A stretch of DNA of 64,000 bases from an archaeon (GTDB lineage: Archaea > Nanobdellota > Nanobdellia > Pacearchaeales > GW2011-AR1): the NCBI GenBank assembly GCA_018694115.1, contig JABHNB010000005.1, positions 69,660 through 133,659 of the forward strand. Direction: 5' to 3'. The notes under the pieces are model-generated. The model ran no database searches. It saw only the letters and a program-made list of their open reading frames with translations, and was not told the DNA's origin. The translations under genes were made by a program, and so were the position numbers. Positions 1 through 64,000 of this stretch are shown piece after piece. Position 1 is the first letter of the stretch; the number at the start of each line of letters is the position of its first letter.

Positions 1-113
1 AATAATTCAGAACGGTCCGTGAAAACGGGCCGTTTCAAAATTTTTCAAAACAAACAAACAATTTAATTGGGATTTATCTATAATTTTATAAACCTTCTAA
101 ATTTCCCTCTAAG

Positions 114-428
114 ATGGAAGAGGAAAAAAGCATTCTAATTAACATTCATAAGTCTTATAGGCCCGTAGTAGCAATTTGTGACAAAGAACTTTATGGGAAG
201 AAACTTATCGACGATCCAAAACAGCTAGATCTAACGGGGCCATTCTTCAAGGGAGAAGAAAAAACACAAAAAGAGGTCCAACAAGCAATAATCGATTATA
301 ATCAGGAAGATGCAACCTTCAATATAGTGGGAGAAAGGTCAATCGAAGTTGCAAAGAATCTTGGTTTAGTCAAAGATGAAGGGATTACTGACATTGACGG
401 GATTCCATTAGCACTTGTTCTCCTCTAA
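114..428 (+). CDS. DUF424 family protein
   Basis: VVAICDKEL.GK...FFKGE...NIVG pattern typical of archaeal DUF424. Confidence 0.8.
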   Translation: MEEEKSILINIHKSYRPVVAICDKELYGKKLIDDPKQLDLTGPFFKGEEKTQKEVQQAIIDYNQEDATFNIVGERSIEVAKNLGLVKDEGITDIDGIPLALVLL

Positions 429-477
429 CCTCTAATCATTTGGGTACTTTTATAAACTCATTTCCTTATCTTCAACT

Positions 478-834
478 ATGGCATTTAGCAAATTCAAAGA
501 CAAATCAAAGAAGAATAAAGGAAAAACCTTTGTTCCAGGATTTGAAGGTCCAGTAAGAGTAAAGCTTCCAAGAAGCGACGAAGTAATCGGGATTATTACA
601 CAAAGACTTGGTGGTTCGAGAATGTTTGTCTCTTGTATGGATGGAAAGACAAGGAATTGTAGGGTCCCAGGGAGTAAGAGGCGAGGTTTATGGCTCCGAG
701 AAGGAGACGCAATAATCGTCAAGCCATGGGAATTCGATGATGAAAAGGGAGATGTTCTATTCAAATACACACCAAATGAGGCGCTTAAGCTAAAGAAGAT
801 GGGTAAGCTAACAACTGGTGCAGAAGAATTCTAA
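478..834 (+). CDS. eif1a: Translation initiation factor aIF-1A
   Basis: LGGSRMFVSCMDGKTRNCRVPG, W.REGD.IIV.PWE. Confidence 0.95.
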   Translation: MAFSKFKDKSKKNKGKTFVPGFEGPVRVKLPRSDEVIGIITQRLGGSRMFVSCMDGKTRNCRVPGSKRRGLWLREGDAIIVKPWEFDDEKGDVLFKYTPNEALKLKKMGKLTTGAEEF

Positions 835-881
835 TTCTTCCCAAGAAATAATCTTATAAACATTCAAACATTATACATAAC

Positions 882-1418
882 ATGAGACAAATACCTGTAG
901 AAAACATGAGAAAGATAAAGAAGGCTGTGCCTGCAATAGAAAACAAAACCAAAATAAAAGTTTCTTTCGGAAAAGGCCAGGTAACAATAAGGGGTAATGA
1001 ATTAGACGAATATCTCACCGAAAAAGTAATTCATGCAGTTGACTTCGGATTTCATGTTGAAGATGCTCTACTTCTAAAAAACGAAGACTTTGTTCTGGAG
1101 TTTATTGGGGTTAAGGAACATACAAGAAGAAAGAACCTTAAGGAAGTTAGGGCAAGGCTTATTGGAACTGGCGGAAAAGCAAGAAAGACTATTGAAAGCC
1201 TCACTGGAGCAGTACTTGTAATTCATGACAATGAAGTTGGAGTAATCACCGATTCAAATCATCTTGACGCAGTAACTCAGGCAATCGAATCTCTTATCCA
1301 GGGAGCGAAGCACGGAAACGTTTTCGCATACCTTGAAAAACAGAACATCGCACGAAGAAGATTCGATGAAGAAGATTTAGGGCTTAAGGAAGACGTGATG
1401 GAAGAAGATGAAGAGTAG
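882..1418 (+). CDS. KH-domain rRNA-processing protein (Dim2/Pno1/Krr1-like)
   Basis: RLIGTGGKARKTIE and GAKHGNVFAYLEK motifs; usual position downstream of aIF-1A. Confidence 0.9.
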   Translation: MRQIPVENMRKIKKAVPAIENKTKIKVSFGKGQVTIRGNELDEYLTEKVIHAVDFGFHVEDALLLKNEDFVLEFIGVKEHTRRKNLKEVRARLIGTGGKARKTIESLTGAVLVIHDNEVGVITDSNHLDAVTQAIESLIQGAKHGNVFAYLEKQNIARRRFDEEDLGLKEDVMEEDEE

Positions 1419-1457
1419 TGATAAGCTTTAAATATCCAATTTCTGATAACTAATCAT

Positions 1458-1530
1458 GCTTCGGTAGCTCAGCAGGTAGAGCGCACGGCTGTTAACCGTG
1501 TTGTCGGAGGTTCGAGTCCTCCCCGAAGCG
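1458..1530 (+). tRNA. tRNA-Asn(GTT)
   Basis: Cloverleaf with acceptor GCTTCGG/CCGAAGC, anticodon arm CACGG-CTGTTAA-CCGTG, T-loop TTCGAGT; TATA (TTTAAATA) about 25 nt upstream. Confidence 0.97.
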
Positions 1531-1556
1531 TTCTAACTCGAACCGCAGACAAGTCA

Positions 1557-1570
1557 CCTCCCCGAAGCGT
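1557..1570 (+). repeat. 14-bp duplicate of the tRNA-Asn 3' end
   Basis: CCTCCCCGAAGCGT identical to 1518-1531. Confidence 0.85.
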
Positions 1571-1628
1571 ATCTCCCAGCCACTTCTCTCGACTAAACAT
1601 TTTTATACCTTTATCACCTAACTAAATT

Positions 1629-2195
1629 ATGCAACTGATGAATGCTATAAAAAAGAGGAAAAGCGTAAAGAGGTTTTCGAATAAAAAGCCAAACTGGAGA
1701 AAGGTTATTCGGGCGATTGATGCAGCAAGGTTTTCACCTGCCGCAGGAAATCAATTTGCAATGAAGTTTATCATGATTTCTGATAAAGAAACAATTCAGA
1801 AATTAGCAGAAGCTTCCCAACAAGAATTCGTAAGGGATGCACACTTTGTTGTGGTGGCCGTTTCAGATGATTCTAAACTTGAGAGAAGCTATGCCGAAAG
1901 AGCATCAAGATACTCTAGGCAACAAGCAGGAGCAGCAATTCAAAATTTTCTACTTGCAGCTGAAGAACAAGGACTTGCAACCATCTGGGTTGGGCATTTT
2001 GTTGAAGATCAAATAAAAACTATTCTAGGGATCCCAGAAAAAATGGTTGTTGAGGCATTCTTCCCAATCGGGCATGAAACAGCAATAAAAGGATCCGAAG
2101 CCAGAAAACCAGAGTTAGAGAATATTCTCTACTTCGGGAAGTGGGGCAATAAAAAGATGGAACCCGAGACCCGGATCACATCAAGGAACGCTTAA
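1629..2195 (+). CDS. Nitroreductase family protein
   Basis: AIKKRKSVKRF, SPAAGNQ, GAAIQNFLLAA...GLAT.WVG. Confidence 0.9.
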   Translation: MQLMNAIKKRKSVKRFSNKKPNWRKVIRAIDAARFSPAAGNQFAMKFIMISDKETIQKLAEASQQEFVRDAHFVVVAVSDDSKLERSYAERASRYSRQQAGAAIQNFLLAAEEQGLATIWVGHFVEDQIKTILGIPEKMVVEAFFPIGHETAIKGSEARKPELENILYFGKWGNKKMEPETRITSRNA

Positions 2196-2244
2196 TAATT
2201 CTAAGAAAAAAAAATAAATAAAAAAATAAAAATAATTTGTTGGT

Positions 2245-3321
2245 TTAGCTTAAATCGTCTAAGCCGAGTTCGTTAACACTAATTGTCTCTTCTTCTTCGA
2301 AGGAACTATTTTTTCCTAGGATGTATGGAGACTTAACTCCAGTCATAATAGTAATGACTCTTACACGACCTTGGAATTCTTTGTTAACCCTTGCTCCGAT
2401 AATAACTTGCGCCTCTGGAGAAATATTCTCCGTAACGAGTCGCCCGATAGTATCGAATTCTTCAAGTTTCAAGTCAGGACCGCATGTGATGTGCACAAGT
2501 GCACCTGTCGCTCCACGGTAATCTACATCCAATAATGGATGTGTAAGGGCTTGCTGAACTGCAGCATCAACTCTCGCGTTGGAGTTGTCCTCACCAATAC
2601 CGATAACTGCGACATCACCGTTCTTCATAATAGAAGAAACGTCTGCATAATCTAAGTTAATCAGCGAAGGCAATGTAATTGTCTCGACGATACCCTTAAT
2701 CATTGTAGAAACAAGTTCATTCGCAACAGCAAATGCTTGTTCCATTGGCAGCTGTCCTGCAATATCAACTAGTCGATTGTTATCTAAAACGATAACCGTA
2801 TCAACAGTCTCTCTAAGTTCTTGAAGACCGAACTCTGCTTTATCGATTCTTGCTTTTTCGGCTTCGAAAGGCATTGTAACAACCGCGATAACTACCGCGC
2901 CCGCTTCCTTAGCTAACTGAGCAACTACTGGTGCAGATCCGGTTCCGGATCCTCCACCCATACCAGCCAGAACGAAAACCATATCTGAATTAGAAACAGC
3001 TTTCTTCAGGTCAGTAAGAGATTCTTTAGCAGCTTCTCGCCCTCTCTTAGGATATCCTCCACAACCTAGACCTCGAGTCAGTTCCTTTCCGATAAGGACT
3101 TTCTCATCAGCCTTTGTAATAGATAAATGAAGTGCATCAGTGTTTAATCCGTAGATTGTAGCACCGTTGATACCCTTGTTGAAGAGCCAAGTAGCCATGT
3201 TACATCCGCATCCACCACATCCAAATACCTTAATGTTAGCCTTACCGGCTTTAAGTTCACTAAAGTTGATGCTGTTTGCTTCAACATTTTCGATCGCCTC
3301 TTTTGCAAAATCTAATGGCAT
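2245..3321 (-). CDS. ftsZ: Cell division protein FtsZ
   Basis: GCGGCGCN, NTD, GMGGGSGTG, NLDYADV; start moved to ATG 3321, which follows a GGAGG SD. Confidence 0.95.
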   Translation of the reverse strand: MPLDFAKEAIENVEANSINFSELKAGKANIKVFGCGGCGCNMATWLFNKGINGATIYGLNTDALHLSITKADEKVLIGKELTRGLGCGGYPKRGREAAKESLTDLKKAVSNSDMVFVLAGMGGGSGTGSAPVVAQLAKEAGAVVIAVVTMPFEAEKARIDKAEFGLQELRETVDTVIVLDNNRLVDIAGQLPMEQAFAVANELVSTMIKGIVETITLPSLINLDYADVSSIMKNGDVAVIGIGEDNSNARVDAAVQQALTHPLLDVDYRGATGALVHITCGPDLKLEEFDTIGRLVTENISPEAQVIIGARVNKEFQGRVRVITIMTGVKSPYILGKNSSFEEEETISVNELGLDDLS

Positions 3322-3423
3322 ATTTTTTAACCTCCTTTCAATATAAAGTAGTATTCGTTTAGGGCAACTGTCGTTTAAAAGGATATATGTGCTCAAAAGT
3401 ATATTCTATAGGTTATGATTGAT

Positions 3424-4620
3424 TCAACATTCTGCCATCTGATTAGATGCATGTCTAAGGTCTCTTAAGAGCCAAGGTACTCCTATGGTTCTCCACTCAA
3501 TTCTCTTGTCTCCAATCCCATAATAAAGAAAAAGCGTGTTCGGATCTCCGCCAAGATCATATTCTCCAAAAGAATCATTCTTATTTCCATTGTGTTCCCC
3601 GCCACGGGCCATAGCAGTTAAGAATTCAACCCTCTTCACAGTCCGCAATCTTTCCCCCTTCAATCCAGTAATGTATTCCTTAAGGTGTACTGCTTCATTC
3701 TTACCATCCCCCACCCTAACCGGGCTACCCGTTTTTGCAATAACTTCTCCAGTATTGGGGTTAAGCTCAATAATTCCTCCGTCATAATTATAATAATTAA
3801 GTGTGGGGCCCTCAGAACCTTTAACCTGATGATATGTGGAAGCCCAATGCCCATCTATCCAGATTGGGGCATCACCAAGACCGTATTTCATAATTCCTTC
3901 TGGAGCTCGCATAATTGCTTGACTTTCCAAGTTTCTAAAATTATCCACCCAAAATTCCTTAGATGCAAAATCTTCTAAACTATTAGCAACTGTAAGATGA
4001 ATGTCTGGCTCAATTCTATGGATCAATCCGGGTTTCCCCCCAATTTCTACTAATGCTGCATCTTTATCTGCAATCCACGGATTCGCATCGGGGAACGTTT
4101 TCCTTATATCTCCCAAAATTTTCCTATAATGGTCACCATATCTTCCTTCTCCAAAGATTTCCACTGCTTCTTCAAGCCTAATTTGTGGTCCAATAATGCC
4201 ACATTTCTCAATATTCTCAAAATCGCGGGTCTTTGCAAGCGCGATTCGAGCCCCACCATTTGGCCCTTCAACAAATCCCACATATACAATATGATATTCA
4301 TCTCCAATCTTAGTTATTCGAGCATCCTCGCACCCGTCAACTTCAAAATCTAATTCTGGAACAAGAATTGTTCTAGGGTTCCCATCAAGTTCTGTAGCAC
4401 TCAACATCTGCTGATACTTAATAACTGATTTCTCCCCATATTTGTTATCTGCCTTAACTCTCGCCCGATAAATCATATGGTTTCCACATCTACTCGGGTT
4501 ACATACGGCAATTTCTCCAAGCGCTAAGTCAGGTTCTAATAGAATTCCAGTTTGGTCGATGTGCTTGCCCCGCCTATTTGGAGCCGATTCATCCACTCTT
4601 TCAGAAACATAAGTTTCCAT
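3424..4620 (-). CDS. GH130-like glycosidase/glycoside phosphorylase (beta-propeller)
   Basis: NPS...YRA, GCEDARIT, DKDAAL, HRI, YH.V, LYYG..D. Confidence 0.75.
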   Translation of the reverse strand: METYVSERVDESAPNRRGKHIDQTGILLEPDLALGEIAVCNPSRCGNHMIYRARVKADNKYGEKSVIKYQQMLSATELDGNPRTILVPELDFEVDGCEDARITKIGDEYHIVYVGFVEGPNGGARIALAKTRDFENIEKCGIIGPQIRLEEAVEIFGEGRYGDHYRKILGDIRKTFPDANPWIADKDAALVEIGGKPGLIHRIEPDIHLTVANSLEDFASKEFWVDNFRNLESQAIMRAPEGIMKYGLGDAPIWIDGHWASTYHQVKGSEGPTLNYYNYDGGIIELNPNTGEVIAKTGSPVRVGDGKNEAVHLKEYITGLKGERLRTVKRVEFLTAMARGGEHNGNKNDSFGEYDLGGDPNTLFLYYGIGDKRIEWRTIGVPWLLRDLRHASNQMAEC

Positions 4621-4726
4621 ATAATGGTTATATACAGTCTACTATATAAAGCTTTCTATTGTCATTCCTTAAAAGTAGTTACTCTTCCAGGGCACCACTC
4701 TAGAACTCTCAAAAAACTCCAATCAC

Positions 4727-6061
4727 TCAAAAACTCTCAGCTATCTTAAACATAAATTCCTCACTAAAATGAGGTGCTAAAACTTGCAGCCCAACAGGCC
4801 GCCCAGCTTCAACTTCGCCTGCTGGAACAGAAATCGCAGGAATCCCAACGATATTCGCTAAAACTGTCAAAACATCATAACCATACATATCCTTAATCGA
4901 GATTTTCTCACCCACCTTATGCGCAGTCCGAGGCACTGTAGGTAAAATGATTGCATCAACTCCCGCGAATAGCTTTTCAAACTTCTCTCGAATAAAGTTT
5001 CGTGCCTTCAATGCTTCTCTATAGTATTTTCCTTCATGCTCTGCCTTAGTAATTTCACTCCCCCCAACAATTCGACGAATAACTTCTGGCCCGCCAGCCT
5101 CATCAATCTTAAGTCCAAATCGACGACCATCAAACTTTCGTGTAGCCGAAAAGAATTCAGTATAAACCAGGATATAATATGTCTCAAGCGCAATATCTAA
5201 CGGTAAATCAATCTTCTTAATCTTCCAACCTTTCTTATCTGCAATCTCCTTAGTCCGAGTCTCAATCAAATCAGCAATTTCCTTACCACAATAATCACTA
5301 ACATCAACAAGTCCGATCACACCAGTCTTACCGCCCTTTTCTTTCCCCCCCTCCCGAGTTGTCTGATCAAAATTATCCTGCCCCCTAATCACATTAAAAA
5401 CTATCCGAGCATCCTCTGCAGTTCTAGCAAGCGGACCAATTACATCAAAACTCATTGTCATATCAATCAAACCATAACGAGAAACCGCACCATATGTTGG
5501 CTTCATCCCAACAATCCCACAATGCGACGCAGGATTTCGAATGCTCCCCCCAGTATCAGATCCTAAGGAAAAGTCACAAAGATCTGCAGCAACAGAAGCT
5601 GCTGAGCCAGAAGACGAACCCCCAGGAATCAATGAAGGGTCAACCGGATTCTTAGTAGGTCCAAAAGCAGAAGTTTCTCCAGAAGCCCCACAAGCAAACT
5701 CATCCATATTAACTGCTCCTAAAAAGATTGCATCTTCCGCGATTAACTTATTTATCACACTAGCATTATATGGCGAGACAAAGTTCTCGAGAACTTTAGA
5801 TCCACAATTTGCAACAATCCCCTTAACACAAATATTAGATTTAGCAGCAAAGCATAATCCCGCAAGTTTTCCAACACTCCCTCCAGAAGCAATTCGTTTA
5901 TCGATCTCCTTAGCCTGTGCAATAGCCTCTTCATTCAAATGAAGAAAGATGTTTAGGTCCTTAACCTTCGGAGTAGAGATCTTCTTAGAAAAGTTCATCA
6001 CATTTTCAACTGCCTTTAATTTCCCTAACTTCACTAGTTTAACCTTCTGCTTCAAGCTCAT
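4727..6061 (-). CDS. gatA: Asp/Glu-tRNA amidotransferase subunit A
   Basis: Amidase signature NMDEFACG, PGGSSSGSAA, GSDTGGSIRNPA; clustered with gatC and aspS. Confidence 0.95.
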   Translation of the reverse strand: MSLKQKVKLVKLGKLKAVENVMNFSKKISTPKVKDLNIFLHLNEEAIAQAKEIDKRIASGGSVGKLAGLCFAAKSNICVKGIVANCGSKVLENFVSPYNASVINKLIAEDAIFLGAVNMDEFACGASGETSAFGPTKNPVDPSLIPGGSSSGSAASVAADLCDFSLGSDTGGSIRNPASHCGIVGMKPTYGAVSRYGLIDMTMSFDVIGPLARTAEDARIVFNVIRGQDNFDQTTREGGKEKGGKTGVIGLVDVSDYCGKEIADLIETRTKEIADKKGWKIKKIDLPLDIALETYYILVYTEFFSATRKFDGRRFGLKIDEAGGPEVIRRIVGGSEITKAEHEGKYYREALKARNFIREKFEKLFAGVDAIILPTVPRTAHKVGEKISIKDMYGYDVLTVLANIVGIPAISVPAGEVEAGRPVGLQVLAPHFSEEFMFKIAESF

Positions 6062-6441
6062 TTTTTCTTGACCCGTTTTTTAATTTTCTTTAGTTTCTTC
6101 TCTTTTGGCATTTTCGTTATCTTTCCTAACTCTTCATTAATCTTCTCTCGAACCTTATCTGTGCTATGAATCATCACAAATATCTTGTCCTTTCCATAAA
6201 AAACATCTAATCTACTCTTTCCAGGATAAGCATTATGCACATCGATAAGTTTTTTGACAAATATTTTTTTACTATTATAATTGTCATCACAATCATCATA
6301 AAATAATTCCCAACCAGCTTCCAACGCTTTACCAAATAATCCTGCAAGAGTCTCAAAAGCTTCCTGCGTCTTTTCAAATGTATAATAACTAAACTTATCT
6401 CGATTCCCAATACTATGCATCATAATCTTTTTCTTCTTCAT
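6058..6441 (-). CDS. Hypothetical protein inside the gatC-gatA operon
   Basis: ATGA overlaps with both neighbours; no recognised motif. Confidence 0.7.
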   Translation of the reverse strand: MKKKKIMMHSIGNRDKFSYYTFEKTQEAFETLAGLFGKALEAGWELFYDDCDDNYNSKKIFVKKLIDVHNAYPGKSRLDVFYGKDKIFVMIHSTDKVREKINEELGKITKMPKEKKLKKIKKRVKKK

Positions 6442-6704
6442 GCTTTCCACGCTCCTTTCTCTGCCACAATTGAATCGCCCTCGACAAATGGTGCATTTGC
6501 AAACATAATATTCATAAAATCTTCATCGCTGTTCCATCCGTCTCCTTCTTCCCGAAGCCCGCTTCCATTCTCGAAGTGCCCTTCAGGAGCCTTAATTTTA
6601 TCAAGTTTCCCAGCAAACTCATTTAACAATTTCTTAGAATCCTTACGGATTTGCTCTCGTTCATTCTCCGAAACTTCATGCCATGTAAATGTATTATCAG
6701 TCAT
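6438..6704 (-). CDS. gatC: Amidotransferase subunit C (divergent)
   Basis: 88 aa with LREEGD and NAP..EGD motifs, between aspS and gatA. Confidence 0.75.
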   Translation of the reverse strand: MTDNTFTWHEVSENEREQIRKDSKKLLNEFAGKLDKIKAPEGHFENGSGLREEGDGWNSDEDFMNIMFANAPFVEGDSIVAEKGAWKA

Positions 6705-6738
6705 AACAACTCCTAGAAGAAGGATTTTATAAAGTTAA

Positions 6739-8010
6739 TTAAGGAGTCAATCTTTCTCGGTCCCTTGGAAACAAAACAGCTTCCCGAATATTGTCTAGTC
6801 CGAGCATTAGCATTGTAATTCTTTCTAGTCCAACTCCCCATCCGGCATGTGGCGGAGCTCCGAACCTAAATGAATCAATATAACTTTTGAAATCTTTTGG
6901 GTTTAGCTTATGTGCTTTTAATCTTTCTTCCAATAATTCTGGAATATGGATTCGCTGGCCGCCGGAAGAGATCTCCATCCCTTTCCATATTGCGTCAAAG
7001 CCCTTCGAATTTTCTCCATCAGGCATAATATAGAATGTTTTTCCAGCCAATGGCCATTCAGTTACAAATGTGATTGTGTTGGGGTATAATTCTTCAAGTT
7101 TCTTCTCAGCGTCTCCAGATAAGTCATGTGCTGGCATCTTAACCTTCTCCTTTTTCATTATTTCCTTTACTTCCGCGAACGTTATGTATTTCACTTTTGG
7201 TACTTCTAGTTTCGCCTTTAATGATTCTAATTCTTCAGGTCTTTCATCAATTACTTTTTTTACAATGAACTGCATGCACCTGCCCATTACCTCCATTACC
7301 TTCTTATCGTCAGCGAATGCCTCTTCATAGTCTAATTGTCTCGCCTCGTTCAAGTGCCTTGTAGTGTTATGTTTTTCTGCTCGCCATACAGTAAATATTG
7401 CAAAAACCTTCTCCATAGAACACGCTAACATTTGTTTGTATAGTTGACAGCTCTGAGAAAGATATGCTTCCTTTTCAAAATATTTTGTCTTGAATAAATC
7501 TGTTCCACCTTCGGAGCTTGATCCAATTAATGCTGGGAACATTGCTTCGATTGCGTTTTCCTTAATCATAAAATCTCTATATCCTTGAAGGATAGTAGAT
7601 TGGATTTTGAAAATTGCTTGTGTTCTTGTAGAATGTAAATCCAAGAACCTATTATCTAGTCTTAGGGGCAATTCAGTTTTGGAATAATCTGAAGCATCAA
7701 TTGGCAATGGATTTTTTGCCTCCGCAATCATTGTAATTGAGTCGGGTAATAGTTCTTTTCCGCCAGGGGCTTGAGAACTTTCCTGCAATTTCCCAATTAC
7801 TTCTACAGCAGACTCTCTGTTTAAGTTATCCAATAATTCAAATATTTTGGGATCTGTTTTTCCATTAACGCCCGTTACCTGTATTCTCCCAGAAATATCT
7901 TTTAAAACTAGAAATCTCACTTTCTTCAAATCTCTTGTATCATGGACCCATCCCTTTAGAAGAACTTTTCCTTCTTTTGCGAATGCCTCTTTGATCATTG
8001 TTCTTTCCAT
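6739..8010 (-). CDS. aspS: Aspartyl-tRNA synthetase, likely non-discriminating
   Basis: GWVH..RDL, RLDNRFLDL, SQSCQLYKQ, GAPPHAGWGVGLER; His and Pro at the ND-diagnostic positions (WVH, QAPGG). Confidence 0.95.
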   Translation of the reverse strand: MERTMIKEAFAKEGKVLLKGWVHDTRDLKKVRFLVLKDISGRIQVTGVNGKTDPKIFELLDNLNRESAVEVIGKLQESSQAPGGKELLPDSITMIAEAKNPLPIDASDYSKTELPLRLDNRFLDLHSTRTQAIFKIQSTILQGYRDFMIKENAIEAMFPALIGSSSEGGTDLFKTKYFEKEAYLSQSCQLYKQMLACSMEKVFAIFTVWRAEKHNTTRHLNEARQLDYEEAFADDKKVMEVMGRCMQFIVKKVIDERPEELESLKAKLEVPKVKYITFAEVKEIMKKEKVKMPAHDLSGDAEKKLEELYPNTITFVTEWPLAGKTFYIMPDGENSKGFDAIWKGMEISSGGQRIHIPELLEERLKAHKLNPKDFKSYIDSFRFGAPPHAGWGVGLERITMLMLGLDNIREAVLFPRDRERLTP

Positions 8011-8097
8011 GAAAATCTATGGTTTGAGGCATTTATAAAATTAGGGGTTGATTATCCCTTCCAAATAATTTAAAAACCCTTCAAAACAAGAAACAAC

Positions 8098-8361
8098 ATG
8101 GCAACAAAGATCGGAGTTGACGATATTCCTAGAGTACAGGTATGGGGAGAGACTGGACAGTACATTAATCTAAGAACCGGGCATCCAATGGATGTATCTC
8201 CAATAAATCGGAGAGGAGTTATAGAAGCAAACATAGATCTTGAAAGAATGACCGGATATCAAGTTGATCGATTAGCAAGAAAAAAGGCACCTTCAAATGC
8301 CAGAGCTTACCAAGTAATCGGAACCGGAACGGGAAGATTCGCATTCCAATTCTTAAAATAA
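8098..8361 (+). CDS. Hypothetical protein
   Basis: ORF with TATA about 25 nt upstream. Confidence 0.6.
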   Translation: MATKIGVDDIPRVQVWGETGQYINLRTGHPMDVSPINRRGVIEANIDLERMTGYQVDRLARKKAPSNARAYQVIGTGTGRFAFQFLK

Positions 8362-8406
8362 TTCTTTGACACAAACCTTTATTAATCGAAATTGTCCAAT
8401 CAACCT

Positions 8407-8673
8407 ATGGAAAGTCTAGATACAAAAGCACTAGAAGACAGCCTTAATACTGTTACTGGAAAAGGTCCAGCAGTTGAAGAGCAAGCTGCTCCACAGATGT
8501 CAACAGAAGAAGAAATTGGATTCCACAAAGGCGCAATTAACACTCTTGTTGCAGAAAGAAACGAGCTTGTTAAGATGGTTGCGAATGTTGAGGCAATTTT
8601 ACAAGCACATCTGAAGAGATTAAAGGAATTAGGTGTCGATATTGGTGCCGGTGCTACAGAACAGAAAGAATAA
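8407..8673 (+). CDS. Small coiled-coil hypothetical protein
   Basis: EEIGFHKGAINTLVAERNEL helix; TATA upstream. Confidence 0.7.
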   Translation: MESLDTKALEDSLNTVTGKGPAVEEQAAPQMSTEEEIGFHKGAINTLVAERNELVKMVANVEAILQAHLKRLKELGVDIGAGATEQKE

Positions 8674-8830
8674 TCTCTAAAATATTAGTAAATTCTATAA
8701 TTTGATAGCTTTGCGTTCAAATATCCAAAAAATCCCCACAATCCTGCCCAAATCCCAAAATTTGTCATAAATCTCCCCCTTCTTAAAAAAAATTATAAAT
8801 AAAAAAAATAAAATCTATTCGAGATTAAAA

Positions 8831-9142
8831 TTAATCTCTCTTGCTAGCGAAACATTCTCGGCAAAAAACCGGTTTTTCTCCGCTTGGCTTGAAAGGAACT
8901 TCACATTCCTTCTTACATTCTGCGCAAGTTGCTTTGTGCATTTCTCTAGGTCTATCGTTTCCGAATCGTCCTCTAGATCCGCCGCCCCTGTTGCCTCGGT
9001 CATTAAAACTCCGTTGGGGTTTGTTCTTCCTAAAGCAATCCTTACATCTAACTGGTTTACCTTCTGTAGGTTTGAACGGAACTTCACATTCCGCGCCACA
9101 ATCAGAACAAGTTGCCTTGTGCATTTCTCTATCGTCTTCCAT
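8831..9142 (-). CDS. Tandem CxxC-x17-CxxC zinc-ribbon protein
   Basis: Two REMHKATC..C...CEVPFKP...KPV.C..CF units with an RG-rich linker. Confidence 0.92.
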   Translation of the reverse strand: MEDDREMHKATCSDCGAECEVPFKPTEGKPVRCKDCFRKNKPQRSFNDRGNRGGGSRGRFGNDRPREMHKATCAECKKECEVPFKPSGEKPVFCRECFASKRD

Positions 9143-9230
9143 ATATTATATCCTCCGTCTAACTGACATAAAGCGAACTTTATGCTTTATTTTAAGACTA
9201 AATTTGCGGTTATAAGGTTATGGGTATACT

Positions 9231-10697
9231 CTATTTCATAACCTTTCTCAATTCCTCAGAAACCTCTTTTCCACTGACTTTTCCCTTGAATTTACCCATA
9301 ATTAGCCCCATATATGCCCCTTGTGAGAGCCCAGGCTTATCCTTAATCAACTTTTCAACTTCTCCAGCAAGATCTACATCAGATTTAGCCATGGCCTCAC
9401 TAATTGATTCGCCTGCCACAATTTTGCCCATAACGGTCTTCACATCATTCTCCGAGATCTTTCCTTTGGAAACATTCTCAAGTATCGCACCCAAAACATC
9501 GGCATCTAGGACCTTATCAATAGATTCCATACTTTCTCCAGACTTCTTTGAAAGTTCCTTGGGAAATAGTGCCAAGGCCTTAGCAACGAGATTTGGATTA
9601 TCAATAATTTTAGCTAAATCTGAAAATTCTTCAATCTTTCTCTGTTTTAACAATAATGCCATCATTTCATCATTCAAACCGAAATCTTTCAGGTAAGATT
9701 TATGTTCTGAAGCAAGTTTAGGCAAGTTCTTTCGAACATGATCTATTAATTTCTTAGGAATCTTAAGCAGTGGAACATCAGTTTCTGGATACATTCGCGC
9801 AGCTCCAGGCATAGGTCTTTGGAATTTCGACGAACCATCTGGAAGTGCACCTCGAACTTCATTCCTGCAAGTTTTGTTCTTGACACATTCTTGCTGTCTT
9901 TCAATCTCCTTATCAATTGTAGTCATCATCATCTTTGGATCTTGGAATCCCTTAATCTCCACTCGCTCACTACCCTTAATCGAGATATTAACATCCTGAC
10001 GAATTGTTCCAATCCCTCGCTTAACCTTGCATGCCCGCAGGATCTCACCAATCTTTAACGCAGCCTCCTTAATCGCTTCAGGAGTGTGCATATGGGGGCC
10101 AGTTGCAATTTCAACCAACGGAATACCCAATCTATCTAACTTATAGGTTTTGGAATTTTCATCTTCTTCTCCTCGCCGATCGGCGTACCCCTCTGCATTT
10201 GGGGCAGGCCTGGCAGAATCTTCTTCAAGCATAACTGCATCAATCGCAATCTTCCCGGCAGAAATTTCGATGTAACCATCATGAGCAATAAGTGCCGTCC
10301 TCTGAAATCCAGTTGTATTAGAACCATCAATCACCGTCTTCCGCATAACTTGAGTAACTGGAAAAATCTTACAATTCAAAAGCAAAGAAATCTGAAGGGC
10401 AATCTCAAGAGCCTCCTGATTAATGTCATGTGGCGGTTCCTCATCCAACTCCACAAGGCAATTAGTATCATAAACCTGATAAAGAAATTTCTTATCCTTC
10501 TCCTTTTCATGCGCTACAGCAACATCAATCTCACCAGTCTCACCAACAACAGGGTTCAATTTCCTCTCAATCACTCGTTCCGGCTCATCCGACCTAAGCA
10601 ACGAAGGACAATCACAGAATAATTTATTGGTATCTAACTGCTGATGGATCTCAAGACCCGACTTAAGTCCTATGTCCGCATAATCTTTCTTCGCCAT
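9231..10697 (-). CDS. gatE: Glu-tRNA(Gln) amidotransferase subunit E (short form)
   Basis: GLEIHQQL, DEEPPH, MRK.VIDGSNTTGFQRT, RGIGTIRQD, RMYPETD. Confidence 0.95.
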   Translation of the reverse strand: MAKKDYADIGLKSGLEIHQQLDTNKLFCDCPSLLRSDEPERVIERKLNPVVGETGEIDVAVAHEKEKDKKFLYQVYDTNCLVELDEEPPHDINQEALEIALQISLLLNCKIFPVTQVMRKTVIDGSNTTGFQRTALIAHDGYIEISAGKIAIDAVMLEEDSARPAPNAEGYADRRGEEDENSKTYKLDRLGIPLVEIATGPHMHTPEAIKEAALKIGEILRACKVKRGIGTIRQDVNISIKGSERVEIKGFQDPKMMMTTIDKEIERQQECVKNKTCRNEVRGALPDGSSKFQRPMPGAARMYPETDVPLLKIPKKLIDHVRKNLPKLASEHKSYLKDFGLNDEMMALLLKQRKIEEFSDLAKIIDNPNLVAKALALFPKELSKKSGESMESIDKVLDADVLGAILENVSKGKISENDVKTVMGKIVAGESISEAMAKSDVDLAGEVEKLIKDKPGLSQGAYMGLIMGKFKGKVSGKEVSEELRKVMK

Positions 10698-10736
10698 GTT
10701 TGAGAAAAGGATACTCGTTATAAAAATGTGATGGTT

Positions 10737-11132
10737 TTATTTTAAAGGCAAATGTCCCTTAATTGCCTTTCTCAATTGAGGGCGAGTCCACTTAAGCTGG
10801 AAATTATGATGGTCCAGATCCCTTAACTCTTTAAACTCCTCCGGAATCAATCTTTTAGAATCAGTCACATTAAGGACAACGATGTTCTTTCCTTTCATCT
10901 TAAACTTCTTTTTTAAATCACCAACCAATCTCTCCCGAACAACGATTATCACATCAGCCCAATCAATCTTTTTCTGCGACAGAGGATTCCATTTCCATTC
11001 CGGATTCTCTTTGTACGGCTCAATCCCCCCATGGGTCGTAGAATAGCCTTTCCCCCGAAGATATTTCGCAAGGTATTTGCTTCGGTTCATTCCTTTAGCA
11101 CAGACACATAGAACTTTTGTTTTCTTTTTCAT
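10737..11132 (-). CDS. Low-molecular-weight protein tyrosine phosphatase-like protein
   Basis: VLCVCAKGMNRS (CX5R) and WADVI; start at 11132 after a GAGGTG SD. Confidence 0.8.
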   Translation of the reverse strand: MKKKTKVLCVCAKGMNRSKYLAKYLRGKGYSTTHGGIEPYKENPEWKWNPLSQKKIDWADVIIVVRERLVGDLKKKFKMKGKNIVVLNVTDSKRLIPEEFKELRDLDHHNFQLKWTRPQLRKAIKGHLPLK

Positions 11133-11214
11133 TTCAACACCTCTTCCATCTAAAGCATCATTTGTATATAAATTTAACCAGAACCTATTTATACTTTCAA
11201 ACACTAAAAAATGA

Positions 11215-12138
11215 ATGAACAAAAAGAGACTAATCGGAATTTTCTTAATTATTTTTTCTAGCATAGTGGCCGTATCAAATTTAAAGTTCACTGGAGCAGT
11301 CATTGGATCTCCAAGTTTCAATTATTTTGGGTTAGCCTCAATTGGAATCTTTGCGGTAGGGTTATTTCTATTGTATAGTGGGAGGGGGAGATTTATTAGT
11401 GAGGCTGAGGGTCTCGAGGACATAATGGAGGAGATCGATACCAGGGGGTTTGGAAGTATTGTTATAGATTCTTCTGCAGTTATGACAGCAAAAAATGATG
11501 GGCAAAATGTGGCAAACGCATTGAGTAAATTTAAGGGAAAAATATACGTGCCTAAGAGTATTTATGGGGAGTTAAAACAAGATAGGGTATTGGGGAAAAT
11601 ATTTACTCATCCAGATTACAAGGGGAGAGTTATTATTAGTGATCTAGAGAAATCTAATCCCGAAGTTTATAGAAACTGCAAAAAGGAGGCAGTTAAATAT
11701 CTTAAAGATACGAAAAAACGGGAGGCTTTCGTAGATCTCACTAGTTATTACAGACAGCCAGATGATATGACTGACGAAGAATGGGCACAAAATAGGGTGG
11801 AGTTGGAAAGAGATTATGCAAAGGATATTGAGAGAGTAAGCGAACAGGCGGAAAAAAAGATAAGAAAAAAGACTGGAACCTTCAGGAACCCCACAAATGA
11901 AGAACAATATGCTGCATTGAGGAATTCCTATGGGGTATCAAAAGAGGATATTGACGTTCTAAGCACCGCATTTTTCCTAGGTACTTATCCTGCAGGAAAA
12001 TTCGCACCAAATAAATATTCTGTCATACTTTCCAATGATGGACACATAACAGAAGCAGTAAAAGATTTTCAAAGAAAAGTGCCCAAACGTAAGGAGAATG
12101 TAGAGTGTTATTCAGTTTGGGAGAGAAAGGCATCCTGA
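11215..12138 (+). CDS. Membrane-anchored PIN-like domain protein
   Basis: Two N-terminal TM segments around TGAVIG; IVIDSSAV, VP.SIYGEL, EDIDVL, LSNDGHI acidic PIN-type motifs. Confidence 0.65.
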   Translation: MNKKRLIGIFLIIFSSIVAVSNLKFTGAVIGSPSFNYFGLASIGIFAVGLFLLYSGRGRFISEAEGLEDIMEEIDTRGFGSIVIDSSAVMTAKNDGQNVANALSKFKGKIYVPKSIYGELKQDRVLGKIFTHPDYKGRVIISDLEKSNPEVYRNCKKEAVKYLKDTKKREAFVDLTSYYRQPDDMTDEEWAQNRVELERDYAKDIERVSEQAEKKIRKKTGTFRNPTNEEQYAALRNSYGVSKEDIDVLSTAFFLGTYPAGKFAPNKYSVILSNDGHITEAVKDFQRKVPKRKENVECYSVWERKAS

Positions 12139-12578
12139 CATCTCCCATCAATGTCTCTTCTAGTTTTCTCAATTTCTCTTTTCATTTTGGGTAAACCAAC
12201 TTCAAGATGGAATGGGGTTTCCATAACTCGAGTATATCCCTCCGCACAATCTGGGCCCCTTCCAAATGCACCTTTTTTGATGTCATAGAAAAGAATCCGA
12301 TCTCCTGCAGGAACAGCAAATCTTGTGTAATCTGGATTAGCATCGTTTAATCTTAATAATTCCACATCGTGCCAATCTCCTTTTATGACTGGAATTACCA
12401 ATGAACAGGGTTTTTTTAGGGCATACGGATTCTGAACATTCTTCCAGGCATGAAAAACAACATCATACGTTCTTTCTTTATCGCTAAAGAATTTCTTCTC
12501 TCCAAATAAAACTACCCCCTTATTAGAAGGATTTAAAGCAAAATCCTCTAATCGATTAAAAATTAATACCCTACTCAT
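12108..12578 (-). CDS. Hypothetical protein
   Basis: ORF coupled to the upstream RHH gene. Confidence 0.6.
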   Translation of the reverse strand: MSRVLIFNRLEDFALNPSNKGVVLFGEKKFFSDKERTYDVVFHAWKNVQNPYALKKPCSLVIPVIKGDWHDVELLRLNDANPDYTRFAVPAGDRILFYDIKKGAFGRGPDCAEGYTRVMETPFHLEVGLPKMKREIEKTRRDIDGRCQDAFLSQTE

Positions 12579-12711
12579 CCTTACCCTCCATCAATTTATT
12601 TAATGCGAACTCAACAACGTGAGACTTATTTCTAAACGTGCCACCACTAATGCAATCATCTAGCTTATCGATCATACTACCTTCTATACTAACACTAAGT
12701 TTCTTCTTCAT
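12571..12711 (-). CDS. Ribbon-helix-helix (CopG/MetJ-like) regulator, 46 aa, not in the ORF track
   Basis: MKKKLSVSIEGSMIDKLDDCISGGTFRNKSHVVEFALNKLMEGKDE. Confidence 0.85.
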   Translation of the reverse strand: MKKKLSVSIEGSMIDKLDDCISGGTFRNKSHVVEFALNKLMEGKDE

Positions 12712-12799
12712 CGTATAATGTCGTATAATATACGCCTTTTAAATCTTTCTAGTTGTAACTACTTTAAAATAATAATAATAAATAACTAACCTATAAAAA

Positions 12800-14587
12800 T
12801 TACTTAATATATCCGCCTTTCTGAAGGTTCCACAGCTTCTTGTATTGTCCTCGCTGATTGATCAACTGTCTGTGAGTTCCCATCTGGACAATCTTACCCT
12901 TATCCATAACAACGATCTTATCTGCTTTCATAATTGTAGATAAACGGTGAGCAATAATAATCGAAGTTCTACCTTGCATTAATCTTTCTAGGTCTTTCTG
13001 AATTTCCGCCTCAGTCTCAGAATCCAAAGCACTTGTCGCTTCATCCAGAACTAAGATCTTCTTATCCGCTAAGATCGCTCTAGCAATGCTAACTCTCTGC
13101 TTCTCTCCGCCAGATAATTTAACTCCCCTCTCCCCAACAACAGTATTTTCTTTATCAGGGAAATTAGCCACAAGCTTGTCCAACTGGGCAAACTTCATAG
13201 CCTTCATAACATCCTCCTTGCTCGCAGAAGGATTAGAGAACCGAATGTTATTGAATATGGTATCATCAAATAGAATCGCCTCCTGAGGAACAATAGACAT
13301 TTCACTCCTCAAAGACTCTTGTTTAAAGTCCCGGATATCCTTCCCATCAATCTTAATAGCCCCACGATTAACATCATAGAATCTGTAAAGTAACTTAACC
13401 AATGAAGTCTTCCCACATCCCGAATGTCCGACAAATGCCACTTTCCTATTCTTTCCAATTTTCAAGTTGAACTTATCGAATAATTTTCTCTTTCCATACT
13501 TGAATTCCATATCCTCGAACTCAATATCTCCTTTCCGAATTTTAAGGTTCTTAGCTCCAGGCTTATCCTTGATTCCATTTTCAATTTTATTGTACTGGAA
13601 TAGAACTTCAAAGTCTGCCATAGCTCGATAATAATTTCTTATCCCATGAACAAACCCAAATAGGTGTCCAATTAGGGTCCCATAAACCATATAGATAAAC
13701 GAAACAGTACCTATCGTTATCTCTCCTGCAAGGAATTGCTTTATTGAAAAGTAAACTATAAGGAATGTTCCTGTTGAAAGAATCAAAGACTGTACAGCAT
13801 CCATCCACCTGTAATATCCCCAATTTTTGAGTAGTGCCTTTCTAGAATTTTCACTTAGCTTTTTGAAACGAGCCTTTATCGAGTTTTCCTTACCGAAGTA
13901 TTTTATCGAATCAATATTCGTAAAAATATCCGCAACATTTGCCTTTTCAATATCTTCTTCATTTATAGAATCAATACTTGCTCCTTCTTGAAGCCTCTGC
14001 ATAAGGAAGCTATAGCCGATAAAAAGGACCATTGTTACAACTATTACGATTGCAGGGATAAGACTAAAATAAAGAAGTGATGCGAAAACGACAACTACTT
14101 GTAGGATCAATGGGGCAAAGTTGAACAAGATAACATCTGTTAACCTTTCTACCGCGCCCCCACTTCTAACAAGCCGAGAAATTAAACTTCCAGTCTTGTT
14201 TGTTGTATGAAAATTATGATCTAGGTGGATAAGATGATTGAAGAATTTTCTCTTAATATCTGCCATAAGCCAAACATCAAGAGTATTAATTCCATGGAGC
14301 TTAAACCAAATCAAAATTGATTGAAAAATCGCCTTTATTGCGAAAACGGTAGCAACAATGATTAGGATAGCAATGAAGGATCCTGCAGCTAAAGTTCCAG
14401 CAGAAAATTCGGTTCCATTATCAATAATAACCTTAAACAGGAAAGGACTTACAAGTCGGATAGACTCTGTCATTAAAATTACTAGGATTATCCCAAAAGT
14501 CAAAAGCTTATACTTCTTCAAAAAACTCCAGTACAAATTAAGATTATACTTGAAGTCAATTTCTCTGGATCTCTTACGTTTTTCCAT
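12800..14587 (-). CDS. ABC exporter, fused permease/ATPase (MdlB/MsbA/Atm1-like)
   Basis: N-terminal TM domain; GHSGCGKT, LSGGEKQR, LVLDEATSALD, IAHRLST. Confidence 0.95.
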   Translation of the reverse strand: MEKRKRSREIDFKYNLNLYWSFLKKYKLLTFGIILVILMTESIRLVSPFLFKVIIDNGTEFSAGTLAAGSFIAILIIVATVFAIKAIFQSILIWFKLHGINTLDVWLMADIKRKFFNHLIHLDHNFHTTNKTGSLISRLVRSGGAVERLTDVILFNFAPLILQVVVVFASLLYFSLIPAIVIVVTMVLFIGYSFLMQRLQEGASIDSINEEDIEKANVADIFTNIDSIKYFGKENSIKARFKKLSENSRKALLKNWGYYRWMDAVQSLILSTGTFLIVYFSIKQFLAGEITIGTVSFIYMVYGTLIGHLFGFVHGIRNYYRAMADFEVLFQYNKIENGIKDKPGAKNLKIRKGDIEFEDMEFKYGKRKLFDKFNLKIGKNRKVAFVGHSGCGKTSLVKLLYRFYDVNRGAIKIDGKDIRDFKQESLRSEMSIVPQEAILFDDTIFNNIRFSNPSASKEDVMKAMKFAQLDKLVANFPDKENTVVGERGVKLSGGEKQRVSIARAILADKKILVLDEATSALDSETEAEIQKDLERLMQGRTSIIIAHRLSTIMKADKIVVMDKGKIVQMGTHRQLINQRGQYKKLWNLQKGGYIK

Positions 14588-14638
14588 GTTCAGTCTGTTT
14601 ACTAATATTTATATAGTTTAAGCACCCCATATTTCCAG

Positions 14639-14734
14639 ATGGTTAATGTGGACATAATCGAAGGCAAGCATCAACGCACATGTAAGGAATATGCAACTTA
14701 CGACGATGAATATGCTGACGAATCGGGTGACTAA
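14639..14734 (+). CDS. Possible 31-aa acidic peptide
   Basis: MVNVDIIEGKHQRTCKEYATYDDEYADESGD; TTTATATA about 25 nt upstream. Confidence 0.35.
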   Translation: MVNVDIIEGKHQRTCKEYATYDDEYADESGD

Positions 14735-14768
14735 CTCTTTTATTAATTAGTGATTTTGCATATTTAAA

Positions 14769-15971
14769 TCATTCTGTGTGATTCTTTAGCCCGATTAAGA
14801 AGGCGATAGCAGTAAGAAATGCCAATCCCCCATTAACAAAGAGTGTATTTATCACCCCAATTGTCGAAATTCCAATACCTGTTAAAAACACACCGACTGA
14901 ATGTGCAATCGCCCAATTGATGCTATTCAATGAACCCAGGGATGCCCGAATCTTAGAATCGAATTCATGATGCAAAGCAGAATCTTCGACAACATCTGTA
15001 GCCGCTAACACAACAAGTAAAACTGCAAGAAAGACAATCGCCAAGATCAAGGAATTAAAGTAGGCCATTGAGATAATTGAAATCCCCATAATTCCAAAAA
15101 ATATAACCAGGCCAGATTTGAATCCTCTATGATGGACTACTTTTCTACCAATTAAAGGGCCAACAATAGCAAGAATCCCCAGAACAGCATATAGTCCCGG
15201 AACATATTCTGGCCCTAAACCATAAACGATAGTAAGCAATAGTGGGGCACAAACGAAAAAAGCACTTATTGTGATCGTGCTTATAATGCCTCCCAACATC
15301 AAGGCCCTAAGTTCACGATTATCTTTGTGGATCAAATAAACAAATGATTCTTTAGCTTTAATCAGGGACTTCACAAGATAATTATGTGGGACCTTGCTTG
15401 GCTTAAAGTTTCTCTCTTCCATATATCTCCAAGAGATAAAGAACAGAAACAAATAACTAAGTGCAATCAGCAACCAGATAAATCTAAAGTTGATAGCTAC
15501 AATAATAAATCCAATAAACCCTCCGATAACATGACCCGATTTCTCAAAAATAAAAGATTCCGAGATTAACTTAACAAGCTTAGACTTCTTCCTTGCATAA
15601 CCTAATGCATCAATCGCCCAAGCAAATTGTGCCCCAGAACTAAATGTCCAACCAATGTCCCCCAATATCCAAAAGAAAGCTAGAAACCAGAATTTAGTAA
15701 ACAAAAAGATTCCAAGGAAGCTAACAAAAATCAAGAAGTAGGAAATCATCAAGGACTTTTTCCGTGAATCATAATCTGCAACTGCCCCGGTAGGAAACTC
15801 AAAGAATGTCATAATCAATGTTGAAACTGCAAACAAGGTGGTAACTGCAACAACATTAAAACCTAGGGAAAGGAAGTAAATCAAGATCAGAGCAGAGACT
15901 AATGCTCGCCTCATCCCATGAGTAAAGTCTATACCATAAACTAAGGATTTTACTTTCTTAGAAAATTTCAT
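14769..15971 (-). CDS. MFS transporter
   Basis: About 12 TM; FEFPTGAVADYDSRKKS motif A variant. Confidence 0.92.
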   Translation of the reverse strand: MKFSKKVKSLVYGIDFTHGMRRALVSALILIYFLSLGFNVVAVTTLFAVSTLIMTFFEFPTGAVADYDSRKKSLMISYFLIFVSFLGIFLFTKFWFLAFFWILGDIGWTFSSGAQFAWAIDALGYARKKSKLVKLISESFIFEKSGHVIGGFIGFIIVAINFRFIWLLIALSYLFLFFISWRYMEERNFKPSKVPHNYLVKSLIKAKESFVYLIHKDNRELRALMLGGIISTITISAFFVCAPLLLTIVYGLGPEYVPGLYAVLGILAIVGPLIGRKVVHHRGFKSGLVIFFGIMGISIISMAYFNSLILAIVFLAVLLVVLAATDVVEDSALHHEFDSKIRASLGSLNSINWAIAHSVGVFLTGIGISTIGVINTLFVNGGLAFLTAIAFLIGLKNHTE

Positions 15972-16072
15972 CTTATCACCTATCCTTTCTTGGAGTTGTC
16001 CATTTAAATTACTTTCTTAGAGAAACTTAATATAATAGATAGTTTTTTAAATTGTAATACAACTAAATTAAT

Positions 16073-16147
16073 ATGGCAAGTAGAGAAAATAATACGCTAA
16101 CAGGTACGTTCATGTTTAGCCGTGCTTGCCCTATTTTCTGTGCATAA
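16073..16147 (+). promoter_or_regulatory. Putative leader peptide/attenuator of the ABC-F gene
   Basis: 24-codon uORF MASRENNTLTGTFMFSRACPIFCA overlapping competing helices, ending 24 nt before the ABC-F ATG. Confidence 0.5.
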
Positions 16148-16171
16148 AGTCTTGTGCTTTAGGGGAGATCT

Positions 16172-17803
16172 ATGAAAAATTTACTAAATATTTCTGACGA
16201 TACCATGATTTCTATACAAAATTTATCAAAACGTTTTGAAAGAGACAATTTATTTGAGGGCATTAATTTAGTCCTTCATTCAAAGGAAAAAATCGCCTTT
16301 ATTGGAAAGAATGGTTCTGGAAAAACAACCTTCTTCAATTGTTTAGCCGGTAAGGAAAGCTTTGATGGAAGAATCTTTGTTTCAGAGATAAAAATAAGTC
16401 TAATGGAGCAGGAGCAGAACTTTTCTAACCTAGACAAGACATTCGAGGAATATCTGGATGATAAGAACGAAAAGTTAGAAGGGCTAAAAAAACAATTGGA
16501 AGAGAAAATCGGAGATCCTGAAGTTTATGAGAATGAGGATAAGTACAATTCCCTGATGGATGAATATAATCTTCTCTTAACAGATCCTTCCACAAATTCA
16601 GAACAAAGAAGCACAAAAGAGATCCTCAAGGAACTGAAGATGGATAAGAAGCTTCTAAATCAAAAGATTAAGAATCTTAGCGGAGGACAAAAAACTAAGT
16701 TAAGGCTCGCAGAATGTTTATCTAAAAAAGCAGACCTATATTTGTTAGACGAACCAACAAACAATCTAGATCTGACTACAAGAGAATGGCTTGAAGCATA
16801 TATCAACAACAATATAGAGAACTTAATTGTTATCTCACATGATCGATATTTCTTAAGCAAGGTAGTTGGAAAAGTATGGGATTTAGAAAATCAACAGATA
16901 ATTTCATGGAACTATCCCTTCGATGAATATCTTGATAGAAAGAAGAAACACTTGGCAGTCCTAGAAAGAAAATTCAAAGATGCAACAAAGAAGAAAAAGC
17001 AATTACTTGAGTCTGCAGCGGAAAAAAGACACTGGGCTGCAAAATGTGGGAATCGAACGAAGAAGGTAATTGCAGATAGGCTAGAAAGGCAAGCAAAAGA
17101 ATTGGAAAATGTAGAAAATCCTTTTGACTTTATCAAAGATATCGATATCGGGTTTAATAGCAAGAACCTCCATAACTGTAACATCTTCAGGTTGGAAAAT
17201 GTCGAAAAGAAATTTGATAAAGTCCTATTTGAAAATGTCGATCAAGAGATAGATTTTGGAGAGCGGATTTGTATTATTGGGGAAAATGGAACTGGAAAGT
17301 CCACCTTCTTGAAAATGCTAATTGGAAAAATTCCCCAATCAAAGGGAGACTTGTATCGAAGAAAGGATGTTAAGATAGGCTATTTCGATCAGGAACTAGA
17401 AGAACTTGATAAGGAACAAACAATAATGAAATTCTTCATAAATGAGACAGACCTAGACGAAGAACATTTAATTCCCTTCCTTGAAAAGTATGGTTTTGAA
17501 AAAGAAAGTTTTCAGAAAAAGATAAAGCATCTTTCTGGAGGAGAAAAGGGAAGATTGAATATCTTGAGAATAGCCATTGAAAAGAACAATATCTTAGTGC
17601 TAGACGAACCAACAAATAACCTAGACATCTATTTAGTCGAATCTCTAGAAAACGCATTAAAGGAATTCAAGGGAACAATCATCTTCGTATCTCACGACAG
17701 ATACTTCGTAGATAAAGTCGCAACAAGAATCCTAGAAATCAAAGATAAGAAAATATCAAGTTTCAAGGGAAATTATTCAAAGTATTTGGAATCTCGAAAG
17801 TGA
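16172..17803 (+). CDS. ABC-F family ribosome-associated ATPase
   Basis: Two ABC domains without TM (GKNGSGKT/LSGGQ/LLDEPTNNLD/SHDRYF; GENGTGKS/LSGGE/LDEPTNNLD/SHDRYF) joined by a helical linker. Confidence 0.95.
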   Translation: MKNLLNISDDTMISIQNLSKRFERDNLFEGINLVLHSKEKIAFIGKNGSGKTTFFNCLAGKESFDGRIFVSEIKISLMEQEQNFSNLDKTFEEYLDDKNEKLEGLKKQLEEKIGDPEVYENEDKYNSLMDEYNLLLTDPSTNSEQRSTKEILKELKMDKKLLNQKIKNLSGGQKTKLRLAECLSKKADLYLLDEPTNNLDLTTREWLEAYINNNIENLIVISHDRYFLSKVVGKVWDLENQQIISWNYPFDEYLDRKKKHLAVLERKFKDATKKKKQLLESAAEKRHWAAKCGNRTKKVIADRLERQAKELENVENPFDFIKDIDIGFNSKNLHNCNIFRLENVEKKFDKVLFENVDQEIDFGERICIIGENGTGKSTFLKMLIGKIPQSKGDLYRRKDVKIGYFDQELEELDKEQTIMKFFINETDLDEEHLIPFLEKYGFEKESFQKKIKHLSGGEKGRLNILRIAIEKNNILVLDEPTNNLDIYLVESLENALKEFKGTIIFVSHDRYFVDKVATRILEIKDKKISSFKGNYSKYLESRK

Positions 17804-17809
17804 TTTTAT

Positions 17810-19015
17810 TTACTCACTTATTTCTTCTTCCTTAATCCGAGAATAGATAAAAATTACCAAAAACATCAAGGGGGCATAAATGAAAATTGTATACCTTGCC
17901 CCAATAACATCTACTAAGTATCCTACGAGAGGCATCGCGACGATTCCGGCCAGGGATGCTATCATCGAATCAACACTTTTCATCGTAGCTCTCAATTTAG
18001 AAGGAACAAACCTATGGAAATACATCTTTGACGCAGGCATTCCTAACATCATGAAAAATTGAACCGCAAGAAGAATAATTAATGCAGGAATCCACCTTTT
18101 CGGAAGTAAAATAAAAAACATAGTCAACGCAGAAAGAAAGAATCCAATCATAATAAATTTCTTCTCTTTCTTTTCCTTCAAAAATTTACTTGAAATAATC
18201 GGAGATGTCATCATGATAACTGCTATCGCAGACCACATATATCCAAAGTAATGTGCCGGAAAATCAAGATCAAGTAAGAACGGCGTCCATGTCATGCTTA
18301 TCCCAAAACTAAGGGCTACAACGAAAACAAATGTCGCCATAAGATAATAATAAAGAACGGGGTGCTTATATCCATAAGAAACAGTCTCCTTGGATTGCCT
18401 AAATAATCCCCTAAAGGATCTTCCGATCTTCACCTTTCTTTTAGCAAAATTCTCTTTCGCAAAAAGAAGTATTGAAACGGAAATCATAAACGAAAAAAAT
18501 GCAAAAAGCCAGATACTTGACATGCCAAACCATTTAACTAAAAAAGCTCCCAATATCCCCGAGATAACTAGGGCAAACGCATCAATGCCTTGCGACTTAT
18601 GGAAATAACTTCGAGATAGATTTTTCCCTTTTCCCTTAACAAGATCAATAACCCACGCCTCCTTACTCCCCGAGGAAAGCGTGCTCGCAAAACCTAAGGC
18701 TGCAAAAGCAGCTAACAACAGATAATAATCTCTCACAAAAAACAAACTCAAGACAACCAATCCCTCAAGAGAAATCCCAAGCAAAACCGAGAATTTCCGG
18801 CCATACAAATCTGCAACGGCTCCTGTCGGAATTTCAAATATTAGCATAAACAAGGGCGTGACCGCAATCAATAAACCAATTTGAAAAAAACTTAACTCAA
18901 GTCCCGTAAGAAAAACCACAATGAACGCCGGCAGGAAATACAGCAAGGGAGAAAGTAGCGCATCCAAGTAAAACGGCCATAATAATTTCAATTCGTTTTT
19001 CTGAAAGAATTTCAT
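17810..19015 (-). CDS. MFS transporter
   Basis: About 12 TM; FEIPTGAVADLYGRKFS; coupled to the kinase genes. Confidence 0.92.
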   Translation of the reverse strand: MKFFQKNELKLLWPFYLDALLSPLLYFLPAFIVVFLTGLELSFFQIGLLIAVTPLFMLIFEIPTGAVADLYGRKFSVLLGISLEGLVVLSLFFVRDYYLLLAAFAALGFASTLSSGSKEAWVIDLVKGKGKNLSRSYFHKSQGIDAFALVISGILGAFLVKWFGMSSIWLFAFFSFMISVSILLFAKENFAKRKVKIGRSFRGLFRQSKETVSYGYKHPVLYYYLMATFVFVVALSFGISMTWTPFLLDLDFPAHYFGYMWSAIAVIMMTSPIISSKFLKEKKEKKFIMIGFFLSALTMFFILLPKRWIPALIILLAVQFFMMLGMPASKMYFHRFVPSKLRATMKSVDSMIASLAGIVAMPLVGYLVDVIGARYTIFIYAPLMFLVIFIYSRIKEEEISE

Positions 19016-19992
19016 TTTATCTCCCGCAAAATTTTGCTTTTATTATTCCAATACCACTGGGCAGCTTCTGAGTAACGTTTGAATTTGGGGTTCTTCATAC
19101 GTTTCTTATCGTTTACAAATAACCAATACTGATACTCAAAATCTTCGATAAACCCTGCAGCAATTATGTCTGGGATCAATTGTAGTTCTATCTTCCTCAA
19201 TTTCCGGTATTTCATGTATTCCCTTAAAAAAAATCGGGCATTTTCAAAACTCAATCGGAGTTCATTATCTGAACAAGAATACTGTAAGATTATGCAGATA
19301 TCCTTAACAAAAGCATCATTTCCAAAAGCAACATTTTCAAAATCTAAAACTCCTGAGATTTTCCCGCGATGCCACAAAATATTATCCTGATGTAAATCCC
19401 TATGGATCGCATATTTCTTCAACCGAGAATATTTCTTAACGTTCACCCCATTAAAAATCGGAATAAGTTTTTCAGTCTCATTCAAATAACTCCTCTCTTC
19501 CTTAGATAATTTTTTCAATTTACTAAGCTTTCGGATAAACTTCCCCATCTCATTAAGAACCTCCTTCTGTCCCAAATCATTAATATCCTTCCCGCTACTT
19601 CGCAATTTCAATTTTTCTAAAATGTTATGGTGCTCTGAAACCATCTTAGCAACTTCTCTTAATTCCCGCTTTTTGAATTCCTTTTTTATCTTTCCCTCAA
19701 TAAAATTATCTAACCAAAAATATTTCTTATTGACCTTCACTAAAAATTTATTCTTTATCGTTGATATGGGATTTGGTGTGGGATATTTAAAACCGCTTGC
19801 CTGCAATTTTTTTAGATAATCAATCTCAAACTTAAGATCAGAAGTTTTTCTATTCATTAAAAATTTTCTCAAGAAATATTTACCCTTATCTGTCTCAACA
19901 AACCAGTTATAGTTGACTACCCCTTCTTCTGAGAGTTTTATCTTCTTAATCTTGCCAATACCCCAATTCTTTAGAACTTTTTCAGGTTTCAT
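19012..19992 (-). CDS. APH/homoserine kinase type II-like phosphotransferase
   Basis: GVVNYNW, IHRDLHQDNIL, GVLDFE. Confidence 0.9.
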   Translation of the reverse strand: MKPEKVLKNWGIGKIKKIKLSEEGVVNYNWFVETDKGKYFLRKFLMNRKTSDLKFEIDYLKKLQASGFKYPTPNPISTIKNKFLVKVNKKYFWLDNFIEGKIKKEFKKRELREVAKMVSEHHNILEKLKLRSSGKDINDLGQKEVLNEMGKFIRKLSKLKKLSKEERSYLNETEKLIPIFNGVNVKKYSRLKKYAIHRDLHQDNILWHRGKISGVLDFENVAFGNDAFVKDICIILQYSCSDNELRLSFENARFFLREYMKYRKLRKIELQLIPDIIAAGFIEDFEYQYWLFVNDKKRMKNPKFKRYSEAAQWYWNNKSKILREIK

Positions 19993-20927
19993 TTTATCTC
20001 CCTCAACAAACCCTTAACCCTCTCGGAGCTTGATTTCAAATAAAGGTATTGTTTATGCTTTGATTTTTTCAGTTCTGAATAAAACCACCAAAAAACAACA
20101 CAACTATCTCGGATAATAAATGGAAGAATCATGGCTATTTCTTTTTTAGACAGGGGATTAATCTTTTGATATTCTCTAAGTAGGTTTTTCATTTTTGATT
20201 TGCTTAACTTGGATTTATTAAAACAATATTGTTTTACTGCGTAGGCAATATCTCTAACTCTCGGAGAAACAATTACACTTTCAAAATCCAAAATCCCAAC
20301 CACTTCATTTCCATCAAAAAGTAAATTACCTTGATGGAAATCTGTGTGATTAGCTAGGAGTCCCGTCTCCAGATTAATTGATACATCCTTTAAACAATCC
20401 TTGAAGAGATCAATATTTTCTAACATTATTCTATCAACTTTATTTTTTGGTTTAACCTTCTCCATAACTGAATATTTCTTCATTAACCAAATATAGTCTT
20501 CCTTCAACCTTCGGGCATTCATGCTCGAAACATATTTATGGTATACTGCTAGGGCTTTCACCAAACTCTTGAGTTGAGCCCCGTTAATTTTGGACACCTT
20601 CTTGCCCTTAATCCTTTCATAAATCCATAAATTCCTACCCTTAACGGTCGTTAAAACCTGTCCTTTCTTATTCTTAATTGGATCCGGAATTCGATAAGGA
20701 AATTTTTTCTTCTTAAGGTAATTGAGGACCCGGAACTCTAATTTTAACTTTCGTTTCTTGTAATCGTCTAGTTTTCTGCCGAGGAATCTAAATACATAGT
20801 CCCCTCCGTCAGTTTTAACATTAAAGTTATAATTTACCAGTCCCCCTCCAATCGAACTTATCTTCTTAACCTTCCCCAAATCATATAATTTCGTAGCTCT
20901 TTCGACTTCTTGCTTTGTTATCTTCAT
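19989..20927 (-). CDS. APH/homoserine kinase type II-like phosphotransferase
   Basis: GGLVNYNF, NHTDFHQGNLL, GILDFE. Confidence 0.9.
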   Translation of the reverse strand: MKITKQEVERATKLYDLGKVKKISSIGGGLVNYNFNVKTDGGDYVFRFLGRKLDDYKKRKLKLEFRVLNYLKKKKFPYRIPDPIKNKKGQVLTTVKGRNLWIYERIKGKKVSKINGAQLKSLVKALAVYHKYVSSMNARRLKEDYIWLMKKYSVMEKVKPKNKVDRIMLENIDLFKDCLKDVSINLETGLLANHTDFHQGNLLFDGNEVVGILDFESVIVSPRVRDIAYAVKQYCFNKSKLSKSKMKNLLREYQKINPLSKKEIAMILPFIIRDSCVVFWWFYSELKKSKHKQYLYLKSSSERVKGLLREIK

Positions 20928-21877
20928 CCCAACCCCTCCGAAAACTCCTCCGCCAAAGTCTCACAAAACATTTCATACTTTCGTATCCACTTCTTGACAG
21001 CCTTTCTAAGTCTTTTCTCCATATCTGAATGTTTCTTCAACTGAGAAACATGCCAACCAATAATCCCCTGAAATCGATGCTTGATAAAAAAGTAGATCGC
21101 TTCCCTTTCACTAGGATTGAGCTTGAAGTATTTCTCAAAACCTTTCAAATAAAGTTTAATCTTCCCATAATCTACTCTCCCTTTCCAATCAATAAAACTC
21201 ATCGTGATAAAATTGGATATTTCTTGAACAACAAAATCTTCATGGGCATCATCTAAATCTATGATCGCATTCAACTTCTGGTTTTTAACTAGGAGGTTGC
21301 CTCGATTAAAATCTCCGTGAACAACACTTCTCCGAAGTTTTTTCTTATTTATCTGCTTCAACTCTTCTCTCAATTTTTTATTCTCTTTAAGTATCTCAAA
21401 TCCTTCATGACGAATAACATCAAACATCAATGGTTTAAACTGATAGTCTTTCTTCCAGGTATGTTTTCCTTCCAATCCCATTTTCATCAATGCCCTATTC
21501 AACCTTCCGTGCTTCTCCGCAATATCCTCAATTAACTTTCTCGTAAATCTCTTTGCCGGTTTCCCTTCTACAAATTTTTGAATAACAATCTTCTTTTTAT
21601 TGAAAATCAAAAGTGGCCCATCATTACACATCATCACCCGCGGACTAGGGAGTTTTTCTTTCTCCATTAATTGCATAATCTTCAATTGAAATTCAATGAA
21701 ATCCTTTTTCGCGTTCTCAAATATCTTTAGAATGAATTTCCCCCTAGTCGTCTTCAAAAGATAGACAGTATTCCCCAATGCCCACGGAAGATGCTTATGA
21801 GATTTATGTTCACCAATTTTGTAATTCTCGAGAATCTCTTCAAAATCCTTATTCTGGAGTTTAGTTAATATTGCCAT
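20924..21877 (-). CDS. APH/homoserine kinase type II-like phosphotransferase
   Basis: MAILTKL ThrB-II-like N-terminus, NTVYLL, VHGDFNRGNLL, AIIDLDD. Confidence 0.9.
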   Translation of the reverse strand: MAILTKLQNKDFEEILENYKIGEHKSHKHLPWALGNTVYLLKTTRGKFILKIFENAKKDFIEFQLKIMQLMEKEKLPSPRVMMCNDGPLLIFNKKKIVIQKFVEGKPAKRFTRKLIEDIAEKHGRLNRALMKMGLEGKHTWKKDYQFKPLMFDVIRHEGFEILKENKKLREELKQINKKKLRRSVVHGDFNRGNLLVKNQKLNAIIDLDDAHEDFVVQEISNFITMSFIDWKGRVDYGKIKLYLKGFEKYFKLNPSEREAIYFFIKHRFQGIIGWHVSQLKKHSDMEKRLRKAVKKWIRKYEMFCETLAEEFSEGLG

Positions 21878-21880
21878 TCA

Positions 21881-22297
21881 TCACAACCCTCCAATAACCT
21901 CATTTATTTTCTCCTCATTTTCCTTAAAAAATTCTTTTATCGCTTTTGCATCTCCAACAGAAACATTATGCCCATAATATTTTGAACTGTTTCTTTTATA
22001 TCTAAACTGATCAAACTCCCCAACAAATACAACATCAAATCCAAATTTATCTAAATATGCAATGGACGCCGAGTGAGAATATGATTTAAATCCCTTAGCT
22101 GCAAGAACTGCATCACAAAAAGCCCTCAAGGCATCATAGACATTCTCATATATAATCTTTGGAAAAATATTTATGTCCAACAAATCAACTTTAGAAATTC
22201 TATCTTTCATATCTTTAATCAATGATTCCGACAAGGCACTATCAACTGAAGCTTTTTTTACCTCCCCATTTTTCAAATAGTAATCAAATGGCTTCAT
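21881..22297 (-). CDS. HEPN domain protein (toxin of an MNT-HEPN pair)
   Basis: YDALR...GFKSYSH...FDQFRYKRNSSKYYG. Confidence 0.8.
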   Translation of the reverse strand: MKPFDYYLKNGEVKKASVDSALSESLIKDMKDRISKVDLLDINIFPKIIYENVYDALRAFCDAVLAAKGFKSYSHSASIAYLDKFGFDVVFVGEFDQFRYKRNSSKYYGHNVSVGDAKAIKEFFKENEEKINEVIGGL

Positions 22298-22805
22298 TTT
22301 TTATCCCCCCGTAAAGTGTAACGCCATTTATTAAATTATTAAAAAATTCACGAGTAATGTCTTTTTTTGAAGGAATCAATATATGGATCTTTCTCTTAAG
22401 TTTCTTTTCAAACCTATCCAAATCAAATTGCTTTTTAGTCTCACTTGAAATAACGATATCAATATCAGATTTCTCAATATCTTCTCCACGGGAATAACTT
22501 CCAATTAGGGTTATAGAAGACGGAGAATATTTTTCTTTTAAATAAGTTAATAGTCCTGAATCAAATACTCCCTTAAGATTTTCAATTTTCTTCACAAAAA
22601 TGGTTTTCTCATTTTCCAAATTCAATTTTATTTCAATTAAATGCTTTTTCTTGTTCTTAGTAACAATTCCCTCACTCTTAAGTTCATCAGTTATCTTAAT
22701 CAAACTATTTGGATGAACCTTACCTTTCCTCGCAAGCTCTCTAAGGTGGAAAGAATATGTCGGATTCTCAAATAATATCCTCAATACTTTCTTTTTATTA
22801 TCCAT
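22284..22805 (-). CDS. HTH plus minimal nucleotidyltransferase (MNT antitoxin)
   Basis: HLRELAR HTH; GSYSRGEDIEKSDIDI. Confidence 0.9.
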   Translation of the reverse strand: MDNKKKVLRILFENPTYSFHLRELARKGKVHPNSLIKITDELKSEGIVTKNKKKHLIEIKLNLENEKTIFVKKIENLKGVFDSGLLTYLKEKYSPSSITLIGSYSRGEDIEKSDIDIVISSETKKQFDLDRFEKKLKRKIHILIPSKKDITREFFNNLINGVTLYGGIKNEAI

Positions 22806-22812
22806 CTTAAAC

Positions 22813-22852
22813 AATTGTACAATTTAATGTACAATTGTACAGAATTATGTAC
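22813..22852. promoter_or_regulatory. Array of TGTACA palindromes in the MNT-HEPN promoter (putative operator)
   Basis: AATTGTACAATTTAATGTACAATTGTACAGAATTATGTAC between the TATA box and the start codon. Confidence 0.6.
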
Positions 22853-22879
22853 TTTTAAACATTTCGACCCGGGAATTCT

Positions 22880-23653
22880 CTACTTTATCTCCCGTAACAA
22901 CAACTCTGACCTCGCCAAACCAGCTTCCAAATGTTCTGCCTTATGCTCATCAGTTCCAATAAGAATCTCAATTCCCAATCCCTTGGCCTCCCTCAAAATC
23001 CACAAACTAGGATATTGCTCATCACAGGGCCTTCTCCATCCCGACGCATTGAGGTCAAGCTTCATCTTTTTCTTTGAGATCAATTTCAGAGTCTTTCGAA
23101 CTTCCTTCATATACCAATCTTCATCTCCAGAAAAATATTTATTATTTTTATTCCAAACTTTGATTATATCAAAATGTGCAACAACATCAAACCAACCACT
23201 CTTAATTGCGCTTCTTAGATCAGAATAATAATTCTTAACCAGTTTCTTAATTCCCCCCGAGCTCTTAACCATCTTCTCAAACGATTCCTTAGAATGGTCT
23301 ATTGGAAAATACTCTTTTCCGATTTTGACAAAGTGCACTGAAACAAGTCGATAATCAAATCTTTTCTTAGCCTCCTTCTTAGTCCAAGACTTATAGTCCT
23401 TCAACCAATCAAATTCAACTCCAACAAGAATTTTTATTTTACCCTTATACTTTTTCTTTAATCTCTTTAGTTCACGGAAATGTTCGGTAGAATAATAGTC
23501 ATTGCCCCAATCTCTAAATCCTGGTGGAAAATGATAATGATCTGTAATCCCCAAAATATCAAACTTCTTTCTAATGGCAAGCTTAACTAATTCCTCGGGT
23601 TTCAACTTTCCATCAGATCCAGTAGTATGTGTATGATAATTTGCTTTCACCAT
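22880..23653 (-). CDS. PHP-family phosphatase (histidinol-phosphatase HisK-like)
   Basis: NYHTHT, ITDH, GVE, SVH, AHFD, GTDEH. Confidence 0.9.
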   Translation of the reverse strand: MVKANYHTHTTGSDGKLKPEELVKLAIRKKFDILGITDHYHFPPGFRDWGNDYYSTEHFRELKRLKKKYKGKIKILVGVEFDWLKDYKSWTKKEAKKRFDYRLVSVHFVKIGKEYFPIDHSKESFEKMVKSSGGIKKLVKNYYSDLRSAIKSGWFDVVAHFDIIKVWNKNNKYFSGDEDWYMKEVRKTLKLISKKKMKLDLNASGWRRPCDEQYPSLWILREAKGLGIEILIGTDEHKAEHLEAGLARSELLLREIK

Positions 23654-23732
23654 CTTTAACCTCTTCAACAAAAACGCCCAATAGCTTTAAATATTCTTTC
23701 TTCTATTATTGATTAGTCAAAAGGAGGTAAAA

Positions 23733-24011
23733 ATGGAACTTAAAAACGTAAAATTCAAATCTGCGGTTTTTCTGGGAGTATTCACATTAGTATATTTATT
23801 AATCGTGGGAGCTCTTCAGCTAATACTAAAATCTGCATCAGTTGGGGTTGCAGGATATGACCAATTACTTGGAAATGTCACTCCACTTATGGTGTTAGTA
23901 CAAGTACCAGTAACTGGTGCAGTAACTGCTTACATCTTCGGACTTATAGCAATCTTAGTCTATAATTTCGTAGCAAAGAAATACCCAATAAGCTGGAACC
24001 TTAAGAAATAA
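23733..24011 (+). CDS. Small two-TM membrane protein
   Basis: GGAGG SD; two hydrophobic helices ending in YN..AK. Confidence 0.75.
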   Translation: MELKNVKFKSAVFLGVFTLVYLLIVGALQLILKSASVGVAGYDQLLGNVTPLMVLVQVPVTGAVTAYIFGLIAILVYNFVAKKYPISWNLKK

Positions 24012-24047
24012 TTCCACCTAATTTTATTATTATTTTTCTCTTTTTCT

Positions 24048-25328
24048 TTATTCTTTTATACATTCATTCAGCTCGCCAGAGAAATTCTCGAGCATCTTTT
24101 CTTCAACCTTGTCTCTATCCGCTGCCCAGGTCTTATGTCCTAAAACCCAACCCAACTTAACTAATGCAGTCTCGCTCAACATATCCTTCAAGAAGACAAT
24201 TCCTGTCTTTTGTAAATCTCGACCAGCAGTATAAACATTCGGATTCAATCGGCCAAAGATCGTCTGAGCCGTTGCACAGATAATCATCCCACCATCAATC
24301 GCTTTCTTAATTTTAGGCAGCCAGTTAAACTTCGCATCCTGTGCGGGAACTTGTCCGATCCCCGTGATCTCAAGAATAAGTCCTCCATAACCAAGATCTT
24401 TGTAAAATTCTATAATTGAGGGATCCTGTCCGGGAGTAATTTTAATTGAAGCTATCTTATCAGAATACTTTGCATCCGGCTTTACCTTTCGAGAATCGTC
24501 TCGAGCATTAAACTCTTTTAGAATCTTCATTCCTTCCTTAGAAATCTCTGCAATTGGCTCTCCATTCACAATCTTAAATGCATCTCTCCTGGAAGTGTGC
24601 AACTTCCTAACTTTTGTTCCAGGCATTGCAAGACAAACTCCATCATTTTCATCCTTATGGCCAATAAGTGCAACCTCTGCAATATCTGAAACAGCATACT
24701 TGGCAGCACAAATAAGATTTAATGCAGCATCTGTAGAAGCTCGGTCAATTGATCTCTGAGAATAGGTCAAAGCAACTGGCTTATTCAAGTTCTTAAGGAA
24801 AAACGAGAGTGCGGCAGAAGTATAATGTAAGAAATCTGTCCCATGAGTAATAATTACTCCATCAATTTCAGAATCATTAAGTAACTCTTCACAAACCCCT
24901 GCCAACCCCTTCCAATCAATGAATCCCATATTTTCCGACCATTTCATAAACGGTTTCTCAATCTTAACAACATTACAAATCTTACTAATTTCTGGGGCAA
25001 TATTCAATATCTCTTTAGCATCTGTAGAAATAACTCCCCCACTCTTTGGATCTAGCCTAGAAGAGATGGTGCCTCCGGTGATAATCATCGCAACATTTCG
25101 TAGCTTTTTATTTTCCTTAGCTTCAATTTCCGGGACCTTACGTTCTTGTGCCTTTTCAACAACTTTCATATCCAAAATTTCTCGCTCGCGAATTCCGATA
25201 TTATATCCAGAACCAAGTTTCAGCAAAACAATTTCTGGATCATAACTCTCAAGAACATTACCTTTCCAGCTTTTATCCTTCGTTCTTAGAGAAACAAGAT
25301 CTCCCGGGTTAATTTCTTTAACTTTCAT
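24048..25328 (-). CDS. gatD: Glu-tRNA(Gln) amidotransferase subunit D
   Basis: LKLGSGYNIG N-domain, TGGTISS, HGTD, SQRS.DR, RK.HTSRRDAF. Confidence 0.96.
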   Translation of the reverse strand: MKVKEINPGDLVSLRTKDKSWKGNVLESYDPEIVLLKLGSGYNIGIREREILDMKVVEKAQERKVPEIEAKENKKLRNVAMIITGGTISSRLDPKSGGVISTDAKEILNIAPEISKICNVVKIEKPFMKWSENMGFIDWKGLAGVCEELLNDSEIDGVIITHGTDFLHYTSAALSFFLKNLNKPVALTYSQRSIDRASTDAALNLICAAKYAVSDIAEVALIGHKDENDGVCLAMPGTKVRKLHTSRRDAFKIVNGEPIAEISKEGMKILKEFNARDDSRKVKPDAKYSDKIASIKITPGQDPSIIEFYKDLGYGGLILEITGIGQVPAQDAKFNWLPKIKKAIDGGMIICATAQTIFGRLNPNVYTAGRDLQKTGIVFLKDMLSETALVKLGWVLGHKTWAADRDKVEEKMLENFSGELNECIKE

Positions 25329-25372
25329 AAAATTAAATAGAAGCTACGTATAAAAAGTTAGTGATTCCCACA

Positions 25373-25666
25373 CTATTCCTGTCCATAGTTAGTTCGGGAT
25401 GTCAAACGATATCCTTCCCTGGGCTGATTCCAAGGGTTCAATTCGTGATCAGAATAAGGTTGTGTTGTTGGTTGTGTAGTTGGCATAGTTGTCGGCCGCG
25501 TAGTTGGTTGTGTTGTCGAGGTTCTAAATTTCCTTTCAGCATTAAAATCATCATACATCTTTTTTCCTACTCCGAAAGCACCCGCTAATACCGCTGCTAC
25601 ACCGAGCACACAACCTGCCTTCCATGCAAATCCCTTGATGGGGCAATAATTATTTTTAATTTTCAT
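25373..25666 (-). CDS. Small membrane-anchored protein with PTT repeats
   Basis: Hydrophobic segment followed by TTQPTTRPTTMPTTQPTTQP. Confidence 0.6.
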   Translation of the reverse strand: MKIKNNYCPIKGFAWKAGCVLGVAAVLAGAFGVGKKMYDDFNAERKFRTSTTQPTTRPTTMPTTQPTTQPYSDHELNPWNQPREGYRLTSRTNYGQE

Positions 25667-25744
25667 AGTTTTTCAAGAAAATCTTCCCTTTTAAGGTTTA
25701 TCAATGCCAAAAAGAGTTAAAAACATCTTATTCTTCGACAGGTC

Positions 25745-28700
25745 ATGAACAAAAGGGGGATTTCTACACTAGTCGCTACAGTCTTAATAGTTCTTCTAAC
25801 TGTTGCAGCAGTAGCAATCATCTGGATCACAATAATCCCACTAATCGCAGAGGATTCATATTTTCAGGAGGAAGTTGATCTTAAAATCGTAACTGCCGGA
25901 GGATATACCTTGTGGGATGAAAGTGAAAAAGCAGCATGTGTCCAAGTCGAAAGAGGACAAGATAATGTAGAACTCTCGAGGATTGAAGTAGTATTCTCTG
26001 TCAATGGAAAATCAGAAAGAGGAAGTTTCCAGAAAAATGAAGTCCCGGGAAATAACGAACGAGCCACAAAATGTTTCCCACTTGATGCAAAACCGGTCTC
26101 CATAAAATTAATCCCCTACCGTCAGCTACCTGGGGGCGGAGAAGAATCCCTTGGAGTTACTTCGGAAATTGGGGAAGGAACCGAAGGAGGAATAAAAATC
26201 CCTGATGGAAAAAGAGAAGACCTTCCAATAAGTAAACTCGATGATACTCCTGAATTCTTTCCAGCACTAATGGACCGAAGAACTGATTGGGACACCGGAT
26301 TCAGCGAGGCAAAACTCTATCTCACCTCTGACGATTATGATGTTCTTGTAAATGGGGGGGAGACAGAAATCCATACCGAAGAGCAAAATCCTTACATCCT
26401 ACTTCCATTAGAAGATCAAACCAAACTAACTTTCAAGATTGAATTTATCTCAAGAGAAGATGGCTCAGTAATCAATACCGAAACAAAGATGATCCAGTAC
26501 AAAAACTTGTGTAAGGATTTTCCCAAGGATGCTTGTCCGTGGGAAGTTAAACTTGCTACTTCTGAGAAGTTGAATTCTGAAGGAGATACCGTTTTATTTA
26601 ATGAGGAAGATTTGGAGAGAGTCAAATCATTTGAAGGTAGTGCCGATGATTGTGAAAGGTATATTTATTCTAGATTTAGGAGCAATCTTCATGCTTATGT
26701 CAAGGGAGTTTATGAAAAGTATAAAGATAGAAATACGGGAGAAATTAAGGACTATCCCCCAATAAATACCTTAGAAGATGATTATCTTATCGAACTGACA
26801 GTAGACAAAGATCCTAGGGAAGATTATTCATATTTTACCATGCCTTCTGGAAAATCGGTTGCTGCATTCGATTATATCGAAATTTTAAGCGGGCCTGGGA
26901 TCGGGGAATTTAGGGTTGTGAAAACTGCAGAAAATATAAGTTTGACGGAATGGAATGTTTTGTTTTATAGTAAAAATAATAATTTTCTTTACACTCCAGA
27001 TAGTCCTTCCCCACTGGGGAAGGGGACAGAATTTAGGGTCTATAAAACTCGGGGATTTTCGGTCCCAATGCATATTTCTCATGCGGCTATGGCGTACCGT
27101 TTAGGCTTCGAAGGACAAATTGCTAGCCCAGAAGATTATTATCAATTTGCAAAGGAGATGCTTATTTATGATCCGATGATTGGCGGAGGAGTTTATTCAA
27201 ATTATCCTCACTATTGGGCTAGTTACGCTCTTGCATATGATTTGCTTAAGGACCGTTTAAGGGAAGATGATTTAGCTGACGGAACAAATTATACAGAACA
27301 GATTGAGTATAAACTTGCAAGGATGATAGATTATTCAACTGTGAATAAGCAGGTGAACATGTGGAAGGTATTTACAGTTCTTAGTTGGACAGGATATACT
27401 TTTAGCTCCGCTGGAACTAATGCAATTGTTCTTTCGGACTGGGTTCCCCCTAAGGGAAGTCAGATGACAGGTCCGAGAGATTGGATGGATAATGCAATGC
27501 AACTAATGCATCGCCCAACATATAGCGATCTTTATACTCGGGATGGGCACCTTAATACTGGTGCGATGTATGCGAATGCCGCTATGAGCGATATTGCAAC
27601 ATTTTCATTTATCTATCAGCGTTTGACAGAGGTTCGGCTTCTTGAAGAGCCGAGATTTGATGAGGCGATAAGAACTATGACAAGATCTTATTTTCCAGAT
27701 TTAGTTGCTCCTTATGGTCTTGCGATGGGAACCCATATAAAACGTATTCCTAATACGCTGTATCAGAACCCTGATTTTGTAAATTCTGAGACTGCAGGAC
27801 TAATGCAGGGAATGATCGAAAGAGAGAAAGAGCTTGCGACTAGGCAGGGGAGGGGTATGGCTTGTTGGGGAACTGCAGGGAATGCAAGGATGGTCCAGTC
27901 TCTTTTTATGTACGATAAATCAACACCACCAATTCGTCCGGAAAATCTTATGGTAACTGATCCTAAGTGGAGACCTACACAATTTCTACCTTATGCAAAT
28001 CAAGGAATATTTAGGGATAATTGGGGGCAGGACACAAGGCAGTTAATTGGGATGGGTAAGGCGGAAGTGAATGGAAACTATTGGATAGAAAATTATAATA
28101 TCGGAACCCTAATGTATTATGAAGACGGAGAACATCTTTTTGGTCCAGACTGGAGTTATAGTTTACCTCCTTCAAGATATGGAGAGTTCACTATGCTGGC
28201 AGATGGACAAGTTAGTGCTTCAAGAAAGGTGGCAGGCAATGGGGAATTAACCCATTATTTCTCATATCCTGATGAATCAGATACAGGTTATTTCGTTCAG
28301 ACTGGACAGATAGATGCCGCATTTTTAATGCCTGGAGAAGACCTAACCAGCTTGTTGAAAGATCTTAATTATGATCTTACAAACAATAAAAGGTATCCAA
28401 AAGATTATCCTAGCGATGCAGTGAGTAACTATCCCGAAGATGTTACAATGTCTAGACAGATCCTATATTTGAAAGATTACATTATTATATTTGACGAGAT
28501 GTCTGGAGATGAAGCGCATGATTATGAGATTGTCTTTACAACACCGAGGCTGATCGGAGACGTTAATATCAATCCGACAGAACAAACCGCTTCTTGGACT
28601 GGTGTAGTGGCGAATTATTCTCGAAGCTTTTTGGAAAGAGATTCTACCCAAGAGCATTATATCCCTTCTGAAGATGCAAATCGTACTGTAAGAATTCAGC

Positions 28701-29347
28701 AGATGAGCGAGTTGAATGATTTTACAAAGGGAGAGTTTGTTCCAGAAACTTGGAAATATGTAAACAATAATCTGGGATATGTTAATCAAGTTCAGAACGA
28801 TGTCCAAAACGCACAATTTCTAACAATCATCTCTTCAGATGATAATCAGAATGTTGGAGATGAGCTGATTGTCTCTCAAGTACCTGAAGGCACAATTATC
28901 TCCCATCCAAGCGATATGTCCTATAACGATACTTTAATCCTCAATGAGTTAGCAACCACCACCTCTAGTGCAAACGGAGTAGATTTCACAGGTAAACTCG
29001 CAATAGTAAGAATAGATAACACAAACGATCTAACAGACTTTTACATTAAGGAATCCACTAACTTAACTTACGATAACCGGAATTATTTCAAGCAAAACAG
29101 TGGAGATCTTCATCACTTGGCCCTATCCTATGAAATAGATAAAATCCAAGGAAGCGTAGAAGCAAACGAACCAACAGAGATAGAGATTTTCTCCGTGCTC
29201 ACACCCTCTTCTATAGAACTTGAGATCCATCCAGAAGACTACCCATTCGAAGATGAAACAACCTCGCCAATAAGTTACACATACAATAACAATATAATAA
29301 CAATTACAATTCCTAAAGGCGCTGCAAGTATTAGAATCCGGGGATAG
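25745..29347 (+). CDS. 1200-aa class III signal peptide (pilin-like) protein with a putative heparinase II/III-like lyase region
   Basis: KRG|ISTLVATVLIVLLTVAAVAIIW; helical ALAYDLL region; GIFRDNWG and RQILYLKDYIIIFDEM beta-sandwich motifs. Confidence 0.65.
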   Translation: MNKRGISTLVATVLIVLLTVAAVAIIWITIIPLIAEDSYFQEEVDLKIVTAGGYTLWDESEKAACVQVERGQDNVELSRIEVVFSVNGKSERGSFQKNEVPGNNERATKCFPLDAKPVSIKLIPYRQLPGGGEESLGVTSEIGEGTEGGIKIPDGKREDLPISKLDDTPEFFPALMDRRTDWDTGFSEAKLYLTSDDYDVLVNGGETEIHTEEQNPYILLPLEDQTKLTFKIEFISREDGSVINTETKMIQYKNLCKDFPKDACPWEVKLATSEKLNSEGDTVLFNEEDLERVKSFEGSADDCERYIYSRFRSNLHAYVKGVYEKYKDRNTGEIKDYPPINTLEDDYLIELTVDKDPREDYSYFTMPSGKSVAAFDYIEILSGPGIGEFRVVKTAENISLTEWNVLFYSKNNNFLYTPDSPSPLGKGTEFRVYKTRGFSVPMHISHAAMAYRLGFEGQIASPEDYYQFAKEMLIYDPMIGGGVYSNYPHYWASYALAYDLLKDRLREDDLADGTNYTEQIEYKLARMIDYSTVNKQVNMWKVFTVLSWTGYTFSSAGTNAIVLSDWVPPKGSQMTGPRDWMDNAMQLMHRPTYSDLYTRDGHLNTGAMYANAAMSDIATFSFIYQRLTEVRLLEEPRFDEAIRTMTRSYFPDLVAPYGLAMGTHIKRIPNTLYQNPDFVNSETAGLMQGMIEREKELATRQGRGMACWGTAGNARMVQSLFMYDKSTPPIRPENLMVTDPKWRPTQFLPYANQGIFRDNWGQDTRQLIGMGKAEVNGNYWIENYNIGTLMYYEDGEHLFGPDWSYSLPPSRYGEFTMLADGQVSASRKVAGNGELTHYFSYPDESDTGYFVQTGQIDAAFLMPGEDLTSLLKDLNYDLTNNKRYPKDYPSDAVSNYPEDVTMSRQILYLKDYIIIFDEMSGDEAHDYEIVFTTPRLIGDVNINPTEQTASWTGVVANYSRSFLERDSTQEHYIPSEDANRTVRIQQMSELNDFTKGEFVPETWKYVNNNLGYVNQVQNDVQNAQFLTIISSDDNQNVGDELIVSQVPEGTIISHPSDMSYNDTLILNELATTTSSANGVDFTGKLAIVRIDNTNDLTDFYIKESTNLTYDNRNYFKQNSGDLHHLALSYEIDKIQGSVEANEPTEIEIFSVLTPSSIELEIHPEDYPFEDETTSPISYTYNNNIITITIPKGAASIRIRG

Positions 29348-29354
29348 AATAAAA

Positions 29355-29753
29355 TTATTCAATAAATACTCCGGGATAACCCTTAATTTCATCCACTGCA
29401 GTCTCTAATGCTAAATCAATTTGATCAGTGAGATGCAAATCATAAAAATATATCTTTCCATCTTTCCCGCCAGCCCAATTTTCATTGACCTTAAAATCTC
29501 TCCCAATAGTCTGGCCAAATCTCCCGAGAATTCTTCCAGAAAGAGCACTTTTTGAGACACGTTCTCTTTCTCCAATTATTCTTTTTTCATCAAGTTCTGG
29601 CACTAGGCTTACGATTCCGGTCCCACCATACTGAGAATTTTCTCGTAGAGCAAATAGTGTATCTTGAGGAAATACTCCTGCCTCTGCACATTCCTTAAAC
29701 ATCTTAAGATAGTCATTCGCAACAGAATTATCAAAACAAAATCCATACCCCAT
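29355..29753 (-). CDS. Hypothetical protein, possibly 5'-truncated
   Basis: Frame stays open about 38 codons upstream without a start codon; D....NW...DGKIYFYD weakly kinase-like. Confidence 0.55.
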   Translation of the reverse strand: MGYGFCFDNSVANDYLKMFKECAEAGVFPQDTLFALRENSQYGGTGIVSLVPELDEKRIIGERERVSKSALSGRILGRFGQTIGRDFKVNENWAGGKDGKIYFYDLHLTDQIDLALETAVDEIKGYPGVFIE

Positions 29754-30049
29754 GGCATCTGTAGCCTTAGTATACCATTTCAGCCTACCCCGTTTGATAG
29801 TATCAACACCCCCACCGTCGACCTGACCTTTTTGGCATCGGGAGGGGACAACTAAATTTTTTGTTTATGAACTTTGTTTAGTTTAATTGTCGTTGGTGGT
29901 TAGAGTTTTTAAGGATTGTCGACCACCGTTGGGTGACGGATTATTAGAGAGGTCACCCAAAAAGACTAAATAGAAAATTTACTAAATAATAACTCCTTTG
30001 TCGTGGTGACAACAGAAACCTTTATATAATGTGGACTCTATTGTTTATT

Positions 30050-30442
30050 ATGACAATAAGAGAATTTCTAGACTCGGCTGTGCATGATGTAGTTGGGCAT
30101 GGGTTTGCTGCTATGGCTGGAATTTCGGCATTGGCTTATAATTGCATGAGCGATCCTAGTCGGCCGACTGAATCTTTGATGACTGGGTTGATTGGAGGTG
30201 GGTTGTATATGGCTGGGGCTCATTATAAGAAAGTTCATGATTTGAATAAAAAATATGCGGGAGCTTTGGAAAATGTCAAGGATAATCCTGATCAGCTGGA
30301 AAAGTTGGATTCTTTTTTTGAGGATGTTGGAAATAATAAACTGCATTGTGGTAATGTTGCGCCTGCGCGTCATAAGCTATCTCATAGATTTACGAAATCT
30401 CTTTATGATAGGCAGAGGGCGAAAGTTGTTGCGGCGGCTTGA
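30050..30442 (+). CDS. Hypothetical membrane protein
   Basis: Two hydrophobic segments; TATA upstream. Confidence 0.6.
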   Translation: MTIREFLDSAVHDVVGHGFAAMAGISALAYNCMSDPSRPTESLMTGLIGGGLYMAGAHYKKVHDLNKKYAGALENVKDNPDQLEKLDSFFEDVGNNKLHCGNVAPARHKLSHRFTKSLYDRQRAKVVAAA

Positions 30443-30481
30443 AAGGATAACTTTTATAAAGTTCTTGTGTATGTATTAGAT

Positions 30482-31306
30482 ATGAAAAAGAGTGGAGTTG
30501 TTGTTTTGATTATCTTAATGGGTTTTGTTAGTTTTGTTTCTGCTGAGAAAGAAATGGAAATTGATGGAAGGTTGACGAAATGGATTTATAATAATAATTC
30601 TAATCGGATTGAGGATGTTGATCGTTGGAAATGGATATGTGATAATCTTGAGAAAGATGAGCATAGTAGCTGGATAAAACCCAACGAAGAGGAATTGGAA
30701 TTGTTTTTTGAAGAATATCCTAGTTCGAAAAATAGTTTGGGTATGTTTTGTTATCGCTTTGATGATGATGGTGAGTGGGAAGTGCATGAAATAGAGACCA
30801 AAGAAGATGAAGAATCTTTTTTGAGAGAGCTTGAAGAATTAACCAACGGTGGGGATGGAGAGGAGGATAAGGCTGAGAGGGGATTTTTTGGGAATATTTG
30901 GAATTGGTTTATTGGCTTGTTTGGATATGGCGATTCTGGTGATGGTGGTATTGATGTACCCGAACAAGAGGATAATCCTGACTGTCCTCAGCAGAAAGAA
31001 TTTGTTGAGGGTCTTTATGTAGAGTTGGGAGAAAGTAGTGGGAATAAATATGAATGTATTAGAACTTGTATTACTGTTGCTAAGGGTGGTTTGAATGAAG
31101 AGATGTTGAGAACGCTTGAGTTTGGTCAGAATTTGATGGCGATTGAGGGTGAGAAAACTTGTGATGAACATGGTTATACTACTGACCATTGTAATGTGTG
31201 TGATTATGATTTGGGTGGTGGGGATTCGGAATATGGGGATGCGCTTGGCGGTGCGGAAGGATTTGCTGCTGCTATGAAAGAGTTTAATAAAGAGATGGGT
31301 GGTTAA
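30482..31306 (+). CDS. Secreted acidic Cys-containing protein
   Basis: Sec signal peptide (..VSFVSA); GFFGNIWNWFIGLFG motif. Confidence 0.7.
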   Translation: MKKSGVVVLIILMGFVSFVSAEKEMEIDGRLTKWIYNNNSNRIEDVDRWKWICDNLEKDEHSSWIKPNEEELELFFEEYPSSKNSLGMFCYRFDDDGEWEVHEIETKEDEESFLRELEELTNGGDGEEDKAERGFFGNIWNWFIGLFGYGDSGDGGIDVPEQEDNPDCPQQKEFVEGLYVELGESSGNKYECIRTCITVAKGGLNEEMLRTLEFGQNLMAIEGEKTCDEHGYTTDHCNVCDYDLGGGDSEYGDALGGAEGFAAAMKEFNKEMGG

Positions 31307-31354
31307 ATTGAACCTAACATTTATAAAGATGTGTGCTATGAGATTAATAAGAAG

Positions 31355-33127
31355 ATGGTGAAAAAGATTGGAATATTGGGAGCGTTTCTGCTTGGTTTAT
31401 TTTTGATTAGTGTTGCTGCTGCTGGAACTAGTTTTGATGATGCGGAAGTTATAGATGTTGATTCGGCTTTGTCGGGGGTTGGGCTTCAGGGTCAGGATGC
31501 TCATTATTATAAGATTAGTTTAGACATAGGGGATTATTTTATAGCAAAAGATATTGTGGCTTACGAAGAGGATGGTGCTTTTTATGATGGGAGTAAGGGG
31601 GTTTATTTTGAGATTTACAATCCTTTGAAACAAAAGATTGCTTCGACAGTGATTAAGGGGAGTGCCATAAAAGACTATATGGTCGGATATTCTGTTAGTT
31701 CTGAGGATGATGTTGGAGAGTATTATTTTGTTATAAGATATAAGGGGGGAGGGGATTATACACTGGAATATGGTATGGATTTTTCTGTTACTGATGTTCG
31801 AGATATTAATTCCGTGGAGGCTTCAAGTCGGGGAGATGAGACTGCTACTGAAATTGAATCTGGAACCTATACTGATTGCTGTAGTTTGATTAGAGGTGAT
31901 GTGCGAGATACATATAGGATTGAGGTTAAGGAGAATTCTAAGATTACTGCTAAGGTGATTCCAGAATCTGGGGTTTCGGATAATTTGCCTGAACTTGCTT
32001 TATATTTTTACGAGGAGGATCAGCAGAAAGTATCGGGTGACGATGGGTCTAGAGGTGAGACTATTGAAGTAGATTATGTTTCTCCAAGTGATCAAACAAT
32101 TTGGGTTTATGTTACAACAACGGGTGGAAATGATGACAATGAGGGGAGATATAGTTTGGAAGTTTCTGTAGATGGTGGTGGTTTGTTTGGAAAAGATTAT
32201 TCTGATGAGCCAGATAGTCAATCGTCTTCTGGTTCTTCATCTACTCCTAGCTTATCGTCGAGAAATGGTGGAAGCTCTTCTGGGCTTTTTGTTTTCTTGA
32301 TTATAATTTTGGCTGTGTTAATACCTTATGTTTATTTTTCTTTATGTTTTATTGGGATGGCGAAGAAAACTGATGTTGGTCCGAGGTGGTTTGCTTGGGT
32401 TCCTATTTTGAATTTGGTTTTGCTTGTTAGAATTTCTGGTATGTCTTCTTGGCTAACTCTCTTGATATTTGTTCCTATCGTGAATATTGTTTTCTTTGGT
32501 GTGGTGTGGTGGAAGGCTGCTAAAAGAACTGGATTCTCTGGGGGGTTGGGTCTTTTAATGTTTGTTCCAATTGCTCAATTAATTATGCCTGGGATTTTTG
32601 CTTGGAAGAAGAGCGTCCCTAATTCTGGAAATGATTCTTCTGGTTCTAAAATAGTAAGCAAATCTGCTACCCCGAGTTCCTCTGGTCCCAATAGAGGTTT
32701 TGATATTAAAAGTATGAAAAAATCTTATATGTTACTTGGTGCTTTGGGAGTTTTGGCTATTTCTATTTTGTTGCCTTGGGTTTCTATAAGTGTGGCAATT
32801 ATCACTTTGTCGATTAGCGGATGGATGATTTCTTGGATTGTGAAGATTTTGTTGTTTGTAACCTTAGGAGTTGCTGCTTTAGTATATTTTAAGAAAGACT
32901 TGGGGGCAAAGGCTTCTGTTGGATTATCTGCAATTATATTGCTATATTTAGTCTTTAGGTTAATTGTTCCTGTGAGTGTTGGTAGTGGCTTTGCTTCTGC
33001 GACATTGAATCTCTCGAGTATCTTTAGTTATCTTGGCTTTGGATTCTATTTGTTTGTAATTGCAACTGTTGCCGTAGGGGTTTTTGGATGGAAGATGATG
33101 AAGGCTAGAAATGGTGCTGTAGATTAA
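31355..33127 (+). CDS. Surface protein with PPC-like beta domains and a multi-TM C-terminus (DUF5684-like)
   Basis: Signal peptide; GTSFDDA, D.Y.I.V, G.YSL.V; Ser-rich linker; W.AWVPILN TM motif. Confidence 0.7.
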   Translation: MVKKIGILGAFLLGLFLISVAAAGTSFDDAEVIDVDSALSGVGLQGQDAHYYKISLDIGDYFIAKDIVAYEEDGAFYDGSKGVYFEIYNPLKQKIASTVIKGSAIKDYMVGYSVSSEDDVGEYYFVIRYKGGGDYTLEYGMDFSVTDVRDINSVEASSRGDETATEIESGTYTDCCSLIRGDVRDTYRIEVKENSKITAKVIPESGVSDNLPELALYFYEEDQQKVSGDDGSRGETIEVDYVSPSDQTIWVYVTTTGGNDDNEGRYSLEVSVDGGGLFGKDYSDEPDSQSSSGSSSTPSLSSRNGGSSSGLFVFLIIILAVLIPYVYFSLCFIGMAKKTDVGPRWFAWVPILNLVLLVRISGMSSWLTLLIFVPIVNIVFFGVVWWKAAKRTGFSGGLGLLMFVPIAQLIMPGIFAWKKSVPNSGNDSSGSKIVSKSATPSSSGPNRGFDIKSMKKSYMLLGALGVLAISILLPWVSISVAIITLSISGWMISWIVKILLFVTLGVAALVYFKKDLGAKASVGLSAIILLYLVFRLIVPVSVGSGFASATLNLSSIFSYLGFGFYLFVIATVAVGVFGWKMMKARNGAVD

Positions 33128-33369
33128 AGATTTAAATTGGGTATAATTTTAAGGAAAAAATTCCAGAAAGAAAAAACTTAGGTTAGTTTATTTGAAGGAA
33201 TAACCCCCTAATCCTTATACAAAAACAACAACATCGGCATAACTTTTTGCCTCCTATATCCCCCTACATACACACAGTATATATACATATATACGGAGAC
33301 TGACTTCTCGCCTATTCACAGAAAAAATACCGTCGACAAAACCATTATCACACCCATCAAAATAGGGTG

Positions 33370-34398
33370 TCAGTTTTTAACTAGTTTTTCGATGATTTTG
33401 CGCACCCCCATTCGCGAAGTGACCTTGCCATATTTACGATATTTTTTAGTTAAATTTCTATTAGTCACAATAAAATACCAATTCTGACCATACTTATTGT
33501 TTAGCAAACTAACCTTGTTCCTTAAACTCTTTTTCTTTGTAAGTAGGGATCCTTTTTCAATTTCAAGGGCATAAATTTTATAATTTATTTCAAAGGTTAA
33601 GTCCGCGTCTTTTGTGTCATGGGTTCTAATACTGTTATGACTAATGTGTTTCTCAAGAAGTTGTTTAATTCTGGCTACCAAAAAAGTGTGTGATGGCGAA
33701 TGATTCAAAATTTGTTTCACGAGAAATGTTTTATTTTTACTTTCAATTGGATCATATTCATTAGTCTTTTTGTACTCTTCTTTTTCTAATACTTCAATTT
33801 CTTTTTTATTCAACTTCTCGATATCATAGATTATAGTGTCTTCAGCTTTTAATTTTTCTAATACTGCATCATGATAATCTTGTAACCTTAACTGTTCTTG
33901 ATAATGTTGCTTCTTTAATTCTTTAATTTCCTCTTGTAATTGTATTTTTTTGTATTCTTCTGTCTTCTGATATTCTTCAATCTTAACTCTTTTTAATTCT
34001 TTCTTGGTGTCTATTATTTTGCACTGTATTCTCGAGTCCTGATTATATTCCTCCAGAGATTGAGTTAATATTTCTAATTCGTTTGAATTCATGCCATTTA
34101 TATTTTTACATGAAAGCTTCACAATATTTCTTTCTTCTATCTTATTATCTTTAATTCTTTCAGCTTCCGACCTCTCCCTTTCGAGGCTCAAGTTGCGATG
34201 ACGGATTATTAGAAAAACTAATCCTATTAAACTAAGGGTGATTATTGAAATAATAAAAATTTGGCTTGTGATAAGGGATAATAATTTATCTGGAATTTCG
34301 GAAACACTTTTTTGAAATGCCTTAATCTTTTCTATAAGAACAGCATTAATAATTAATCCCGCGAATAAAACCAACCCGAACATCTCTTCAGTTTCCAC
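33370..34398 (-). CDS. Membrane/coiled-coil protein with a C-terminal PD-(D/E)xK-like domain
   Basis: Two TM, coiled coil, then H..L, DADLTF, ALEIEKG. Confidence 0.65.
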   Translation of the reverse strand: METEEMFGLVLFAGLIINAVLIEKIKAFQKSVSEIPDKLLSLITSQIFIISIITLSLIGLVFLIIRHRNLSLERERSEAERIKDNKIEERNIVKLSCKNINGMNSNELEILTQSLEEYNQDSRIQCKIIDTKKELKRVKIEEYQKTEEYKKIQLQEEIKELKKQHYQEQLRLQDYHDAVLEKLKAEDTIIYDIEKLNKKEIEVLEKEEYKKTNEYDPIESKNKTFLVKQILNHSPSHTFLVARIKQLLEKHISHNSIRTHDTKDADLTFEINYKIYALEIEKGSLLTKKKSLRNKVSLLNNKYGQNWYFIVTNRNLTKKYRKYGKVTSRMGVRKIIEKLVKN

Positions 34399-35575
34399 AG
34401 GGTATTAGTTCTGCCTGACTATGCAATTTATTTACATGAACATATATCTCTGCCAGTTGTCTTTTCATGGCTTCAACCTGAGCTTCTAATAATTCACTTC
34501 TATTTTCAGATTTTACCAATCTTTGTTCTAACTCGGTCTTTGTAACATCAATCAATAAATCCTCTTCACTAATTGTATCTCTCATTCCAAGCATCTCAGA
34601 ATAATAATGAATCTTATCAGACTTCTTCCATCCGAATCTAAACTTCAAGGCTGATTCAGATTTATATCTCACAAGCCAATAACAGCAACTACAATGCCTA
34701 AAATCATACATAGTCAAATCGGAATAATTCTGACCAGCTAAACTCTTCTCATCGCCAAACAACTTCCTAGCCAATCTTTTCAAATAACGATTAGCAACGT
34801 AAGGACTAAATTTAAACAGATAATCTTCAGCTCCCAACTCATTCTCTTTTATATATCTCCTAACTAATTCAGAGCAAAGCATCAACTTAATTCTTCTTCC
34901 AAATGTTTTAGAAACTTCATCTCGAATATTCAACTCCTTACAATTCAAAGACAAATCCGAAACCTTAACATTCAACAATTCGGTCGGAGATCTAATTCCT
35001 GTATCAAATAAAAACATAACAAGCACCCTATATTTCAGATTACAATTATCACAAAAAATTCTAACTTGCTCTTCATTTAGGTATACCCATTCAGGCTTCT
35101 CGCCTGAAGAATCCAGATAAGTCGTAATATCCTCGACCGTTTGTCCCGCCTTACGTGCGACCTTTTGCCACCAGTGCCAGAAAGCCTTAAAGATTTTGAC
35201 AAAGTCCCGTGTCGCCTTATATCTACGTCCGTCCTGCCGTTTTATTTTGCCTCCTCGCATATCAACAAAGAATGAGCAAACTTGTTGCTCGGTTAGGAGA
35301 ATCATATCATCAACATCAAGAATTTCCTTGAATTTCTTGGCTAAAAAGGTGAGTCTTTGTCTTATCGTGTTGATTCGAACAAAACTTCTGGCTCCCTTTT
35401 TGCTTGATAAGGATGTATTAATTCCGAGTTCCATATCGGTCATATATTTTAAAATTATCTCCGAGTTCTGTCTCGAGATGTCAGGAATGCCTCCTAATTC
35501 CCGCACCTTATCTTTCCAACGGGTCAGCGACCCTTCGTGGTTGTAAGGATCAATTTTCATGGTGTCAGTGTCCAA
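34388..35575 (-). CDS. Tyrosine recombinase/integrase
   Basis: DTGIRSPTELL (R), SKT (K), YDFRH (HxxR variant), FGW, HYYS (Y). Confidence 0.9.
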   Translation of the reverse strand: MDTDTMKIDPYNHEGSLTRWKDKVRELGGIPDISRQNSEIILKYMTDMELGINTSLSSKKGARSFVRINTIRQRLTFLAKKFKEILDVDDMILLTEQQVCSFFVDMRGGKIKRQDGRRYKATRDFVKIFKAFWHWWQKVARKAGQTVEDITTYLDSSGEKPEWVYLNEEQVRIFCDNCNLKYRVLVMFLFDTGIRSPTELLNVKVSDLSLNCKELNIRDEVSKTFGRRIKLMLCSELVRRYIKENELGAEDYLFKFSPYVANRYLKRLARKLFGDEKSLAGQNYSDLTMYDFRHCSCCYWLVRYKSESALKFRFGWKKSDKIHYYSEMLGMRDTISEEDLLIDVTKTELEQRLVKSENRSELLEAQVEAMKRQLAEIYVHVNKLHSQAELIPCGN

Positions 35576-36009
35576 AAAAATATGTTATTTAAGTCTTGTC
35601 GACCACCTACTGGTGACATGTTCTTCAAAAATTCTTGTTTTTTAGTTTTCATTTAGTTATTTCTAAACAAAAATCTGTCCCCGCGATTGGTCAAAAGGGT
35701 CTAACGCTCCAAGAGGGAGTTCGTCCCATCTTTGCCTCTGCAGGAACTCCAAATAGGTTCGCCAGATCTTCTCGTGTAACTATTTTTCTATCTAAGGTGG
35801 GTATAACTCCGTCATATTGTTTTATTGTTTCATCTGCCATGTAATATTATTAATTCCCTTGGTAACCTCTTCTTTCCATACTCTACAAAGGCACTTTTAG
35901 TATATAAAGCTTTCTATTTGTTACCACCCCTAAATGACACTATAAATGCTCCCCAAGGGCCATTTCCTCCCATCACAAACATTAAAAATCCCTTATCCTT
36001 CACCAACCT

Positions 36010-37407
36010 ATGGCAGAGAAAGCTTACCCAATAAAAATCGGATTAGAGGTGCACGGATATCTTAATACCAATGAGAAATTATTCTGTATGTGTAAAACTC
36101 GCCCAAATCTAGAAGAAAAGGAAGACAAACCTAATTCAAGAGTCTGCCCAATCTGCACTGGATATCCCGGATCTAAGCCAATGGCCCCAAACATGGAAGC
36201 TATGAGAAAACTAATCCAAATTTCACTAGTTCTAGGATGTAAAATCAATCACAAAGATTTAATCTGGCAAAGGAAGCACTATAACTGGGCAGATAATCCA
36301 AAAGGATACCAAACAACAATCTCGGGAGCTCATGCGGCACTCCCCACAACAAAAGGAAAGTTCCGGGGAATCGGGATCACAGAATGTCATCTTGAAGAAG
36401 ATCCAGCACAATGGAATCCAGAAACTGGAAAGATAAATTACAACCGATCAGGACTCCCCCTTATCGAAATAGTAACCGATCCTGATTTCAAATCCTCCGA
36501 AGAAGTTATAGGATGGCTAAAGGCCCTTGTCCTCTCTCTTTCCTACATAAAAGCAATACGAAAGAATGCAGGAATTAAGGTAGATGTCAATGTTTCTACA
36601 TACGGGGACAGAGTAGAGATGAAGAATCTAAACTCTCTAGAAAAAATTAGAAAAGCAATAGAATATGAAATTGTGAGACAAATAGAAAATCACAAAGAGG
36701 GAATAGTGCAGAAACAAGAGACCCTGGCATTTGACGAGAAGCTTGGAAAAACAATCAAGATGAGAGATAAAGAAACGGCATCAGACTATCGTTTCATCCC
36801 AGATCCCGATCTTCCATTAATCCGAATTGACAAAAAGCTTGTAGGCAAAATCCAAAAGAATCTCCCAGAGATGCCAGAAAAAAAACTTCAGAAACTCCTT
36901 AAGAAATATAGCGTAGACAAAAAGGATGCAGGCATCCTTACAAAGAATCTCGAGCTAGTCGAGTTCTTCGAAGAGCTAGCCGATGGCGGGATAGACATGA
37001 AAAAGAATCTATCTTGGATAACCATAGAACTTCTGCGAGTCTTAAATTATAATAGCAAAACCTTGGAAGATGAAGATGTCGACATCAAGCCAGCACATCT
37101 CGCAGAACTAATCAATCTAGTAAACAGCGGAAAGATCACAGTTCTTAAGGGAAAACAAATCATGAATGATTTTGTACCAAAATCCTTCGCCATAAGCAAT
37201 CACAAACTCGAAATCCAAAGCATCGACAAGGCAGCAATCGAAAATCTCTGCAAGCAAGTAATCAGCGAAAATCAAAAAGTCGTAGATGATTTCAAAGGCG
37301 GCAAAGATGCAAGTCTCAATTATCTAATCGGCCAAGTAATGCGGTTGAGTGAAAGACGAGCGGACTTTAAGGTTGCTGGGGAATGTTTGAGGAAGTTAAT
37401 AAAATAA
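36010..37407 (+). CDS. gatB: Asp/Glu-tRNA amidotransferase subunit B
   Basis: IGLEVH, CPICTGYPG, HLEED, NRSG.PLIEIVT.PD, EMKNLNS, DYRFIPDPDL. Confidence 0.96.
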   Translation: MAEKAYPIKIGLEVHGYLNTNEKLFCMCKTRPNLEEKEDKPNSRVCPICTGYPGSKPMAPNMEAMRKLIQISLVLGCKINHKDLIWQRKHYNWADNPKGYQTTISGAHAALPTTKGKFRGIGITECHLEEDPAQWNPETGKINYNRSGLPLIEIVTDPDFKSSEEVIGWLKALVLSLSYIKAIRKNAGIKVDVNVSTYGDRVEMKNLNSLEKIRKAIEYEIVRQIENHKEGIVQKQETLAFDEKLGKTIKMRDKETASDYRFIPDPDLPLIRIDKKLVGKIQKNLPEMPEKKLQKLLKKYSVDKKDAGILTKNLELVEFFEELADGGIDMKKNLSWITIELLRVLNYNSKTLEDEDVDIKPAHLAELINLVNSGKITVLKGKQIMNDFVPKSFAISNHKLEIQSIDKAAIENLCKQVISENQKVVDDFKGGKDASLNYLIGQVMRLSERRADFKVAGECLRKLIK

Positions 37408-37877
37408 TGGAAATTAGAAAAGCAACAATAGCAGACCTAAAAGATATCCAAGGATTATGCAGCCTACTTTGCGAAAAGGAGCATAATGAGTATGATGGAC
37501 TTATGGATCTGGACTGGGCCTTTAGCGAAAAGGGAGAGAAATATCTCATGGAAGCGATAACTAAGACAACTGATTATGTCTTTGTTGCAGTAGATGATGG
37601 CAAGATTGTAGGATATTTATCTGGAGGTATCGTAACGGGAGAAGGTTATAGAAATTTACCAAAGATGGCAGATCTAGCTAATTTTTTCATTCTAGAAGAT
37701 TATAGATCTAAAGGCCTTGGAAGAATGTTCTATGAAAGTGCTGTGAGTTGGGCTAAAGAAAATGATGCCAAGAGACTCCGGGTCGAAGTTAGTCCGGGAA
37801 ATGATAAGGGAGTCAATTTCTACAAAAAAATGGGTTTTGAAGAGTTTACTCTCACCTTAGAAAGAGAGTTAGAATAA
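37407..37877 (+). CDS. GNAT N-acetyltransferase
   Basis: IRKAT..D, YRSKGLG, N..G..FYKKMGF. Confidence 0.92.
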   Translation: MEIRKATIADLKDIQGLCSLLCEKEHNEYDGLMDLDWAFSEKGEKYLMEAITKTTDYVFVAVDDGKIVGYLSGGIVTGEGYRNLPKMADLANFFILEDYRSKGLGRMFYESAVSWAKENDAKRLRVEVSPGNDKGVNFYKKMGFEEFTLTLERELE

Positions 37878-37935
37878 AGATAAGTTTCTAGTTGAGCAGG
37901 GAAATTTTTATAAACGAATGATTGGTCGAGATTAG

Positions 37936-38259
37936 ATGACAGACGATTTTAATAGTCCGCCGCCTTTTTATCGGGGACACGAAGGATTCGCAGAAGTACT
38001 TGCCGATAAAAGACTTTCTCGTCCAGGCAGAGCAATTAGAGTTTATAATTATGGGGGATTTTCTGGGGATGAGAAGTTATATGCAATTGGAACCGAAGGG
38101 CAATTATTTGATGGTCAAACTGGGGAACTAGTTAGGCCGGAAGATGTTTTTTCTAGAGAAGCTGCACCGGATGGTTGGAGCGTTGAAGGATGTGAACTTG
38201 CTCTTCTCCCAGAAGAGGAAATGATGAAAGTTGTGATGGATCCGAAATATTCAAGGTGA
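37936..38259 (+). CDS. Hypothetical protein
   Basis: ORF with TATA about 25 nt upstream. Confidence 0.6.
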   Translation: MTDDFNSPPPFYRGHEGFAEVLADKRLSRPGRAIRVYNYGGFSGDEKLYAIGTEGQLFDGQTGELVRPEDVFSREAAPDGWSVEGCELALLPEEEMMKVVMDPKYSR

Positions 38260-38284
38260 TAATCAATAGAATTCTAATCTATAC

Positions 38285-38731
38285 TTATCTCCTATTTGTC
38301 CTATCAGCACTACTAGGTTTTGCCTTATCAAAATATCCTTGAGGTACTCCGGCAATTGAAATGACTTGACTTATTCGACGCTCTTGTTCCGCATCTAACG
38401 GAATCCCCATTAACTCTTGTAGTGCTTTTGCAACAATATATGCTGCTGCAACATTTCTTCTACTACTCTCAACTAATCCTTTCATATGTTTCTCCGGATC
38501 TAAGTCCAGGTGAAATGTCCTTGAGTAAGCCCCGCTTTTTGCAGAACTAAGAAATTGCTGTTGTTCAACGGGAGATAAACTCGCAGGACCTGCATGACGG
38601 GTCATGGAATCATAAGCATAAACTAATCCTTCAAGAAATTGCTGTTGTTCCGCTGTAGAAAGACCTTCTAATCTCTCATCTATTTCATCATAAGATGTTC
38701 TCAAACTCCTTTCAAGTTCTTCTCGTGTCAT
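38285..38731 (-). CDS. Hypothetical protein
   Basis: ORF with an internal LS..EQQQFL repeat. Confidence 0.6.
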   Translation of the reverse strand: MTREELERSLRTSYDEIDERLEGLSTAEQQQFLEGLVYAYDSMTRHAGPASLSPVEQQQFLSSAKSGAYSRTFHLDLDPEKHMKGLVESSRRNVAAAYIVAKALQELMGIPLDAEQERRISQVISIAGVPQGYFDKAKPSSADRTNRR

Positions 38732-38820
38732 GATAAAACAATCAATAAACTATTTTTAAAACTTTCTGGAAGAAAGTACCCCTTGGGTTCAGTGAATTAT
38801 TTAACAAACAACCTCCACTT

Positions 38821-39468
38821 TCAATGAACCAACTTAAACTCATGTTCCAAATAATAATCAAGCTTAGATTGTGAAGGCCAATATCCACATTTTATTTTAG
38901 AACGATCTACTTTTGATTTCCAAAATTGACCGTCATCTTTGTTTTCAACGGGCGCCTTATAATCCCAAATTTTCATGAAGTGATCTATCACTAAATCTTT
39001 CGGTTCTTCCCTAAACGCCTGAAAAGCATCCCATGGACACGGGTCCTGCTTAACTACGTCAACAATACCTCCTAGTGTCTTTCTCAAATCCCCATAACGG
39101 GCCACCATAAAGGGAGATAACCCTGAGTTTCCAAGAGAGTGGGGGAGAAATTGCTGATAAGAACTATCTGTGACAACTTCTTCATCGCCCAAATGCACAA
39201 CTAAAAACTGATGATCATGATAATCGGTGGTACAAAAAGGTGTTTCTAAATTAAGGTAGGGGGTTCCAACATTTTCAACATCATATCCTCCTTTCTGCAA
39301 GACAAAATCTAGGGCAGCTGCATTAACTCCGCAACAACCGCCTGAGCAAAAAATATCCCCTTCTCTAGAGATATAATTCCATCTTTGAATACTTGCAATC
39401 GCACCAACTGCTCTCAGATTTTTCTGAATAAACTCCTTGAGTTTTCCAAATTCATCATTTGTTGCCAT
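38821..39468 (-). CDS. Transglutaminase/papain-like Cys-His-Asp protein
   Basis: GCCG...L...GY, HQFLVV, VVTDSSYQQF. Confidence 0.55.
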   Translation of the reverse strand: MATNDEFGKLKEFIQKNLRAVGAIASIQRWNYISREGDIFCSGGCCGVNAAALDFVLQKGGYDVENVGTPYLNLETPFCTTDYHDHQFLVVHLGDEEVVTDSSYQQFLPHSLGNSGLSPFMVARYGDLRKTLGGIVDVVKQDPCPWDAFQAFREEPKDLVIDHFMKIWDYKAPVENKDDGQFWKSKVDRSKIKCGYWPSQSKLDYYLEHEFKLVH

Positions 39469-39597
39469 ATTAATATTATCAAGAACTCTAATTCCCTAGG
39501 GGACAAATTCATCAGGATTTGGAAACTTTTAAGGCTTTCTACGCCCCCCATTCCATAAACCCCCAACATTTATAACATCTCATCCCCCCACCATTAC

Positions 39598-40674
39598 ATG
39601 AAAGGTGATAGTCCAATAAATACAATTAGAATTCTATCCAAAACTCTCCAACCAGTTATCAAAACCAAAACAAATTGGAAGAACCTCTCTCCACATCTCA
39701 AAACCACTCCAAATCTCGCCCCAGCCCTCAACGCCATCCACCTCTTCAAAAAGAACAATCTCATAAAAGAGTTAGTAGACACAAAAGCCCCAAAGTTCCT
39801 AAAAGGCGGTCTAACCCCTTCTGGAAAATCATTTGGTGCACGAATCACAATTCTCCCAAGCAAACATCTACTTGACAAGGCATTCTCCCTTTTTGCTGAT
39901 GATCTGACCATCCATGATGAAACATCGAACACTCACTGGGATGTCATCTTCAAAAACCCAACCGGGAAATATTCTTATCTATATACCTTAGAGAAGAAAA
40001 AGAAAGCGAAGAAAAAGAAATTCTCCGCAGTAGACGATTTTGACAAAAACCTTTCAAAAATAAATCGGGCAGTGAACAAAAAAATCAAAGAATCGCCAGA
40101 TAAAACTGCCCTAGCAACTCGAACTCTCCTAGATACCAAAATGAGGGTTGGTAATGAAGTATATTACAAGGCTCACGGACACAAAGGCCTGACGACCCTA
40201 AAGAAAGGAGATATTAGGATAGAAGACGCACGGGTAACTTTCTCCTTTATTTCAAAGGATGGCGTGCCACAAACAATCACTGCTAAGTTCTCCCAAGAAT
40301 ATATCTCAAACCTACAAAAGATTCTAAACAAATCTAAGAAGTCTGATTTCATTTTCACAAACGATTCTAAAAAACCCCTAAAAGATAGAGACTTCTCAAA
40401 AGCATTCAAGGAATATTGCGGAGAGGAGTTTTATCCCCACATTGTTAGGTCCCACTACGCAACAAAAAAAGCAGAGGCATTTTTGAAAAAGCATAAGAAA
40501 TCAAAAAAAGCTTCCAAAAGCGAGATCGATAAGCTCTTCACCCACATCGCTGAGAAGCTCGGCCACAAAAAATATTCCAAGGGTGAGAAAAAGTGGAAGA
40601 CAGATTATGGCGCAACAATTCATTATTACATCCGACCAGATTTTGTAGAGAAAATCTTGAAACTTAGGAACTAA
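39598..40674 (+). CDS. Type IB DNA topoisomerase (short bacterial/poxvirus-like)
   Basis: MRVGNE, GLTTL, FISKDGV, IVRSHYA, AEKLGH, HYYI (R-K-R-H-Y pentad). Confidence 0.85.
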   Translation: MKGDSPINTIRILSKTLQPVIKTKTNWKNLSPHLKTTPNLAPALNAIHLFKKNNLIKELVDTKAPKFLKGGLTPSGKSFGARITILPSKHLLDKAFSLFADDLTIHDETSNTHWDVIFKNPTGKYSYLYTLEKKKKAKKKKFSAVDDFDKNLSKINRAVNKKIKESPDKTALATRTLLDTKMRVGNEVYYKAHGHKGLTTLKKGDIRIEDARVTFSFISKDGVPQTITAKFSQEYISNLQKILNKSKKSDFIFTNDSKKPLKDRDFSKAFKEYCGEEFYPHIVRSHYATKKAEAFLKKHKKSKKASKSEIDKLFTHIAEKLGHKKYSKGEKKWKTDYGATIHYYIRPDFVEKILKLRN

Positions 40675-40744
40675 TGAAAAATCGCACCTTCCAGTAGTAA
40701 ATTTTCATCGAAAGCTTTATAATCCAAATATTACCAGAAATATA

Positions 40745-42817
40745 ATGAAATTCAGTAACACATCAAAGATTTCATTGATATTTTTAGTTGGATTTATGAT
40801 CCTTGGATTTTCGGCCATTGCATCCGCAGGATGGATCGATGACGAAGCAGCATGTTTATGTCAAAGGGCAGATATGAATGATGATGGAATTGTGGATTTC
40901 GCTGACTTTTCTTTATTGGCGTTTAAGTATACCTCTACGGATTGTAATGAAACAAATACTTGGTGTGAGGGGGCAGATGTTAACCGGGATGGGATGGTAG
41001 AGGACCCGGATTTTGATTTATTTAAGACGTTTTACGGAGATACCTGTGCTGCAGGTAGTGAAGAGACCTGTGATATAGATATCTGTGCTCAGGCAGATAT
41101 TAATGAAGATGGAACTGTGGGCTTTGCTGATTTTTCAATATTGGCATTTAAGTATAATTCTAATGATTGTAATGAAACTAATTTTTGGTGTGATCGTGCA
41201 GATATAACTCAAAATGGTAGTGTAGATGACGACGATTTTCAATTCTTAGTCGCATATTATGGAGAGACTTGTGTAAGTCCAAATTCTTGTTTATGCGCTA
41301 TGGCAGACATAAATAGCGACGGAGTTGTTACTGGAGCAGACTATACTGTCTGGGCAGTTCAATTCGGATCTACTGGCTGTAGCGAAATTAATGATTGGTG
41401 TGGCGGTGCGGATGCGAATCAGGATGGAGAAGTTAATGATCCAGATTATGATGTCTGGGCGGCATTCTTTGGAGAGACTTGTAATTTATTTGATGATTCT
41501 GTTTGCGAATTAGATTTATGTGATCAAGCAGACATAAATAGCGACGGAGTTGTTACTGGAGCAGACTATACTGTCTGGGCAGTTCAATTCGGATTAACTG
41601 ATTGTAATGAGACTAATAACTGGTGTGGTGGTGCAGATACTACTCGGGACGGAGAAGTTTCTAACTCTGATTATGGAATCTGGGCAGCATTCTTTGGATA
41701 TGATTGTAGCACTGGAGAAGAGATCAATGAAGAACTTTCTTGTATGTGTTCAAGAGCAGATATTAGTGGTGATGGATCTGTAGATATTGGAGATTATACT
41801 CTCTGGGCAGATAATTTTGGATCGACAGAGTGTAATGAGACTAATGCTTGGTGTAACGGAGCAGACACTACTCGTGACGGAATTGTGAATGATGATGATT
41901 ATTACCTTTGGGCGGTTTATTATACTGAGCCCTGTGGGGCCGTAGAGGAAGTTACATGCGAATTAGATTTATGTTCAAGAGCAGATATTAGTGGTGATGG
42001 ATCTGTAGATATTGGAGATTATACTCTCTGGGCAGATAATTTTGGATCGACAGATTGTAATGAAACCAATGCTTGGTGTAACGGTGCGGACCTATCGAGA
42101 AATGGAGAAGTTACAGATAACGATTACTATTTCTGGGCGATCTACTATGGAGATAATTGTAGTGCAAGTGGAACTGAAGATCCGGCACTTACTGTGACTG
42201 CTGAATGTAATGATACTGATTTTGATCTTGATGGAAAGGTAGACATGGCGGATTTCATAGCCTTTAGAGAAATTTTTAATTCTGACAATACTAATGACAC
42301 AACAAACTGTTCAGCAGATAACAATTGGTGTAATCGGGCAGATATAGATAAGGATGGAAATGTTACTGACACAGACCTTGCCCTTTTTACGTCTAATTTC
42401 GGAATGACTTGTCCTGTTCAAGAGCCAGTAATACCTGTAGTAATTATAACCTCTGGCGGTGGCGGTGGTGGATCTAGCAGTGGAGGATGTATTATTAATT
42501 GGTCTTGTGGAGAATGGGATTCCTGTTCAAATGGAACTCAATTGAGAAGTTGTATTGATGAAAACCGTTGTGGTACTCTTGCTGAAAGACCAGATTTAAG
42601 CCAATCTTGTAATGAAAGTTCAAGTCTTGATCTTCAACAAGCCTTTTCATCAGAAGAACCTGAAGGACTGATAGGAAGAGCTTTGGCAGCAATAACTGGT
42701 GCAGTTGTAGGATCCGGAGAAACATCAGGACTAAGAATTGCAGGATACTTTATCATCTTGATTCTTATTGGAACCGGGGCAGTTATTATCTTTAGAAAAG
42801 TTAAGAAGAAAAAATAA
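40745..42817 (+). CDS. Cell-surface protein with 7 Cys-bridged dockerin/EF-hand-like repeats
   Basis: Signal peptide; repeated AD.N.DG.V...D...(W/L) pairs; poly-G, C..NWSCGEW..C module, ITGAVV, C-terminal TM and KKKK. Confidence 0.85.
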   Translation: MKFSNTSKISLIFLVGFMILGFSAIASAGWIDDEAACLCQRADMNDDGIVDFADFSLLAFKYTSTDCNETNTWCEGADVNRDGMVEDPDFDLFKTFYGDTCAAGSEETCDIDICAQADINEDGTVGFADFSILAFKYNSNDCNETNFWCDRADITQNGSVDDDDFQFLVAYYGETCVSPNSCLCAMADINSDGVVTGADYTVWAVQFGSTGCSEINDWCGGADANQDGEVNDPDYDVWAAFFGETCNLFDDSVCELDLCDQADINSDGVVTGADYTVWAVQFGLTDCNETNNWCGGADTTRDGEVSNSDYGIWAAFFGYDCSTGEEINEELSCMCSRADISGDGSVDIGDYTLWADNFGSTECNETNAWCNGADTTRDGIVNDDDYYLWAVYYTEPCGAVEEVTCELDLCSRADISGDGSVDIGDYTLWADNFGSTDCNETNAWCNGADLSRNGEVTDNDYYFWAIYYGDNCSASGTEDPALTVTAECNDTDFDLDGKVDMADFIAFREIFNSDNTNDTTNCSADNNWCNRADIDKDGNVTDTDLALFTSNFGMTCPVQEPVIPVVIITSGGGGGGSSSGGCIINWSCGEWDSCSNGTQLRSCIDENRCGTLAERPDLSQSCNESSSLDLQQAFSSEEPEGLIGRALAAITGAVVGSGETSGLRIAGYFIILILIGTGAVIIFRKVKKKK
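41303..42054 (+). repeat. Exact intragenic DNA repeats
   Basis: 67 bp at 41303-41369 = 41528-41594; 83 bp at 41747-41829 = 41972-42054; both offset by 225 bp. Confidence 0.9.
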
Positions 42818-42865
42818 TTGAATATTCTTTTAATTCGACGATGATTATTTAAATCTTTAATCCCT

Positions 42866-43252
42866 ATGATCTCCATGATAAATTGGTTGATTTGGTTAAT
42901 CTTGGCATTATTAATTCTATTTGGAGTAATTGCAATCCTCATGGCTAAAAAAGGCAAAAAAAGGCCTACAGATTATTACAACCTCTTCGTTATGGGCGTT
43001 ATCTGGCTTCCTTTTGGGATTATTATGATAATCTCAAATCTTACCATTGGAATCGTTTTTATCGCTCTGGGGGCCTCCTACATGACTGTGGGGCTAGCTC
43101 ACAAGGATAAATGGGATAAAAACCATAAAACATGGAACCAGTTAGGTAAGAAAGAGAGAAAACTTAAGCAAATCATTCTAATCGTTCTAGGAGTACTCCT
43201 CTTCATCGGTCTACTTGCCGTTTACATGGCAAGAAGAGGAATGTTTAGTTAG
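42866..43252 (+). CDS. Small multi-TM membrane protein
   Basis: Four hydrophobic segments; DY...F..G..W and GL.HKDKW motifs. Confidence 0.7.
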   Translation: MISMINWLIWLILALLILFGVIAILMAKKGKKRPTDYYNLFVMGVIWLPFGIIMIISNLTIGIVFIALGASYMTVGLAHKDKWDKNHKTWNQLGKKERKLKQIILIVLGVLLFIGLLAVYMARRGMFS

Positions 43253-43419
43253 GATTTGGAATTAATATAATTAATCACAACAATCTTTATATATTGAAAC
43301 TTGCAAATCACTCTTGTTTACCTGAACCAGAACCCACAGCTCGTTGAATTCTTCCTATTAATTTTCTAAAATCTCTCATCAGATAATTATTTATATCAAA
43401 TATCCCTAATAATATAAGA

Positions 43420-43632
43420 ATGGCAAAAAACGAAAAAAGAGTTGATTGGAATCAGGTCATTGGAATGATAGTCTACTGGGCGATCTTTCTAACCGCAACC
43501 ATGGCGCTTTTCGAAAGAATGCATATCTTCCCAGCGACGGTACCTTTCGGAGTTATTGGTTGGACCGTGCTCGTAGAGCTTCCAAGAGTAGTCTTAGGAT
43601 ACGCAATAAGTTTAATCTTTTTTAGAAAATAA
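43420..43632 (+). CDS. Small membrane protein
   Basis: Two TM; TATA upstream. Confidence 0.6.
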   Translation: MAKNEKRVDWNQVIGMIVYWAIFLTATMALFERMHIFPATVPFGVIGWTVLVELPRVVLGYAISLIFFRK

Positions 43633-43684
43633 AACTCTAATTTGATTGATAAAAATTTATAAACAGTTAGCACTTAAGACAATA

Positions 43685-43999
43685 ATGATATCCGCAGAAT
43701 ACCTGATTATAATTGCAGTTTTTGTGATTTATTATTTAGCTGTACTGATTACAGAAAAGAGGATCATCAGAGAACCTCAAGAGATTATCGGAAAATTCTT
43801 GTCTGTTATCTTACTCTATGCAGGAGTTTCATTAATCTTTTTTGCACTCACTGGCCAACCCTTCCTAGGCGCATCCCAGGAAAACTACAACCTGTATATC
43901 TTCATAATCGGTTTTGTTGCAATGCTTTGGACAATCCCCGAACTTCTAGAGGAATTCAAATGGTTTCGCAATTTTACAAAGAAGAGCAAGAAAAAATAA
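43685..43999 (+). CDS. Small membrane protein
   Basis: Three TM; TATA upstream. Confidence 0.65.
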   Translation: MISAEYLIIIAVFVIYYLAVLITEKRIIREPQEIIGKFLSVILLYAGVSLIFFALTGQPFLGASQENYNLYIFIIGFVAMLWTIPELLEEFKWFRNFTKKSKKK

Positions 44000-44045
44000 G
44001 AAATAATGCCATAAGCTTTTTATACCGTCTCGTCTTTCTGTAAAC

Positions 44046-44246
44046 ATGGCAAAGAAAAAAGAGAAAGAGATGACATGCCCAACTTCAGGGGGACCGTTCC
44101 CTTGTAGTGGTTTGATGGCTATACTGATCATTGTATTAGTATGGGTTTCTCCAGCAACATGGTCAAAGATTGTGATCACAATTGCTGCGGCATTAGTTCT
44201 TCTTGGCGCAGGCGGACGAGCTTGCATGAAAGCAAAAAAGAAGTGA
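44046..44246 (+). CDS. Small membrane protein
   Basis: Two TM with basic termini; TATA upstream. Confidence 0.6.
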   Translation: MAKKKEKEMTCPTSGGPFPCSGLMAILIIVLVWVSPATWSKIVITIAAALVLLGAGGRACMKAKKK

Positions 44247-44382
44247 GGTGATCACTATTCTTTAAAAAATTATTAAGTTAGCTGGAAGTTTAACACTTCC
44301 AACAATTTTTCTACATACCTGGGAGAACTATGTCCTCCAAAAAATAAAAAAAATAAAAAAAATAAAAAGGAGCTGGCGGGAA

Positions 44383-44760
44383 TTACATTCCTTCGCTAGC
44401 GATGTCTTCAGCCATTGCATTTGAGTCCGCCATTGGCGCTTCACTCGAATCAGCATCTCCAGAATTTCCTCGATCTTCTCTCGGTTTATCAAATGACCGA
44501 TCATTATCTCGTGGAACCATTGGTTTTGCTTCATTAACTGTCAACTTTCGACCGTCAATTTCCTTTTCATGCATATCTGCCATAGCTTTCTTAGCTGCTT
44601 CATCGTCTGCGATAGTTACGAATCCGAAACCCTTTGATCTTCCAGAATACTTATCTGAGATCAAGTTAGCTTCTTCAACGTCAAAACCAGCTTCAACGAA
44701 AAGCTTTTTCAAACCTTCGCTATCTACACTCCAAGGTAAATTACCTACGTATAATTTCAT
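44383..44760 (-). CDS. RRM-domain RNA-binding protein
   Basis: RNP2 LYVGNL, RNP1 KGFGFV, GRKLTVNEAKP. Confidence 0.95.
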   Translation of the reverse strand: MKLYVGNLPWSVDSEGLKKLFVEAGFDVEEANLISDKYSGRSKGFGFVTIADDEAAKKAMADMHEKEIDGRKLTVNEAKPMVPRDNDRSFDKPREDRGNSGDADSSEAPMADSNAMAEDIASEGM

Positions 44761-44936
44761 TGTTTCCTCCCATGTTATTTAATAATTGTAATAGAAATCT
44801 CATTGTTGCTTTGTGTTCTCTTAGTGTTCTCTTAAAAATATGAAATTTCGAGTATTCTTAAAGCTATCTATTCCGAAAATTTAGCCAAATTAATTGATCA
44901 CAATAATTCTTATATATCCTCCTTCCATCTAATTCT

Positions 44937-45311
44937 ATGACCAAAGAAAAAAGAAAACCAAATGGATTCGTCGACTATCTCTGTGCTAGTGTGGCCGGAT
45001 TTCTTCTCGCAGGGATCTTTGGGGCTTCATCAGTGGGATTTAAGGATTATGGAACCACAACAACAAGGCCCGGACCAAGTAAGGGAATAGAATTTCCCTA
45101 TTCAACTTCGGTCTTCAAAAAAGGATATGCTGGATGGACCCAAATAAGTGGAAGAAGAAACGAATCATGGAACGAATCGTTAGATATTGAGTCAAAATGT
45201 GATATGGCTGAAGCAGGATTACTTTTCGGGATGGGAGGACTTACCCTTGCATGTGCTGGGACTGCGATAAAAAGATCCCGAGAAGAAGAAGATTCTCCCG
45301 AGGAAAATTAA
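44937..45311 (+). CDS. Hypothetical membrane protein
   Basis: Two hydrophobic segments. Confidence 0.55.
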   Translation: MTKEKRKPNGFVDYLCASVAGFLLAGIFGASSVGFKDYGTTTTRPGPSKGIEFPYSTSVFKKGYAGWTQISGRRNESWNESLDIESKCDMAEAGLLFGMGGLTLACAGTAIKRSREEEDSPEEN

Positions 45312-45313
45312 AA

Positions 45314-45649
45314 ATGAGGTTTGAGGATCATGTACGCCTATCTCTCGAAGCAATCAAAGAGGAAAATCCAGATATTCTTGAGGATTATCCGGATCTGGTT
45401 ACCAAGATAGTTCGCGAAACACATATTTGGATGGACCACCACTATCGGCAGGGAATGGGGACTATAGAACACCGAAAGTACCTTCATCATGAAGGGGGAA
45501 TTGAAAAGACAAGAGAAAAATTCTCCAAGGAATACGGGGAAAGGTGGGGAGAACTTGCCGAACAAGAAGCTCGACGACATATCATACAAGATTTCGGGAG
45601 AGTTCCAGATAAATATTATTTTTTTAGATTCTCCTTCAAGCCAGATTAG
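45314..45649 (+). CDS. His-rich hypothetical protein
   Basis: H.WMD, HR...HH..GIE, A..HI.QD pattern suggests a metal-binding helical domain. Confidence 0.6.
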   Translation: MRFEDHVRLSLEAIKEENPDILEDYPDLVTKIVRETHIWMDHHYRQGMGTIEHRKYLHHEGGIEKTREKFSKEYGERWGELAEQEARRHIIQDFGRVPDKYYFFRFSFKPD

Positions 45650-45753
45650 CCCTTATTTTCAGGGCCATTTTTCTTCAAAAACGCCTTAAAAACCTTTCTG
45701 TAAAAATTTCACCGACGCTAAGCCTTTAAAACCCAAATTAACCTCTCGAAGTC

Positions 45754-46482
45754 ATGGAATCATTAGAAAGTCAACTTGGGAAAGAATTAGCTAACCTAGA
45801 TGTTTCAGAATCAGATCAAAAATATATTAGGTATTACCTGGATCTAATAAAACAAAAAGATACTCCTACCTCTGAGCACTCGATGAGACTTGCAATTCTT
45901 GGACCCAAAGTTGCAAGATGCCTCGGTCCAACCATGGATCAAAGGGCAATGCTTTTCACAGGGGGGCTTCATGATATTGGTAAAATCGAAATTGAAGATG
46001 ACGTTCTCAAAAAAACAAAAGGTTTTAGTGCCGAGGACATGGAAAAAATGGTGGCCCATCCAATAATCTCCTACCTCATCCTAGAAAAAGTTGATCTTTG
46101 CTCTGCAGAAATGGCATTAAGACACCACCACAATCAGGAAGATGGATACCCTTCCACAGAGGTGATCAACAGACTTTCTAAATTAACAAACGGAGAAAAA
46201 GCTAAGATAGAATATCATAGTCTTATTTTCTCTCGTTTGGATGTTTATGATGCTGCAACAAACAGGAAAAATGATAAATATGATGGAAAGGTACTAACTC
46301 CTGAAGAAGTTCGGCCAATATTAATAGAACAGAATCCTGAAGTGGCTAATGAGGTTAACACACTTTATGATGCCGGAGTTCTCGGAAGCAAAAAAATAAT
46401 TGTGCCGGGTATTGAGATTATGGTGCCAGGAAAAAAAGATCAGGGCGTTTCGATTGCCACAACGATTAACGAAAAAGCTTAG
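45754..46482 (+). CDS. HD-GYP-like phosphohydrolase
   Basis: T.EHS.R, LHDIGK, HP, HHHNQEDGYP, DVYDA. Confidence 0.85.
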   Translation: MESLESQLGKELANLDVSESDQKYIRYYLDLIKQKDTPTSEHSMRLAILGPKVARCLGPTMDQRAMLFTGGLHDIGKIEIEDDVLKKTKGFSAEDMEKMVAHPIISYLILEKVDLCSAEMALRHHHNQEDGYPSTEVINRLSKLTNGEKAKIEYHSLIFSRLDVYDAATNRKNDKYDGKVLTPEEVRPILIEQNPEVANEVNTLYDAGVLGSKKIIVPGIEIMVPGKKDQGVSIATTINEKA

Positions 46483-46524
46483 TCCTCCAATAATCCTTAA
46501 AAACCCCTTCTCCCTAAAATACTT

Positions 46525-47091
46525 ATGAAAAAGAAGAGGTCTATTGTTGAAACTGTATTCGTTAATCTTGTAAGCTTTCTTGTTTTCCTAATTATCCTAG
46601 GACTCACGAATGTGGTAGCAATTACGATAAATAATCCCCTTCTGACAAGAATTGTGTTTTTCCTAAATTCCTGTGTCTTTCTTATATTTGTTCTATCAGT
46701 AATTATTCTTATATCAAAATTATTTGATCTGATTTCTTTTCCATTCAATCTGCCTGTTCCATTATTCAATGCAGCGGCAGGAATAACCTTCGTAATATTC
46801 CTATTCAAGATATTCAATCTTCTGGGAGATATGTTTGGGAGCGGGTTTACATGGGTAGAAAATCTAAACATCGCACTAACTTACTTTTGGGTTTCCATAA
46901 TCATCATATTTATGGGGTACGCAAGATTACTCTCTGAAGCTCGTAGGGCACGTTGTCCTCCAATAGAAAGAATAGAAAAGAAAGGAAAAGAAGTCAAGTG
47001 GTCTGATGTGGGAAATGAGGCTCGTGGAATCCTCTACGATATTTTGACAAATATTCGGTCATTAGTAAGACCAAGAAGAAAGAAGAAGTAA
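46525..47091 (+). CDS. Membrane protein
   Basis: Four TM; FPFNLPVPLFNA. Confidence 0.7.
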   Translation: MKKKRSIVETVFVNLVSFLVFLIILGLTNVVAITINNPLLTRIVFFLNSCVFLIFVLSVIILISKLFDLISFPFNLPVPLFNAAAGITFVIFLFKIFNLLGDMFGSGFTWVENLNIALTYFWVSIIIIFMGYARLLSEARRARCPPIERIEKKGKEVKWSDVGNEARGILYDILTNIRSLVRPRRKKK

Positions 47092-47097
47092 TTCTAA

Positions 47098-48204
47098 CTA
47101 TGCAAAAAATTCAACAAAAATACCTGTGATAAATATTATCGTTATAATGGTAACAATAATCCAGTTCATTGGGACGACAAATTCCGGTTCTTTTTTGGAA
47201 GACTTGGACGCCTTATTCATCAGCACTATCAAAATCCCAGTAATTCCTCCCGAGATAACTCCTCCAATTCCCAGAATCATCGCAAACCCTGCCATATCAA
47301 AACTAGAAACAAACAAATAAAGGAGAAGTGGGACTATCGCAGAGAAAACAAAATTGACCATTGGAGAAGATTTCAAGTCATACTTAAACAAATCTTTTAC
47401 TGAGAAGGCCAAAACAAAATAACTGGTCAGCATTGTAAAGATACCCAAGATAGTTACGAACGGTCCAAACGAAAGTGTTGCAACCTCACTAACTTCCTTT
47501 CCTAAGACTCCTACAAAGACTGCGCTAAATAGGATATAAAGAATGATGGGGATCAAAGTTCCGAGGATAATTGCTAATTTCAATTTCTTTTCCTCGCCCT
47601 TAATTTCTCTACGTAGTTCGGGAATAGATGTGAAACCTAAAAGGGCAAACATCACTACTCCAACCGGAAGAGCAAAGTGCATCATGTCTACCGTCATTAA
47701 ATTCGGAGTGGAGATTTTTGGAAGAAACCAGAAAAAGATTCCCACTACAATTCCAATTATTGCCATGACCCCATAAGTCTCAATTTTCTTCAATCCTTTC
47801 ATTCCCTCATGAAGAAGAAGTGTCATAACTACCCAGAATGCAAAACCTAGAATTAGTGGATTGATATTACCTGGCAAAAGTCGAGAGAGACTTTCTCCCT
47901 CACCGATGAGATAGGCCAACAGGGCAGAATAAATCCCAAACAACATAGCAAAGAACATAACTCTTTTTGCCCATTTTCCAAGATACTTCTCCGCATATCC
48001 TGCAAGTTGATGGATCCCCCTGGTTCGAAGAGTAACTTCTCCCAGAGCCAAGTTAGTAAAGATCATAACTGCACCAAGAACAATAATCCAGAATAGTCCC
48101 GCAAGGAATCCAGACTTAGCAAAGACATAAGGCAATCCCAATATTCCTGCTCCGATAATCGTTCCACTAAGCGTAAACATCGTTGCTAAGAATTTCTTAC
48201 TCAT
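47098..48204 (-). CDS. Amino acid permease (HAAAP; TyrP/Mtr/SdaC-like)
   Basis: GTIIGAGILGLP, about 11 TM, TSY. Confidence 0.9.
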   Translation of the reverse strand: MSKKFLATMFTLSGTIIGAGILGLPYVFAKSGFLAGLFWIIVLGAVMIFTNLALGEVTLRTRGIHQLAGYAEKYLGKWAKRVMFFAMLFGIYSALLAYLIGEGESLSRLLPGNINPLILGFAFWVVMTLLLHEGMKGLKKIETYGVMAIIGIVVGIFFWFLPKISTPNLMTVDMMHFALPVGVVMFALLGFTSIPELRREIKGEEKKLKLAIILGTLIPIILYILFSAVFVGVLGKEVSEVATLSFGPFVTILGIFTMLTSYFVLAFSVKDLFKYDLKSSPMVNFVFSAIVPLLLYLFVSSFDMAGFAMILGIGGVISGGITGILIVLMNKASKSSKKEPEFVVPMNWIIVTIITIIFITGIFVEFFA

Positions 48205-48259
48205 CTTATCACCTAAAGATAACAAGATCACTCTGTCTTTTATATCTTTTGAAAAGCAA

Positions 48260-48292
48260 GTGCGTTTGATTCAGAACGGGTTTTTCGGAGGG
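48260..48292 (-). repeat. Duplicate of the tRNA-Arg 3' end plus trailer
   Basis: GTGCGTTTGATTCAGAACGGGTT(TTT)CGGAGGG versus 48365-48394. Confidence 0.9.
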
Positions 48293-48381
48293 TGAGTAAT
48301 TCGCTTCGAGCAAAACAAAACCTGAGATAACTTTGCGAAATGCAAATTGCGAATTAGAACCCCTGTGCGTTTGATTCAGAA

Positions 48382-48453
48382 CGGGTTCGGAGGGAATCGA
48401 ACCCCCATCATCAGGGCCGAAACCTGACATTCTATCCATTAAACTACGAACCC
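48382..48453 (-). tRNA. tRNA-Arg(TCG)
   Basis: GGGTTCG/CGAACCC acceptor; TCAGG-TTTCGGC-CCTGA anticodon arm; GGGGG-TTCGATT-CCCTC T arm. Confidence 0.95.
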
Positions 48454-48493
48454 ACAAAGGTCGGGGTTTATTGAAACAGCGGAACTGTTACTC

Positions 48494-48509
48494 TAAACTA
48501 CGAACCCAC
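48494..48509 (-). repeat. 16-bp duplicate of the tRNA-Arg 5' end
   Basis: TAAACTACGAACCCAC identical to 48440-48455. Confidence 0.9.
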
Positions 48510-48621
48510 GATAGTTAATCATTAGACCCCAAGTCAATTTATAAGATTAACTAATTCCCAAAAGATTCATCATTACTTAGTGCACCTAAATATTTATAAA
48601 CGAAATTTTCATCGTCATGTT

Positions 48622-48951
48622 ATGGAAGAAACAGAAGTGACTACTACAGAAGAGACCGCAGCTCCAGAAGCTGAGGAAACTCCAGTAGAAGAGACTGCTG
48701 AATCTGCTGAAGCACCAGCTGAAGAAGCTGCAGAAGAAACAGAGGCTGAAGAAGCAACTGAAGAAGCTGCAGAAGAAACAGAGGCTGAAGAAGCAGAGGA
48801 ACCTGCAGAAGAGGAAGCAACTGAAGAAGCTGAAGAAGCAACTGAAGAAGCAACTGAAGAACCTGCAGAAGAAGCAGAAGCTGAATCTGAAGAAGCAGAG
48901 GCTCCGGCTGAAGAAGCAGAGTCTGAGGCTTCCGAAGAAGCGGCTGAGTAA
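48622..48951 (+). CDS. Glu/Ala-rich low-complexity acidic protein
   Basis: EEA(A/T)EE repeats; TATA about 25 nt upstream, T-rich terminator downstream. Confidence 0.75.
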   Translation: MEETEVTTTEETAAPEAEETPVEETAESAEAPAEEAAEETEAEEATEEAAEETEAEEAEEPAEEEATEEAEEATEEATEEPAEEAEAESEEAEAPAEEAESEASEEAAE

Positions 48952-49084
48952 ATCTTTTACTAACTTTTTTATTTTTTTTAGGCCGCCGAAGCGAGAAATC
49001 GCAAGGCGTTTCCATTTTTATGTTCTAGAAAGGACTATGTCCGACCATATAAATGGTTATAAACCATAATTCCTCCGAAAATTC

Positions 49085-49312
49085 ATGGCAGGAAGGGGAA
49101 TTAAAAAATCAAATTGGAATTATACTACTGGGAAGAAGAACCCAAAAAAGGGAAGAAGAAAAAGAAATCTCTTGAAGAGATTAAGACCTAATGCCTCACA
49201 AAGGCCAGATTCTCAACCCACTTATTGTACTAGATATGACGGGTTTTTCAGAAGTTGTGACCGTGCACAAATTGGAGAGAGATACGCTCTAACTCAAAAT
49301 CTAGAGAGATAA
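49085..49312 (+). CDS. Small basic hypothetical protein
   Basis: ORF with TATA upstream. Confidence 0.5.
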   Translation: MAGRGIKKSNWNYTTGKKNPKKGRRKRNLLKRLRPNASQRPDSQPTYCTRYDGFFRSCDRAQIGERYALTQNLER

Positions 49313-49374
49313 GTCGAAAGCTTTCGAACTTCAATAATAAACTTTTTATACCGAATTCCCAATTAAATACTAAT

Positions 49375-49446
49375 GACGGTTGTAGTTCAATGGTAGAACG
49401 TTCGGTTGTGGTCCGAGAGACGCGAGTTCGATTCTCGCCTTCCGTC
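49375..49446 (+). tRNA. tRNA-His(GTG) with encoded G-1
   Basis: TTCGG-TTGTGGT-CCGAG anticodon arm; GCGAG-TTCGATT-CTCGC; G-1:C73. Confidence 0.93.
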
Positions 49447-49457
49447 CTTTAATTAAA

Positions 49458-49727
49458 ATGGTGAAGTCAATGAAAATCCTTGGAAAACAAGTACTAATCT
49501 TGTTTGTATTCTCTGTCTTAGTTTCAATAGCAATGATCATACACGGCATATTCTTTGATCTAGAATTTGAACAGATAAGAAGATTAACCTTTGAAGGAAT
49601 AATCTTCACCCTTGTAATCATCTTCCCTGCAATAATCTTTCTCGAATGGGTTTTTGACATAAACAATAAAAAGAAATTTGACGAAGTAGATAGGAGATTA
49701 ATCAAACTGGAGAAAAAAAGAAAATGA
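49458..49727 (+). CDS. Small membrane protein
   Basis: Two TM; ATGA-coupled to hisS. Confidence 0.65.
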   Translation: MVKSMKILGKQVLILFVFSVLVSIAMIIHGIFFDLEFEQIRRLTFEGIIFTLVIIFPAIIFLEWVFDINNKKKFDEVDRRLIKLEKKRK

Positions 49728-50872
49728 AAACGCAAACAGTAAAGGGCTTTCAAGATTTCATTGGAGATGAAGCCTTAAAGAGGGAAAAAATTAGAAAGAT
49801 TATTTTAGAACAATTTGAGCTTTATGGCTTTGAGCCAGCGGAGACTCCTATAATCGAATTTGAAGAATTTATCAAGGGAGATAATCCCCATGATGACGCA
49901 GTTCGAGACGTATTCAAATTGTCAGATCGGGGAAAGAGGAAATTAGCCTTAAGATATGAATTTACATTCCAATTGAAGAGATTGGCAAAAAATCAAAAGT
50001 TGCCATATAAAAGATATCAGATTGGTTACAATTTTAGGGATGAGCCCATAAGGGAAGGAAGGGCGAGGCAGTTTATTCAGTGTGACGCAGATATTATCGG
50101 AAGCTCAATGAAAGATGAAGCTGAATGCTTAAATCTTGGAAAGAATATCTTTGAAAAGATGGGAATGCCAGTTAAGATTTATATTAATCATAGAAAATTA
50201 ATCAACGAAATTTTAGTTGATGAGGGAATAGAAGAAAAAAATAGGGAACAGGTTATTAGGGAGTTGGATAAGCTAGATAAGTTATCCAAGAAAAAAGTTG
50301 CGGATAATTTGAAGGGTCTCGGGGCGGAAAAAGTTTTAAAGATTTTTACTGGGAAAGAGAAGGATTTTGAAAAGTACAAGTTCTATGGAGAAATTAAGGA
50401 ACTGAAGAAATTTTGTAAAATGTATGGAGTGAGTGTGGAGTTTCGACCATTTTTAGCGAGGGGACTTTCTTACTATAATGGATCCGTTTTTGAAATTTGG
50501 TCAGAGGAGTTAAATGTATCTCTTTGTGGGGGCGGTAGTTATTTGGTTTCTGGGATTCAATCTACTGGAATTTCATTTGGGATAGAACCGATTTTCAGAT
50601 TATCTAATGTTCAGGGCGAGGGCGCGAATTATCAGGTGATTTCTGTTGGAAAGGACACTGAAGCGATTAAACTAGCAGAGAACCTTCGTAAGAGGGGTAT
50701 AAAGGTTAATTTAATCCTTGACAAGGCAATAGGCAAGGCACTTGACTATGCAAACTCAAAAGGTGTAGAAAAGGTAATTTTTGTAGGGGACGAGGAAGTC
50801 AAATCAGGAAAGTTTAAGGTTAAAGATATGAAATCTGGAGAAGAAAAACTCCTAAAAGAAAATAAACTTTGA
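49724..50872 (+). CDS. hisS: Histidyl-tRNA synthetase
   Basis: VKGFQD, LRYEFT, FRDE..R.GR.RQF.QCDAD, RGLSYYNG, GISFGIE, C-terminal anticodon-binding domain. Confidence 0.95.
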   Translation: MKTQTVKGFQDFIGDEALKREKIRKIILEQFELYGFEPAETPIIEFEEFIKGDNPHDDAVRDVFKLSDRGKRKLALRYEFTFQLKRLAKNQKLPYKRYQIGYNFRDEPIREGRARQFIQCDADIIGSSMKDEAECLNLGKNIFEKMGMPVKIYINHRKLINEILVDEGIEEKNREQVIRELDKLDKLSKKKVADNLKGLGAEKVLKIFTGKEKDFEKYKFYGEIKELKKFCKMYGVSVEFRPFLARGLSYYNGSVFEIWSEELNVSLCGGGSYLVSGIQSTGISFGIEPIFRLSNVQGEGANYQVISVGKDTEAIKLAENLRKRGIKVNLILDKAIGKALDYANSKGVEKVIFVGDEEVKSGKFKVKDMKSGEEKLLKENKL

Positions 50873-50873
50873 T

Positions 50874-51356
50874 TTACTTTTTCCCGCCCTTACCTTCTTC
50901 TGCTTCTCTATTCTTCTTTCGTTCTCGAGCAGCAGCTCGTCTTGCTTGTTTTTTCTCAAAGTTGTCCTCTGCCGCTGCAAGAGCTGCAAGAGCGTCCTCA
51001 GGATCATCATTCCTCACACTATCTACAAATGGACTATCTCCAGAGAATGGAGGTTCCCTTCGAATAACATTAAGAACCAAATAATATGGATCTCGGCTGT
51101 TTATCGAATGGACTAAAAGGAGAGTACCATCACTTTGATCATAGGGCCTTGCAGAAATAAGATCCTTAAAAGTTAAACGAAATTCTCCCTCATCAGAGCG
51201 TTGTTCGATAAGCTCTCTTCTTTCTTTGGGGGAAACATAATTAGCACCTTCAAGAGAAATCACGCTACCGTCCTCTTTTTGAAGTTCACCAGATCTATTT
51301 TTATTAACTATAACTTTGCCTTCCTTTACGTAATAAATTGTGGGTTCATTTCCCAT
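50874..51356 (-). CDS. Hypothetical protein
   Basis: ORF only. Confidence 0.6.
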   Translation of the reverse strand: MGNEPTIYYVKEGKVIVNKNRSGELQKEDGSVISLEGANYVSPKERRELIEQRSDEGEFRLTFKDLISARPYDQSDGTLLLVHSINSRDPYYLVLNVIRREPPFSGDSPFVDSVRNDDPEDALAALAAAEDNFEKKQARRAAARERKKNREAEEGKGGKK

Positions 51357-51407
51357 ACTAGAACATCATTAGTCTCCTTTTAAGAATTATTGTGATAAAT
51401 AATATAC

Positions 51408-51848
51408 CTAATCTCCTTCATTAATGATCTCAACGATACTCAGTTCTTTTCCGCTCCTTTCTTTTCCCCGTTTCATAAATTTATAGATCAAAACTCCGCC
51501 AGCATCTTCATAACGTATATTTTCCCTCTTTGATCTGGCCATTTCCTTAGCTAGAAGTTCATCAAATTGCCTTGATTTTTCGTCAGATTTTTCCCCCTCA
51601 ACTGAAGCCAGATGGCTCTTCCATGCCCAGGAAGTAATATATGCCATCCCAGTCAATTCCACATCATGACCCTTTCCCACAGGACTCGCATAATAGCTCC
51701 CGTCCTCCTTTTCTAGAAACTCTAATTTCCCCCCAGTCTTATATCTCCTTACAACCGCAGGTTCATAGATTATATTCATGATCTCCGCTTCACTTAAACT
51801 TTCTCCATTTTCATCGTTTTCATCCATGATCCAGAAACTTGCTTTCAC
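51408..51848 (-). CDS. Hypothetical protein
   Basis: ORF only. Confidence 0.6.
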   Translation of the reverse strand: MKASFWIMDENDENGESLSEAEIMNIIYEPAVVRRYKTGGKLEFLEKEDGSYYASPVGKGHDVELTGMAYITSWAWKSHLASVEGEKSDEKSRQFDELLAKEMARSKRENIRYEDAGGVLIYKFMKRGKERSGKELSIVEIINEGD

Positions 51849-51858
51849 CTTATAAGAT

Positions 51859-52683
51859 TTATTGTTCTACACTATCTACATCATCCGAACCATCATTCAA
51901 CAAGTCTAATTCTCCTTCGATTTCCTGAAGCTCTTCAGGGTGTAAATTCAAGGTCATATGAATCTCATCAAAATGAACTGGCTGCCGAAGGAAAAGTTTT
52001 CCGTTATTTGACAGGTGTAAAACTGGAACAAATGATGCTAACTTCTCCTCTCTCGAAGGGGCAAGATGAGAATATTTCATATGGTCATTATCTGGATGAT
52101 CCACATGTACCTTAACTCTCGCAAAAATATTTTTAACCCGGGTTCTCAGTGGAACATGTGTTCCTTTAGGTAAAACAACTAAGATAGATTTCTCCGCTTG
52201 TCTGCCCTTGATCTCTCTCTTGATTCTTCGATTTTCGGTATCAATTGCCTTATTCAAAGCGCCCATCAATTCCTTAAGGGTCACTTTCCGGTGTCTTGCC
52301 ATTGGAGTTCGAGGAACAAGGATGGGTAGTTCATTCTCATCAATTTCTAATCTTTCAATTTCATATTTTCTTTCCTCTTTTCGACCATAAAGTGCATCAT
52401 CGAGACTCTGGATATAACTATTAACTAATATGTCCGACTTTAGTCTCAACAATAAGGAACAAGCAAGTAAGACTTTAGATGAGATAAAAAAATCTGCTTC
52501 CTCAAGTTGGCTAATCGCTTCGACATATTTATCTGCTAAAATTCCAATGTCAATATCCCAGGGATCCAATTGTTCAGTCTTAATTAAATCATAAATTAAA
52601 GCTTGCCATGAAAGCTCTTCACTGGTAATTAAATCAAAAAATTGAGATTGGTTTATTCTATCTACGTCCTCTTTTTCCCTCAT
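51859..52683 (-). CDS. scpA: Segregation and condensation protein A (kleisin)
   Basis: LDPWDIDI..LADKY, LLRLKSD, RKVTL.EL..AL, C-terminal winged helix F..VLHL...L.Q...F.EI. Confidence 0.88.
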   Translation of the reverse strand: MREKEDVDRINQSQFFDLITSEELSWQALIYDLIKTEQLDPWDIDIGILADKYVEAISQLEEADFFISSKVLLACSLLLRLKSDILVNSYIQSLDDALYGRKEERKYEIERLEIDENELPILVPRTPMARHRKVTLKELMGALNKAIDTENRRIKREIKGRQAEKSILVVLPKGTHVPLRTRVKNIFARVKVHVDHPDNDHMKYSHLAPSREEKLASFVPVLHLSNNGKLFLRQPVHFDEIHMTLNLHPEELQEIEGELDLLNDGSDDVDSVEQ

Positions 52684-52808
52684 GAAACATTTATATATGG
52701 CACTATTAATAAACATTTAGATGCCAAGTAGATAAAAAGAGATCCAGTTGGTGTCACTCGGCAATTACAACAGAACCGAAAGGTTTAAATAGTATTCCGC
52801 ATTAATTA

Positions 52809-53140
52809 TAATATCACCTCTTTTTCCCCAGGAGAGGGCAATAGGGCATCTTTTTGAACGCTTTATTGCCACTCCTAGGGTTTATATTATGTTTAATATT
52901 CGAGGCTGTATACCTCATATAAGACCTAAGCTGGATTACTTGTAATCTAAGGCATTGAAAACAAAACTGTGATATTAAACATGAATCCCCTTTTCTCCCC
53001 AGGGTTTCAAATTTCTTCAAAAAGAAAAGAGTTTATAATCCCAACAAAAAATCCATAATTCGTATAAGACCTACGATAACCAAATGAGGTTAAGGCAACG
53101 AACGGATTTATATTTTTTAAAAAATTTAATTTTTTTTTTT
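52809..53140 (+). ncRNA. Putative structured ncRNA made of two related units
   Basis: Own BRE/TATA at 52778-52791, multiple stems, repeated TATAAGACCTA-hairpin-TAAGGCA module, poly-T end. Confidence 0.5.
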
Positions 53141-53238
53141 GAAAAGAATCCCCACATTAATGTTGGGGGATGATTGCCCTGGGTATGTAAACACTTTAGA
53201 ATGGTAACGTTTATAAATAATAATAATGCCAGTTATTC

Positions 53239-53834
53239 ATGGGCAAGGTATTTTCAACGAGACAGCAGAAGTCATCTACATTAAGTATGTCAGGACTTCG
53301 GAAGAATAAGCCTCAGTATATAATTATACATTCTACAAGGAAACATCCGGAATTTGAAGATGTTCTTAATTGCCATAAGGAAAAGGAATGGGCTGGAATG
53401 GGCTATCACCTATTTTTATCTGATTCTGGAATATTGACTCAGGGAAGGCCATTTGAGTTAGAAGGGGCCCATGCCGTGGGTTTTAATACTAATTCTATCG
53501 GATTATGTATTTATTCTTCTAATGGTTCACTTAGTCCAAAAAAATAAGGTTAGGAAAAGAGGTAATCAGAGATTTACAAAAACAATTTGGGAATTTAGAA
53601 TTAATGCCCCACACACTTGCCCAGGTTATGTATAATAACCGATTATTAGAAGAAAGGGGATTAGACCCCCTGCCCGGAGATATTGGGGTTGCTCATGATG
53701 AGGAATTTTCAAGATTAAAGGAAGCGGCAGATAGTCTTGCTGGAAGATTAAATACTCAAGGTCACGAGGGACTAAAACTTTCGCTTAAAGCTCTTAAGAA
53801 TTGTCCTGGCGAGATATTTTATAGCCTTATTTAG
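53239..53834 (+). CDS. N-acetylmuramoyl-L-alanine amidase (Amidase_2/T7 lysozyme/PGRP type), frameshifted at A7 (53538-53544)
   Basis: IIIHST, W.GMGYH, GRP...GAHAVGFNTNSIGLC in frame 0; PH and KNCPG in the -1 frame. Confidence 0.85.
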
Positions 53835-53837
53835 AAG

Positions 53838-55034
53838 ATGGAAGAGAGATATATTGGGGTAGAAAATGAACTAATTTCCTTTAAGGATGGCACTGAAGTA
53901 GAATTCGGTGATTATTTTAAACAGTTAAAAGATTCAGTTGGAAAAACCCACGATATCTCTGGAACTTCAATTAGAACTGATACGGGGCATGGTTTTTATG
54001 TGGATGGCGATGAAATTGAAATATTAACTCCTCCTATTGCCCTTAACAGGGGATTTTCTAGTAGACTTACCGATTCTTTGATGGCTGGCAGGGATATTGT
54101 CCTTGAAGCAACCCCCGAATTAGAACATACCGGTTATTCTATGCACTGGAATTTATCCGATAATGACAATATTATGGGCAATAGGCTATACGAAGCTATT
54201 GCCATACCTTTTCAAATGTTTGGTCTAACGCCACTTTCCACGGGATTTAATTTGCGTCACAAGGATTATAGATTTGAAATATTGGGAGACTCCCTAACTC
54301 GGGAGAATCAGATTAATGCAACGGCCCTATTGCTTGGCGCGAGTCTTTGTGCTATGGAAGAAAGGAAGTATACTCCTCTGAGATTGGCAGATCGTAGTTT
54401 TTCCTCGGATGATGCGCAGGAGATATTTATTTCTGATGGGAGATATAGTTTTGTTGATGTGGATGTGCCAACTGCAGGCTTCCAAGGTAAAATGCAAGTG
54501 CAACAATATTTAGAATTATTTCACCGTTGGATAAGTCCCTTCGTTAGACGACTTGGAACAAGAAGGGAGGCCTGGAATCTGGAATCTTTTATATTTGGAA
54601 AAGAAAACTTGGAATTTGACGATTTAAAATATTTTGAATTAATAGAAGGGGGAGGGGGGGCAGTTGATGGCATTTATAAGCCGATTAGTTTAGCTAATTC
54701 TGAGAAGTCTAGACAGGTGTTGGTAAAAGGTGAGACTAAACGAGAACTTCCCTTAGAGTGCAGATTGCTTGGAGCAGTTGTTGGAGAATTAACCGACATA
54801 GAGGAGTTTGGATGGGATCATTTGTATTATTCTAGGGATTATGGGAAGACAAATGTGAGTGGAATTGGAGACATTTATCGGCATATGTCTTCCACCATTA
54901 AGGGCCTTCCAAGATTTAAACCCTCCCAAGATTTTCCTGAGGAAAAGCTAAAAGAAATTAGTGAAGTTGCCTTAAATGATGAAATAAAATATGAACCTGA
55001 TAAGGATTTATCGGCAGAATCAGTTCAAGGATGA
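53838..55034 (+). CDS. GS/GCS-fold carboxylate-amine ligase, PafA/Dop (Pup ligase)-like
   Basis: RYIGVENE, GHGFYVDGDEIEILTP, GYSMHWN, YRFEILGDS collinear with PafA RIMGIETE, GARLYLD..HPEYAT, SYGCHEN, YRRLHVIVGDS (recalled consensus). Confidence 0.65.
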   Translation: MEERYIGVENELISFKDGTEVEFGDYFKQLKDSVGKTHDISGTSIRTDTGHGFYVDGDEIEILTPPIALNRGFSSRLTDSLMAGRDIVLEATPELEHTGYSMHWNLSDNDNIMGNRLYEAIAIPFQMFGLTPLSTGFNLRHKDYRFEILGDSLTRENQINATALLLGASLCAMEERKYTPLRLADRSFSSDDAQEIFISDGRYSFVDVDVPTAGFQGKMQVQQYLELFHRWISPFVRRLGTRREAWNLESFIFGKENLEFDDLKYFELIEGGGGAVDGIYKPISLANSEKSRQVLVKGETKRELPLECRLLGAVVGELTDIEEFGWDHLYYSRDYGKTNVSGIGDIYRHMSSTIKGLPRFKPSQDFPEEKLKEISEVALNDEIKYEPDKDLSAESVQG

Positions 55035-55075
55035 TGCAGTGAAACATCCTAAAGGTACTGGAGAAGGTAATTAAA

Positions 55076-56050
55076 GTGATATCCTTAAGAAATAGAAAAC
55101 TGAAGAGAAGTTTAGAGGGCACAATTTCCAAGTTACATGGGGGGAGAGATTTTTCTGGAGAGATAAAGGTATCTGTTTATGATATTGAAAGCGGGGTTAA
55201 TGCTTCTGTTGGTGGAAATGATTCTGGTTGGGCAGCTTCTATAATTAAAGTTCCAATTATGATTTCTACCTTGCAAGAGATCGAAAAGGGAAGCCTGACG
55301 TCGAGGACAAAACTTGAAGTAAATCACGAATTTATGTTAGAACCCTGGAATTATGTTTCTAGACTTCCAGATAAATCTAAGATCGGGGTCAAGGAGTTGA
55401 TATACCGCATGATTGTTGCTTCAGATAATGAGGCAACAAATATCCTGGCTAACCATATTGGCATTGAGAGAATAAATAGGGATATGTGGGAGTTGGGGAT
55501 GGAAAATTCTATGTTGGGACACTTGCTCTGTCCAGGAGCCCAAAGATATACCTCTCCAATGAACCCAGACGGGAGTAATATTACTTGCCCTAATGATATG
55601 GTGAAGATTATGAGGCATATCTACGACGATTCATTTTCAAAATTGAATTCACGTGTTCGTGCTAATGCGGATAAATTTTTGGATATCTCTCCACCACATT
55701 TATTGGATACTGGGGAATTCAGGAATAGTTATATCAAAGCAAAAGCAGGATATATTAGTGATCCAAAAGATGGCGAAGATATACATGAGGTTGGAATTAT
55801 TGACGATCATCTGGTTGTCTGTGTTATGCTGAATAAAGTTAAGGATGCGTGGTTTTTCGATAGAGGATTATCGGATCGGGAAGGTGAGTCTCCCTGGGCT
55901 TTTCCAGTTTCTAAAGATGGCTATTTTCAACATGATGGTGATTATTTGATGGACCCTTCTTGTGTTCAGGGAACATTGAGTGGAATGAAACATCTCCCTG
56001 GGGGAGTTATCCATAGAAAAATTATGAATACTATCGCTAATAATATTTAA
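55076..56050 (+). CDS. Class A beta-lactamase/PBP-like serine hydrolase
   Basis: AASIIK (SxxK), SDNEATN (SDN), N.TCP.DM, KAG (KTG-like). Confidence 0.88.
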   Translation: MISLRNRKLKRSLEGTISKLHGGRDFSGEIKVSVYDIESGVNASVGGNDSGWAASIIKVPIMISTLQEIEKGSLTSRTKLEVNHEFMLEPWNYVSRLPDKSKIGVKELIYRMIVASDNEATNILANHIGIERINRDMWELGMENSMLGHLLCPGAQRYTSPMNPDGSNITCPNDMVKIMRHIYDDSFSKLNSRVRANADKFLDISPPHLLDTGEFRNSYIKAKAGYISDPKDGEDIHEVGIIDDHLVVCVMLNKVKDAWFFDRGLSDREGESPWAFPVSKDGYFQHDGDYLMDPSCVQGTLSGMKHLPGGVIHRKIMNTIANNI

Positions 56051-56062
56051 AAGTGAACCAGA

Positions 56063-56299
56063 TTATTCCTTATCTTCTAACTTAATCTCAACATTCTTTT
56101 TTTCGAACTCTGTAAAGTGGCATCGCCCACAATAAGCTCTTCCTTGTCCAAGCGATAAGAAAATACCTGGACCACATCTCGGACATGATCTAGCTTTAGA
56201 AACTATTTTACCATCTTCAATCTTATACTTAGTATATTTCTTAGAAGTAGGCTTGTTAACATGTTTCTTCTTACCCTTAATCTTAGACTTAATTACCAT
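56063..56299 (-). CDS. rps27ae: 30S ribosomal protein S27ae
   Basis: [10 protein letters not shown]...R.YCGRC. Confidence 0.95.
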
Positions 56300-56829
56300 T
56301 ACTTAGCCTCCTCCGCAGGTGCCGCTTCCTTAACTTCGGGTTCAGCAGGAACTTCAGGTTTAGGCTCACCAGAGTCATCCTTTGAGGATTCAGTTGCAGG
56401 AGCTTCTTCCTTTATCTCCGCTTCAGCAGGAGCAGCTTCCTCAGTCTTTACTTCTTCAACAGGAGCTTCTTCCTTTGTTTCAGCTTCAGCAGCTTTCGCT
56501 TCTTCTGCAGCCTTCTTAGCGTCTTCCTCAGCTTTCTTTGCAGCATCCTCAGCAGTTTTCTTTTCAGCTTCTAATTTCTTCCTAACTTTCTGAGGAACTG
56601 TTTCAACCTTATCCTTAGCTTCTACAGAATCATAAACAAAAACATCTGCACTAAAACTATGTTTACCAAAATTTGCATTTATCCTATTTACAACAATTAA
56701 GTCTTCATCAGCACCAGCAGCCTTCTTAACTTCATCATAAGTCGGATTAGTATCTGATTTAAATTCAATTACAATTTCATTTCTAGACAAAAATGGATTC
56801 TTATTTTGAGAGATAATTTTAGATTCCAT
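56299..56829 (-). CDS. rps24e: 30S ribosomal protein S24e with a long acidic tail
   Basis: [10 protein letters not shown]...FG, VYDS; conserved gene order. Confidence 0.88.
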
Positions 56830-56830
56830 A

Positions 56831-57022
56831 TTATTTAGTCTTAATAGCAAACTCGCCTTCCTTGTTTATTTCCATGTTTTCTGCCATCTCAGATTTTTTT
56901 GAATCAAAAATATGGATTCGTCCCTTAAATGTTTCTGTTGATGGTGTCTCGCCACATGCAGGGCACTTATCTCCAAAATAAAGAGTTTTACAGTTCATAC
57001 ATGCCTTTTCCTTAGATGCCAT
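56831..57022 (-). CDS. spt4: Transcription elongation factor Spt4 (RpoE'')
   Basis: KAC..C...CP.CG...F.G...S..A...G.FAIK. Confidence 0.92.
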   Translation of the reverse strand: MASKEKACMNCKTLYFGDKCPACGETPSTETFKGRIHIFDSKKSEMAENMEINKEGEFAIKTK

Positions 57023-57630
57023 TATTTCTTAGCCCCCTTAGCTCCCTTAGTTGCTTTAGCTTCCTTAGCCACAAGTTCTGCATTCTGTCTCTTTAACTTT
57101 TCCTTATCTGCCTGAACCCAATCAAGCTTACCAAGTCCTGGTTGTCTCATAGTCAAACCAATCTTTGGTTCTTCACCACGATAGGAAATCGCAACAATTC
57201 TTGCGATACAATTATCTCCTTGAGCAAGCGTTTTCTTACCGTCCTTTCCAGTTAATGTACCTGTATCTGAGAATGAAACAAAGTCATCCATTGTCTGAGA
57301 AATATGAATCATACCACGAATAACACCCATATTCATGAATGCACCGAAGTTTGTAACTTCTTCAATTGTACCATAAACAGCTTCGTGCAATTCTGGCCTG
57401 AAAACAATTAATTCAAAAGTAGATTCGTAATAAGCAGCACCGTCGCCAGGAATGATGATTCCTTCCTTTACTTCCTTAACATCGAGAACTGAGACAACTG
57501 TCCCAATATCTTTGTCTTGGAATCCAGAATAAGATTCTTCCAGCTGAGTACGCACAGCTTCGTCTGTAGTCATCCCAAACTTATTCGGGTCAACCCTGAC
57601 ATGATCCGTAACTAGAACTTTCAAGAACAT
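57022..57630 (-). CDS. rpoE1: RNA polymerase subunit E' (Rpo7)
   Basis: GDGAAYY, FGAF, HISQ.MDD, KIGLTMRQPGLGK. Confidence 0.96.
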   Translation of the reverse strand: MFLKVLVTDHVRVDPNKFGMTTDEAVRTQLEESYSGFQDKDIGTVVSVLDVKEVKEGIIIPGDGAAYYESTFELIVFRPELHEAVYGTIEEVTNFGAFMNMGVIRGMIHISQTMDDFVSFSDTGTLTGKDGKKTLAQGDNCIARIVAISYRGEEPKIGLTMRQPGLGKLDWVQADKEKLKRQNAELVAKEAKATKGAKGAKK

Positions 57631-57674
57631 AATCTATTGAGAAAATTTTGGTTTATAAAGCTTGCGTTGGAAGT

Positions 57675-58058
57675 CTAAATAATCTGCAAACTCTTCTTTC
57701 CGCGAATGGACAAAATCTTGTTATCGACCCTATTTTTTAGCCCTTTATCCAATGTAGCAAGAACAATGGGCTTTCCAAGTATATAATTAACGATTTTAAT
57801 GTCAACATTGGGATGTTTACCTCCAAGTTCGACAATTTTAGGACCCAAACCCTTCAAAATCTCAAAACTCAACCCCGCAGCATCCCGATCGATAACTTTT
57901 GTCCCCTTTTGATCTTTCAAGTTGCCTAATTCATTCAAAACTTCTTGAGGAACGATCCATTCAATGGGCTCATCAAACAACTGCTCAGCTAGTTCTGCAA
58001 AGTCAATCTTTTGTTTTACACATGTCAAAACGAAGTTTGTGTCTAATATGATTTTCAT
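57675..58058 (-). CDS. PIN domain protein (Fcf1/Utp24-like)
   Basis: IILDTNF, V.NEL, VD, LATLDK.LK; usual position upstream of rpoE1. Confidence 0.9.
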   Translation of the reverse strand: MKIILDTNFVLTCVKQKIDFAELAEQLFDEPIEWIVPQEVLNELGNLKDQKGTKVIDRDAAGLSFEILKGLGPKIVELGGKHPNVDIKIVNYILGKPIVLATLDKGLKNRVDNKILSIRGKKSLQII

Positions 58059-58108
58059 AAAATAGAAATGTAGAGAAGATTTATATAACTTCTCTTCCTT
58101 AAACATTC

Positions 58109-58669
58109 ATGAAAGAGGCGGCAGTCATCCTTGAGATTATCCGTAAAGCGCGTAGGGCAATAGATGAAGATAATCCCCGAGAATTAAAATATTTATCAAA
58201 TCAAGTTATTAGCTCCGCGGCAATTTCTCAAGATCCGGATAACACCATTCTTGCAGTCCTTATCTATTCCTTGGGAAAGATTTTCGAAAGAGACCATTAT
58301 AGGAAGATGGAGGGTTGGGAAGGAATTCGTGCAGCAATAATAAAAAACCTTGATCTATCAGCAAAAAGTCTTGAAAAAGACAATCTAAAAAACTTCAGAA
58401 TCTACATCGGAAGACTAAGAAATTCAATTAATAAAATATCAAGTAATCTAAAACAATATATCACAGACGTTTTCGAAAAAGCAAAGATCAACAAGGCATT
58501 CAAACTTTACGAGCATGGCCTTTCCTCAGAACAAACTGCAGCAATGTTGGGTGTCAGCCTTTGGGATCTCGCAGGTTATATCGGGCAATCAACAGTTGGT
58601 GAAGCAAAGGTGGCAATGAGCATGCCTGTCGCAGACAGAATCAAAATCGCCGAGGATATTTTGGGATGA
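58109..58669 (+). CDS. Hypothetical protein with a C-terminal HTH-like segment
   Basis: YEHGLS.E..A..LGVS.WDL..YIG. Confidence 0.7.
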   Translation: MKEAAVILEIIRKARRAIDEDNPRELKYLSNQVISSAAISQDPDNTILAVLIYSLGKIFERDHYRKMEGWEGIRAAIIKNLDLSAKSLEKDNLKNFRIYIGRLRNSINKISSNLKQYITDVFEKAKINKAFKLYEHGLSSEQTAAMLGVSLWDLAGYIGQSTVGEAKVAMSMPVADRIKIAEDILG

Positions 58670-59130
58670 AAAAAGAATTATTAGATTTCATTAAGAAAGC
58701 AAAACAAGCTACCTATGCTTCGGAATCCTCTGTAGAAAAAAAAGGAGAGGACGGAGGTAAGAACTACAAGGTAGAAGAAGGAGATTGGACTTACACCGAT
58801 ACCTACTTTGGGAATCTTGTAGATTGCGGGCAAGAACGAATTTATGAAAACGGGAAGGTAATTTGGATGATGGCTTATCGGGGTGGAACATTAGAAAAGT
58901 ATGACAATATGAGCAAAGAAGCTTTTGGATTCTTAAAAAAATGCATCAGCAAGGCACCCGAAGAATTTCCTGCAAGGGGCCCAAAAAAAGTAGAAGAAGG
59001 AGACTGGGTTTATGAAAACAATTGGGAAGGAGATATTGAAGGATTTGTTGGGGAAGAAAATATCTATTTCAAGGGAAAAAAGATTTGTTTTAGAAACTAT
59101 TTTGGAGGGTTAGTAAGGAACAGAAAATGA
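58666..59130 (+). CDS. DUF5680-like protein
   Basis: AK..TYA, Y.D.YFG...GQE, W.M.Y.G, P.RGP, G.E.I. Confidence 0.7.
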   Translation: MKKELLDFIKKAKQATYASESSVEKKGEDGGKNYKVEEGDWTYTDTYFGNLVDCGQERIYENGKVIWMMAYRGGTLEKYDNMSKEAFGFLKKCISKAPEEFPARGPKKVEEGDWVYENNWEGDIEGFVGEENIYFKGKKICFRNYFGGLVRNRK

Positions 59131-59600
59131 AAATTAAAAAAAAGATTAAGGATAGAAAAAAACTGATAATAAAAATTCTTCTTATTGTGTGGGCATTGGT
59201 AACGATTGCATTCATAATCGGAAATCCTGTGACACTCCTTTTATTTCATAAGACTACCTCTGCAATTGTGGGGTGTGGGGGAATAGGGGAGTATTATTCT
59301 AACACGAGTTTTGAGGAAGATTATGAGATTCTAAGTGCAGATTATGGGCGTTGTGGAGATTCTGGAAACGGAACGATATTCAATTCAGGATTTCATATTT
59401 ATGCGAGGCAAGCAGATAAGTTGTGTGATGGGGGACATTTTGATTGTAATGATTATTCTAATGCTGTTGTTTGTTTAGGAGAAAAATATGGAATGGAATG
59501 TAAGCCTATCTTTTATCTAATGTCGGGTAATGGTGGATGGCTTGGTTTAGTAGGAACACATTTCAAGACCTTCTGTGAAAATGGGGAGGTTTATGATTAA
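59127..59600 (+). CDS. Membrane-anchored Cys-rich protein
   Basis: N-terminal TM and six Cys. Confidence 0.6.
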   Translation: MKIKKKIKDRKKLIIKILLIVWALVTIAFIIGNPVTLLLFHKTTSAIVGCGGIGEYYSNTSFEEDYEILSADYGRCGDSGNGTIFNSGFHIYARQADKLCDGGHFDCNDYSNAVVCLGEKYGMECKPIFYLMSGNGGWLGLVGTHFKTFCENGEVYD

Positions 59601-60275
59601 ATGAGATACCTTATATTCGATGCAGGTGCACTAATCTCCCTAACCATGAATGGATTACTTCCAATTCTAGAAAAATTAAAAAAACAGTATGATGGGGAAT
59701 TCATAATCACTCCTGCCGTGAAGAGAGAGATAATCGACAGGCCATTAAAAATAAAAAAATACAGTCTTGAAGGAGTAAAGATGAGGGACCTCCTAAATCG
59801 GGGAATTCTAAAACTTTCTTCAAGGATAGTTCCAAATTCCAAATTAGATCAGGAAACAAAAAGACTTCTTCGTATCGCAAACTCTGCATTTCGTGTGGAA
59901 GAGTCAAGAGAAAAAATCAATCTTATCCAGGAAGGAGAGGCTGCTTGCCTTGCTTTTGCAAATCTTTGCAAGTGTAATAATGCAATTGTAATTGATGAAC
60001 GAACCACAAGGATGTTAACCGAAGCCCCAGATAGCTTAAGAAGACTCTTCGAAAAAAAGCTTTCAAAACAAATTAGGTTAGATGAAAGATCCCTCAAGGA
60101 ATTTAAAAATTTCAGATTCATTAGATCTGCCGAAGTTCTATTCATAGCATTCAAAAAAGGCCTATTCGATCTAAAGGCAGATAAAACCCTTCTTGATGCA
60201 CTTCTCTATGGGGTTAAGTTTAAGGGTGCGGCAATCTCTTCAAAAGAGATAGAAGAGATGAAAAAGTTGATTTAG
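59601..60275 (+). CDS. PIN-like domain protein
   Basis: LIFDAG.LI, V..EI, GEAACL, IDERTTR. Confidence 0.8.
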   Translation: MRYLIFDAGALISLTMNGLLPILEKLKKQYDGEFIITPAVKREIIDRPLKIKKYSLEGVKMRDLLNRGILKLSSRIVPNSKLDQETKRLLRIANSAFRVEESREKINLIQEGEAACLAFANLCKCNNAIVIDERTTRMLTEAPDSLRRLFEKKLSKQIRLDERSLKEFKNFRFIRSAEVLFIAFKKGLFDLKADKTLLDALLYGVKFKGAAISSKEIEEMKKLI

Positions 60276-60332
60276 CTGGCGGGGACATAGTATAATAATA
60301 AACTTTAAATAGGACCGTTCCCTATAATTTAC

Positions 60333-61397
60333 ATGCTGTATAAAGAGTTGGAAGAGAAAAGGGGAAAAGTAAGAAGATTTATCAAAGCGAATCCAAAAAC
60401 AACTGCAAGAGAAATAAAAAAAAGGCTTGGCATTAAGGTTGAAAAAGCATATCTGGAGGGAATGAGAGAAGCTTTTGAGAATGCCAATATAAAATCGCTA
60501 AGAAATTTCAAAAGAAAGACGCGAGACGAAAGAAGGAAAATAATAATAGATTTTATAAAAAAACATCCCAAAACTGGAGGACATACCATTTCTAAGAAAA
60601 CAAAAATTAATGTTTGTAATGCATTCAAAAATATCCAAGAAGCGTATAAGTTTGCTGGAGTAAAATATCCTCGGAAAAAGTCTTATGAAAAAACCTCTGA
60701 AGAAAAAAGGAAGAAAATTATCCAATTAATTAAAAATAACCCCGAAATGACTTCTTCGGAAATAACAAAGAAAGCAGGAGCTTTTCCTTATCGGCTATTC
60801 AAAGATTTGAGCGAAGCATATGATCTGGCGGGAATAAAATGGATAAGTGGCCCAAAAAAAAGAAGTCTCCGGATAAAGAATAAGATTATCTCCTTTGTCA
60901 AAGAAAATCCTGGGGCCACACAGAGAGAAATAAATAATGCTTGTAATACTCATGTTCAGGAGATATTCAACAAAGGGATATTTGAGGCCTATAATCTGGC
61001 GGGAGTAAAATTTCCATTTGAAAGATTAAAATTGTATGGCATTGGTTTAAGGGAAATTAGAGAAAGAGCGAATAAATTTGAAGAGGAAATAGCATTAAAA
61101 TTAACGGGTTTTGGGGGAGTTAATCGCTTAGTTAGATCTAAGAATGGAATTGCAGACATTGTTTTTGAAAGAAGGGGAAAAAAGGCAATAATAGAGGTTA
61201 AGGATTATCTTGCAAAACCGATTTCAAGGGCACAAATTAATCAATTGAATAAATATCTTGAAGACTTTAATTGTAATCTGGGATTTTTGATCTGCCACCA
61301 CAAACCAAAAAAGAATAAGTTTTTAATAGGTAAAAATAAGATAATTATATTGGAAGACTCTGAACTTAAAAAAGTCGCAGGGTTTATGGGGCTATAG
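60333..61397 (+). CDS. HTH-repeat plus PD-(D/E)xK endonuclease (Mrr/NucS-like C-terminus)
   Basis: Four ~50-aa repeats I..F(I/V)K.NP..T..EI....F....EAY..AG; ADIVF...IIEVK, Q...Y. Confidence 0.8.
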   Translation: MLYKELEEKRGKVRRFIKANPKTTAREIKKRLGIKVEKAYLEGMREAFENANIKSLRNFKRKTRDERRKIIIDFIKKHPKTGGHTISKKTKINVCNAFKNIQEAYKFAGVKYPRKKSYEKTSEEKRKKIIQLIKNNPEMTSSEITKKAGAFPYRLFKDLSEAYDLAGIKWISGPKKRSLRIKNKIISFVKENPGATQREINNACNTHVQEIFNKGIFEAYNLAGVKFPFERLKLYGIGLREIRERANKFEEEIALKLTGFGGVNRLVRSKNGIADIVFERRGKKAIIEVKDYLAKPISRAQINQLNKYLEDFNCNLGFLICHHKPKKNKFLIGKNKIIILEDSELKKVAGFMGL

Positions 61398-61461
61398 TTT
61401 AATGGTTTCAAAACATCCGGCTCCAGCCCGGAAACTGCGGGTTCGATTCCTGCTAGCCCCA
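61388..61461 (+). tRNA. tRNA-Trp(CCA), intronless
   Basis: GGGGCTA/TAGCCCC acceptor; TCCGG-CTCCAGC-CCGGA; GCGGG-TTCGATT-CCTGC. Confidence 0.95.
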
Positions 61462-61510
61462 TAATCTAAAACAAAGAAAGGTAATTAAACTTCCCAGACA
61501 TTATTTTATC

Positions 61511-63172
61511 ATGGAAAAAAGAGGGCAGCAGTTAACGATAGGAACCCTAATCATAATAGTTCTAGGCATTGCAGTTCTAGTATTCTTAATTTACGGATTC
61601 TCCACTGGTTGGGGCAATCTTTGGGGAAAGGTTACCTCCTATGGCGGAGAGAAAGAAAATGTTGACACCATAAGACAAGCATGTATCATGGCTTGTCAAC
61701 AGGGGGCATCCAACAGTTTTTGCATTCAGAAAAGGAATCTGATAATGGCGAATGATAAAACCACCACTGGAAGTTGCCTAGCTTTCGCAGAGAGAAATCC
61801 CACATTGGGAATGGAGGGGTGCGATCTTTGTTCCGGCCCTTCCGAGGAATGTATCTCTGACGGAAACCCAGATCCCAATTGTGTTGGGGAAGGGATTGTT
61901 GTTATGGCCGGTAACTTGCCAGTATATGCCCTAGAATCTGATGTAGAAACTATTAATGGAACCCAAAATCTAGCGAAAATAAAATCCGACCTAAATATCC
62001 CTGACAAATTTTGTTATTGGAATGCTACTCAAGAACTCTATTCTGAAAAATGCCCTAACATGTCAAAAGCGGAGATAAAAGAGATTTTTGATGCTAAGAA
62101 AAACTATCGTGAGGAACATAATTCTGGTTGGGCAGAAATTAACTATGATTGGGATTACTGTGTGGACATCATTTTCAATTACACCCTATGGGATAAAAAG
62201 AGGGAAGGAAAGAGTTCTGCGGCTGGTTTTTTTGATACGGCGGGGAAGAAATTTTATCTTAGTCCCTATGTCACTTGGACTAAAGAGCATATTTCAAGGG
62301 TGATGTATCACGAAGGATTACATTCCATGCAAAACTTGATTAAAATTAGTTCTTCAAACGATTCTCATGTGGGGGAAGGGAAAAAATATGCTGGAGGCGA
62401 GATATCAAAGGAACAGGCAAAACCGGTCTGGGTTATTACTGATCGTGGAAGGGGCCGGGATTTTTTTGAAGAAAGTAAAGCTAAAAGTTATTGTAAGACT
62501 CTAAAAAGTTTTATTGGGGGGGCGATAGATATAGTCGAAGAGAAGATCTCTAAATTGAAAAGAGAACTAGTGGAGTTAGGGGAGGATGATGGTTCAAAAT
62601 CTCTTATTGAAGCAAAAGAAAAAGAGTTGAACATAACAGTAAAGGAGTACTCGCTTTTGAGAAGTAAAAATTCATTTATTCGGTCTAATTGTTACGAACC
62701 CCACCGTATACAACAAAAAAGTTATTTTGAAAATCTTATCACAAAAATTAGGGGGCTCTTCGAAGATATTCCAGATTACAAAAAGAACGCAACACTAATT
62801 GTTGATGAACTTGAGAAGTTATATGTCGAAGCATATAAGATTTCTACCGAAACAACCACTAAAGGCTATGTTGGGAGCAAAGCAGAAATAGATCCACGAC
62901 TTTCTGAAGTCCAGAGATGGTGGTTAGATCAGACTTCTCCAAAATGCGAGATTATTGAGACTCCAGAAACAGCAAAGAAAGTTTTAGACAAATTTTTATC
63001 TGGAAAAGATTTAGATGCGTATTACTTTCAAACTCACCGGGAACTTAGTGGACTTATATTACAATACAAGGGAACCGAATATGAAAAGGAAGTTTATGAT
63101 TCTCTTTATGGCCGTCTTCCAGGAATAGCACGTAGCGATACTCCCGTAGATGATGGAATAGATTTTGCATAA
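61511..63172 (+). CDS. Class III signal peptide protein with a Cys-rich pilin-like domain and an HExxH metallopeptidase-like domain
   Basis: KRG|Q..TIGTLIIIVLGIAVLVFLI; C..AC...FC; VMYHEGLH. Confidence 0.7.
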   Translation: MEKRGQQLTIGTLIIIVLGIAVLVFLIYGFSTGWGNLWGKVTSYGGEKENVDTIRQACIMACQQGASNSFCIQKRNLIMANDKTTTGSCLAFAERNPTLGMEGCDLCSGPSEECISDGNPDPNCVGEGIVVMAGNLPVYALESDVETINGTQNLAKIKSDLNIPDKFCYWNATQELYSEKCPNMSKAEIKEIFDAKKNYREEHNSGWAEINYDWDYCVDIIFNYTLWDKKREGKSSAAGFFDTAGKKFYLSPYVTWTKEHISRVMYHEGLHSMQNLIKISSSNDSHVGEGKKYAGGEISKEQAKPVWVITDRGRGRDFFEESKAKSYCKTLKSFIGGAIDIVEEKISKLKRELVELGEDDGSKSLIEAKEKELNITVKEYSLLRSKNSFIRSNCYEPHRIQQKSYFENLITKIRGLFEDIPDYKKNATLIVDELEKLYVEAYKISTETTTKGYVGSKAEIDPRLSEVQRWWLDQTSPKCEIIETPETAKKVLDKFLSGKDLDAYYFQTHRELSGLILQYKGTEYEKEVYDSLYGRLPGIARSDTPVDDGIDFA

Positions 63173-63218
63173 TCCTTCCCCTCGCAATATTTATAAACAT
63201 CATCTTCTTAACTTAAAC

Positions 63219-63686
63219 ATGGTAAAAAAAGTGGTGACTAAGACAGTTACTAAAACAGTTCATGATGATGACGGTTCTAAGAAAACAACTGTCAAGGATA
63301 AAACTCCTAAAGATAAGCCAAAAAAGAAGAAGATGACTGCACGGGAGAGAGAAGAACTTCTAATCGAAAACTTTGTTGGACTTCAACACGCAATGACAAA
63401 TCTTTCAATTAAGTTTGGTACATTATCTGATAACATTACAAAACTTTTAATGGTCTTCGAAGAGTCTGCAAAGAATTTTATGCAAGGCGGAAAGGGCGAT
63501 GACAAGGATCTATTGAAAAAGATAAACTCGTTGCTTGATCAGAATAAAACTATTGCGAAGGGATTGGTTTTGATGGAGGGAAAGCTTAGGGGGCGTTCAG
63601 ATACGCAACCAATGCCACAAGCCGCACCCATGCAACCGAGCATATCTACACTGCGACCAAAACCTAAGCCACTACCGTCAGCATGA
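63219..63686 (+). CDS. Hypothetical coiled-coil protein
   Basis: LIENFVGLQ, LL.QNKTIAKGL.L.E; TATA upstream. Confidence 0.75.
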   Translation: MVKKVVTKTVTKTVHDDDGSKKTTVKDKTPKDKPKKKKMTAREREELLIENFVGLQHAMTNLSIKFGTLSDNITKLLMVFEESAKNFMQGGKGDDKDLLKKINSLLDQNKTIAKGLVLMEGKLRGRSDTQPMPQAAPMQPSISTLRPKPKPLPSA

Positions 63687-64000
63687 ATGGGGAAATTTCT
63701 TTGATGGCCGCAGGACCATTTGTTAGGGAATTTATGTTTACAGTTCTAAGAACAATTCATTCCCAGAATATTTGTTATGATGATAAAGTATGTATTAATG
63801 CAGATTTAGTTCCAAGAGTTTCAGAAAGAGTAATGCATGCTTCCATGAAGGAAAGAGAAGTAAGGCCAAAAACAAAAGAACTAAGAGAAGAAATAAAAAT
63901 GCAAGAATCAATTTTACAGCAACCAATTTCTCCACCCTCCAGGCTCAAAAAAGTTTCCCCGCAACAACCGCCCCAGCCTCCAAAACCTCAACGGGCAATG
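63683..64000 (+). CDS. Hypothetical protein, partial (runs off the window)
   Basis: ATGA overlap; open frame MNGEISLMAAGPFVREF... to the window end. Confidence 0.65.
   Translation, partial: MNGEISLMAAGPFVREFMFTVLRTIHSQNICYDDKVCINADLVPRVSERVMHASMKEREVRPKTKELREEIKMQESILQQPISPPSRLKKVSPQQPPQPPKPQRAM

Follow-up and report, generated by a model that had tools for sequence, protein, structure and literature searches.

Within the window analysed here, a stretch of 64,000 nt, gatE and gatD are separated by an insert of 13,350 nt (10698 to 24047). The host is an archaeon: the genes on either side of the block are gatD and gatE equivalogs, the genome measures 0.9 Mb, and the named homologues of the block genes come from Pacearchaeota, Woesearchaeota or Nanoarchaeota. 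The flanking genes and the contents of the insert are as follows.

9231..10697, minus strand: gatE (short form, 488 aa), left flank of the insert; NCBIfam NF003107 GatE, 482 bits (cut-off 456)
10737..11321, minus strand: 194-aa protein without a family match; in locus L079 a homologue with 53% identity is found 1 kb away from the APH2 and APH3 orthologues
11215..12138, plus strand: 307-aa protein with a hydrophobic N-terminus; weak matches only, all below cut-off
12108..12578, minus strand: 156-aa protein, no family match (Pfam, NCBIfam)
12800..14587, minus strand: half-size ABC exporter (TMD and NBD), MsbA-like; Pfam PF00664 ABC_membrane and PF00005 ABC_tran
14769..15971, minus strand: MFS1 transporter, divergent from the ABC-F gene; Pfam PF07690, 52.8 bits
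16172..17803, plus strand: ABC-F ATPase; Pfam, two ABC_tran domains and a weak ABC_tran_Xtn match (27.8 bits)
17810..19015, minus strand: MFS2 transporter, final gene of a six-gene operon; Pfam PF07690, 95 bits
19012..19992, minus strand: APH1 kinase; Pfam PF01636, 63.6 bits; HRDLHQDN and DFE motifs kept
19989..20927, minus strand: APH2 kinase; Pfam PF01636, 76.8 bits
20924..21877, minus strand: APH3 kinase; Pfam PF01636, 82.2 bits
21881..22297, minus strand: HEPN-like 138-aa protein; PADLOC PDC-M05B, E 1e-8
22284..22814, minus strand: wHTH and minimal nucleotidyltransferase (MNT), first gene of the operon; PF01909 NTP_transf_2, 38.7 bits; PDC-M05A, E 5e-14
22817..22852, no strand: three TGTACA palindromes immediately 5' of the MNT gene (inverted repeat I15), a candidate operator
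22880..23671, minus strand: PHP-family phosphatase, HisJ-like; NF005996, 145.8 bits (cut-off 133)
24048..25328, minus strand: gatD, right flank of the insert; NCBIfam NF003217, 409 bits (cut-off 310)

An earlier note on this DNA had listed an ABC exporter, an MFS gene divergent from an ABC-F gene, a second MFS gene with three APH kinases, a HEPN-MNT pair and a PHP gene. Open reading frames, Pfam, NCBIfam and PADLOC all place these genes where it had put them. The block is larger than it stated, with three more genes at 10737-12578.

The insertion site and its cargo

In 20 of 40 same-genus genomes gatD and gatE are 326-843 nt apart, and in 5 further genus genomes the spacing is 1.0-6.5 kb, with unrelated cargo in between. 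The G+C content of the block is 0.335-0.367, compared with 0.38-0.41 outside it. The insert is marked by neither an integrase nor a tRNA, nor by direct repeats at its flanks. As a strain-specific accessory island, the 13.35-kb gatE-gatD stretch occupies an insertion hotspot, which takes differing cargo across the members of the genus.

The earlier note had proposed synteny in relatives as a check, and in nearly all of them the modules are unlinked, with no co-inherited unit. Among the other ABC-F loci compared, 13 from metagenomes and 10 from genomes, none has homologues of the APH, MFS1/2, HEPN/MNT or PHP genes; all belong to more distant kin than the nearest sequenced relative, a 76-kb contig with a 97%-identical ABC-F. 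The ABC exporter is near the ABC-F gene in only two of the 10 genome loci (L009 and L012); its orthologues there, and near APH2 in L116, are 56-60% identical. At L012 an LPG_synthase_C gene adjoins the ABC-F gene and the exporter. A kinase is paired with MFS2, the ABC exporter, PHP or a second kinase in 1 of 14 loci each. For instance, the APH2 orthologue has an MFS2 orthologue (48% identical) 0.7 kb away in L084, an ABC exporter orthologue and an MFS gene in L116, a PHP orthologue (65% identical) 0.75 kb upstream in L113, and an APH3 orthologue (38% identical) 1.1 kb away in L079. These recurrent pairings are raw counts, each in only 1 or 2 loci. The island is a mosaic of separately inherited modules and not one co-evolved system. 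Unrelated genes are often tightly packed in these compact genomes, as in L113, where the kinase has NifU, a VanX-like peptidase and an aminotransferase of the cysteine desulfurase type for company, and operon structure is therefore weak evidence of shared function.

The ABC-F ATPase

The ABC-F ATPase passes the generic ABC-F model NF000355 (412.6 bits, cut-off 380) and none of the NCBIfam subfamily models, the ARE ones included. Since a bona fide YbiT-type protein passes NF000355 too, a match to this model does not indicate ribosome protection. The second-best NCBIfam score is that of Msr_all (361.5 bits, cut-off 680), and the housekeeping models are missed as well (EttA 303 bits against 599, YbiT 323 against 762, Uup 317 against 900). 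The phmmer scores against PDB are 282 bits for EttA and 250 bits for YbiT.

In its build the protein is EttA-like, with an arm and a short linker as in the bacterial housekeeping factors of the EttA, YbiT and Uup types. It has two NBDs, no membrane domain and no C-terminal extension. The NBD1 arm is present, with 124 residues from Walker A1 to the signature (121-130 in these factors), and the linker from H-loop1 to Walker A2 has 148 residues, compared with 140-143 for EttA, Uup, YheS and YbiT. Msr has no arm (63-65 residues from Walker A1 to the signature) and a linker about 27 residues longer, 172-176 residues being found in Lsa and Msr. In the genuine ARE PoxtA the linker is about as short, at 151 residues. 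Both halves of the island protein keep their Walker B glutamates and signature motifs intact.

Unlike the EttA, YbiT and Uup types, this ABC-F is accessory rather than near-universal, forms a clade of its own and belongs to an archaeal host with an archaeal ribosome. The phylogeny that the earlier note had suggested yields a well-supported monophyletic clade (SH-aLRT 100, stem 1.05 substitutions per site) whose sequences come, so far, from DPANN archaea only, but neither Msr (p-AU 0.48) nor EttA (p-AU 0.51) is rejected as its sister group. The rarity of ABC-F proteins in archaea, which the same note had stated, is borne out: 6 of 36 genus genomes have one, none of 24 from the order's other families does, and the phylum sample gives 5 of 400. 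PMC6723617 likewise describes them as rare in archaea.

The position of A2058 is occupied by G in 6/6 same-genus 23S rRNAs. By what is established for A2058G, such ribosomes are poor targets for macrolides, lincosamides and streptogramin B. Macrolides, which the earlier note had in mind, are therefore an unlikely target.

Kinases, transporters and the HEPN/MNT pair

The six genes from MNT to MFS2 overlap by 4-14 nt or are separated by 3-nt gaps, and thus form one tight co-directional unit. From a reading of the sequence, the likelier start of the MNT gene is the ATG at 22805. The spacer between the divergent MFS1 and ABC-F genes is 200 nt.

The three kinases share 20-29% identity (APH3 with APH1 or APH2, 20-23%) and retain the catalytic HxDxxxxN and DFE/DLD motifs. 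Their top PDB sequence match is in every case the homoserine kinase 2PPQ (E 1e-11 to 1e-14; 4e-13 for APH1, which also weakly matches amicoumacin kinase). For the AF2 model of APH2 (pLDDT 91.4) the leading Foldseek matches are 2PPQ (TM 0.74), YtaA, NahK, APH(9) and AmiN, and its structural neighbours include both antibiotic kinases and kinases of metabolism (homoserine, GlcNAc, aminopropanol). No Mph-named NCBIfam model is matched at E<=0.001, and Mph(E) is 22% identical to APH2 with a BLASTP E of 0.015. The kinases are generic APH-fold enzymes, closest to type II homoserine kinase and not to Mph. They differ from the branch of type II homoserine kinase, CotS and amicoumacin kinase in their ThrB_alt scores (107-132 bits, cut-off 271) and in being three diverged tandem paralogues accompanied by an exporter-type MFS. 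A role as metabolic ThrB is disfavoured, as no homoserine dehydrogenase was found in the genome, and the same holds for the PHP gene as a metabolic HisJ, no histidinol dehydrogenase having been found either (controls 14/14, assembly completeness 82.7%).

With 5 Pfam APH genes this genome has the highest number among 41 genus genomes, and 23 others have none. Each of the five has an MFS or MacB-type permease gene no more than about 2.5 kb away. Three are those of the MFS2 operon, a fourth has a MacB/FtsX permease gene on either side, and the fifth is at 2.2 kb from an MFS gene. An APH2 relative is present in 13 of 200 genomes of the order. GNAT genes are found near APH2 orthologues in 5 of 13 annotated loci, and NUDIX, HAD, His_Phos and HD hydrolases are among the neighbours of kinase orthologues. 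In L084 the operon of the APH2 orthologue also contains an ANT(2'')-like NTase, a GNAT and an MFS gene, and in L115 an APH2 orthologue also matches the choline/ethanolamine kinase family. APH2 and APH3 show weak matches to the CotS/CotI spore-coat kinases and to WaaY/RfaY, far below cut-offs.

MFS1 and MFS2 are 24% identical. MFS1 has only weak NCBIfam matches, to the Tet(40), TetA(P) and EntS exporter models, and the closest models of MFS2 are all exporters, all under cut-off: TetA(P), TIGR00900 DHA3 (52 bits, cut-off 320), Tet(40) and HP1165. The top NCBIfam match of the ABC exporter is MsbA_rel (393 bits), under the cut-off of 780.

Like type VII HepT/MntA and the PADLOC candidate PDC-M05, the island has an overlapping pair of an MNT and a small helical HEPN-like protein, which both match PDC-M05A/B. 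The HEPN-like protein has no Pfam match at E<=0.01, the HEPN model included; its Atlas rank-10 cluster is labelled 'HEPN domain-containing' (score 0.95). The pair differs from HepT/MntA in that the MNT reaches 24.6 bits on the MntA model (cut-off 60), has an N-terminal wHTH and, with its partner, leads a six-gene operon instead of being free-standing.

Possible roles of the island

The earlier note had likened the island to mef, msr and mph. As in the msr(E)-mph(E) and mef-msr operons, the ABC-F, APH-fold and MFS superfamilies are found within a few kb, and in the source plasmid record of L099 msr(E) directly adjoins mph(E). As homology, the likeness is not supported by the Msr, Mph and DHA3 comparisons given above. 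Unlike in those operons, the ABC-F gene converges on the kinase-MFS operon and is transcribed separately from it, and the linkage is not conserved in the relatives, which carry G2058. The island recalls a drug-defence island in theme, with no relation to bacterial macrolide-resistance genes that its sequences would indicate.

A coordinated multi-layer defence against translation inhibitors would combine efflux, ARE-type ABC-F protection and drug phosphorylation, with HEPN/MNT stabilising the locus as a toxin-antitoxin pair. The gene classes of the island are those of resistance determinants, and the ABC-F is accessory and patchy like AREs. The Msr sister relation, the rank of Msr_all and the PoxtA linker also agree with this explanation, as do the gene company in L084 and the presence of APH(9), APH(2'') and amicoumacin kinase among the structural neighbours of APH2. 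We nevertheless consider it unlikely, since the kinases and MFS genes are unlinked from the ABC-F in 23 of 23 other ABC-F loci. The EttA sister relation is equally unrejected, the arm and short linker are those of a housekeeping factor, the generic model match does not indicate protection, and the 23S rRNAs speak against macrolides, lincosamides and streptogramin B. The HEPN/MNT pair fails the MntA model and shows no clear toxin motif. What is supported of the proposal is a strain-specific accessory island whose kinases recur by exporter-family transporters; the co-inherited unit, the macrolide target and the mef/msr/mph homology are not supported.

It also seems improbable that the locus serves scavenging, with the MFS proteins importing host-derived metabolites, the three kinases trapping them by phosphorylation, PHP and the ABC exporter in related metabolism, and the ABC-F an unrelated housekeeping factor. 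Both MFS1 and MFS2 have exporters as their closest characterised relatives, one paralogous kinase lies between MacB/FtsX-type permeases, which are not known to be importers, and the ThrB_alt scores are low. The accessory distribution of the kinases would be odd for a core salvage step, although the small genome and the two dehydrogenases not found in it fit salvage dependence, and the match to 2PPQ, the L115 orthologue and the neighbouring hydrolases point to metabolism. A cell-envelope module is a still more doubtful explanation. Here the kinases would act on lipid or glycan head groups in the style of CotS, WaaY or Kdo kinase, and the MsbA-like exporter and MFS would flip or export the products. 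The CotS/CotI and WaaY/RfaY matches, YtaA/CotI as second structural match of APH2, the closeness of the ABC exporter to MsbA lipid flippase models and the LPG_synthase_C gene of L012 are consistent with it. The supporting matches are all far below cut-offs, however, Pfam and NCBIfam found no glycosyltransferase or lipid-synthesis gene in the insert, and the ABC-F is left without a role.

We favour, at about even chances, a strain-specific mosaic accessory island that combines a module of kinases and an exporter with an accessory ABC-F independent of it. We infer which substrates the proteins handle, which way transport runs and what the ABC-F does at the ribosome. The operon led by the wHTH-nucleotidyltransferase/HEPN-like pair would be a modify-and-expel module for hydroxyl-bearing small molecules, in which three highly diverged kinases may cover three substrate ranges. 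The MsbA-type ABC exporter, the second MFS and the PHP phosphatase would be further genes for handling small molecules alongside it. The ABC-F would bind the E site of the archaeal ribosome and may be a dispensable rescue or protection factor, independent of the other island genes.

A variable-cargo block between gatE and gatD

The ORF listing, Pfam, NCBIfam and PADLOC confirmed every gene class that the earlier note had named in this region, and its observation can now be extended. The host is a small archaeon with an assembly of 0.9 Mb (82.7% complete), the gatE and gatD genes on either side of the block are archaeal, and the named homologues come from Candidatus Pacearchaeota, Woesearchaeota or Nanoarchaeota.

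Genes of the block and its flanks (window positions)
9231-10697, minus strand: gatE, archaeal, flank of the block (NCBIfam)
12800-14587, minus strand: ABC exporter
14769-15971, minus strand: MFS1, divergent from the ABC-F gene with a 200 nt spacer
16172-17803, plus strand: ABC-F
17810-19015, minus strand: MFS2, convergent with the ABC-F gene
19012-19992, 19989-20927 and 20924-21877, minus strand: three APH-family kinases (APH1, APH2, APH3)
21881-22297, minus strand: HEPN-like protein, 138 aa
22284-22814, minus strand: wHTH-nucleotidyltransferase (MNT)
22880-23671, minus strand: PHP phosphatase
24048-25328, minus strand: gatD, archaeal, flank of the block (NCBIfam)

The positions of gatD and gatE were compared across 40 further genomes of the genus. 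In 25 of them gatD is followed by gatE on one contig, with 326-843 nt between the matches in 20 and an enlarged gap in five (1.0, 1.4, 2.2, 3.6 and 6.5 kb); the gap in the window is 13,350 nt. The two genes are more than 250 kb apart on one contig in two genomes and on separate contigs in 11, and a gatD match was not found in two. The cargo of the five enlarged gaps is unrelated to that of the window; among it are a DEAD-box helicase, a beta-helix protein, a large nucleotidyltransferase and small unknown proteins. The G+C content is 0.335-0.367 over 12-24 kb, compared with 0.38-0.41 on both sides. As expected of a genomic island, the block is present here and absent at the same site in relatives. 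The gap data, the unrelated cargo and the G+C content therefore show a real accessory island at a site taking variable cargo, and make the gatD-gatE junction a cargo site in the genus. No tRNA was found within 8 kb of the island, no long att-like direct repeats at its borders, and no integrase family among the window genes with Pfam and NCBIfam.

Within the genus, GatE comes in a short form (about 470-510 aa, also that of the window), whose gene adjoins gatD, and a long form (615-638 aa, nine genomes), whose gene lies away from gatD; all nine long-form genomes fall among the 13 in which gatD and gatE are far apart or on different contigs. On the far side of gatD, a 1200-aa ORF (25745-29347, plus strand) has no Pfam or NCBIfam match; over its first 124 residues it shares 45% identity with an ORF situated upstream of the ABC-F gene in another genome (L011).

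From MNT to MFS2, six genes form an operon whose neighbours overlap by 4-14 nt or are spaced by 3 nt. Between the PHP and MNT genes, directly upstream of the operon's first gene, lie three TGTACA palindromes, which make TGTACAATTGTACA and AATTGTACAATT and constitute a candidate operator (22817-22852). A sigma-70 promoter and terminator scan, which is not applicable to archaea, gave no more sites than shuffled sequences. We also considered a 20-nt repeat at gene junctions (19010-19029 and 19987-20006, with a partial copy at 22884-22897) as a cassette signature and rejected it, because a C-terminal LREIK common to the proteins, a GGGAGAT ribosome-binding site and an overlapping ATGA account for it. 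LREIK is the C-terminus of APH1, APH2 and the unrelated PHP protein; the DNA encoding it is near-identical in the three genes, and two of the three have an ATGA stop/start overlap with the next gene.

The earlier note saw the HEPN/MNT pair as a toxin-antitoxin system stabilising the island. MNT passes the Pfam family NTP_transf_2 and reaches 24.6 bits with the MntA model (cut-off 60), and its 138-aa partner has no Pfam match, to HEPN or otherwise. The pair matches PADLOC PDC-M05A/B, with the 138-aa protein as PDC-M05B, and this protein falls in an Atlas cluster with a HEPN family in 58% of its members, which we treat as a lead only. HEPN toxins carry the motif Rx4-6H; the segment RNSSKY of the 138-aa protein has a Tyr at the position of the His, and a His is found eight residues past the Arg. 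As these two genes come first in the operon, following a palindromic site, their role may be regulation of the operon no less than its stabilisation.

The ABC-F protein and its DPANN relatives

The expectation that ABC-F proteins are rare in archaea was borne out by our counts. They were found in six of the 36 genus genomes searched, in none of 24 genomes drawn from eight further families within the order, and in five of 400 genomes sampled across the phylum, so that the DPANN ABC-F is an accessory and patchily distributed gene. Homologues at 46% identity or more form over 100 clusters at 90% identity. The passages of the 2019 reference survey that we draw on place ABC-F proteins in almost no archaea, name a YdiF type in Methanomassiliicoccus-like genomes as the only archaeal case, and do not report a DPANN-restricted clade (PMC6723617). 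No paper joining ABC-F or ABCF with DPANN was found in the literature searched.

The window protein belongs to the ABC-F family in general, with two PF00005 stretches, no transmembrane domain and a PF12848 score of 27.8 bits (whole-protein cut-off 25.9), the linker match (ABC_tran_Xtn/PtIM) being weak at 21.9 bits at the domain level. It also passes NF000355, named 'ribosomal protection-like ABC-F' (412.6 bits, cut-off 380). We rejected this as evidence of ARE function because the model does not discriminate: a YbiT-type protein, with 946 bits for its own model, passes it too (397 bits). The Msr model ABCF_Msr_all (NF000168) is not passed (361.5 bits against a cut-off of 680), and the protein stays below every other subfamily cut-off (bits/cut-off: EttA 303/599, YbiT 323/762, Uup 317/900, Vga 308/725, Lsa 290/750) in a set of NCBIfam models covering EttA, Uup, YbiT, YheS-type, Vga, Lsa, Sal, OptrA, CplR and the producer type.

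The phylogeny of the ABC-F was computed with IQ-TREE (LG+C20+F+G4, quick search) on 38 sequences: 20 from DPANN, the four nearest bacterial matches and 14 references taken from plasmid records and E. coli K-12. The references were E. coli K-12 Uup, YbiT and YheS, two EttA, Msr(A), Msr(E), Lsa(E), an Lsa-family protein, OptrA, PoxtA and three unassigned ABC-F proteins. All DPANN sequences form a single clade (SH-aLRT 100, stem 1.05) that splits into two subclades, with one genome having a copy of each; it is a separate, well-supported ABC-F clade of Pacearchaeota- and Woesearchaeota-type genomes. The DPANN clade is not sister to Msr in the free tree, whose backbone is without resolution and whose 18 non-DPANN rows are without Vga, VmlR, Sal, YdiF and eukaryotic ABCF; with the same rows, constraining it as sister to Msr costs 0.39 log-likelihood units (p-AU 0.48) and as sister to EttA 0.03 (p-AU 0.51), so that neither placement is rejected.

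The architecture is more telling than the tree. The distance from the H-loop of NBD1 to the Walker A of NBD2 is 148 residues in the window ABC-F and 144-152 in the DPANN clade, compared with 140-143 in EttA, Uup, YheS, OptrA and YbiT, 151 in PoxtA, 172 in Lsa and 175-176 in Msr(A) and Msr(E). The window protein has an arm insertion in NBD1, its Walker A1 and signature motifs being 124 residues apart, whereas the arm is missing in Msr(A) and Msr(E) (63-65 residues). It thus differs from the Msr architecture of an armless NBD1 and an extended linker, and, with its arm and short linker, has the build of the housekeeping E-site factors. As PoxtA and OptrA illustrate, a short linker is nevertheless compatible with a protective role.

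We compared 23 other ABC-F loci, of which 10 are genome loci and 13 metagenome loci. The metagenome ABC-Fs are 57-81% identical to that of the window, and eight of these 13 loci have at least 5 kb on one side; their neighbourhoods, and those of five genome loci (L144-L148), were assessed only by tblastn with the island proteins. Synteny in relatives, which the earlier note listed as a check, was not seen: tblastn found no homologue of the APH kinases, MFS1, MFS2, HEPN, MNT or PHP proteins at any of the 23 loci. An orthologue of the ABC exporter adjoins the ABC-F gene in one genome locus (L012), which also has a different MFS nearby, and two tandem orthologues lie 4-8 kb off in another (L009). 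The remaining neighbours are variable, for example DnaK-GrpE-DnaJ, a CCA-adding enzyme, a nitroreductase and RNase P p30. The island is a mosaic and not a conserved unit.

Kinases, phosphatase and transporters

All three kinases belong to the APH family (PF01636, 63.6, 76.8 and 82.2 bits, cut-off 23.2). Their mutual identity is merely 20-29%, with the catalytic loop and metal-binding aspartate kept; H194, D196 and N201 of the HxDxxxxN motif and the metal-binding D214 are invariant in 14 sequences. The best NCBIfam model of all three is type II homoserine kinase, although they do not pass ThrB_alt (NF003558/TIGR00938) with 107-132 bits against a cut-off of 271, and their best PDB sequence match is 2PPQ. 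The AlphaFold model of APH2 (pLDDT 91.4) matches, in Foldseek order, 2PPQ, YtaA/CotI, N-acetylhexosamine kinase, APH(9), amicoumacin kinase, YihE and APH(2''), and no Mph entry is among the matches listed to rank 50. Mph-named models are likewise absent from the NCBIfam matches (E<=0.001) of any of the three. Mph(E) and APH2 are 22% identical by BLASTP (E 0.015), and a profile comparison with Mph(E) gives a probability of 88.7%. By these searches the three show no specific similarity to Mph macrolide 2'-phosphotransferases beyond the shared APH fold.

The PHP protein exceeds two HisJ cut-offs (NF005996, 145.8 bits against 133; TIGR01856, 144.4 against 90.2). Neither homoserine dehydrogenase (Homoserine_dh) nor histidinol dehydrogenase was found in the genome, which is 82.7% complete (controls 14/14 for each). 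A function in threonine or histidine synthesis is therefore unlikely for both the HisJ-like phosphatase and the ThrB-like kinases, and the substrate of the PHP protein probably differs from that of HisJ.

The genome has five genes over the Pfam APH model, the highest count among 41 genomes of the genus; the other 40 have none (23 genomes), one (10), two (6) or three (1). All five lie beside transporters: three are in the operon ending with MFS2, and a fourth (L088) is 2.2 kb from another MFS gene. The fifth, a paralogue of APH1 with 42% identity (L087; contig C7, about 44.7-49.1 kb), lies between two MacB/FtsX-type permease genes with an ABC ATPase upstream, and all four genes overlap or abut. 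Such an expansion of APH-fold kinases beside exporters in a 0.9-Mb genome is unexpected under strong genome reduction.

Of 200 genomes searched in the order, 13 have an APH2 relative. We collected 14 distinct orthologue loci, of which 13 were annotated; the scan of genome contigs used a profile of five close sequences. One locus (L084, 5454-11424, genome G202) is a seven-gene overlapping array 6 kb from gatD with a methyltransferase ahead, encoding an ANT(2'')-like NTase, a PNP/UDP phosphorylase, a SET protein, the APH2 orthologue, an EEP phosphatase, an MFS2 orthologue (48% identity) and a GNAT protein. In L116 the APH2 orthologue has two MFS genes and an ABC-exporter orthologue (60% identity) as neighbours, and in L113 a PHP orthologue (65% identity). 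In L079 it is accompanied by an APH3 orthologue and by a protein homologous to the unknown 194-aa one of the island. Five of the 13 annotated loci have GNAT genes at a distance of up to 4.5 kb. These pairings, each of them rare, suggest that most island genes are tied into one recurring pool of accessory genes handling small molecules. Tight packing also brings unrelated genes together in these genomes, as L113 shows with NifU and a cysteine desulfurase-type gene, and the kinase-transporter pairing is therefore suggestive and not proof. At 10354-11520 of L116, a locus of an archaeal MAG, an ORF fuses Sigma70_r4 with a bacterial RNA polymerase alpha C-terminal domain.

Both MFS1 and MFS2 belong to the general Pfam family MFS_1. 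MFS2 does not pass the DHA3 model TIGR00900 (52.3 bits against a cut-off of 319.6), MFS1 has no match to it, and no Mef-named model is among the NCBIfam matches of either.

Possible targets and meaning of the locus

Because no 23S/LSU rRNA is assembled in this genome, the position equivalent to E. coli A2058 was read in 18 archaeal 23S genes of the order. It is a G in all six genes of the same genus and in 10 of 12 others. A G at 2058 leads to low affinity for macrolides, lincosamides and streptogramin B, which makes a triad directed against macrolides unlikely in this organism; compounds of other kinds that target the ribosome could still be relevant. The two genes with an A (L131 and L133, from genomes G048 and G053) belong to one genus, the other 16 having G, and ribosomes with such a 23S might bind macrolides. 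A 12-nt 23S motif for locating 2058 was unfit for this group, its two matches being a non-rRNA site and a bacterial LSU contig within an archaeal MAG. This contig (L123, G024:C5) carries a bacterial LSU rRNA (2325 bits with the bacterial model) and a 5S rRNA and is probably a mis-binned contaminant.

The earlier note interpreted the locus as a mef/msr/mph-like archaeal defence island. That reading is supported in part, since the accessory island stands. Taken strictly as a mef/msr/mph resistance island, the locus has no support; judged by sequence, it is not a homologue of that set, and it is probably not aimed at macrolides. Its theme is the export and chemical modification of small molecules, together with a rare archaeal ABC-F.

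The DPANN-restricted ABC-F clade is the most interesting element of the locus. It is possible, though we consider it unlikely, that DPANN archaea possess an ABC-F subfamily of their own which is adapted to the ribosome of archaea and partnered here with kinase-exporter modules, as an archaeal counterpart of the bacterial resistome. If so, the locus would protect from ribosome-targeting or other natural products of hosts or neighbours, and Archaea would have, in this ABC-F, a first ARE-like factor for ribosome protection. The clade makes it testable whether a bacterial-style E-site ATPase can function with the ribosome of an archaeon, and what purpose this would serve.

Follow-up and report, generated by a model that had tools for sequence, protein, structure and literature searches.

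A candidate small RNA gene kept across one class of DPANN archaea begins with a strand like the 3' tail of 16S rRNA

Bacterial trans-acting small RNAs such as RybB and OmrA/B have a conserved seed at the 5' terminus, followed by a terminator hairpin and a U tail. Among archaeal small RNAs, sRNA41 and sRNA162 of Methanosarcina mazei mask ribosome-binding sites, and pairing with the Shine-Dalgarno (SD) region has been proposed for them; the range of each is a genus or a family, and their targets are particular genes. CsrB and RsmY act as protein sponges, with repeated binding units that present GGA in a loop. As for the DPANN archaea, with their tiny genomes, we know of almost no experimental RNA biology.

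The RNA gene described here resembles RybB and OmrA/B in its layout: as read from the sequence, it has its own promoter, conservation is highest in the single strand with which it starts, and a stable hairpin and a U run follow. It differs from them in being archaeal, in having a putative seed identical to the organism's own anti-SD tail, in a class-wide distribution far wider than that of typical sRNAs, in a C.A mismatch at the base of the hairpin, and in units that can double. With the M. mazei sRNAs it shares an archaeal origin and a proposed pairing with SD regions, but it is class-wide, and a scan of positions 52600-53400 found no sequence or Rfam relation to them. Like CsrB and RsmY, it has in several lineages repeated short motif-plus-hairpin units in one transcript; unlike them, it has only one or two such units, and the motif is a 13-nt pyrimidine strand instead of GGA in loops. 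An Rfam scan (E<=1) of 12 homologous long-leader loci returned RsmY only, at chance level (18 bits, E 0.31), and a relation to RsmY was rejected. The 5' strand is also like the 3' tail of 16S rRNA (the anti-SD, GGAUCACCUCCU): eight bases, AUCACCUC, are identical, and a U-rich stretch comes next, the 16S trailer of the source genome being CCUAUUUUU. In contrast to that tail, the strand belongs to a gene of its own, on a contig other than that of the 16S, has a hairpin on its 3' side where the 16S tail has helix 45 on its 5' side and, as far as known, is not part of the ribosome.

The locus was analysed within a window of 64,000 nt (contig C13, positions 69660-133659; positions below are those of the window) from an 899-kb genome in 16 contigs that is 82.7% complete, called here the source genome. 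The RNA gene lies in an intergenic gap of 522 bp (52717-53238), with an ScpA gene on one side and an Amidase_2 ORF on the other, and the G+C content of the gap (0.31-0.36) is the same as that of its flanks. The sequencing runs listed as containing this stretch, 11 in number, are DNA runs labelled marine or seawater metagenomes, with no RNA run among them. The coordinates of all features are given in Table 1, in which R1 and R2 stand for our covariance models of the core and of the accessory hairpin domain.

Table 1. Features of the RNA gene and its flanks, in window positions.
Feature	Positions	Strand	Basis or remark
ScpA gene	51859-52716	-	Pfam SMC_ScpA, E 2.6e-9
Conserved element TGTCACT-N4-AATTACAACA-N-ACC, between two divergent promoters	52751-52777	none	Alignment of the source genome and 19 same-genus loci
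BRE/TATA promoter GAAAGGTTTAAATA of the RNA gene	52778-52791	+	TATA spacing and BRE
Universal core: leader, hairpin and GGGUUU	52810-52886	+	R1, 81.6 bits, E 1.6e-19
Single-stranded 5' segment AUCACCUCUUUUU ("seed")	52813-52825	+	Near-invariant; unpaired in MFE fold
Long hairpin: CCC/GGG closure, C.A mismatch C52829/A52877, U-rich apical loop	52826-52880	+	Covariation
5' arm of 11-bp helix enclosing unit 1, pairs with 52972-52982	52889-52899	+	MFE fold and direct complementarity; specific to the source genome
Accessory hairpin domain, copy 1: CUCAU/UUGAA stem, AUAAGA/CA loop, CCU/AGG, bulge, 8-bp apical stem	52914-52959	+	R2
GUGAUAUUA box, complementary to 52809-52817	52969-52977	+	Overlaps 3' arm of 11-bp helix
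Second-core remnant AAUCCCCUUUUCUCCCCAGGGUUU, hairpin deleted	52982-53010	+	R1 with filters off, 11 bits, E 0.008
Accessory hairpin domain, copy 2: AAUCC/GGAUU, UUCGU/ACGAA, CCU/AGG, UAACC/GGUUA	53050-53108	+	R2
T6 (53113-53118), A6, T11 (53130-53140)	53113-53140	+	Likely transcript end
Amidase_2 ORF	53239-53547	+	Partial; profile match to positions 2-83 of 131

Realignment of same-genus sequences delimits a conserved block (52751-52885) that comprises the upstream box, the BRE/TATA, the leader and the hairpin, with about 8 variable bases between the BRE/TATA and the invariant leader. Of 86 homologues, 72 have the first T of the TATA box exactly 29 nt 5' of the A of AUCACC, 79 have it at 26-31 nt, and 3 have no TATA by the pattern used. 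The purine-rich BRE, placed 5' of the TATA, sets the direction as plus. Archaeal transcription ends at oligo-T, and genus relatives have a T run directly 3' of the accessory unit; the RNA of the source genome is thus likely to end at T6/T11, with a length of about 300-330 nt. The accessible portion of the N. equitans RNA-seq paper also names oligo-T as a transcription end, and places box A 26-27 nt upstream of mapped transcription starts (PMC3491384). From that spacing and the TATA spacing observed here, we infer a start at 52810-52813, with or 1-3 nt before AUCACCUC. Because most homologues (72 of 86) share the 29-nt TATA spacing and the gene that comes next is mostly encoded on the opposite strand, the element reads as a stand-alone plus-strand gene, transcribed from its own promoter from a defined start. 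Some copies sit directly after a stop codon without a promoter of their own; in one family, the copy at a second locus begins at the stop codon of a gene judged TrmB-like by HTH-like sequence alone. The conserved element upstream of the promoter, to which GTTAC/ACAACA boxes 5' of the BRE in other families are related, is probably a shared promoter or regulator site.

Comparison of homologues indicates that the universal element is one leader plus one hairpin, of about 55-80 nt, and not two units. When 52790-53200 was compared by BLAST with 40 relatives, the first ~95 nt matched in 19 of 24 same-genus genomes, at 74-91% identity, and a shorter core match was obtained in other families of the order. 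Seventeen regions were fetched; the 15 from other families of the order all contain promoter, leader and hairpin, and the other two, weak secondary matches in same-genus genomes, were rejected as false, being coding-like sequence. An exact-pattern scan of GTDB species genomes gave at least 120 stretches, of which 80 were fetched. Sixty of these carry the element, and the remaining 20, which have no hairpin, are chance matches (19 bacterial and one from Methanoregula). The 60 records are labelled Woesearchaeota, Pacearchaeota, Nanoarchaeota/Nanoarchaeia or simply "archaeon", with two "Methanosarcinales" and one "Thermococci"; a wider spread on the strength of these last labels was rejected and the labels are regarded as doubtful, since one such record, a "Methanosarcinales", belongs to the same class as the source genome. 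R1 was searched against 151 genomes sampled from this phylum, which represent 118 genera; 117 of the genomes, from 95 of the genera, had a match, all in the same class, and 34 high-quality genomes had none at E<=0.001. The RNA family is kept across one DPANN class, its named records being metagenome-assembled genomes (MAGs) of Woesearchaeota, Pacearchaeota and Nanoarchaeota. In several lineages a single promoter precedes two core units in tandem and the 5' leader is longer, and some genomes have an extra copy at a second locus. In the source genome, the core is the sole strong R1 match.

The leader, an anti-SD-like 5' strand, is the most conserved part of the RNA. TATCACCTCTTTTTCCCCAGGAGA is unchanged in 20 of 20 genus sequences and ACCUCUUUU is retained class-wide; the columns ACCTCTTTTT, CCC and AGGGTT were preset by the search pattern in the pattern-scan loci, so that their invariance is independent only in the BLAST- or CM-derived loci, where the leader variants are minor (AUUACCUC, AGUCACCUC, ACUCACCUCUUUU and AAUAACCUC). 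RNAs outside the family of the source genome are shorter (52-65 nt), often with a UUCG-type loop, and the minimal forms of ~55 nt have simple UUCG-type loops and offer no cis partner for the leader. The MFE fold of the source-genome sequence predicts the 5' strand to be free and accessible. Each unit contains two U-rich tracts. The hairpin varies in length, from about 20 to 50 nt across relatives and by 1-2 nt inside the genus, a variation that excludes a coding frame. Its arms compensate within the genus (GAGCGAT/ATCGCAT, GGGCAAT/ATTGCCA, TGACAAT/ATTGTCG). Alignment A1 shows no variation at A77 and at least 90% conservation at C29/A30.

Structure was assessed both in the single sequence and in alignments. 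The plus strand of the 391-nt stretch 52800-53190 folds to -97.7 kcal/mol (z = -4.17), and none of 100 shuffled sequences was as stable; the minus strand of the same stretch gives -100.7 kcal/mol (z = -3.74). With alignment A1, a MAFFT alignment of 85 of 87 distinct core sequences, RNAalifold predicted 14 pairs, 11 of which show two-sided compensatory changes. This result is free of the bias of alignment A3, in which 90 R1 matches from 83 sources were aligned with the model itself, a procedure that favours structure. In A3, 94.5% of 1067 cells pair, and sliding the structure by 1-3 columns reduces this to 18-61%; double-sided changes number 235 against 70.3 ± 6.6 in shuffles (0 of 500 reach the observed value), and the covariation score is 0.442 against 0.140 shuffled. 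The alignment also contains 94 G.U cells on the plus strand, and because of these and of the directional BRE/TATA the RNA is assigned to that strand.

In the source genome, the RNA extends about 230 nt further 3' of the core. An earlier note on this DNA had described the whole as a structure of two units, and what it took for two units is an extension limited to this genus, made of copies of an accessory domain and a core remnant without hairpin. The two TATAAGACCTA...TAAGGCA units are present, and across the 899 kb of the genome R2 matches these two copies and no others, at 52903-52976 (57 bits, E 8.8e-10) and at 53048-53119 (74 bits, E 4.5e-14), the second covarying with relatives. R2 detects the domain in 21 of 41 genus genomes, and two genomes of the same family from other genera have no unit 3' of the core. 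The covariation of the unit stems that the note had claimed is correct: in alignment A2, which comprises 18 unit copies, 91% of cells pair, 10 of 13 pairs change on both sides, and 26 cells are double-sided, where shuffles give 6.2 (0 of 500 reach the observed value). In slid controls 21-52% of cells pair, a comparison that is somewhat flattering because the structure was derived by eye from the same sequences. Leader-like motifs do stand near 52813 and 52985. The second belongs to the core remnant, whose R1 alignment skips model positions 22-69, that is, the whole hairpin; remnants or degenerate second units also occur in genus relatives, and intact tandem second units in other lineages.

The other sequence features that the earlier note had named, including the BRE/TATA and the long hairpin, which pairs and covaries in 90 homologues, are likewise all there. 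The poly-T run, placed at 53129-53140, is one base off, 11 T being found at 53130-53140, and the T6 comes in addition. The proposed 9-bp closing stem fared differently. TAATATCAC (52809-52817) is indeed complementary to GTGATATTA (52969-52977), but as a structure the stem is unsupported, because it is absent from relatives, because 0-4 of its nine 5' bases (52809 up to 52812) precede the presumed start, and because the MFE fold pairs 52972-52982 with 52889-52899 instead. That 11-bp helix is itself a prediction only, with no counterpart seen in relatives. A junction of the 5S type closed by paired ends was rejected, given that the closing stem is not conserved. Three known motifs were also considered. 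The consensus 11-nt GAAA receptor has UAUGG on its opposite strand; opposite the CCUAAG of the unit stands UAAGG, and position 3 covaries U-A/C-G like a plain pair, so this motif was rejected. A K-turn in the unit was rejected for want of tandem G.A positions, and a triple helix of the leader on the hairpin is ruled out, by reasoning, on strand polarity.

What might such an RNA do? The 16S rRNA of the source genome, whose 3' end lies on contig C4, ends in GGATCACCTCCT, and the first 8 nt of the 52813-52825 leader equal this tail, so the reading of the 5' ATCACCTC as the archaeal 16S anti-SD matches the genome's own sequence. The sequence contains a promoter, which predicts a defined 5' end for the RNA, and the MFE fold leaves a conserved, accessible single strand at that end; the layout of free 5' strand, hairpin and U run is, by analogy, that of seed-type trans-acting sRNAs. 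Because of this layout and of the identity with the 16S tail, we regard the 5' strand as a putative seed. The RNA would begin with the free pyrimidine strand AUCACCUCUUUUU, continue with a stable hairpin and then GGGUUU; the hairpin would stabilise the molecule and the 5' strand would be its working part. Two modes of action may be envisaged. The seed could pair with purine-rich SD-like sites (RRRRRGRGGUGRU), competing with the identical 16S tail, or the 5' strand could mimic the 16S 3' tail or a U-rich site, and so bind and titrate a protein. If the ncRNA is real, we lean towards action in trans through the 5' strand, with our confidence divided about evenly between pairing and a protein decoy. 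A stand-alone sRNA gene of a class-wide family acting through its 5' strand is, with a slight inclination on our part, the best explanation overall.

Pairing was searched for in the source genome. SD-like sites such as AAAAGGAGGTGA-N3-7-ATG occur there and could pair with the leader using G.U pairs, so that the "anti-SD sRNA" suggested earlier is possible. GAGGTGAT occurs only 25 times, and several promoters lie ~25 nt before an ATG, which suggests that many genes may be leaderless; for these two reasons, masking of SD sites may touch few genes. In this genome, which is 83% complete, only one other site is complementary to all 13 seed positions; it lies between two convergent genes (C8:31125), and the same genome search gave no extended or conserved mRNA target. 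Against 16S, 5S, SRP RNA, RNase P RNA and 36 tRNAs, the leader reached -16.5 kcal/mol, no better than the shuffled-leader mean of -17.3 kcal/mol. Being invariant, the seed cannot show covariation with a target. Among 12 long-leader RNAs folded, an upstream G/purine-rich box pairs with the seed of the first unit in 9, and of the 9 with two units, 6 have a free second seed (all these folds being MFE predictions from single sequences). The upstream box looks like a built-in anti-seed in these models, and hints at control of seed access.

The strongest rival is that the RNA binds protein through each of its units, as a scaffold or by titration, and does not pair with mRNA at all. Archaeal Dim2/Pno1 binds GGAUCACCUCC and Sm proteins bind oligo-U; candidate partners would be an Sm-like protein, sitting on the U5 tract, and a KH-domain factor of small-subunit biogenesis of the kind that holds the 3' tail of 16S rRNA. 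Such a role would suit a hairpin that is free to change in sequence but keeps its shape, with the C.A mismatch, the invariant A and the CCC/GGG closure, as well as the tandem double units of several lineages, the extra copies at second loci, the two U-rich tracts in each unit, and the failure of the genome and stable-RNA searches to yield a convincing RNA target. The conserved hairpin shape and the doubled units fit protein binding and a seed RNA equally well. However, no gene for a partner protein is linked to the locus, where the neighbours are ScpA, S27ae and S24e, and an invariance over 13-17 nt exceeds what one KH or Sm contact needs. We take this rival seriously and consider it rather unlikely.

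The neighbourhood was counted in 86 loci with flanks of ~1-1.5 kb, and all-against-all clustering agrees with the counts. ScpA is near the RNA gene in 71 loci, upstream and divergent in 67 and downstream on the same strand in 4; the guess that homologues would be found near scpA is thereby borne out. The gene rpS27ae is present in 43 loci, where it lies downstream in convergent orientation in 38 and upstream in the orientation of the RNA gene in 5, and rpS24e is present in 25. The usual setting of the RNA gene is therefore divergent from scpA and convergent with rpS27ae. The link with ScpA, in 71 of 86 loci and mostly divergent, and the conserved box between two TATA boxes might suggest that selection acts on the DNA, as a regulatory or segregation site in the divergent scpA promoter region or as a hairpin site in single-stranded DNA. 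We hold this to be very unlikely: the G.U cells on the plus strand argue for an RNA, the conserved block keeps a fixed distance downstream of a directional BRE/TATA, its invariant part is not palindromic, and copies are also found away from scpA.

The earlier note had placed the structure upstream of an amidase operon and offered a tandem aptamer as one reading. A cis-regulatory leader, that is, a riboswitch or tandem aptamer of the amidase gene cluster, would agree with the two repeated units and with the position upstream of the amidase ORF on the same strand. Synteny contradicts it. In the source genome, the partial Amidase_2 ORF, two unknown proteins and a Beta-lactamase2/S11-like protein separate the RNA gene from rpS27ae and rpS24e; relatives have no amidase cluster at the corresponding position, and rpS27ae comes next instead, on the opposite strand in 38 of 86 loci. 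Between the RNA and the amidase ORF come the two T runs (T6 and T11) and another TATA-like box (~53211-53218, ~25 nt before the ATG at 53239). The proximity of the two is thus local and accidental, given that relatives have rpS27ae there and that a TATA-like box of its own precedes the ORF. Only 21 of 41 genus genomes have the units, no Rfam riboswitch matches, and the core, one hairpin with a 5' strand, has no multi-helix ligand pocket. This reading is extremely improbable.

Searches for known RNAs were negative as well. At the gathering threshold, a scan of the window with Rfam 15 gave four tRNAs only, in agreement with ARAGORN, and at E<=10 the best match in 52600-53400 had E 1.4. Archaea_SRP (RF01857) has no match in 52600-53400 at E<=10, nor has RNaseP_arch (RF00373) any in that region; both RNAs, which the note had named as matches that would count against it, are on other contigs (SRP RNA at C9:1-230, 46.9 bits; RNase P RNA at C14:25324-25593, 62.5 bits), as is 5S rRNA (RF00001, C7:49855-49967, 72.8 bits). 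Box C/D RNAs are recognised by C (RUGAUGA) and D (CUGA) boxes, and H/ACA guides by a pseudouridylation pocket, a K-turn and an ACA box; in alignments A1-A3 there are no such boxes, pocket or conserved ACA, and no snoRNA of Rfam scored better than E 1.4, a match that lies outside the element. A divergent housekeeping RNA (SRP, RNase P, 5S or an rRNA fragment) or a hidden small protein gene is barely credible. In its favour, the invariance is rRNA-like, the size in the source genome is ~300 nt, 23S rRNA was not found in this assembly, which would leave room for a 23S piece supplied in trans, and the region is overlapped by two ORFs on the minus strand (35 and 68 aa). Against it, the known RNAs and the 16S 3' end are all located elsewhere (C9, C14, C7, C4), the hairpin is free to vary in length and sequence and the unit can double, which does not resemble a piece of rRNA, no Pfam match was obtained for either ORF, and no reading frame survives the 1-2 nt indels seen within the genus.

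Literature on archaeal small RNAs, the anti-SD and DPANN, and Woesearchaeota and Pacearchaeota ncRNAs, searched outside subscription journals, yielded no such RNA among the papers listed. Literature matches to CACCUCUUUUU, CACCTCTTTTT, AUCACCUCUUU and ATCACCTCTTT concerned unrelated organisms, among the matches listed, and the accessible portion of the N. equitans RNA-seq paper mentions no similar RNA (PMC3491384). The earlier note had inferred a novel ncRNA of no family that it recognised, and the lack of any Rfam 15 match supports this. The element is very probably a real, transcribed, structured ncRNA gene, and we treat it as a new family, whose general kind of molecule would be a known one and whose class-wide 5' end, identical to the anti-SD, would be unusual.

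The locus has been shown not to be a riboswitch of cell-wall hydrolase genes. Neither current annotation nor Rfam 15 includes the RNA, and the covariance model is ready for annotating MAGs. Given its presence in about three quarters of the sampled genomes of the class and the rRNA-like invariance of its 5' end, a central role is likely. The family raises the pointed question why a cell should carry a second copy of its anti-SD tail on a small hairpin RNA beside scpA and rpS27ae. One tentative and rather doubtful answer is an abundant, class-wide RNA that copies the 16S 3' tail as a free-floating anti-SD. It might tune the access of ribosomes to SD-led messages, shifting the balance between SD-led and leaderless ones, or sequester the factors responsible for the final maturation of the 16S 3' end, with cis anti-seed boxes or second units as switches. 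If that were true, the RNA would act as a ribosome mimic with global regulatory effect, and the literature that we searched describes no archaeal regulator of this kind.

Transcription of scpA and of the RNA gene appears to start from back-to-back promoters, the TATA box of the latter lying about 45 nt from the one inferred for scpA, and the conserved box that separates them may be a regulator site shared by the two genes. At the other end of the RNA gene, the run of 11 T residues that likely ends the transcript is followed by a GC-rich hairpin (AUCCCC…GGGGAU), for which no conservation was found in the loci examined. Beyond it lies a block of cell-wall-type genes, which comprises, besides a partial Amidase_2 and a Beta-lactamase2/Peptidase_S11-like protein, three ORFs (54, 76 and 398 aa) without Pfam matches. 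Since relatives carry little or nothing at this place, the block looks like an insertion. The Amidase_2 match extends no further than position 83 of the 131 in the profile and short overlapping ORFs come next, and therefore this gene may be frameshifted.

Features of the RNA locus and of other RNA-related sites in the genome (G000; C8, C9 and C14 are its other contigs)
Feature	Position	Strand	Setting
Divergent promoter pair	window 52732-52791	both	back-to-back
scpA TATA box, inferred	window ~52732-52739	minus	
Conserved box	window 52751-52777		between the two TATA boxes
TATA box of the RNA gene	window 52784-52791	+	
GC-rich hairpin	window 53148-53171		just 3' of the T run, 5' of the amidase promoter
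Cell-wall-type gene block	window 53239-56050		between the RNA gene and rpS27ae
Seed complement	C8:31125-31137		
SRP RNA	C9:1-230		truncated at contig end
RNase P RNA	C14:25324-25593		

The core unit (leader, hairpin and GGGUUU) takes other forms elsewhere. At loci of other lineages (L178-L185, L047, L192) one promoter serves two intact core units in tandem, and the 5' leader combines an ACUACU…AGUAG hairpin with a G-rich box complementary to the seed, the near-invariant 5' strand of the unit (examples are GGGGGUGG and GAGGUGGU). In three genomes (L186-L188, in G084, G183 and G138) a longer variant of about 84 nt lacks its own promoter and begins at the stop codon of an apparent TrmB-type regulator gene, judged by eye from its HTH-like sequence alone; at L188 a 5S-rRNA-like sequence lies about 200 nt downstream. 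The RNA is also present in MAGs labelled 'Methanosarcinales' or 'Thermococci' (L047, L076, L101). One of these belongs by kinship to the class of G000, the other two measure 1.4-1.5 Mb, and the labels are probably wrong.

Within G000, the seed has just one further perfect complement over its 13 nt (AAAAAGAGGTGAT), on contig C8, where a repeat-protein ORF and another ORF converge and two T7 runs follow the site; its opposite strand reads like a seed copy without the hairpin. As for other stable RNAs, no 23S rRNA turned up in the G000 assembly. The SRP RNA scores 46.9 bits against an Rfam gathering score of 96.5, and the RNase P RNA 62.5 bits against 84. Both fall below threshold, and thus these RNAs of this lineage would escape standard annotation.

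Follow-up and report, generated by a model that had tools for sequence, protein, structure and literature searches.

We found that the middle gene of a three-gene locus in the 64,000-nucleotide stretch of archaeal DNA analysed here (the window) encodes a member of an unmodelled, previously unclassified protein family which, judged from its predicted structure, is closest to Dop and PafA. Its neighbours encode an Amidase_2/PGRP-fold zinc amidase and a probable PBP-A-like DD-peptidase. The three are part of a module that is a rare conserved accessory element of Nanoarchaeota/Pacearchaeota-type (DPANN) archaea, of which the window, from a small archaeon of symbiotic type, holds a reduced copy. 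Both the family of the middle gene and this gene linkage appear undescribed. As to function, we tentatively favour the ATP-dependent processing of peptidoglycan-type gamma-glutamyl peptides at the inner face of the membrane.

All three genes lie on the + strand. Gene 1 starts with the ATG at 53239 and ends with a TAG at 53832-53834, only 3 nt before the ATG of gene 2 (53838-55034, 398 aa), whose stop ends 41 nt before the GTG start of gene 3 (55076-56050, 324 aa). The layout of three tightly spaced co-oriented genes described in a first-pass annotation of this DNA was therefore recovered, except that gene 1 is split by a frameshift. The TATA box placed by that annotation at 53210-53217 was also found, as the octamer TTTATAAA on the + strand, 21 nt upstream of the ATG of gene 1. 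This octamer is enriched in the window (13 found versus 5.0 expected, with none of 100 shuffles reaching 13), and we infer that it serves as a promoter. From its position, the mRNA of gene 1 would be leaderless or nearly so.

By searching sequence libraries with the gene 2 protein, we obtained no Pfam, NCBIfam or PDB match. Neither PF03136 (Pup_ligase) nor PF04107 (GCS2/YbdK) matched it at E up to 1, and PF03136 also found nothing in the whole genome at E up to 10, with a positive Corynebacterium control, nor in any of the 47 distant relatives scanned. The family, which comprises 221 cluster representatives among 1.84 billion proteins, is without a Pfam model. In a language-model atlas, the clusters nearest to gene 2 were Pup_ligase clusters (scores 0.87, 0.86 and 0.85), a proximity that we take as a lead only since all scores are below 0.9. 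The AlphaFold (AF2) model of the protein was confident (pLDDT 94.6, pTM 0.94) and has a carboxylate-amine-ligase fold, in line with the earlier expectation of a GS/GCS fold. When compared with the PDB by Foldseek, it best matched Dop (7oyh_A, E 1.4e-10, TMq 0.56) and PafA (4bjr_B, E 1.7e-10), with weaker matches to the YbdK-type 1tt4_A (E 3.5e-6) and to GS (E 9e-5 or weaker). VIA gave the same order, with Dop at Z 21.1 (329 residues aligned, rmsd 4.0), PafA at Z 19.1, the YbdK-type structures 1tt4 and 1r8g at Z 18.2 (253 residues aligned) and Z 18.1, plant GCL at Z 17.0 and GS at about Z 11. Since the alignment to Dop spans residues 3-356 of the model (chain residues 2-488) and that to 1tt4 only residues 1-297, the match to Dop and PafA includes the C-terminal domain.

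The motifs of gene 2 that had been read as collinear with the PafA/Dop active site are indeed present: G7-V-E-N-E11, Y54-V-D56..E59-I-E61..T64-P, H103-W-N105 and R145..E147..G-D151-S. Nine of these residues (E9, E11, Y54, D56, E61, H103, N105, E147 and D151) are invariant in 51 homologues, across which G7 and N10 are at least 90% conserved, and the invariant acidic, His and Arg residues map to beta strands predicted in the AF2 model. The GhExE motif, described in the accessible parts of PMC2588565 and PMC7947786 as the ATP/Mg site motif of the superfamily, corresponds to G7-V-E9-N-E11 on strand 1. The predicted fold is compatible with PafA-like ligation as well as with Dop-like hydrolysis and cannot discriminate between them. 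For brevity, we refer to gene 2 and its homologues as ligases.

Given that PafA and Dop are the best structural matches, C-terminal domain included, the ligase could be thought to conjugate a small protein to lysines, as in pupylation. However, by screening 1369 small ORFs (25-150 aa) in the region of the window and 13 related loci, we found a G[EQ] ending in only three, each located within another gene and not conserved, which agrees with the first-pass remark that no small ORF ending in GGE or GGQ is adjacent. PF03136 finds nothing in this protein or genome, as stated above, and no proteasome gene occurs in the neighbourhoods of the module. In bacteria, the Pup gene invariably adjoins the PafA gene, according to the accessible text of PMC2588565. 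Because no Pup-like gene is adjacent here, we consider protein tagging of this kind highly improbable.

Gene 3 encodes a serine enzyme with the fold of class A beta-lactamases. It matched Pfam Beta-lactamase2 (E 3.9e-29), and its best sequence match in the PDB was the PBP-A Tll2115 (2j7v, E 3.1e-11, residues 34-186). The SxxK, SDN and KxG motifs already pointed out in this protein are S55-I-I-K58, S116-D-N118 and K223-A-G225, all invariant in 39 homologues. A true class A beta-lactamase is less likely, as gene 3 scored 48.5 bits against NCBIfam bla_class_A (cut-off 200) and far under the cut-offs of the other named bla families, and PBP-A is closer. Of the earlier label of a beta-lactamase/PBP-like enzyme, we therefore favour the PBP-like half. 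The general base in the omega loop of class A beta-lactamases is Glu166. Between SDN and KxG, the sequence alignment of the 39 gene 3 homologues contains invariant H149, N163, G166 and N168 and no invariant Glu. Judged by its sequence, gene 3 probably encodes a PBP-A-like DD-peptidase. PBP-A is reported in the accessible text of PMC11189452 to be a DD-carboxy/endopeptidase that prefers muropeptides amidated on D-iso-Glu, a preference that links the gene 3 fold to the residue most plausibly touched by a GS-fold enzyme.

Gene 1 is not one open frame, a point missed in the first-pass annotation. Its N-terminal piece (53239-53547, 102 aa, frame 1) halts at a TAA directly after a run of seven A (53538-53544; CCA AAA AAA TAA), and the gene continues after a -1 frame change at this run as a C-terminal piece of 99 aa plus the TAG stop (53535-53834, coding 53535-53831). 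The assignment to Amidase_2 and its zinc and catalytic residues stood. First, the N-terminal piece matched PF01510 (E 4.5e-9, profile positions 2-83 of 131) and carries a near-invariant His (IIIHST) and a GYH motif. Second, the C-terminal piece, for which alone we found no Pfam match, contains the second zinc His (PHTLAQ) and a K-x-C-P-G motif, separated by a helical insertion of about 65 aa. Third, the two pieces tile the 198-aa homologue P0259 exactly and without gaps, with 70% identity to its residues 1-102 and 60% to its residues 102-198. In homologues both pieces form a single ORF, the full-length proteins matching PF01510 at E 2e-10 to 3.5e-8 and keeping the His, Tyr-His, His and Cys-Pro-Gly near-invariant. 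The model of one full-length homologue (pLDDT 93.6) matched endolysin amidases (6srt, E 5.6e-9), PGRP-LB and T7 lysozyme (1lba, E 6.8e-7), with AmpD as a weaker match (E 1.1e-4). A hydrophobicity scan of gene 3 and of five full-length amidase homologues detected no hydrophobic segment at their N-termini (0 segments in gene 3), consistent with the lack of obvious signal peptides noted before. As for the frameshift itself, contigs of two other runs bridge the run of A with 0 differences and 0 gaps (X5 record 2, 53428-53657, and X7 record 9, 53453-53670), at low depths of 3.0 and 2.4, respectively. Since these contigs carry the same allele, it is no artefact of this assembly.

By looking for the three genes elsewhere, we observed wide co-occurrence, the test that the first-pass annotation had set. 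All three were present at 8 of 14 loci from genomes and at 15 of 29 from metagenomes, which makes 23 of the 43 loci outside the window. Two gene orders were found, amidase-ligase(n)-membrane protein-PBP and amidase-PBP-ligase(n). In a sample of 401 genomes of the phylum, the ligase is present in seven; strong full-length matches to the PBP-like protein (E 7e-68 or better) are present in six, all within these seven, and full-length amidase matches in 11, including the same six with ligase and PBP-like protein. The rarity of the module, which the first-pass annotation had missed, extends to the genus, as no trace was found in any of the five same-genus genomes searched, all of which have ScpA adjoining S27ae at the corresponding site.

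The full module has four parts; the first-pass annotation had overlooked a fourth gene and the membrane tether of the ligase. These parts are (i) a zinc amidase of the T7-lysozyme/PGRP type, about 200 aa long and carrying the helical insertion, (ii) one to five Dop/PafA-like paralogues, of which the copy adjoining the membrane-protein gene usually has a C-terminal membrane helix, (iii) a single-pass membrane protein with an N-terminal anchor, preceded by a short conserved Lys/Arg-rich cytoplasmic tail, and (iv) the predicted PBP-A-like serine DD-peptidase. A hydrophobic segment follows residue 400 in 21 of the 51 ligase homologues (KD >= 1.6), and such a segment is present in 23 of the 45 ligase ORFs that are complete at the loci (KD >= 1.5). 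In the window, the membrane-protein gene is absent and the ligase is without its C-terminal membrane tail.

These losses raise the possibility that the cluster in this genome is a decaying, functionless remnant, with the amidase a pseudogene and the ligase and PBP-like genes on their way out. Besides the missing tail and membrane-protein gene, the -1 frameshift is fixed in contigs from independent runs, the module is absent from the five same-genus genomes, at a syntenic locus (L006) the ligase is truncated and the PBP-like gene missing, and ligase paralogues are split at three loci (L055, L057 and L058). Moreover, no RNA structure beyond chance, and so no stimulator, follows the slip site (z 0.33). 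On the other hand, the shift lies on A_AAA_AAA followed by a stop, a classic setting for -1 ribosomal or transcriptional slippage, and the 99 codons past it are without stops or indels, keep all conserved residues and are 60% identical to the nearest homologue. In addition, both the ligase and the PBP-like gene have an intact frame and retain every invariant residue, and ligase paralogues without a tail occur in other loci too. Taken together, we regard a functionless remnant as a possible but rather doubtful explanation.

A different role is suggested by the membrane partner, whose predicted outside domain hints at envelope or contact function rather than salvage. The tethered ligase and the membrane protein could modify a surface or membrane protein, or couple archaeal surface material to wall peptides of the host, while the amidase and the PBP-like enzyme remodel the link. 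The genes of a ligase with a C-terminal helix and of a membrane protein with an N-terminal helix are indeed adjacent, the membrane protein gives weak FG-GAP-like signals, and among distant relatives of the ligase there are fusions to beta-propellers of NHL or PQQ type, or to an RHS-repeat protein of which the relative forms the N-terminal part. From the accessible parts of the literature, Iyer et al. suggest that membrane-anchored Pup ligases modify membrane proteins (PMC2588565), and Pace- and Woesearchaeota have been proposed as episymbionts of bacteria (PMC8204110). However, neither the amidase nor the PBP-like enzyme has an export signal, an ATP-dependent domain preceding a C-terminal anchor should remain intracellular, the FG-GAP evidence is under Pfam thresholds, and the window copy keeps intact ligase and PBP-like frames although it has lost the tail and the membrane protein. 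We therefore find such an envelope role unlikely.

We also considered that the module builds or tailors an endogenous small peptide or envelope polymer with gamma-glutamyl and D-amino-acid links, like the Pup-less GS-fold peptide-synthesis families of Iyer et al. Arrays of up to five ligases would suit stepwise or varied peptide assembly, and the enzymes are apparently cytoplasmic; in the accessible text of PMC2588565, GS-fold families without an adjacent Pup are interpreted as peptide-forming. Against this, the partners, an amidase and a DD-peptidase, point to degradation or remodelling rather than to synthesis, and the genome of the window (82.7% complete) is small (0.9 Mb) and biosynthetically poor. 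It contains no Mur_ligase_M match (the control was positive in 13 of 14 genomes), and its only Dala_Dala_lig_C match is a RimK-like ATP-grasp protein. Biosynthesis thus seems to us an improbable function.

No SLT lytic transglycosylase was found in the 82.7% complete genome either; with no SLT and no Mur ligase, this genome offers no visible upstream supply of muropeptides or downstream use for them, and no transporter or permease is conserved beside the module in the neighbourhoods of related loci. Of the 401 genomes of the phylum, 209 carry SLT, a tally that includes one unpublished genome (G244), and it is not enriched with the trio (four of five trio genomes). Murein-directed enzymes are common in this phylum also according to the accessible parts of PMC8204110, PMC9723730 and PMC12352652.

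Among these readings, the processing of peptidoglycan-type gamma-glutamyl peptides is the one we favour, with somewhat less than even confidence. As the three enzymes are without signal peptides and the ligase fold uses ATP, we locate the chemistry at the cytoplasmic side of the membrane. The substrate would be a peptide of peptidoglycan type, derived from bacterial wall material, that ends in D-Ala and contains a Glu which is gamma-linked or amidated. The amidase would release the peptide from its sugar, the PBP-like enzyme would trim or exchange the terminal D-Ala, and the Dop/PafA-like enzyme would phosphorylate a Glu carboxylate at the expense of ATP. The phosphorylated Glu might then be joined to an amine, as by PafA or GCS, or a glutamyl amide might instead be broken or deamidated, as by Dop. 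Tandem ligase paralogues would serve different peptide chemotypes or acceptors. The window copy would be an eroded version, having lost the ligase tail and the membrane-protein gene and needing a -1 shift at the run of A for amidase production; being damaged, it may do nothing here. The cut-and-ligate action on bacterial muropeptides proposed in the first-pass annotation remains plausible. Against the favoured reading stand the missing supply and use of muropeptides, the absence of a conserved transporter, the lack of SLT enrichment and the hint of an envelope role given by the membrane partner. Moreover, the modelled amidase resembles secreted or phage enzymes more than the cytoplasmic AmpD, and a cytoplasmic PBP-like DD-peptidase is unusual.

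A bolder and quite speculative proposal, in which we place little confidence, is that DPANN archaea carry a Pup-independent, membrane-tethered Dop/PafA branch that forms or cleaves isopeptide-type gamma-glutamyl bonds on wall peptides of bacterial or pseudomurein-like kind, and might serve to attach the wall peptides of a host covalently to an archaeal surface protein, the single-pass membrane protein encoded next to it. Such coupling, if true, would give these archaea a new conjugation chemistry with which to attach to a host or feed on it, and the tandem ligase paralogues would then tune host range. To our knowledge, neither Dop nor PafA has been described outside bacteria or without Pup, and the host archaea of the module make no murein. 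A Pup-less archaeal family structurally close to Dop and PafA points to a second use for this branch of the glutamine-synthetase fold. Because it is strictly linked to an amidase of murein type and to a PBP-A-like peptidase, it also gives a testable handle on how ultra-small archaea handle bacterial wall material. Biochemistry is feasible because the enzymes are small, soluble (the ligase tail excepted) and confidently modelled. Seen for this genome by itself, the finding carries less weight, since its copy is partly degraded.

Compared with known systems, gene 2 shares with Dop and PafA (PF03136) the fold including the C-terminal domain, the GhExE-type first strand and the Y-x-D on the cradle strand (the invariant Y54 and D56). 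In Dop, the accessible text of PMC8599861 places R90, Y92 and H95 near the nucleotide and also names D94, and membrane-anchored forms are known among bacterial Pup ligases (accessible part of PMC2588565). In contrast, identity in structural alignments is only 12-15%, with no sequence match to PF03136 or PDB chains, and gene 2 is archaeal and linked to wall-type enzymes instead of an adjacent Pup/UBact-like gene or the proteasome. Also, the conserved Dop-loop, 40-65 residues long and placed before strand beta2 (PMC8599861, accessible text), is absent from the gene 2 model, in which residues 1-100 form short, well-ordered and compact elements (block pLDDT 91-98). With YbdK/GCS2 (PF04107) and the glutamate-cysteine ligases, gene 2 has in common the GS-like core cradle and the same metal/ATP motif logic, but the match to them covers only model residues 1-297, without the C-terminal domain.

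SxxK, SDN and KxG are common to gene 3 and PBP-A (Tll2115), the Thermosynechococcus elongatus DD-peptidase that stands close to class A beta-lactamases; PBP-A was studied in the E. coli periplasm (accessible text of PMC11189452), whereas gene 3 has no signal peptide. For gene 1, the modelled homologue matches the fold of T7 lysozyme, PGRP and phage endolysin amidases (TM by target 0.59-0.70, E 5.6e-9 to 7e-7). The His, Tyr, His and Lys-x-Cys of the family presumably correspond to the zinc and catalytic residues of T7 lysozyme. Unlike those enzymes, the gene 1 family carries its helical insertion (about 65 residues) after the second His and before the Cys and is without a cell-wall-binding domain, holin or phage context, and the copy in the window is frameshifted.

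Bacterial cytoplasmic peptidoglycan recycling uses the AmpD amidase, the LdcA carboxypeptidase and the Mpl ligase. The logic is alike, in that an amidase without signal peptide and a peptidase that trims the peptide would work on stem peptides together with an ATP-dependent ligase, but two of the three steps differ in enzyme family, a PBP-A-like fold standing here in place of LdcA and a GS fold in place of the Mur ligase. Moreover, the window's 82.7% complete genome shows no Mur ligase or wall synthesis, and no permease is conserved beside the module. Finally, with the secreted modular peptidoglycan hydrolases of archaea and the large lytic-transglycosylase proteins of DPANN (PMC12352652, PMC8204110 and PMC9723730), the accessible parts of which make no mention of the module, it shares the theme of murein-directed enzymes in murein-less archaea. 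As far as those texts go, the secreted enzymes are modular and carry binding domains, whereas the module described here is signal-less, spread over several genes and equipped with an ATP-dependent enzyme.

The middle gene of the co-oriented trio (gene 2, 53838-55034) had no match in Pfam, NCBIfam or PDB sequences, either as a single sequence or as a profile, and the PF03136 model matched nothing across the whole source genome. By modeling the protein with AlphaFold from a 51-sequence alignment (pLDDT 94.6, pTM 0.94) and searching with Foldseek, we found that Dop (E 1.4e-10) and PafA (1.7e-10) ranked first, followed by YbdK-type GCS2 enzymes (3.5e-6 and 1.2e-5) and then by glutamine synthetases (9e-5 and weaker), in line with the GS/GCS-type fold expected from the first-pass annotation. 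Structure comparison with VIA gave Z scores of 21.1 for Dop (329 residues aligned, model 3-356), 19.1 for PafA (318, model 1-355), 18.2 for YbdK-type (253, model 1-297), 17.0 for plant GCL (260, model 1-295) and about 11 for GS (209-224, most rows listed as 1-398). From these ranges, the Dop/PafA match also takes in the C-terminal domain. The invariant residues (E9, E11, Y54, D56, E61, R76, H103, N105, E147 and D151) sit on predicted strands of the model and include the GhExE motif, described as the ATP/Mg site of the superfamily (PMC2588565, PMC7947786). The motifs first read as collinear with the PafA/Dop active site are found again here, as GhExE plus Y54, D56, H103, N105 and D151. In an atlas search, Pup_ligase clusters were nearest to gene 2, a match that we take as a lead only because every score was below 0.9. 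Complex prediction for ligase residues 1-400 and the amidase (scores of 0.07, 0.55 and 0.00) was evidence neither way. Together, the predicted structure and the motifs indicate that gene 2 is a Dop/PafA-like enzyme from a family without a Pfam or NCBIfam model.

Among 8000 scored candidates, 60 were homologous to gene 2 at E 0.001 or better, with stated organism names of Pacearchaeota or Nanoarchaeota throughout. An exhaustive profile search against the clusters of 1.84 billion proteins returned 221 representatives at E<=0.001, 139 of which reach 1e-10 and 99 reach 1e-30. From the 150 representatives listed, the long and the distant ones, 47 in all, were compared with Pfam: 42 had no family at E<=0.01 and none matched Pup_ligase or GCS2. 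Three others are distant fusion proteins carrying the ligase domain (P0123, P0165 and P0175; NHL repeats, a PQQ-type beta-propeller and an RHS-repeat protein), the domain being N-terminal (residues 48-325) in the 2432-aa RHS-repeat protein. The remaining two had weak matches alone, to TRI5 and TPR_P4H.

The last gene of the trio (gene 3, 55076-56050) matched Pfam Beta-lactamase2 (E 3.9e-29), and SxxK, SDN and KxG are invariant across 39 homologues, among which no invariant Glu was found between SDN and KxG. By sequence, the closest protein of solved structure is Tll2115/PBP-A (E 3.1e-11), reported as a DD-carboxy/endopeptidase that prefers muropeptides amidated on D-iso-Glu (PMC11189452). With 48.5 bits against the NCBI class A cut-off of 200, it does not qualify as a beta-lactamase by that threshold. 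Of the double label "beta-lactamase/PBP-like" the second half is the one supported, and gene 3 is, judging by sequence, PBP-A-like. A hydrophobic segment is absent from 38 of the 39 homologues, the window protein included, and an export signal is absent from all three enzymes, which had already been described as having no obvious signal peptide.

The first gene (gene 1, 53239-53834) was annotated as an Amidase_2 enzyme; the family assignment holds, the single open frame does not. The N-terminal piece (53239-53547, plus strand, 102 aa) covers positions 2-83 of the 131 in the Amidase_2 profile (E 4.5e-9) and ends in TAA directly after an A7 run (CCA AAA AAA TAA). The C-terminal piece (53535-53831, plus strand, 99 codons) lies in the -1 frame and had no Pfam match by itself. 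In related loci both parts form a single ORF of about 200 aa, and the nearest homologue (P0259, 198 aa) is tiled without a gap by the two pieces, with 70% identity over residues 1-102 and 60% over 102-198. Contigs from two other public sequencing runs (X5 record 2, depth 3.0; X7 record 9, depth 2.4) bridge the A7 run without difference, so the frameshift is the organism's own and not an assembly artefact. The frame change falls on an A_AAA_AAA heptamer with a stop codon directly behind it, a classic arrangement for slippage. The predicted RNA fold of 53530-53640, where a stimulator was sought, was no better than shuffles (z 0.33). The split may reflect either a pseudogene or recoding. The structure model of a full-length homologue (pLDDT 93.6) matched endolysin amidases, PGRP-LB and T7 lysozyme (E 5.6e-9 to 7e-7) and, more weakly, AmpD (E 1.1e-4), which places the predicted enzyme nearer to secreted and phage enzymes than to AmpD. 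Family members also share an insertion, helical and roughly 65 residues long, that separates the second zinc His from the Cys-Pro-Gly motif.

The source genome is archaeal (0.9 Mb, 16 contigs, 82.7% complete), and archaeal housekeeping genes lie on both sides of the trio: HisRS and ScpA (ScpA on the minus strand) upstream, and the minus-strand genes of S27a, S24e, Spt4, an Rpb7-like subunit and a PIN protein downstream. The ScpA-S27a interval holds, as first described, three tightly spaced co-oriented genes behind a TATA-like octamer, TTTATAAA (53210-53217). The genes are on the plus strand with gaps of 3 nt and 41 nt, and 21 nt separate the octamer from the first ATG. This palindrome occurs 13 times in the window (5.0 expected; 0/100 shuffles reach 13). 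It is probably a local TATA box, and a promoter role ahead of gene 1 is plausible. It is often found just upstream of gene starts, for instance at 57652-57659 between two minus-strand genes. The 520-nt gap between ScpA and gene 1 (52717-53238) contains a 68-aa minus-strand ORF without Pfam match (52814-53020), a T11 run (53130-53140) and then an imperfect inverted repeat (53150-53169). Searches for tRNAs and Rfam families over 50000-58000 and 52600-56200 were empty. S24e (56299-56850, minus strand) has 183 aa, with the Pfam domain at residues 11-98 and, behind it, a long tail rich in Ala, Glu, Lys and Pro; its counterpart ORF in L006, a locus from a more distant genome, has 125 aa.

The neighbourhood search proposed at first pass recovered the trio elsewhere, complete in 8 of the 14 genome loci compared (L005, L007, L008 and L019-L023, out of L001-L008 and L019-L024) and in 15 of 29 metagenome loci. 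Most incomplete loci are short contigs or cut at an end (e.g. L001-L003, L047, L049, L051, L053, L056, L059 and L061-L064). Neither partner gene occurs in L004, L024, L050 or L055, where several kb are available on each side; L054 and L057 have no PBP-like gene downstream, and in L006 the amidase and a truncated ligase are all that is present. Two gene orders were found. First, the amidase is followed by one to five ligase copies, a membrane protein and the PBP-like gene. This membrane protein (345-430 aa) begins with a short, basic and conserved stretch, followed by a single hydrophobic helix, with FG-GAP hints below threshold. Second, the amidase is followed by the PBP-like gene and one to five ligase copies, and a 510-550-aa protein with weak FG-GAP matches comes next in three of five genome loci. 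Of the ligase homologues, 21 of 51 have a C-terminal hydrophobic segment (KD>=1.6), as do 23 of 45 complete ligase ORFs in the loci (KD>=1.5), and the copy preceding the membrane protein always does. By a rough proxy that equates contigs by size, 24 of 49 distinct ligase-match contigs recur among PBP-like matches and 10 of 14 amidase matches share a contig with a ligase match. The linkage is real and wider than three genes.

Tandem arrays reach three to five ligase paralogues per module (L008:456-7308, L058:4468-12529, L003:1-4329), with a membrane tail on some copies only. L001, a 4576-base contig labelled as a Bacillota MAG, carries a DPANN-type module and is probably mis-binned; its ligase is identical to P0012 at 481/482 positions, and its amidase (P0255) is also on a 22539-base contig. 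In L002 the module is preceded, 1.5 kb away, by a form II/III-type RuBisCO large subunit (L002:772-2223), and a GH18 glycosyl hydrolase (L004:4178-5431, minus strand) is divergent from the adjoining ligase and membrane-protein pair in L004.

Of 401 genomes sampled from the phylum, seven contain the ligase (0/27 of the same family, 0/5 of the same genus). The PBP-like subfamily gave strong matches over the full length (E 7e-68 or better) in six genomes, all among these seven, the other 18 matches being weak and partial; full-length amidase matches occurred in 11 genomes, including the same six. In all five same-genus genomes ScpA adjoins S27ae, about 0.1-1 kb apart, and no trace of the module was detected by HMM (E up to 1). 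In L006, the amidase and truncated ligase sit at the corresponding place, between ScpA and S24e. Split ligase paralogues occur in L055, L057 and L058, the last copy in L058 being broken by a stop. These absences, truncations and split copies make the module a patchy, loss-prone accessory element. No ligase relatives were found on viral contigs. The window ligase stops at residue 398, just past the conserved K-D-x-S motif and without a tail, and since the PBP-like gene begins 41 nt after it, the membrane-protein gene is absent from the window module; a four-row profile of that protein, a weak test, did not match the source genome either. The window copy is thus reduced relative to the usual module. 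Independently of any reading of function, we regard it as less likely than not that the source genome's copy is non-functional.

We rejected a pupylation system. The Pup gene of bacteria is described as invariably adjoining the PafA gene (PMC2588565). Here, as first noted, no small GGE/GGQ-type ORF is adjacent: of 1369 small ORFs across 13 loci and the region of the window, just three have a G[EQ] ending, each of them nested within another gene and unconserved, and no proteasome gene was found in the neighbourhoods examined. Pup-like protein tagging is accordingly very improbable. Murein synthesis was also rejected, as no Mur ligase was found in the source genome (82.7% complete) and its sole Dala_Dala_lig_C match, to a model that matched all 14 controls, is a RimK-like ATP-grasp protein. 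This protein (L035:1192-2106, contig 11; Pfam RimK E 1.7e-19) is followed by a 305-aa ORF without Pfam family.

Carboxylate-amine ligases of the GS-type fold are described as using ATP to phosphorylate a carboxylate, usually the glutamate gamma-carboxylate, before transfer to an amine, and in Dop the acyl-phosphate chemistry serves glutamyl-amide hydrolysis (PMC2588565, PMC7947786). Endogenous peptide synthesis by such an enzyme is improbable in our view. The two constant partners belong to families that cleave murein peptides at the MurNAc-L-Ala amide and at the D-Ala-D-Ala terminus. Murein-directed enzymes are common in this phylum, SLT occurring in 209 of 401 genomes, and published work says likewise (PMC8204110, PMC9723730, PMC12352652). 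We tentatively favour, at somewhat less than even confidence, a module that handles imported wall-type peptides for salvage or processing at the inner face of the membrane, this location being suggested by enzymes without export signal and a ligase often held at the membrane by its C-terminal helix. In this scheme a wall-type peptide would be released by the amidase, its D-Ala trimmed or exchanged by the PBP-like enzyme, and its Glu/iso-Gln position ligated, cleaved or deamidated by the Dop/PafA-like enzyme, with paralogue arrays widening the substrate range. Several observations count against salvage: no lytic transglycosylase is visible in the source genome (82.7% complete), no permease is conserved beside the module, and SLT is not enriched in trio genomes (4/5 vs 209/401 in the phylum, a tally including the unpublished genome G244). 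The predicted likeness of the amidase to secreted and phage enzymes over AmpD would weigh the same way. A role in modifying the envelope or host contact, at which the membrane partner protein hints, is less probable than salvage and, on balance, unlikely.

We found no description of the gene 2 family or of the trio linkage in the DPANN, peptidoglycan and pupylation literature, supplementary tables aside, which agrees with the initial view that the combination belongs to no described system; the accessible text on DPANN and archaeal hydrolases does not mention it. The supplementary lists of PMC8204110 (DPANN families) and PMC12352652 (hydrolases) might name these families. Dop carries a Dop-loop, reported as 40-65 residues long (PMC8599861), and the gene 2 model has none. 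Gene 2 would represent a new, archaeal and Pup-less family on the Dop/PafA side of the GS fold, and its conserved gene context would be new as well.
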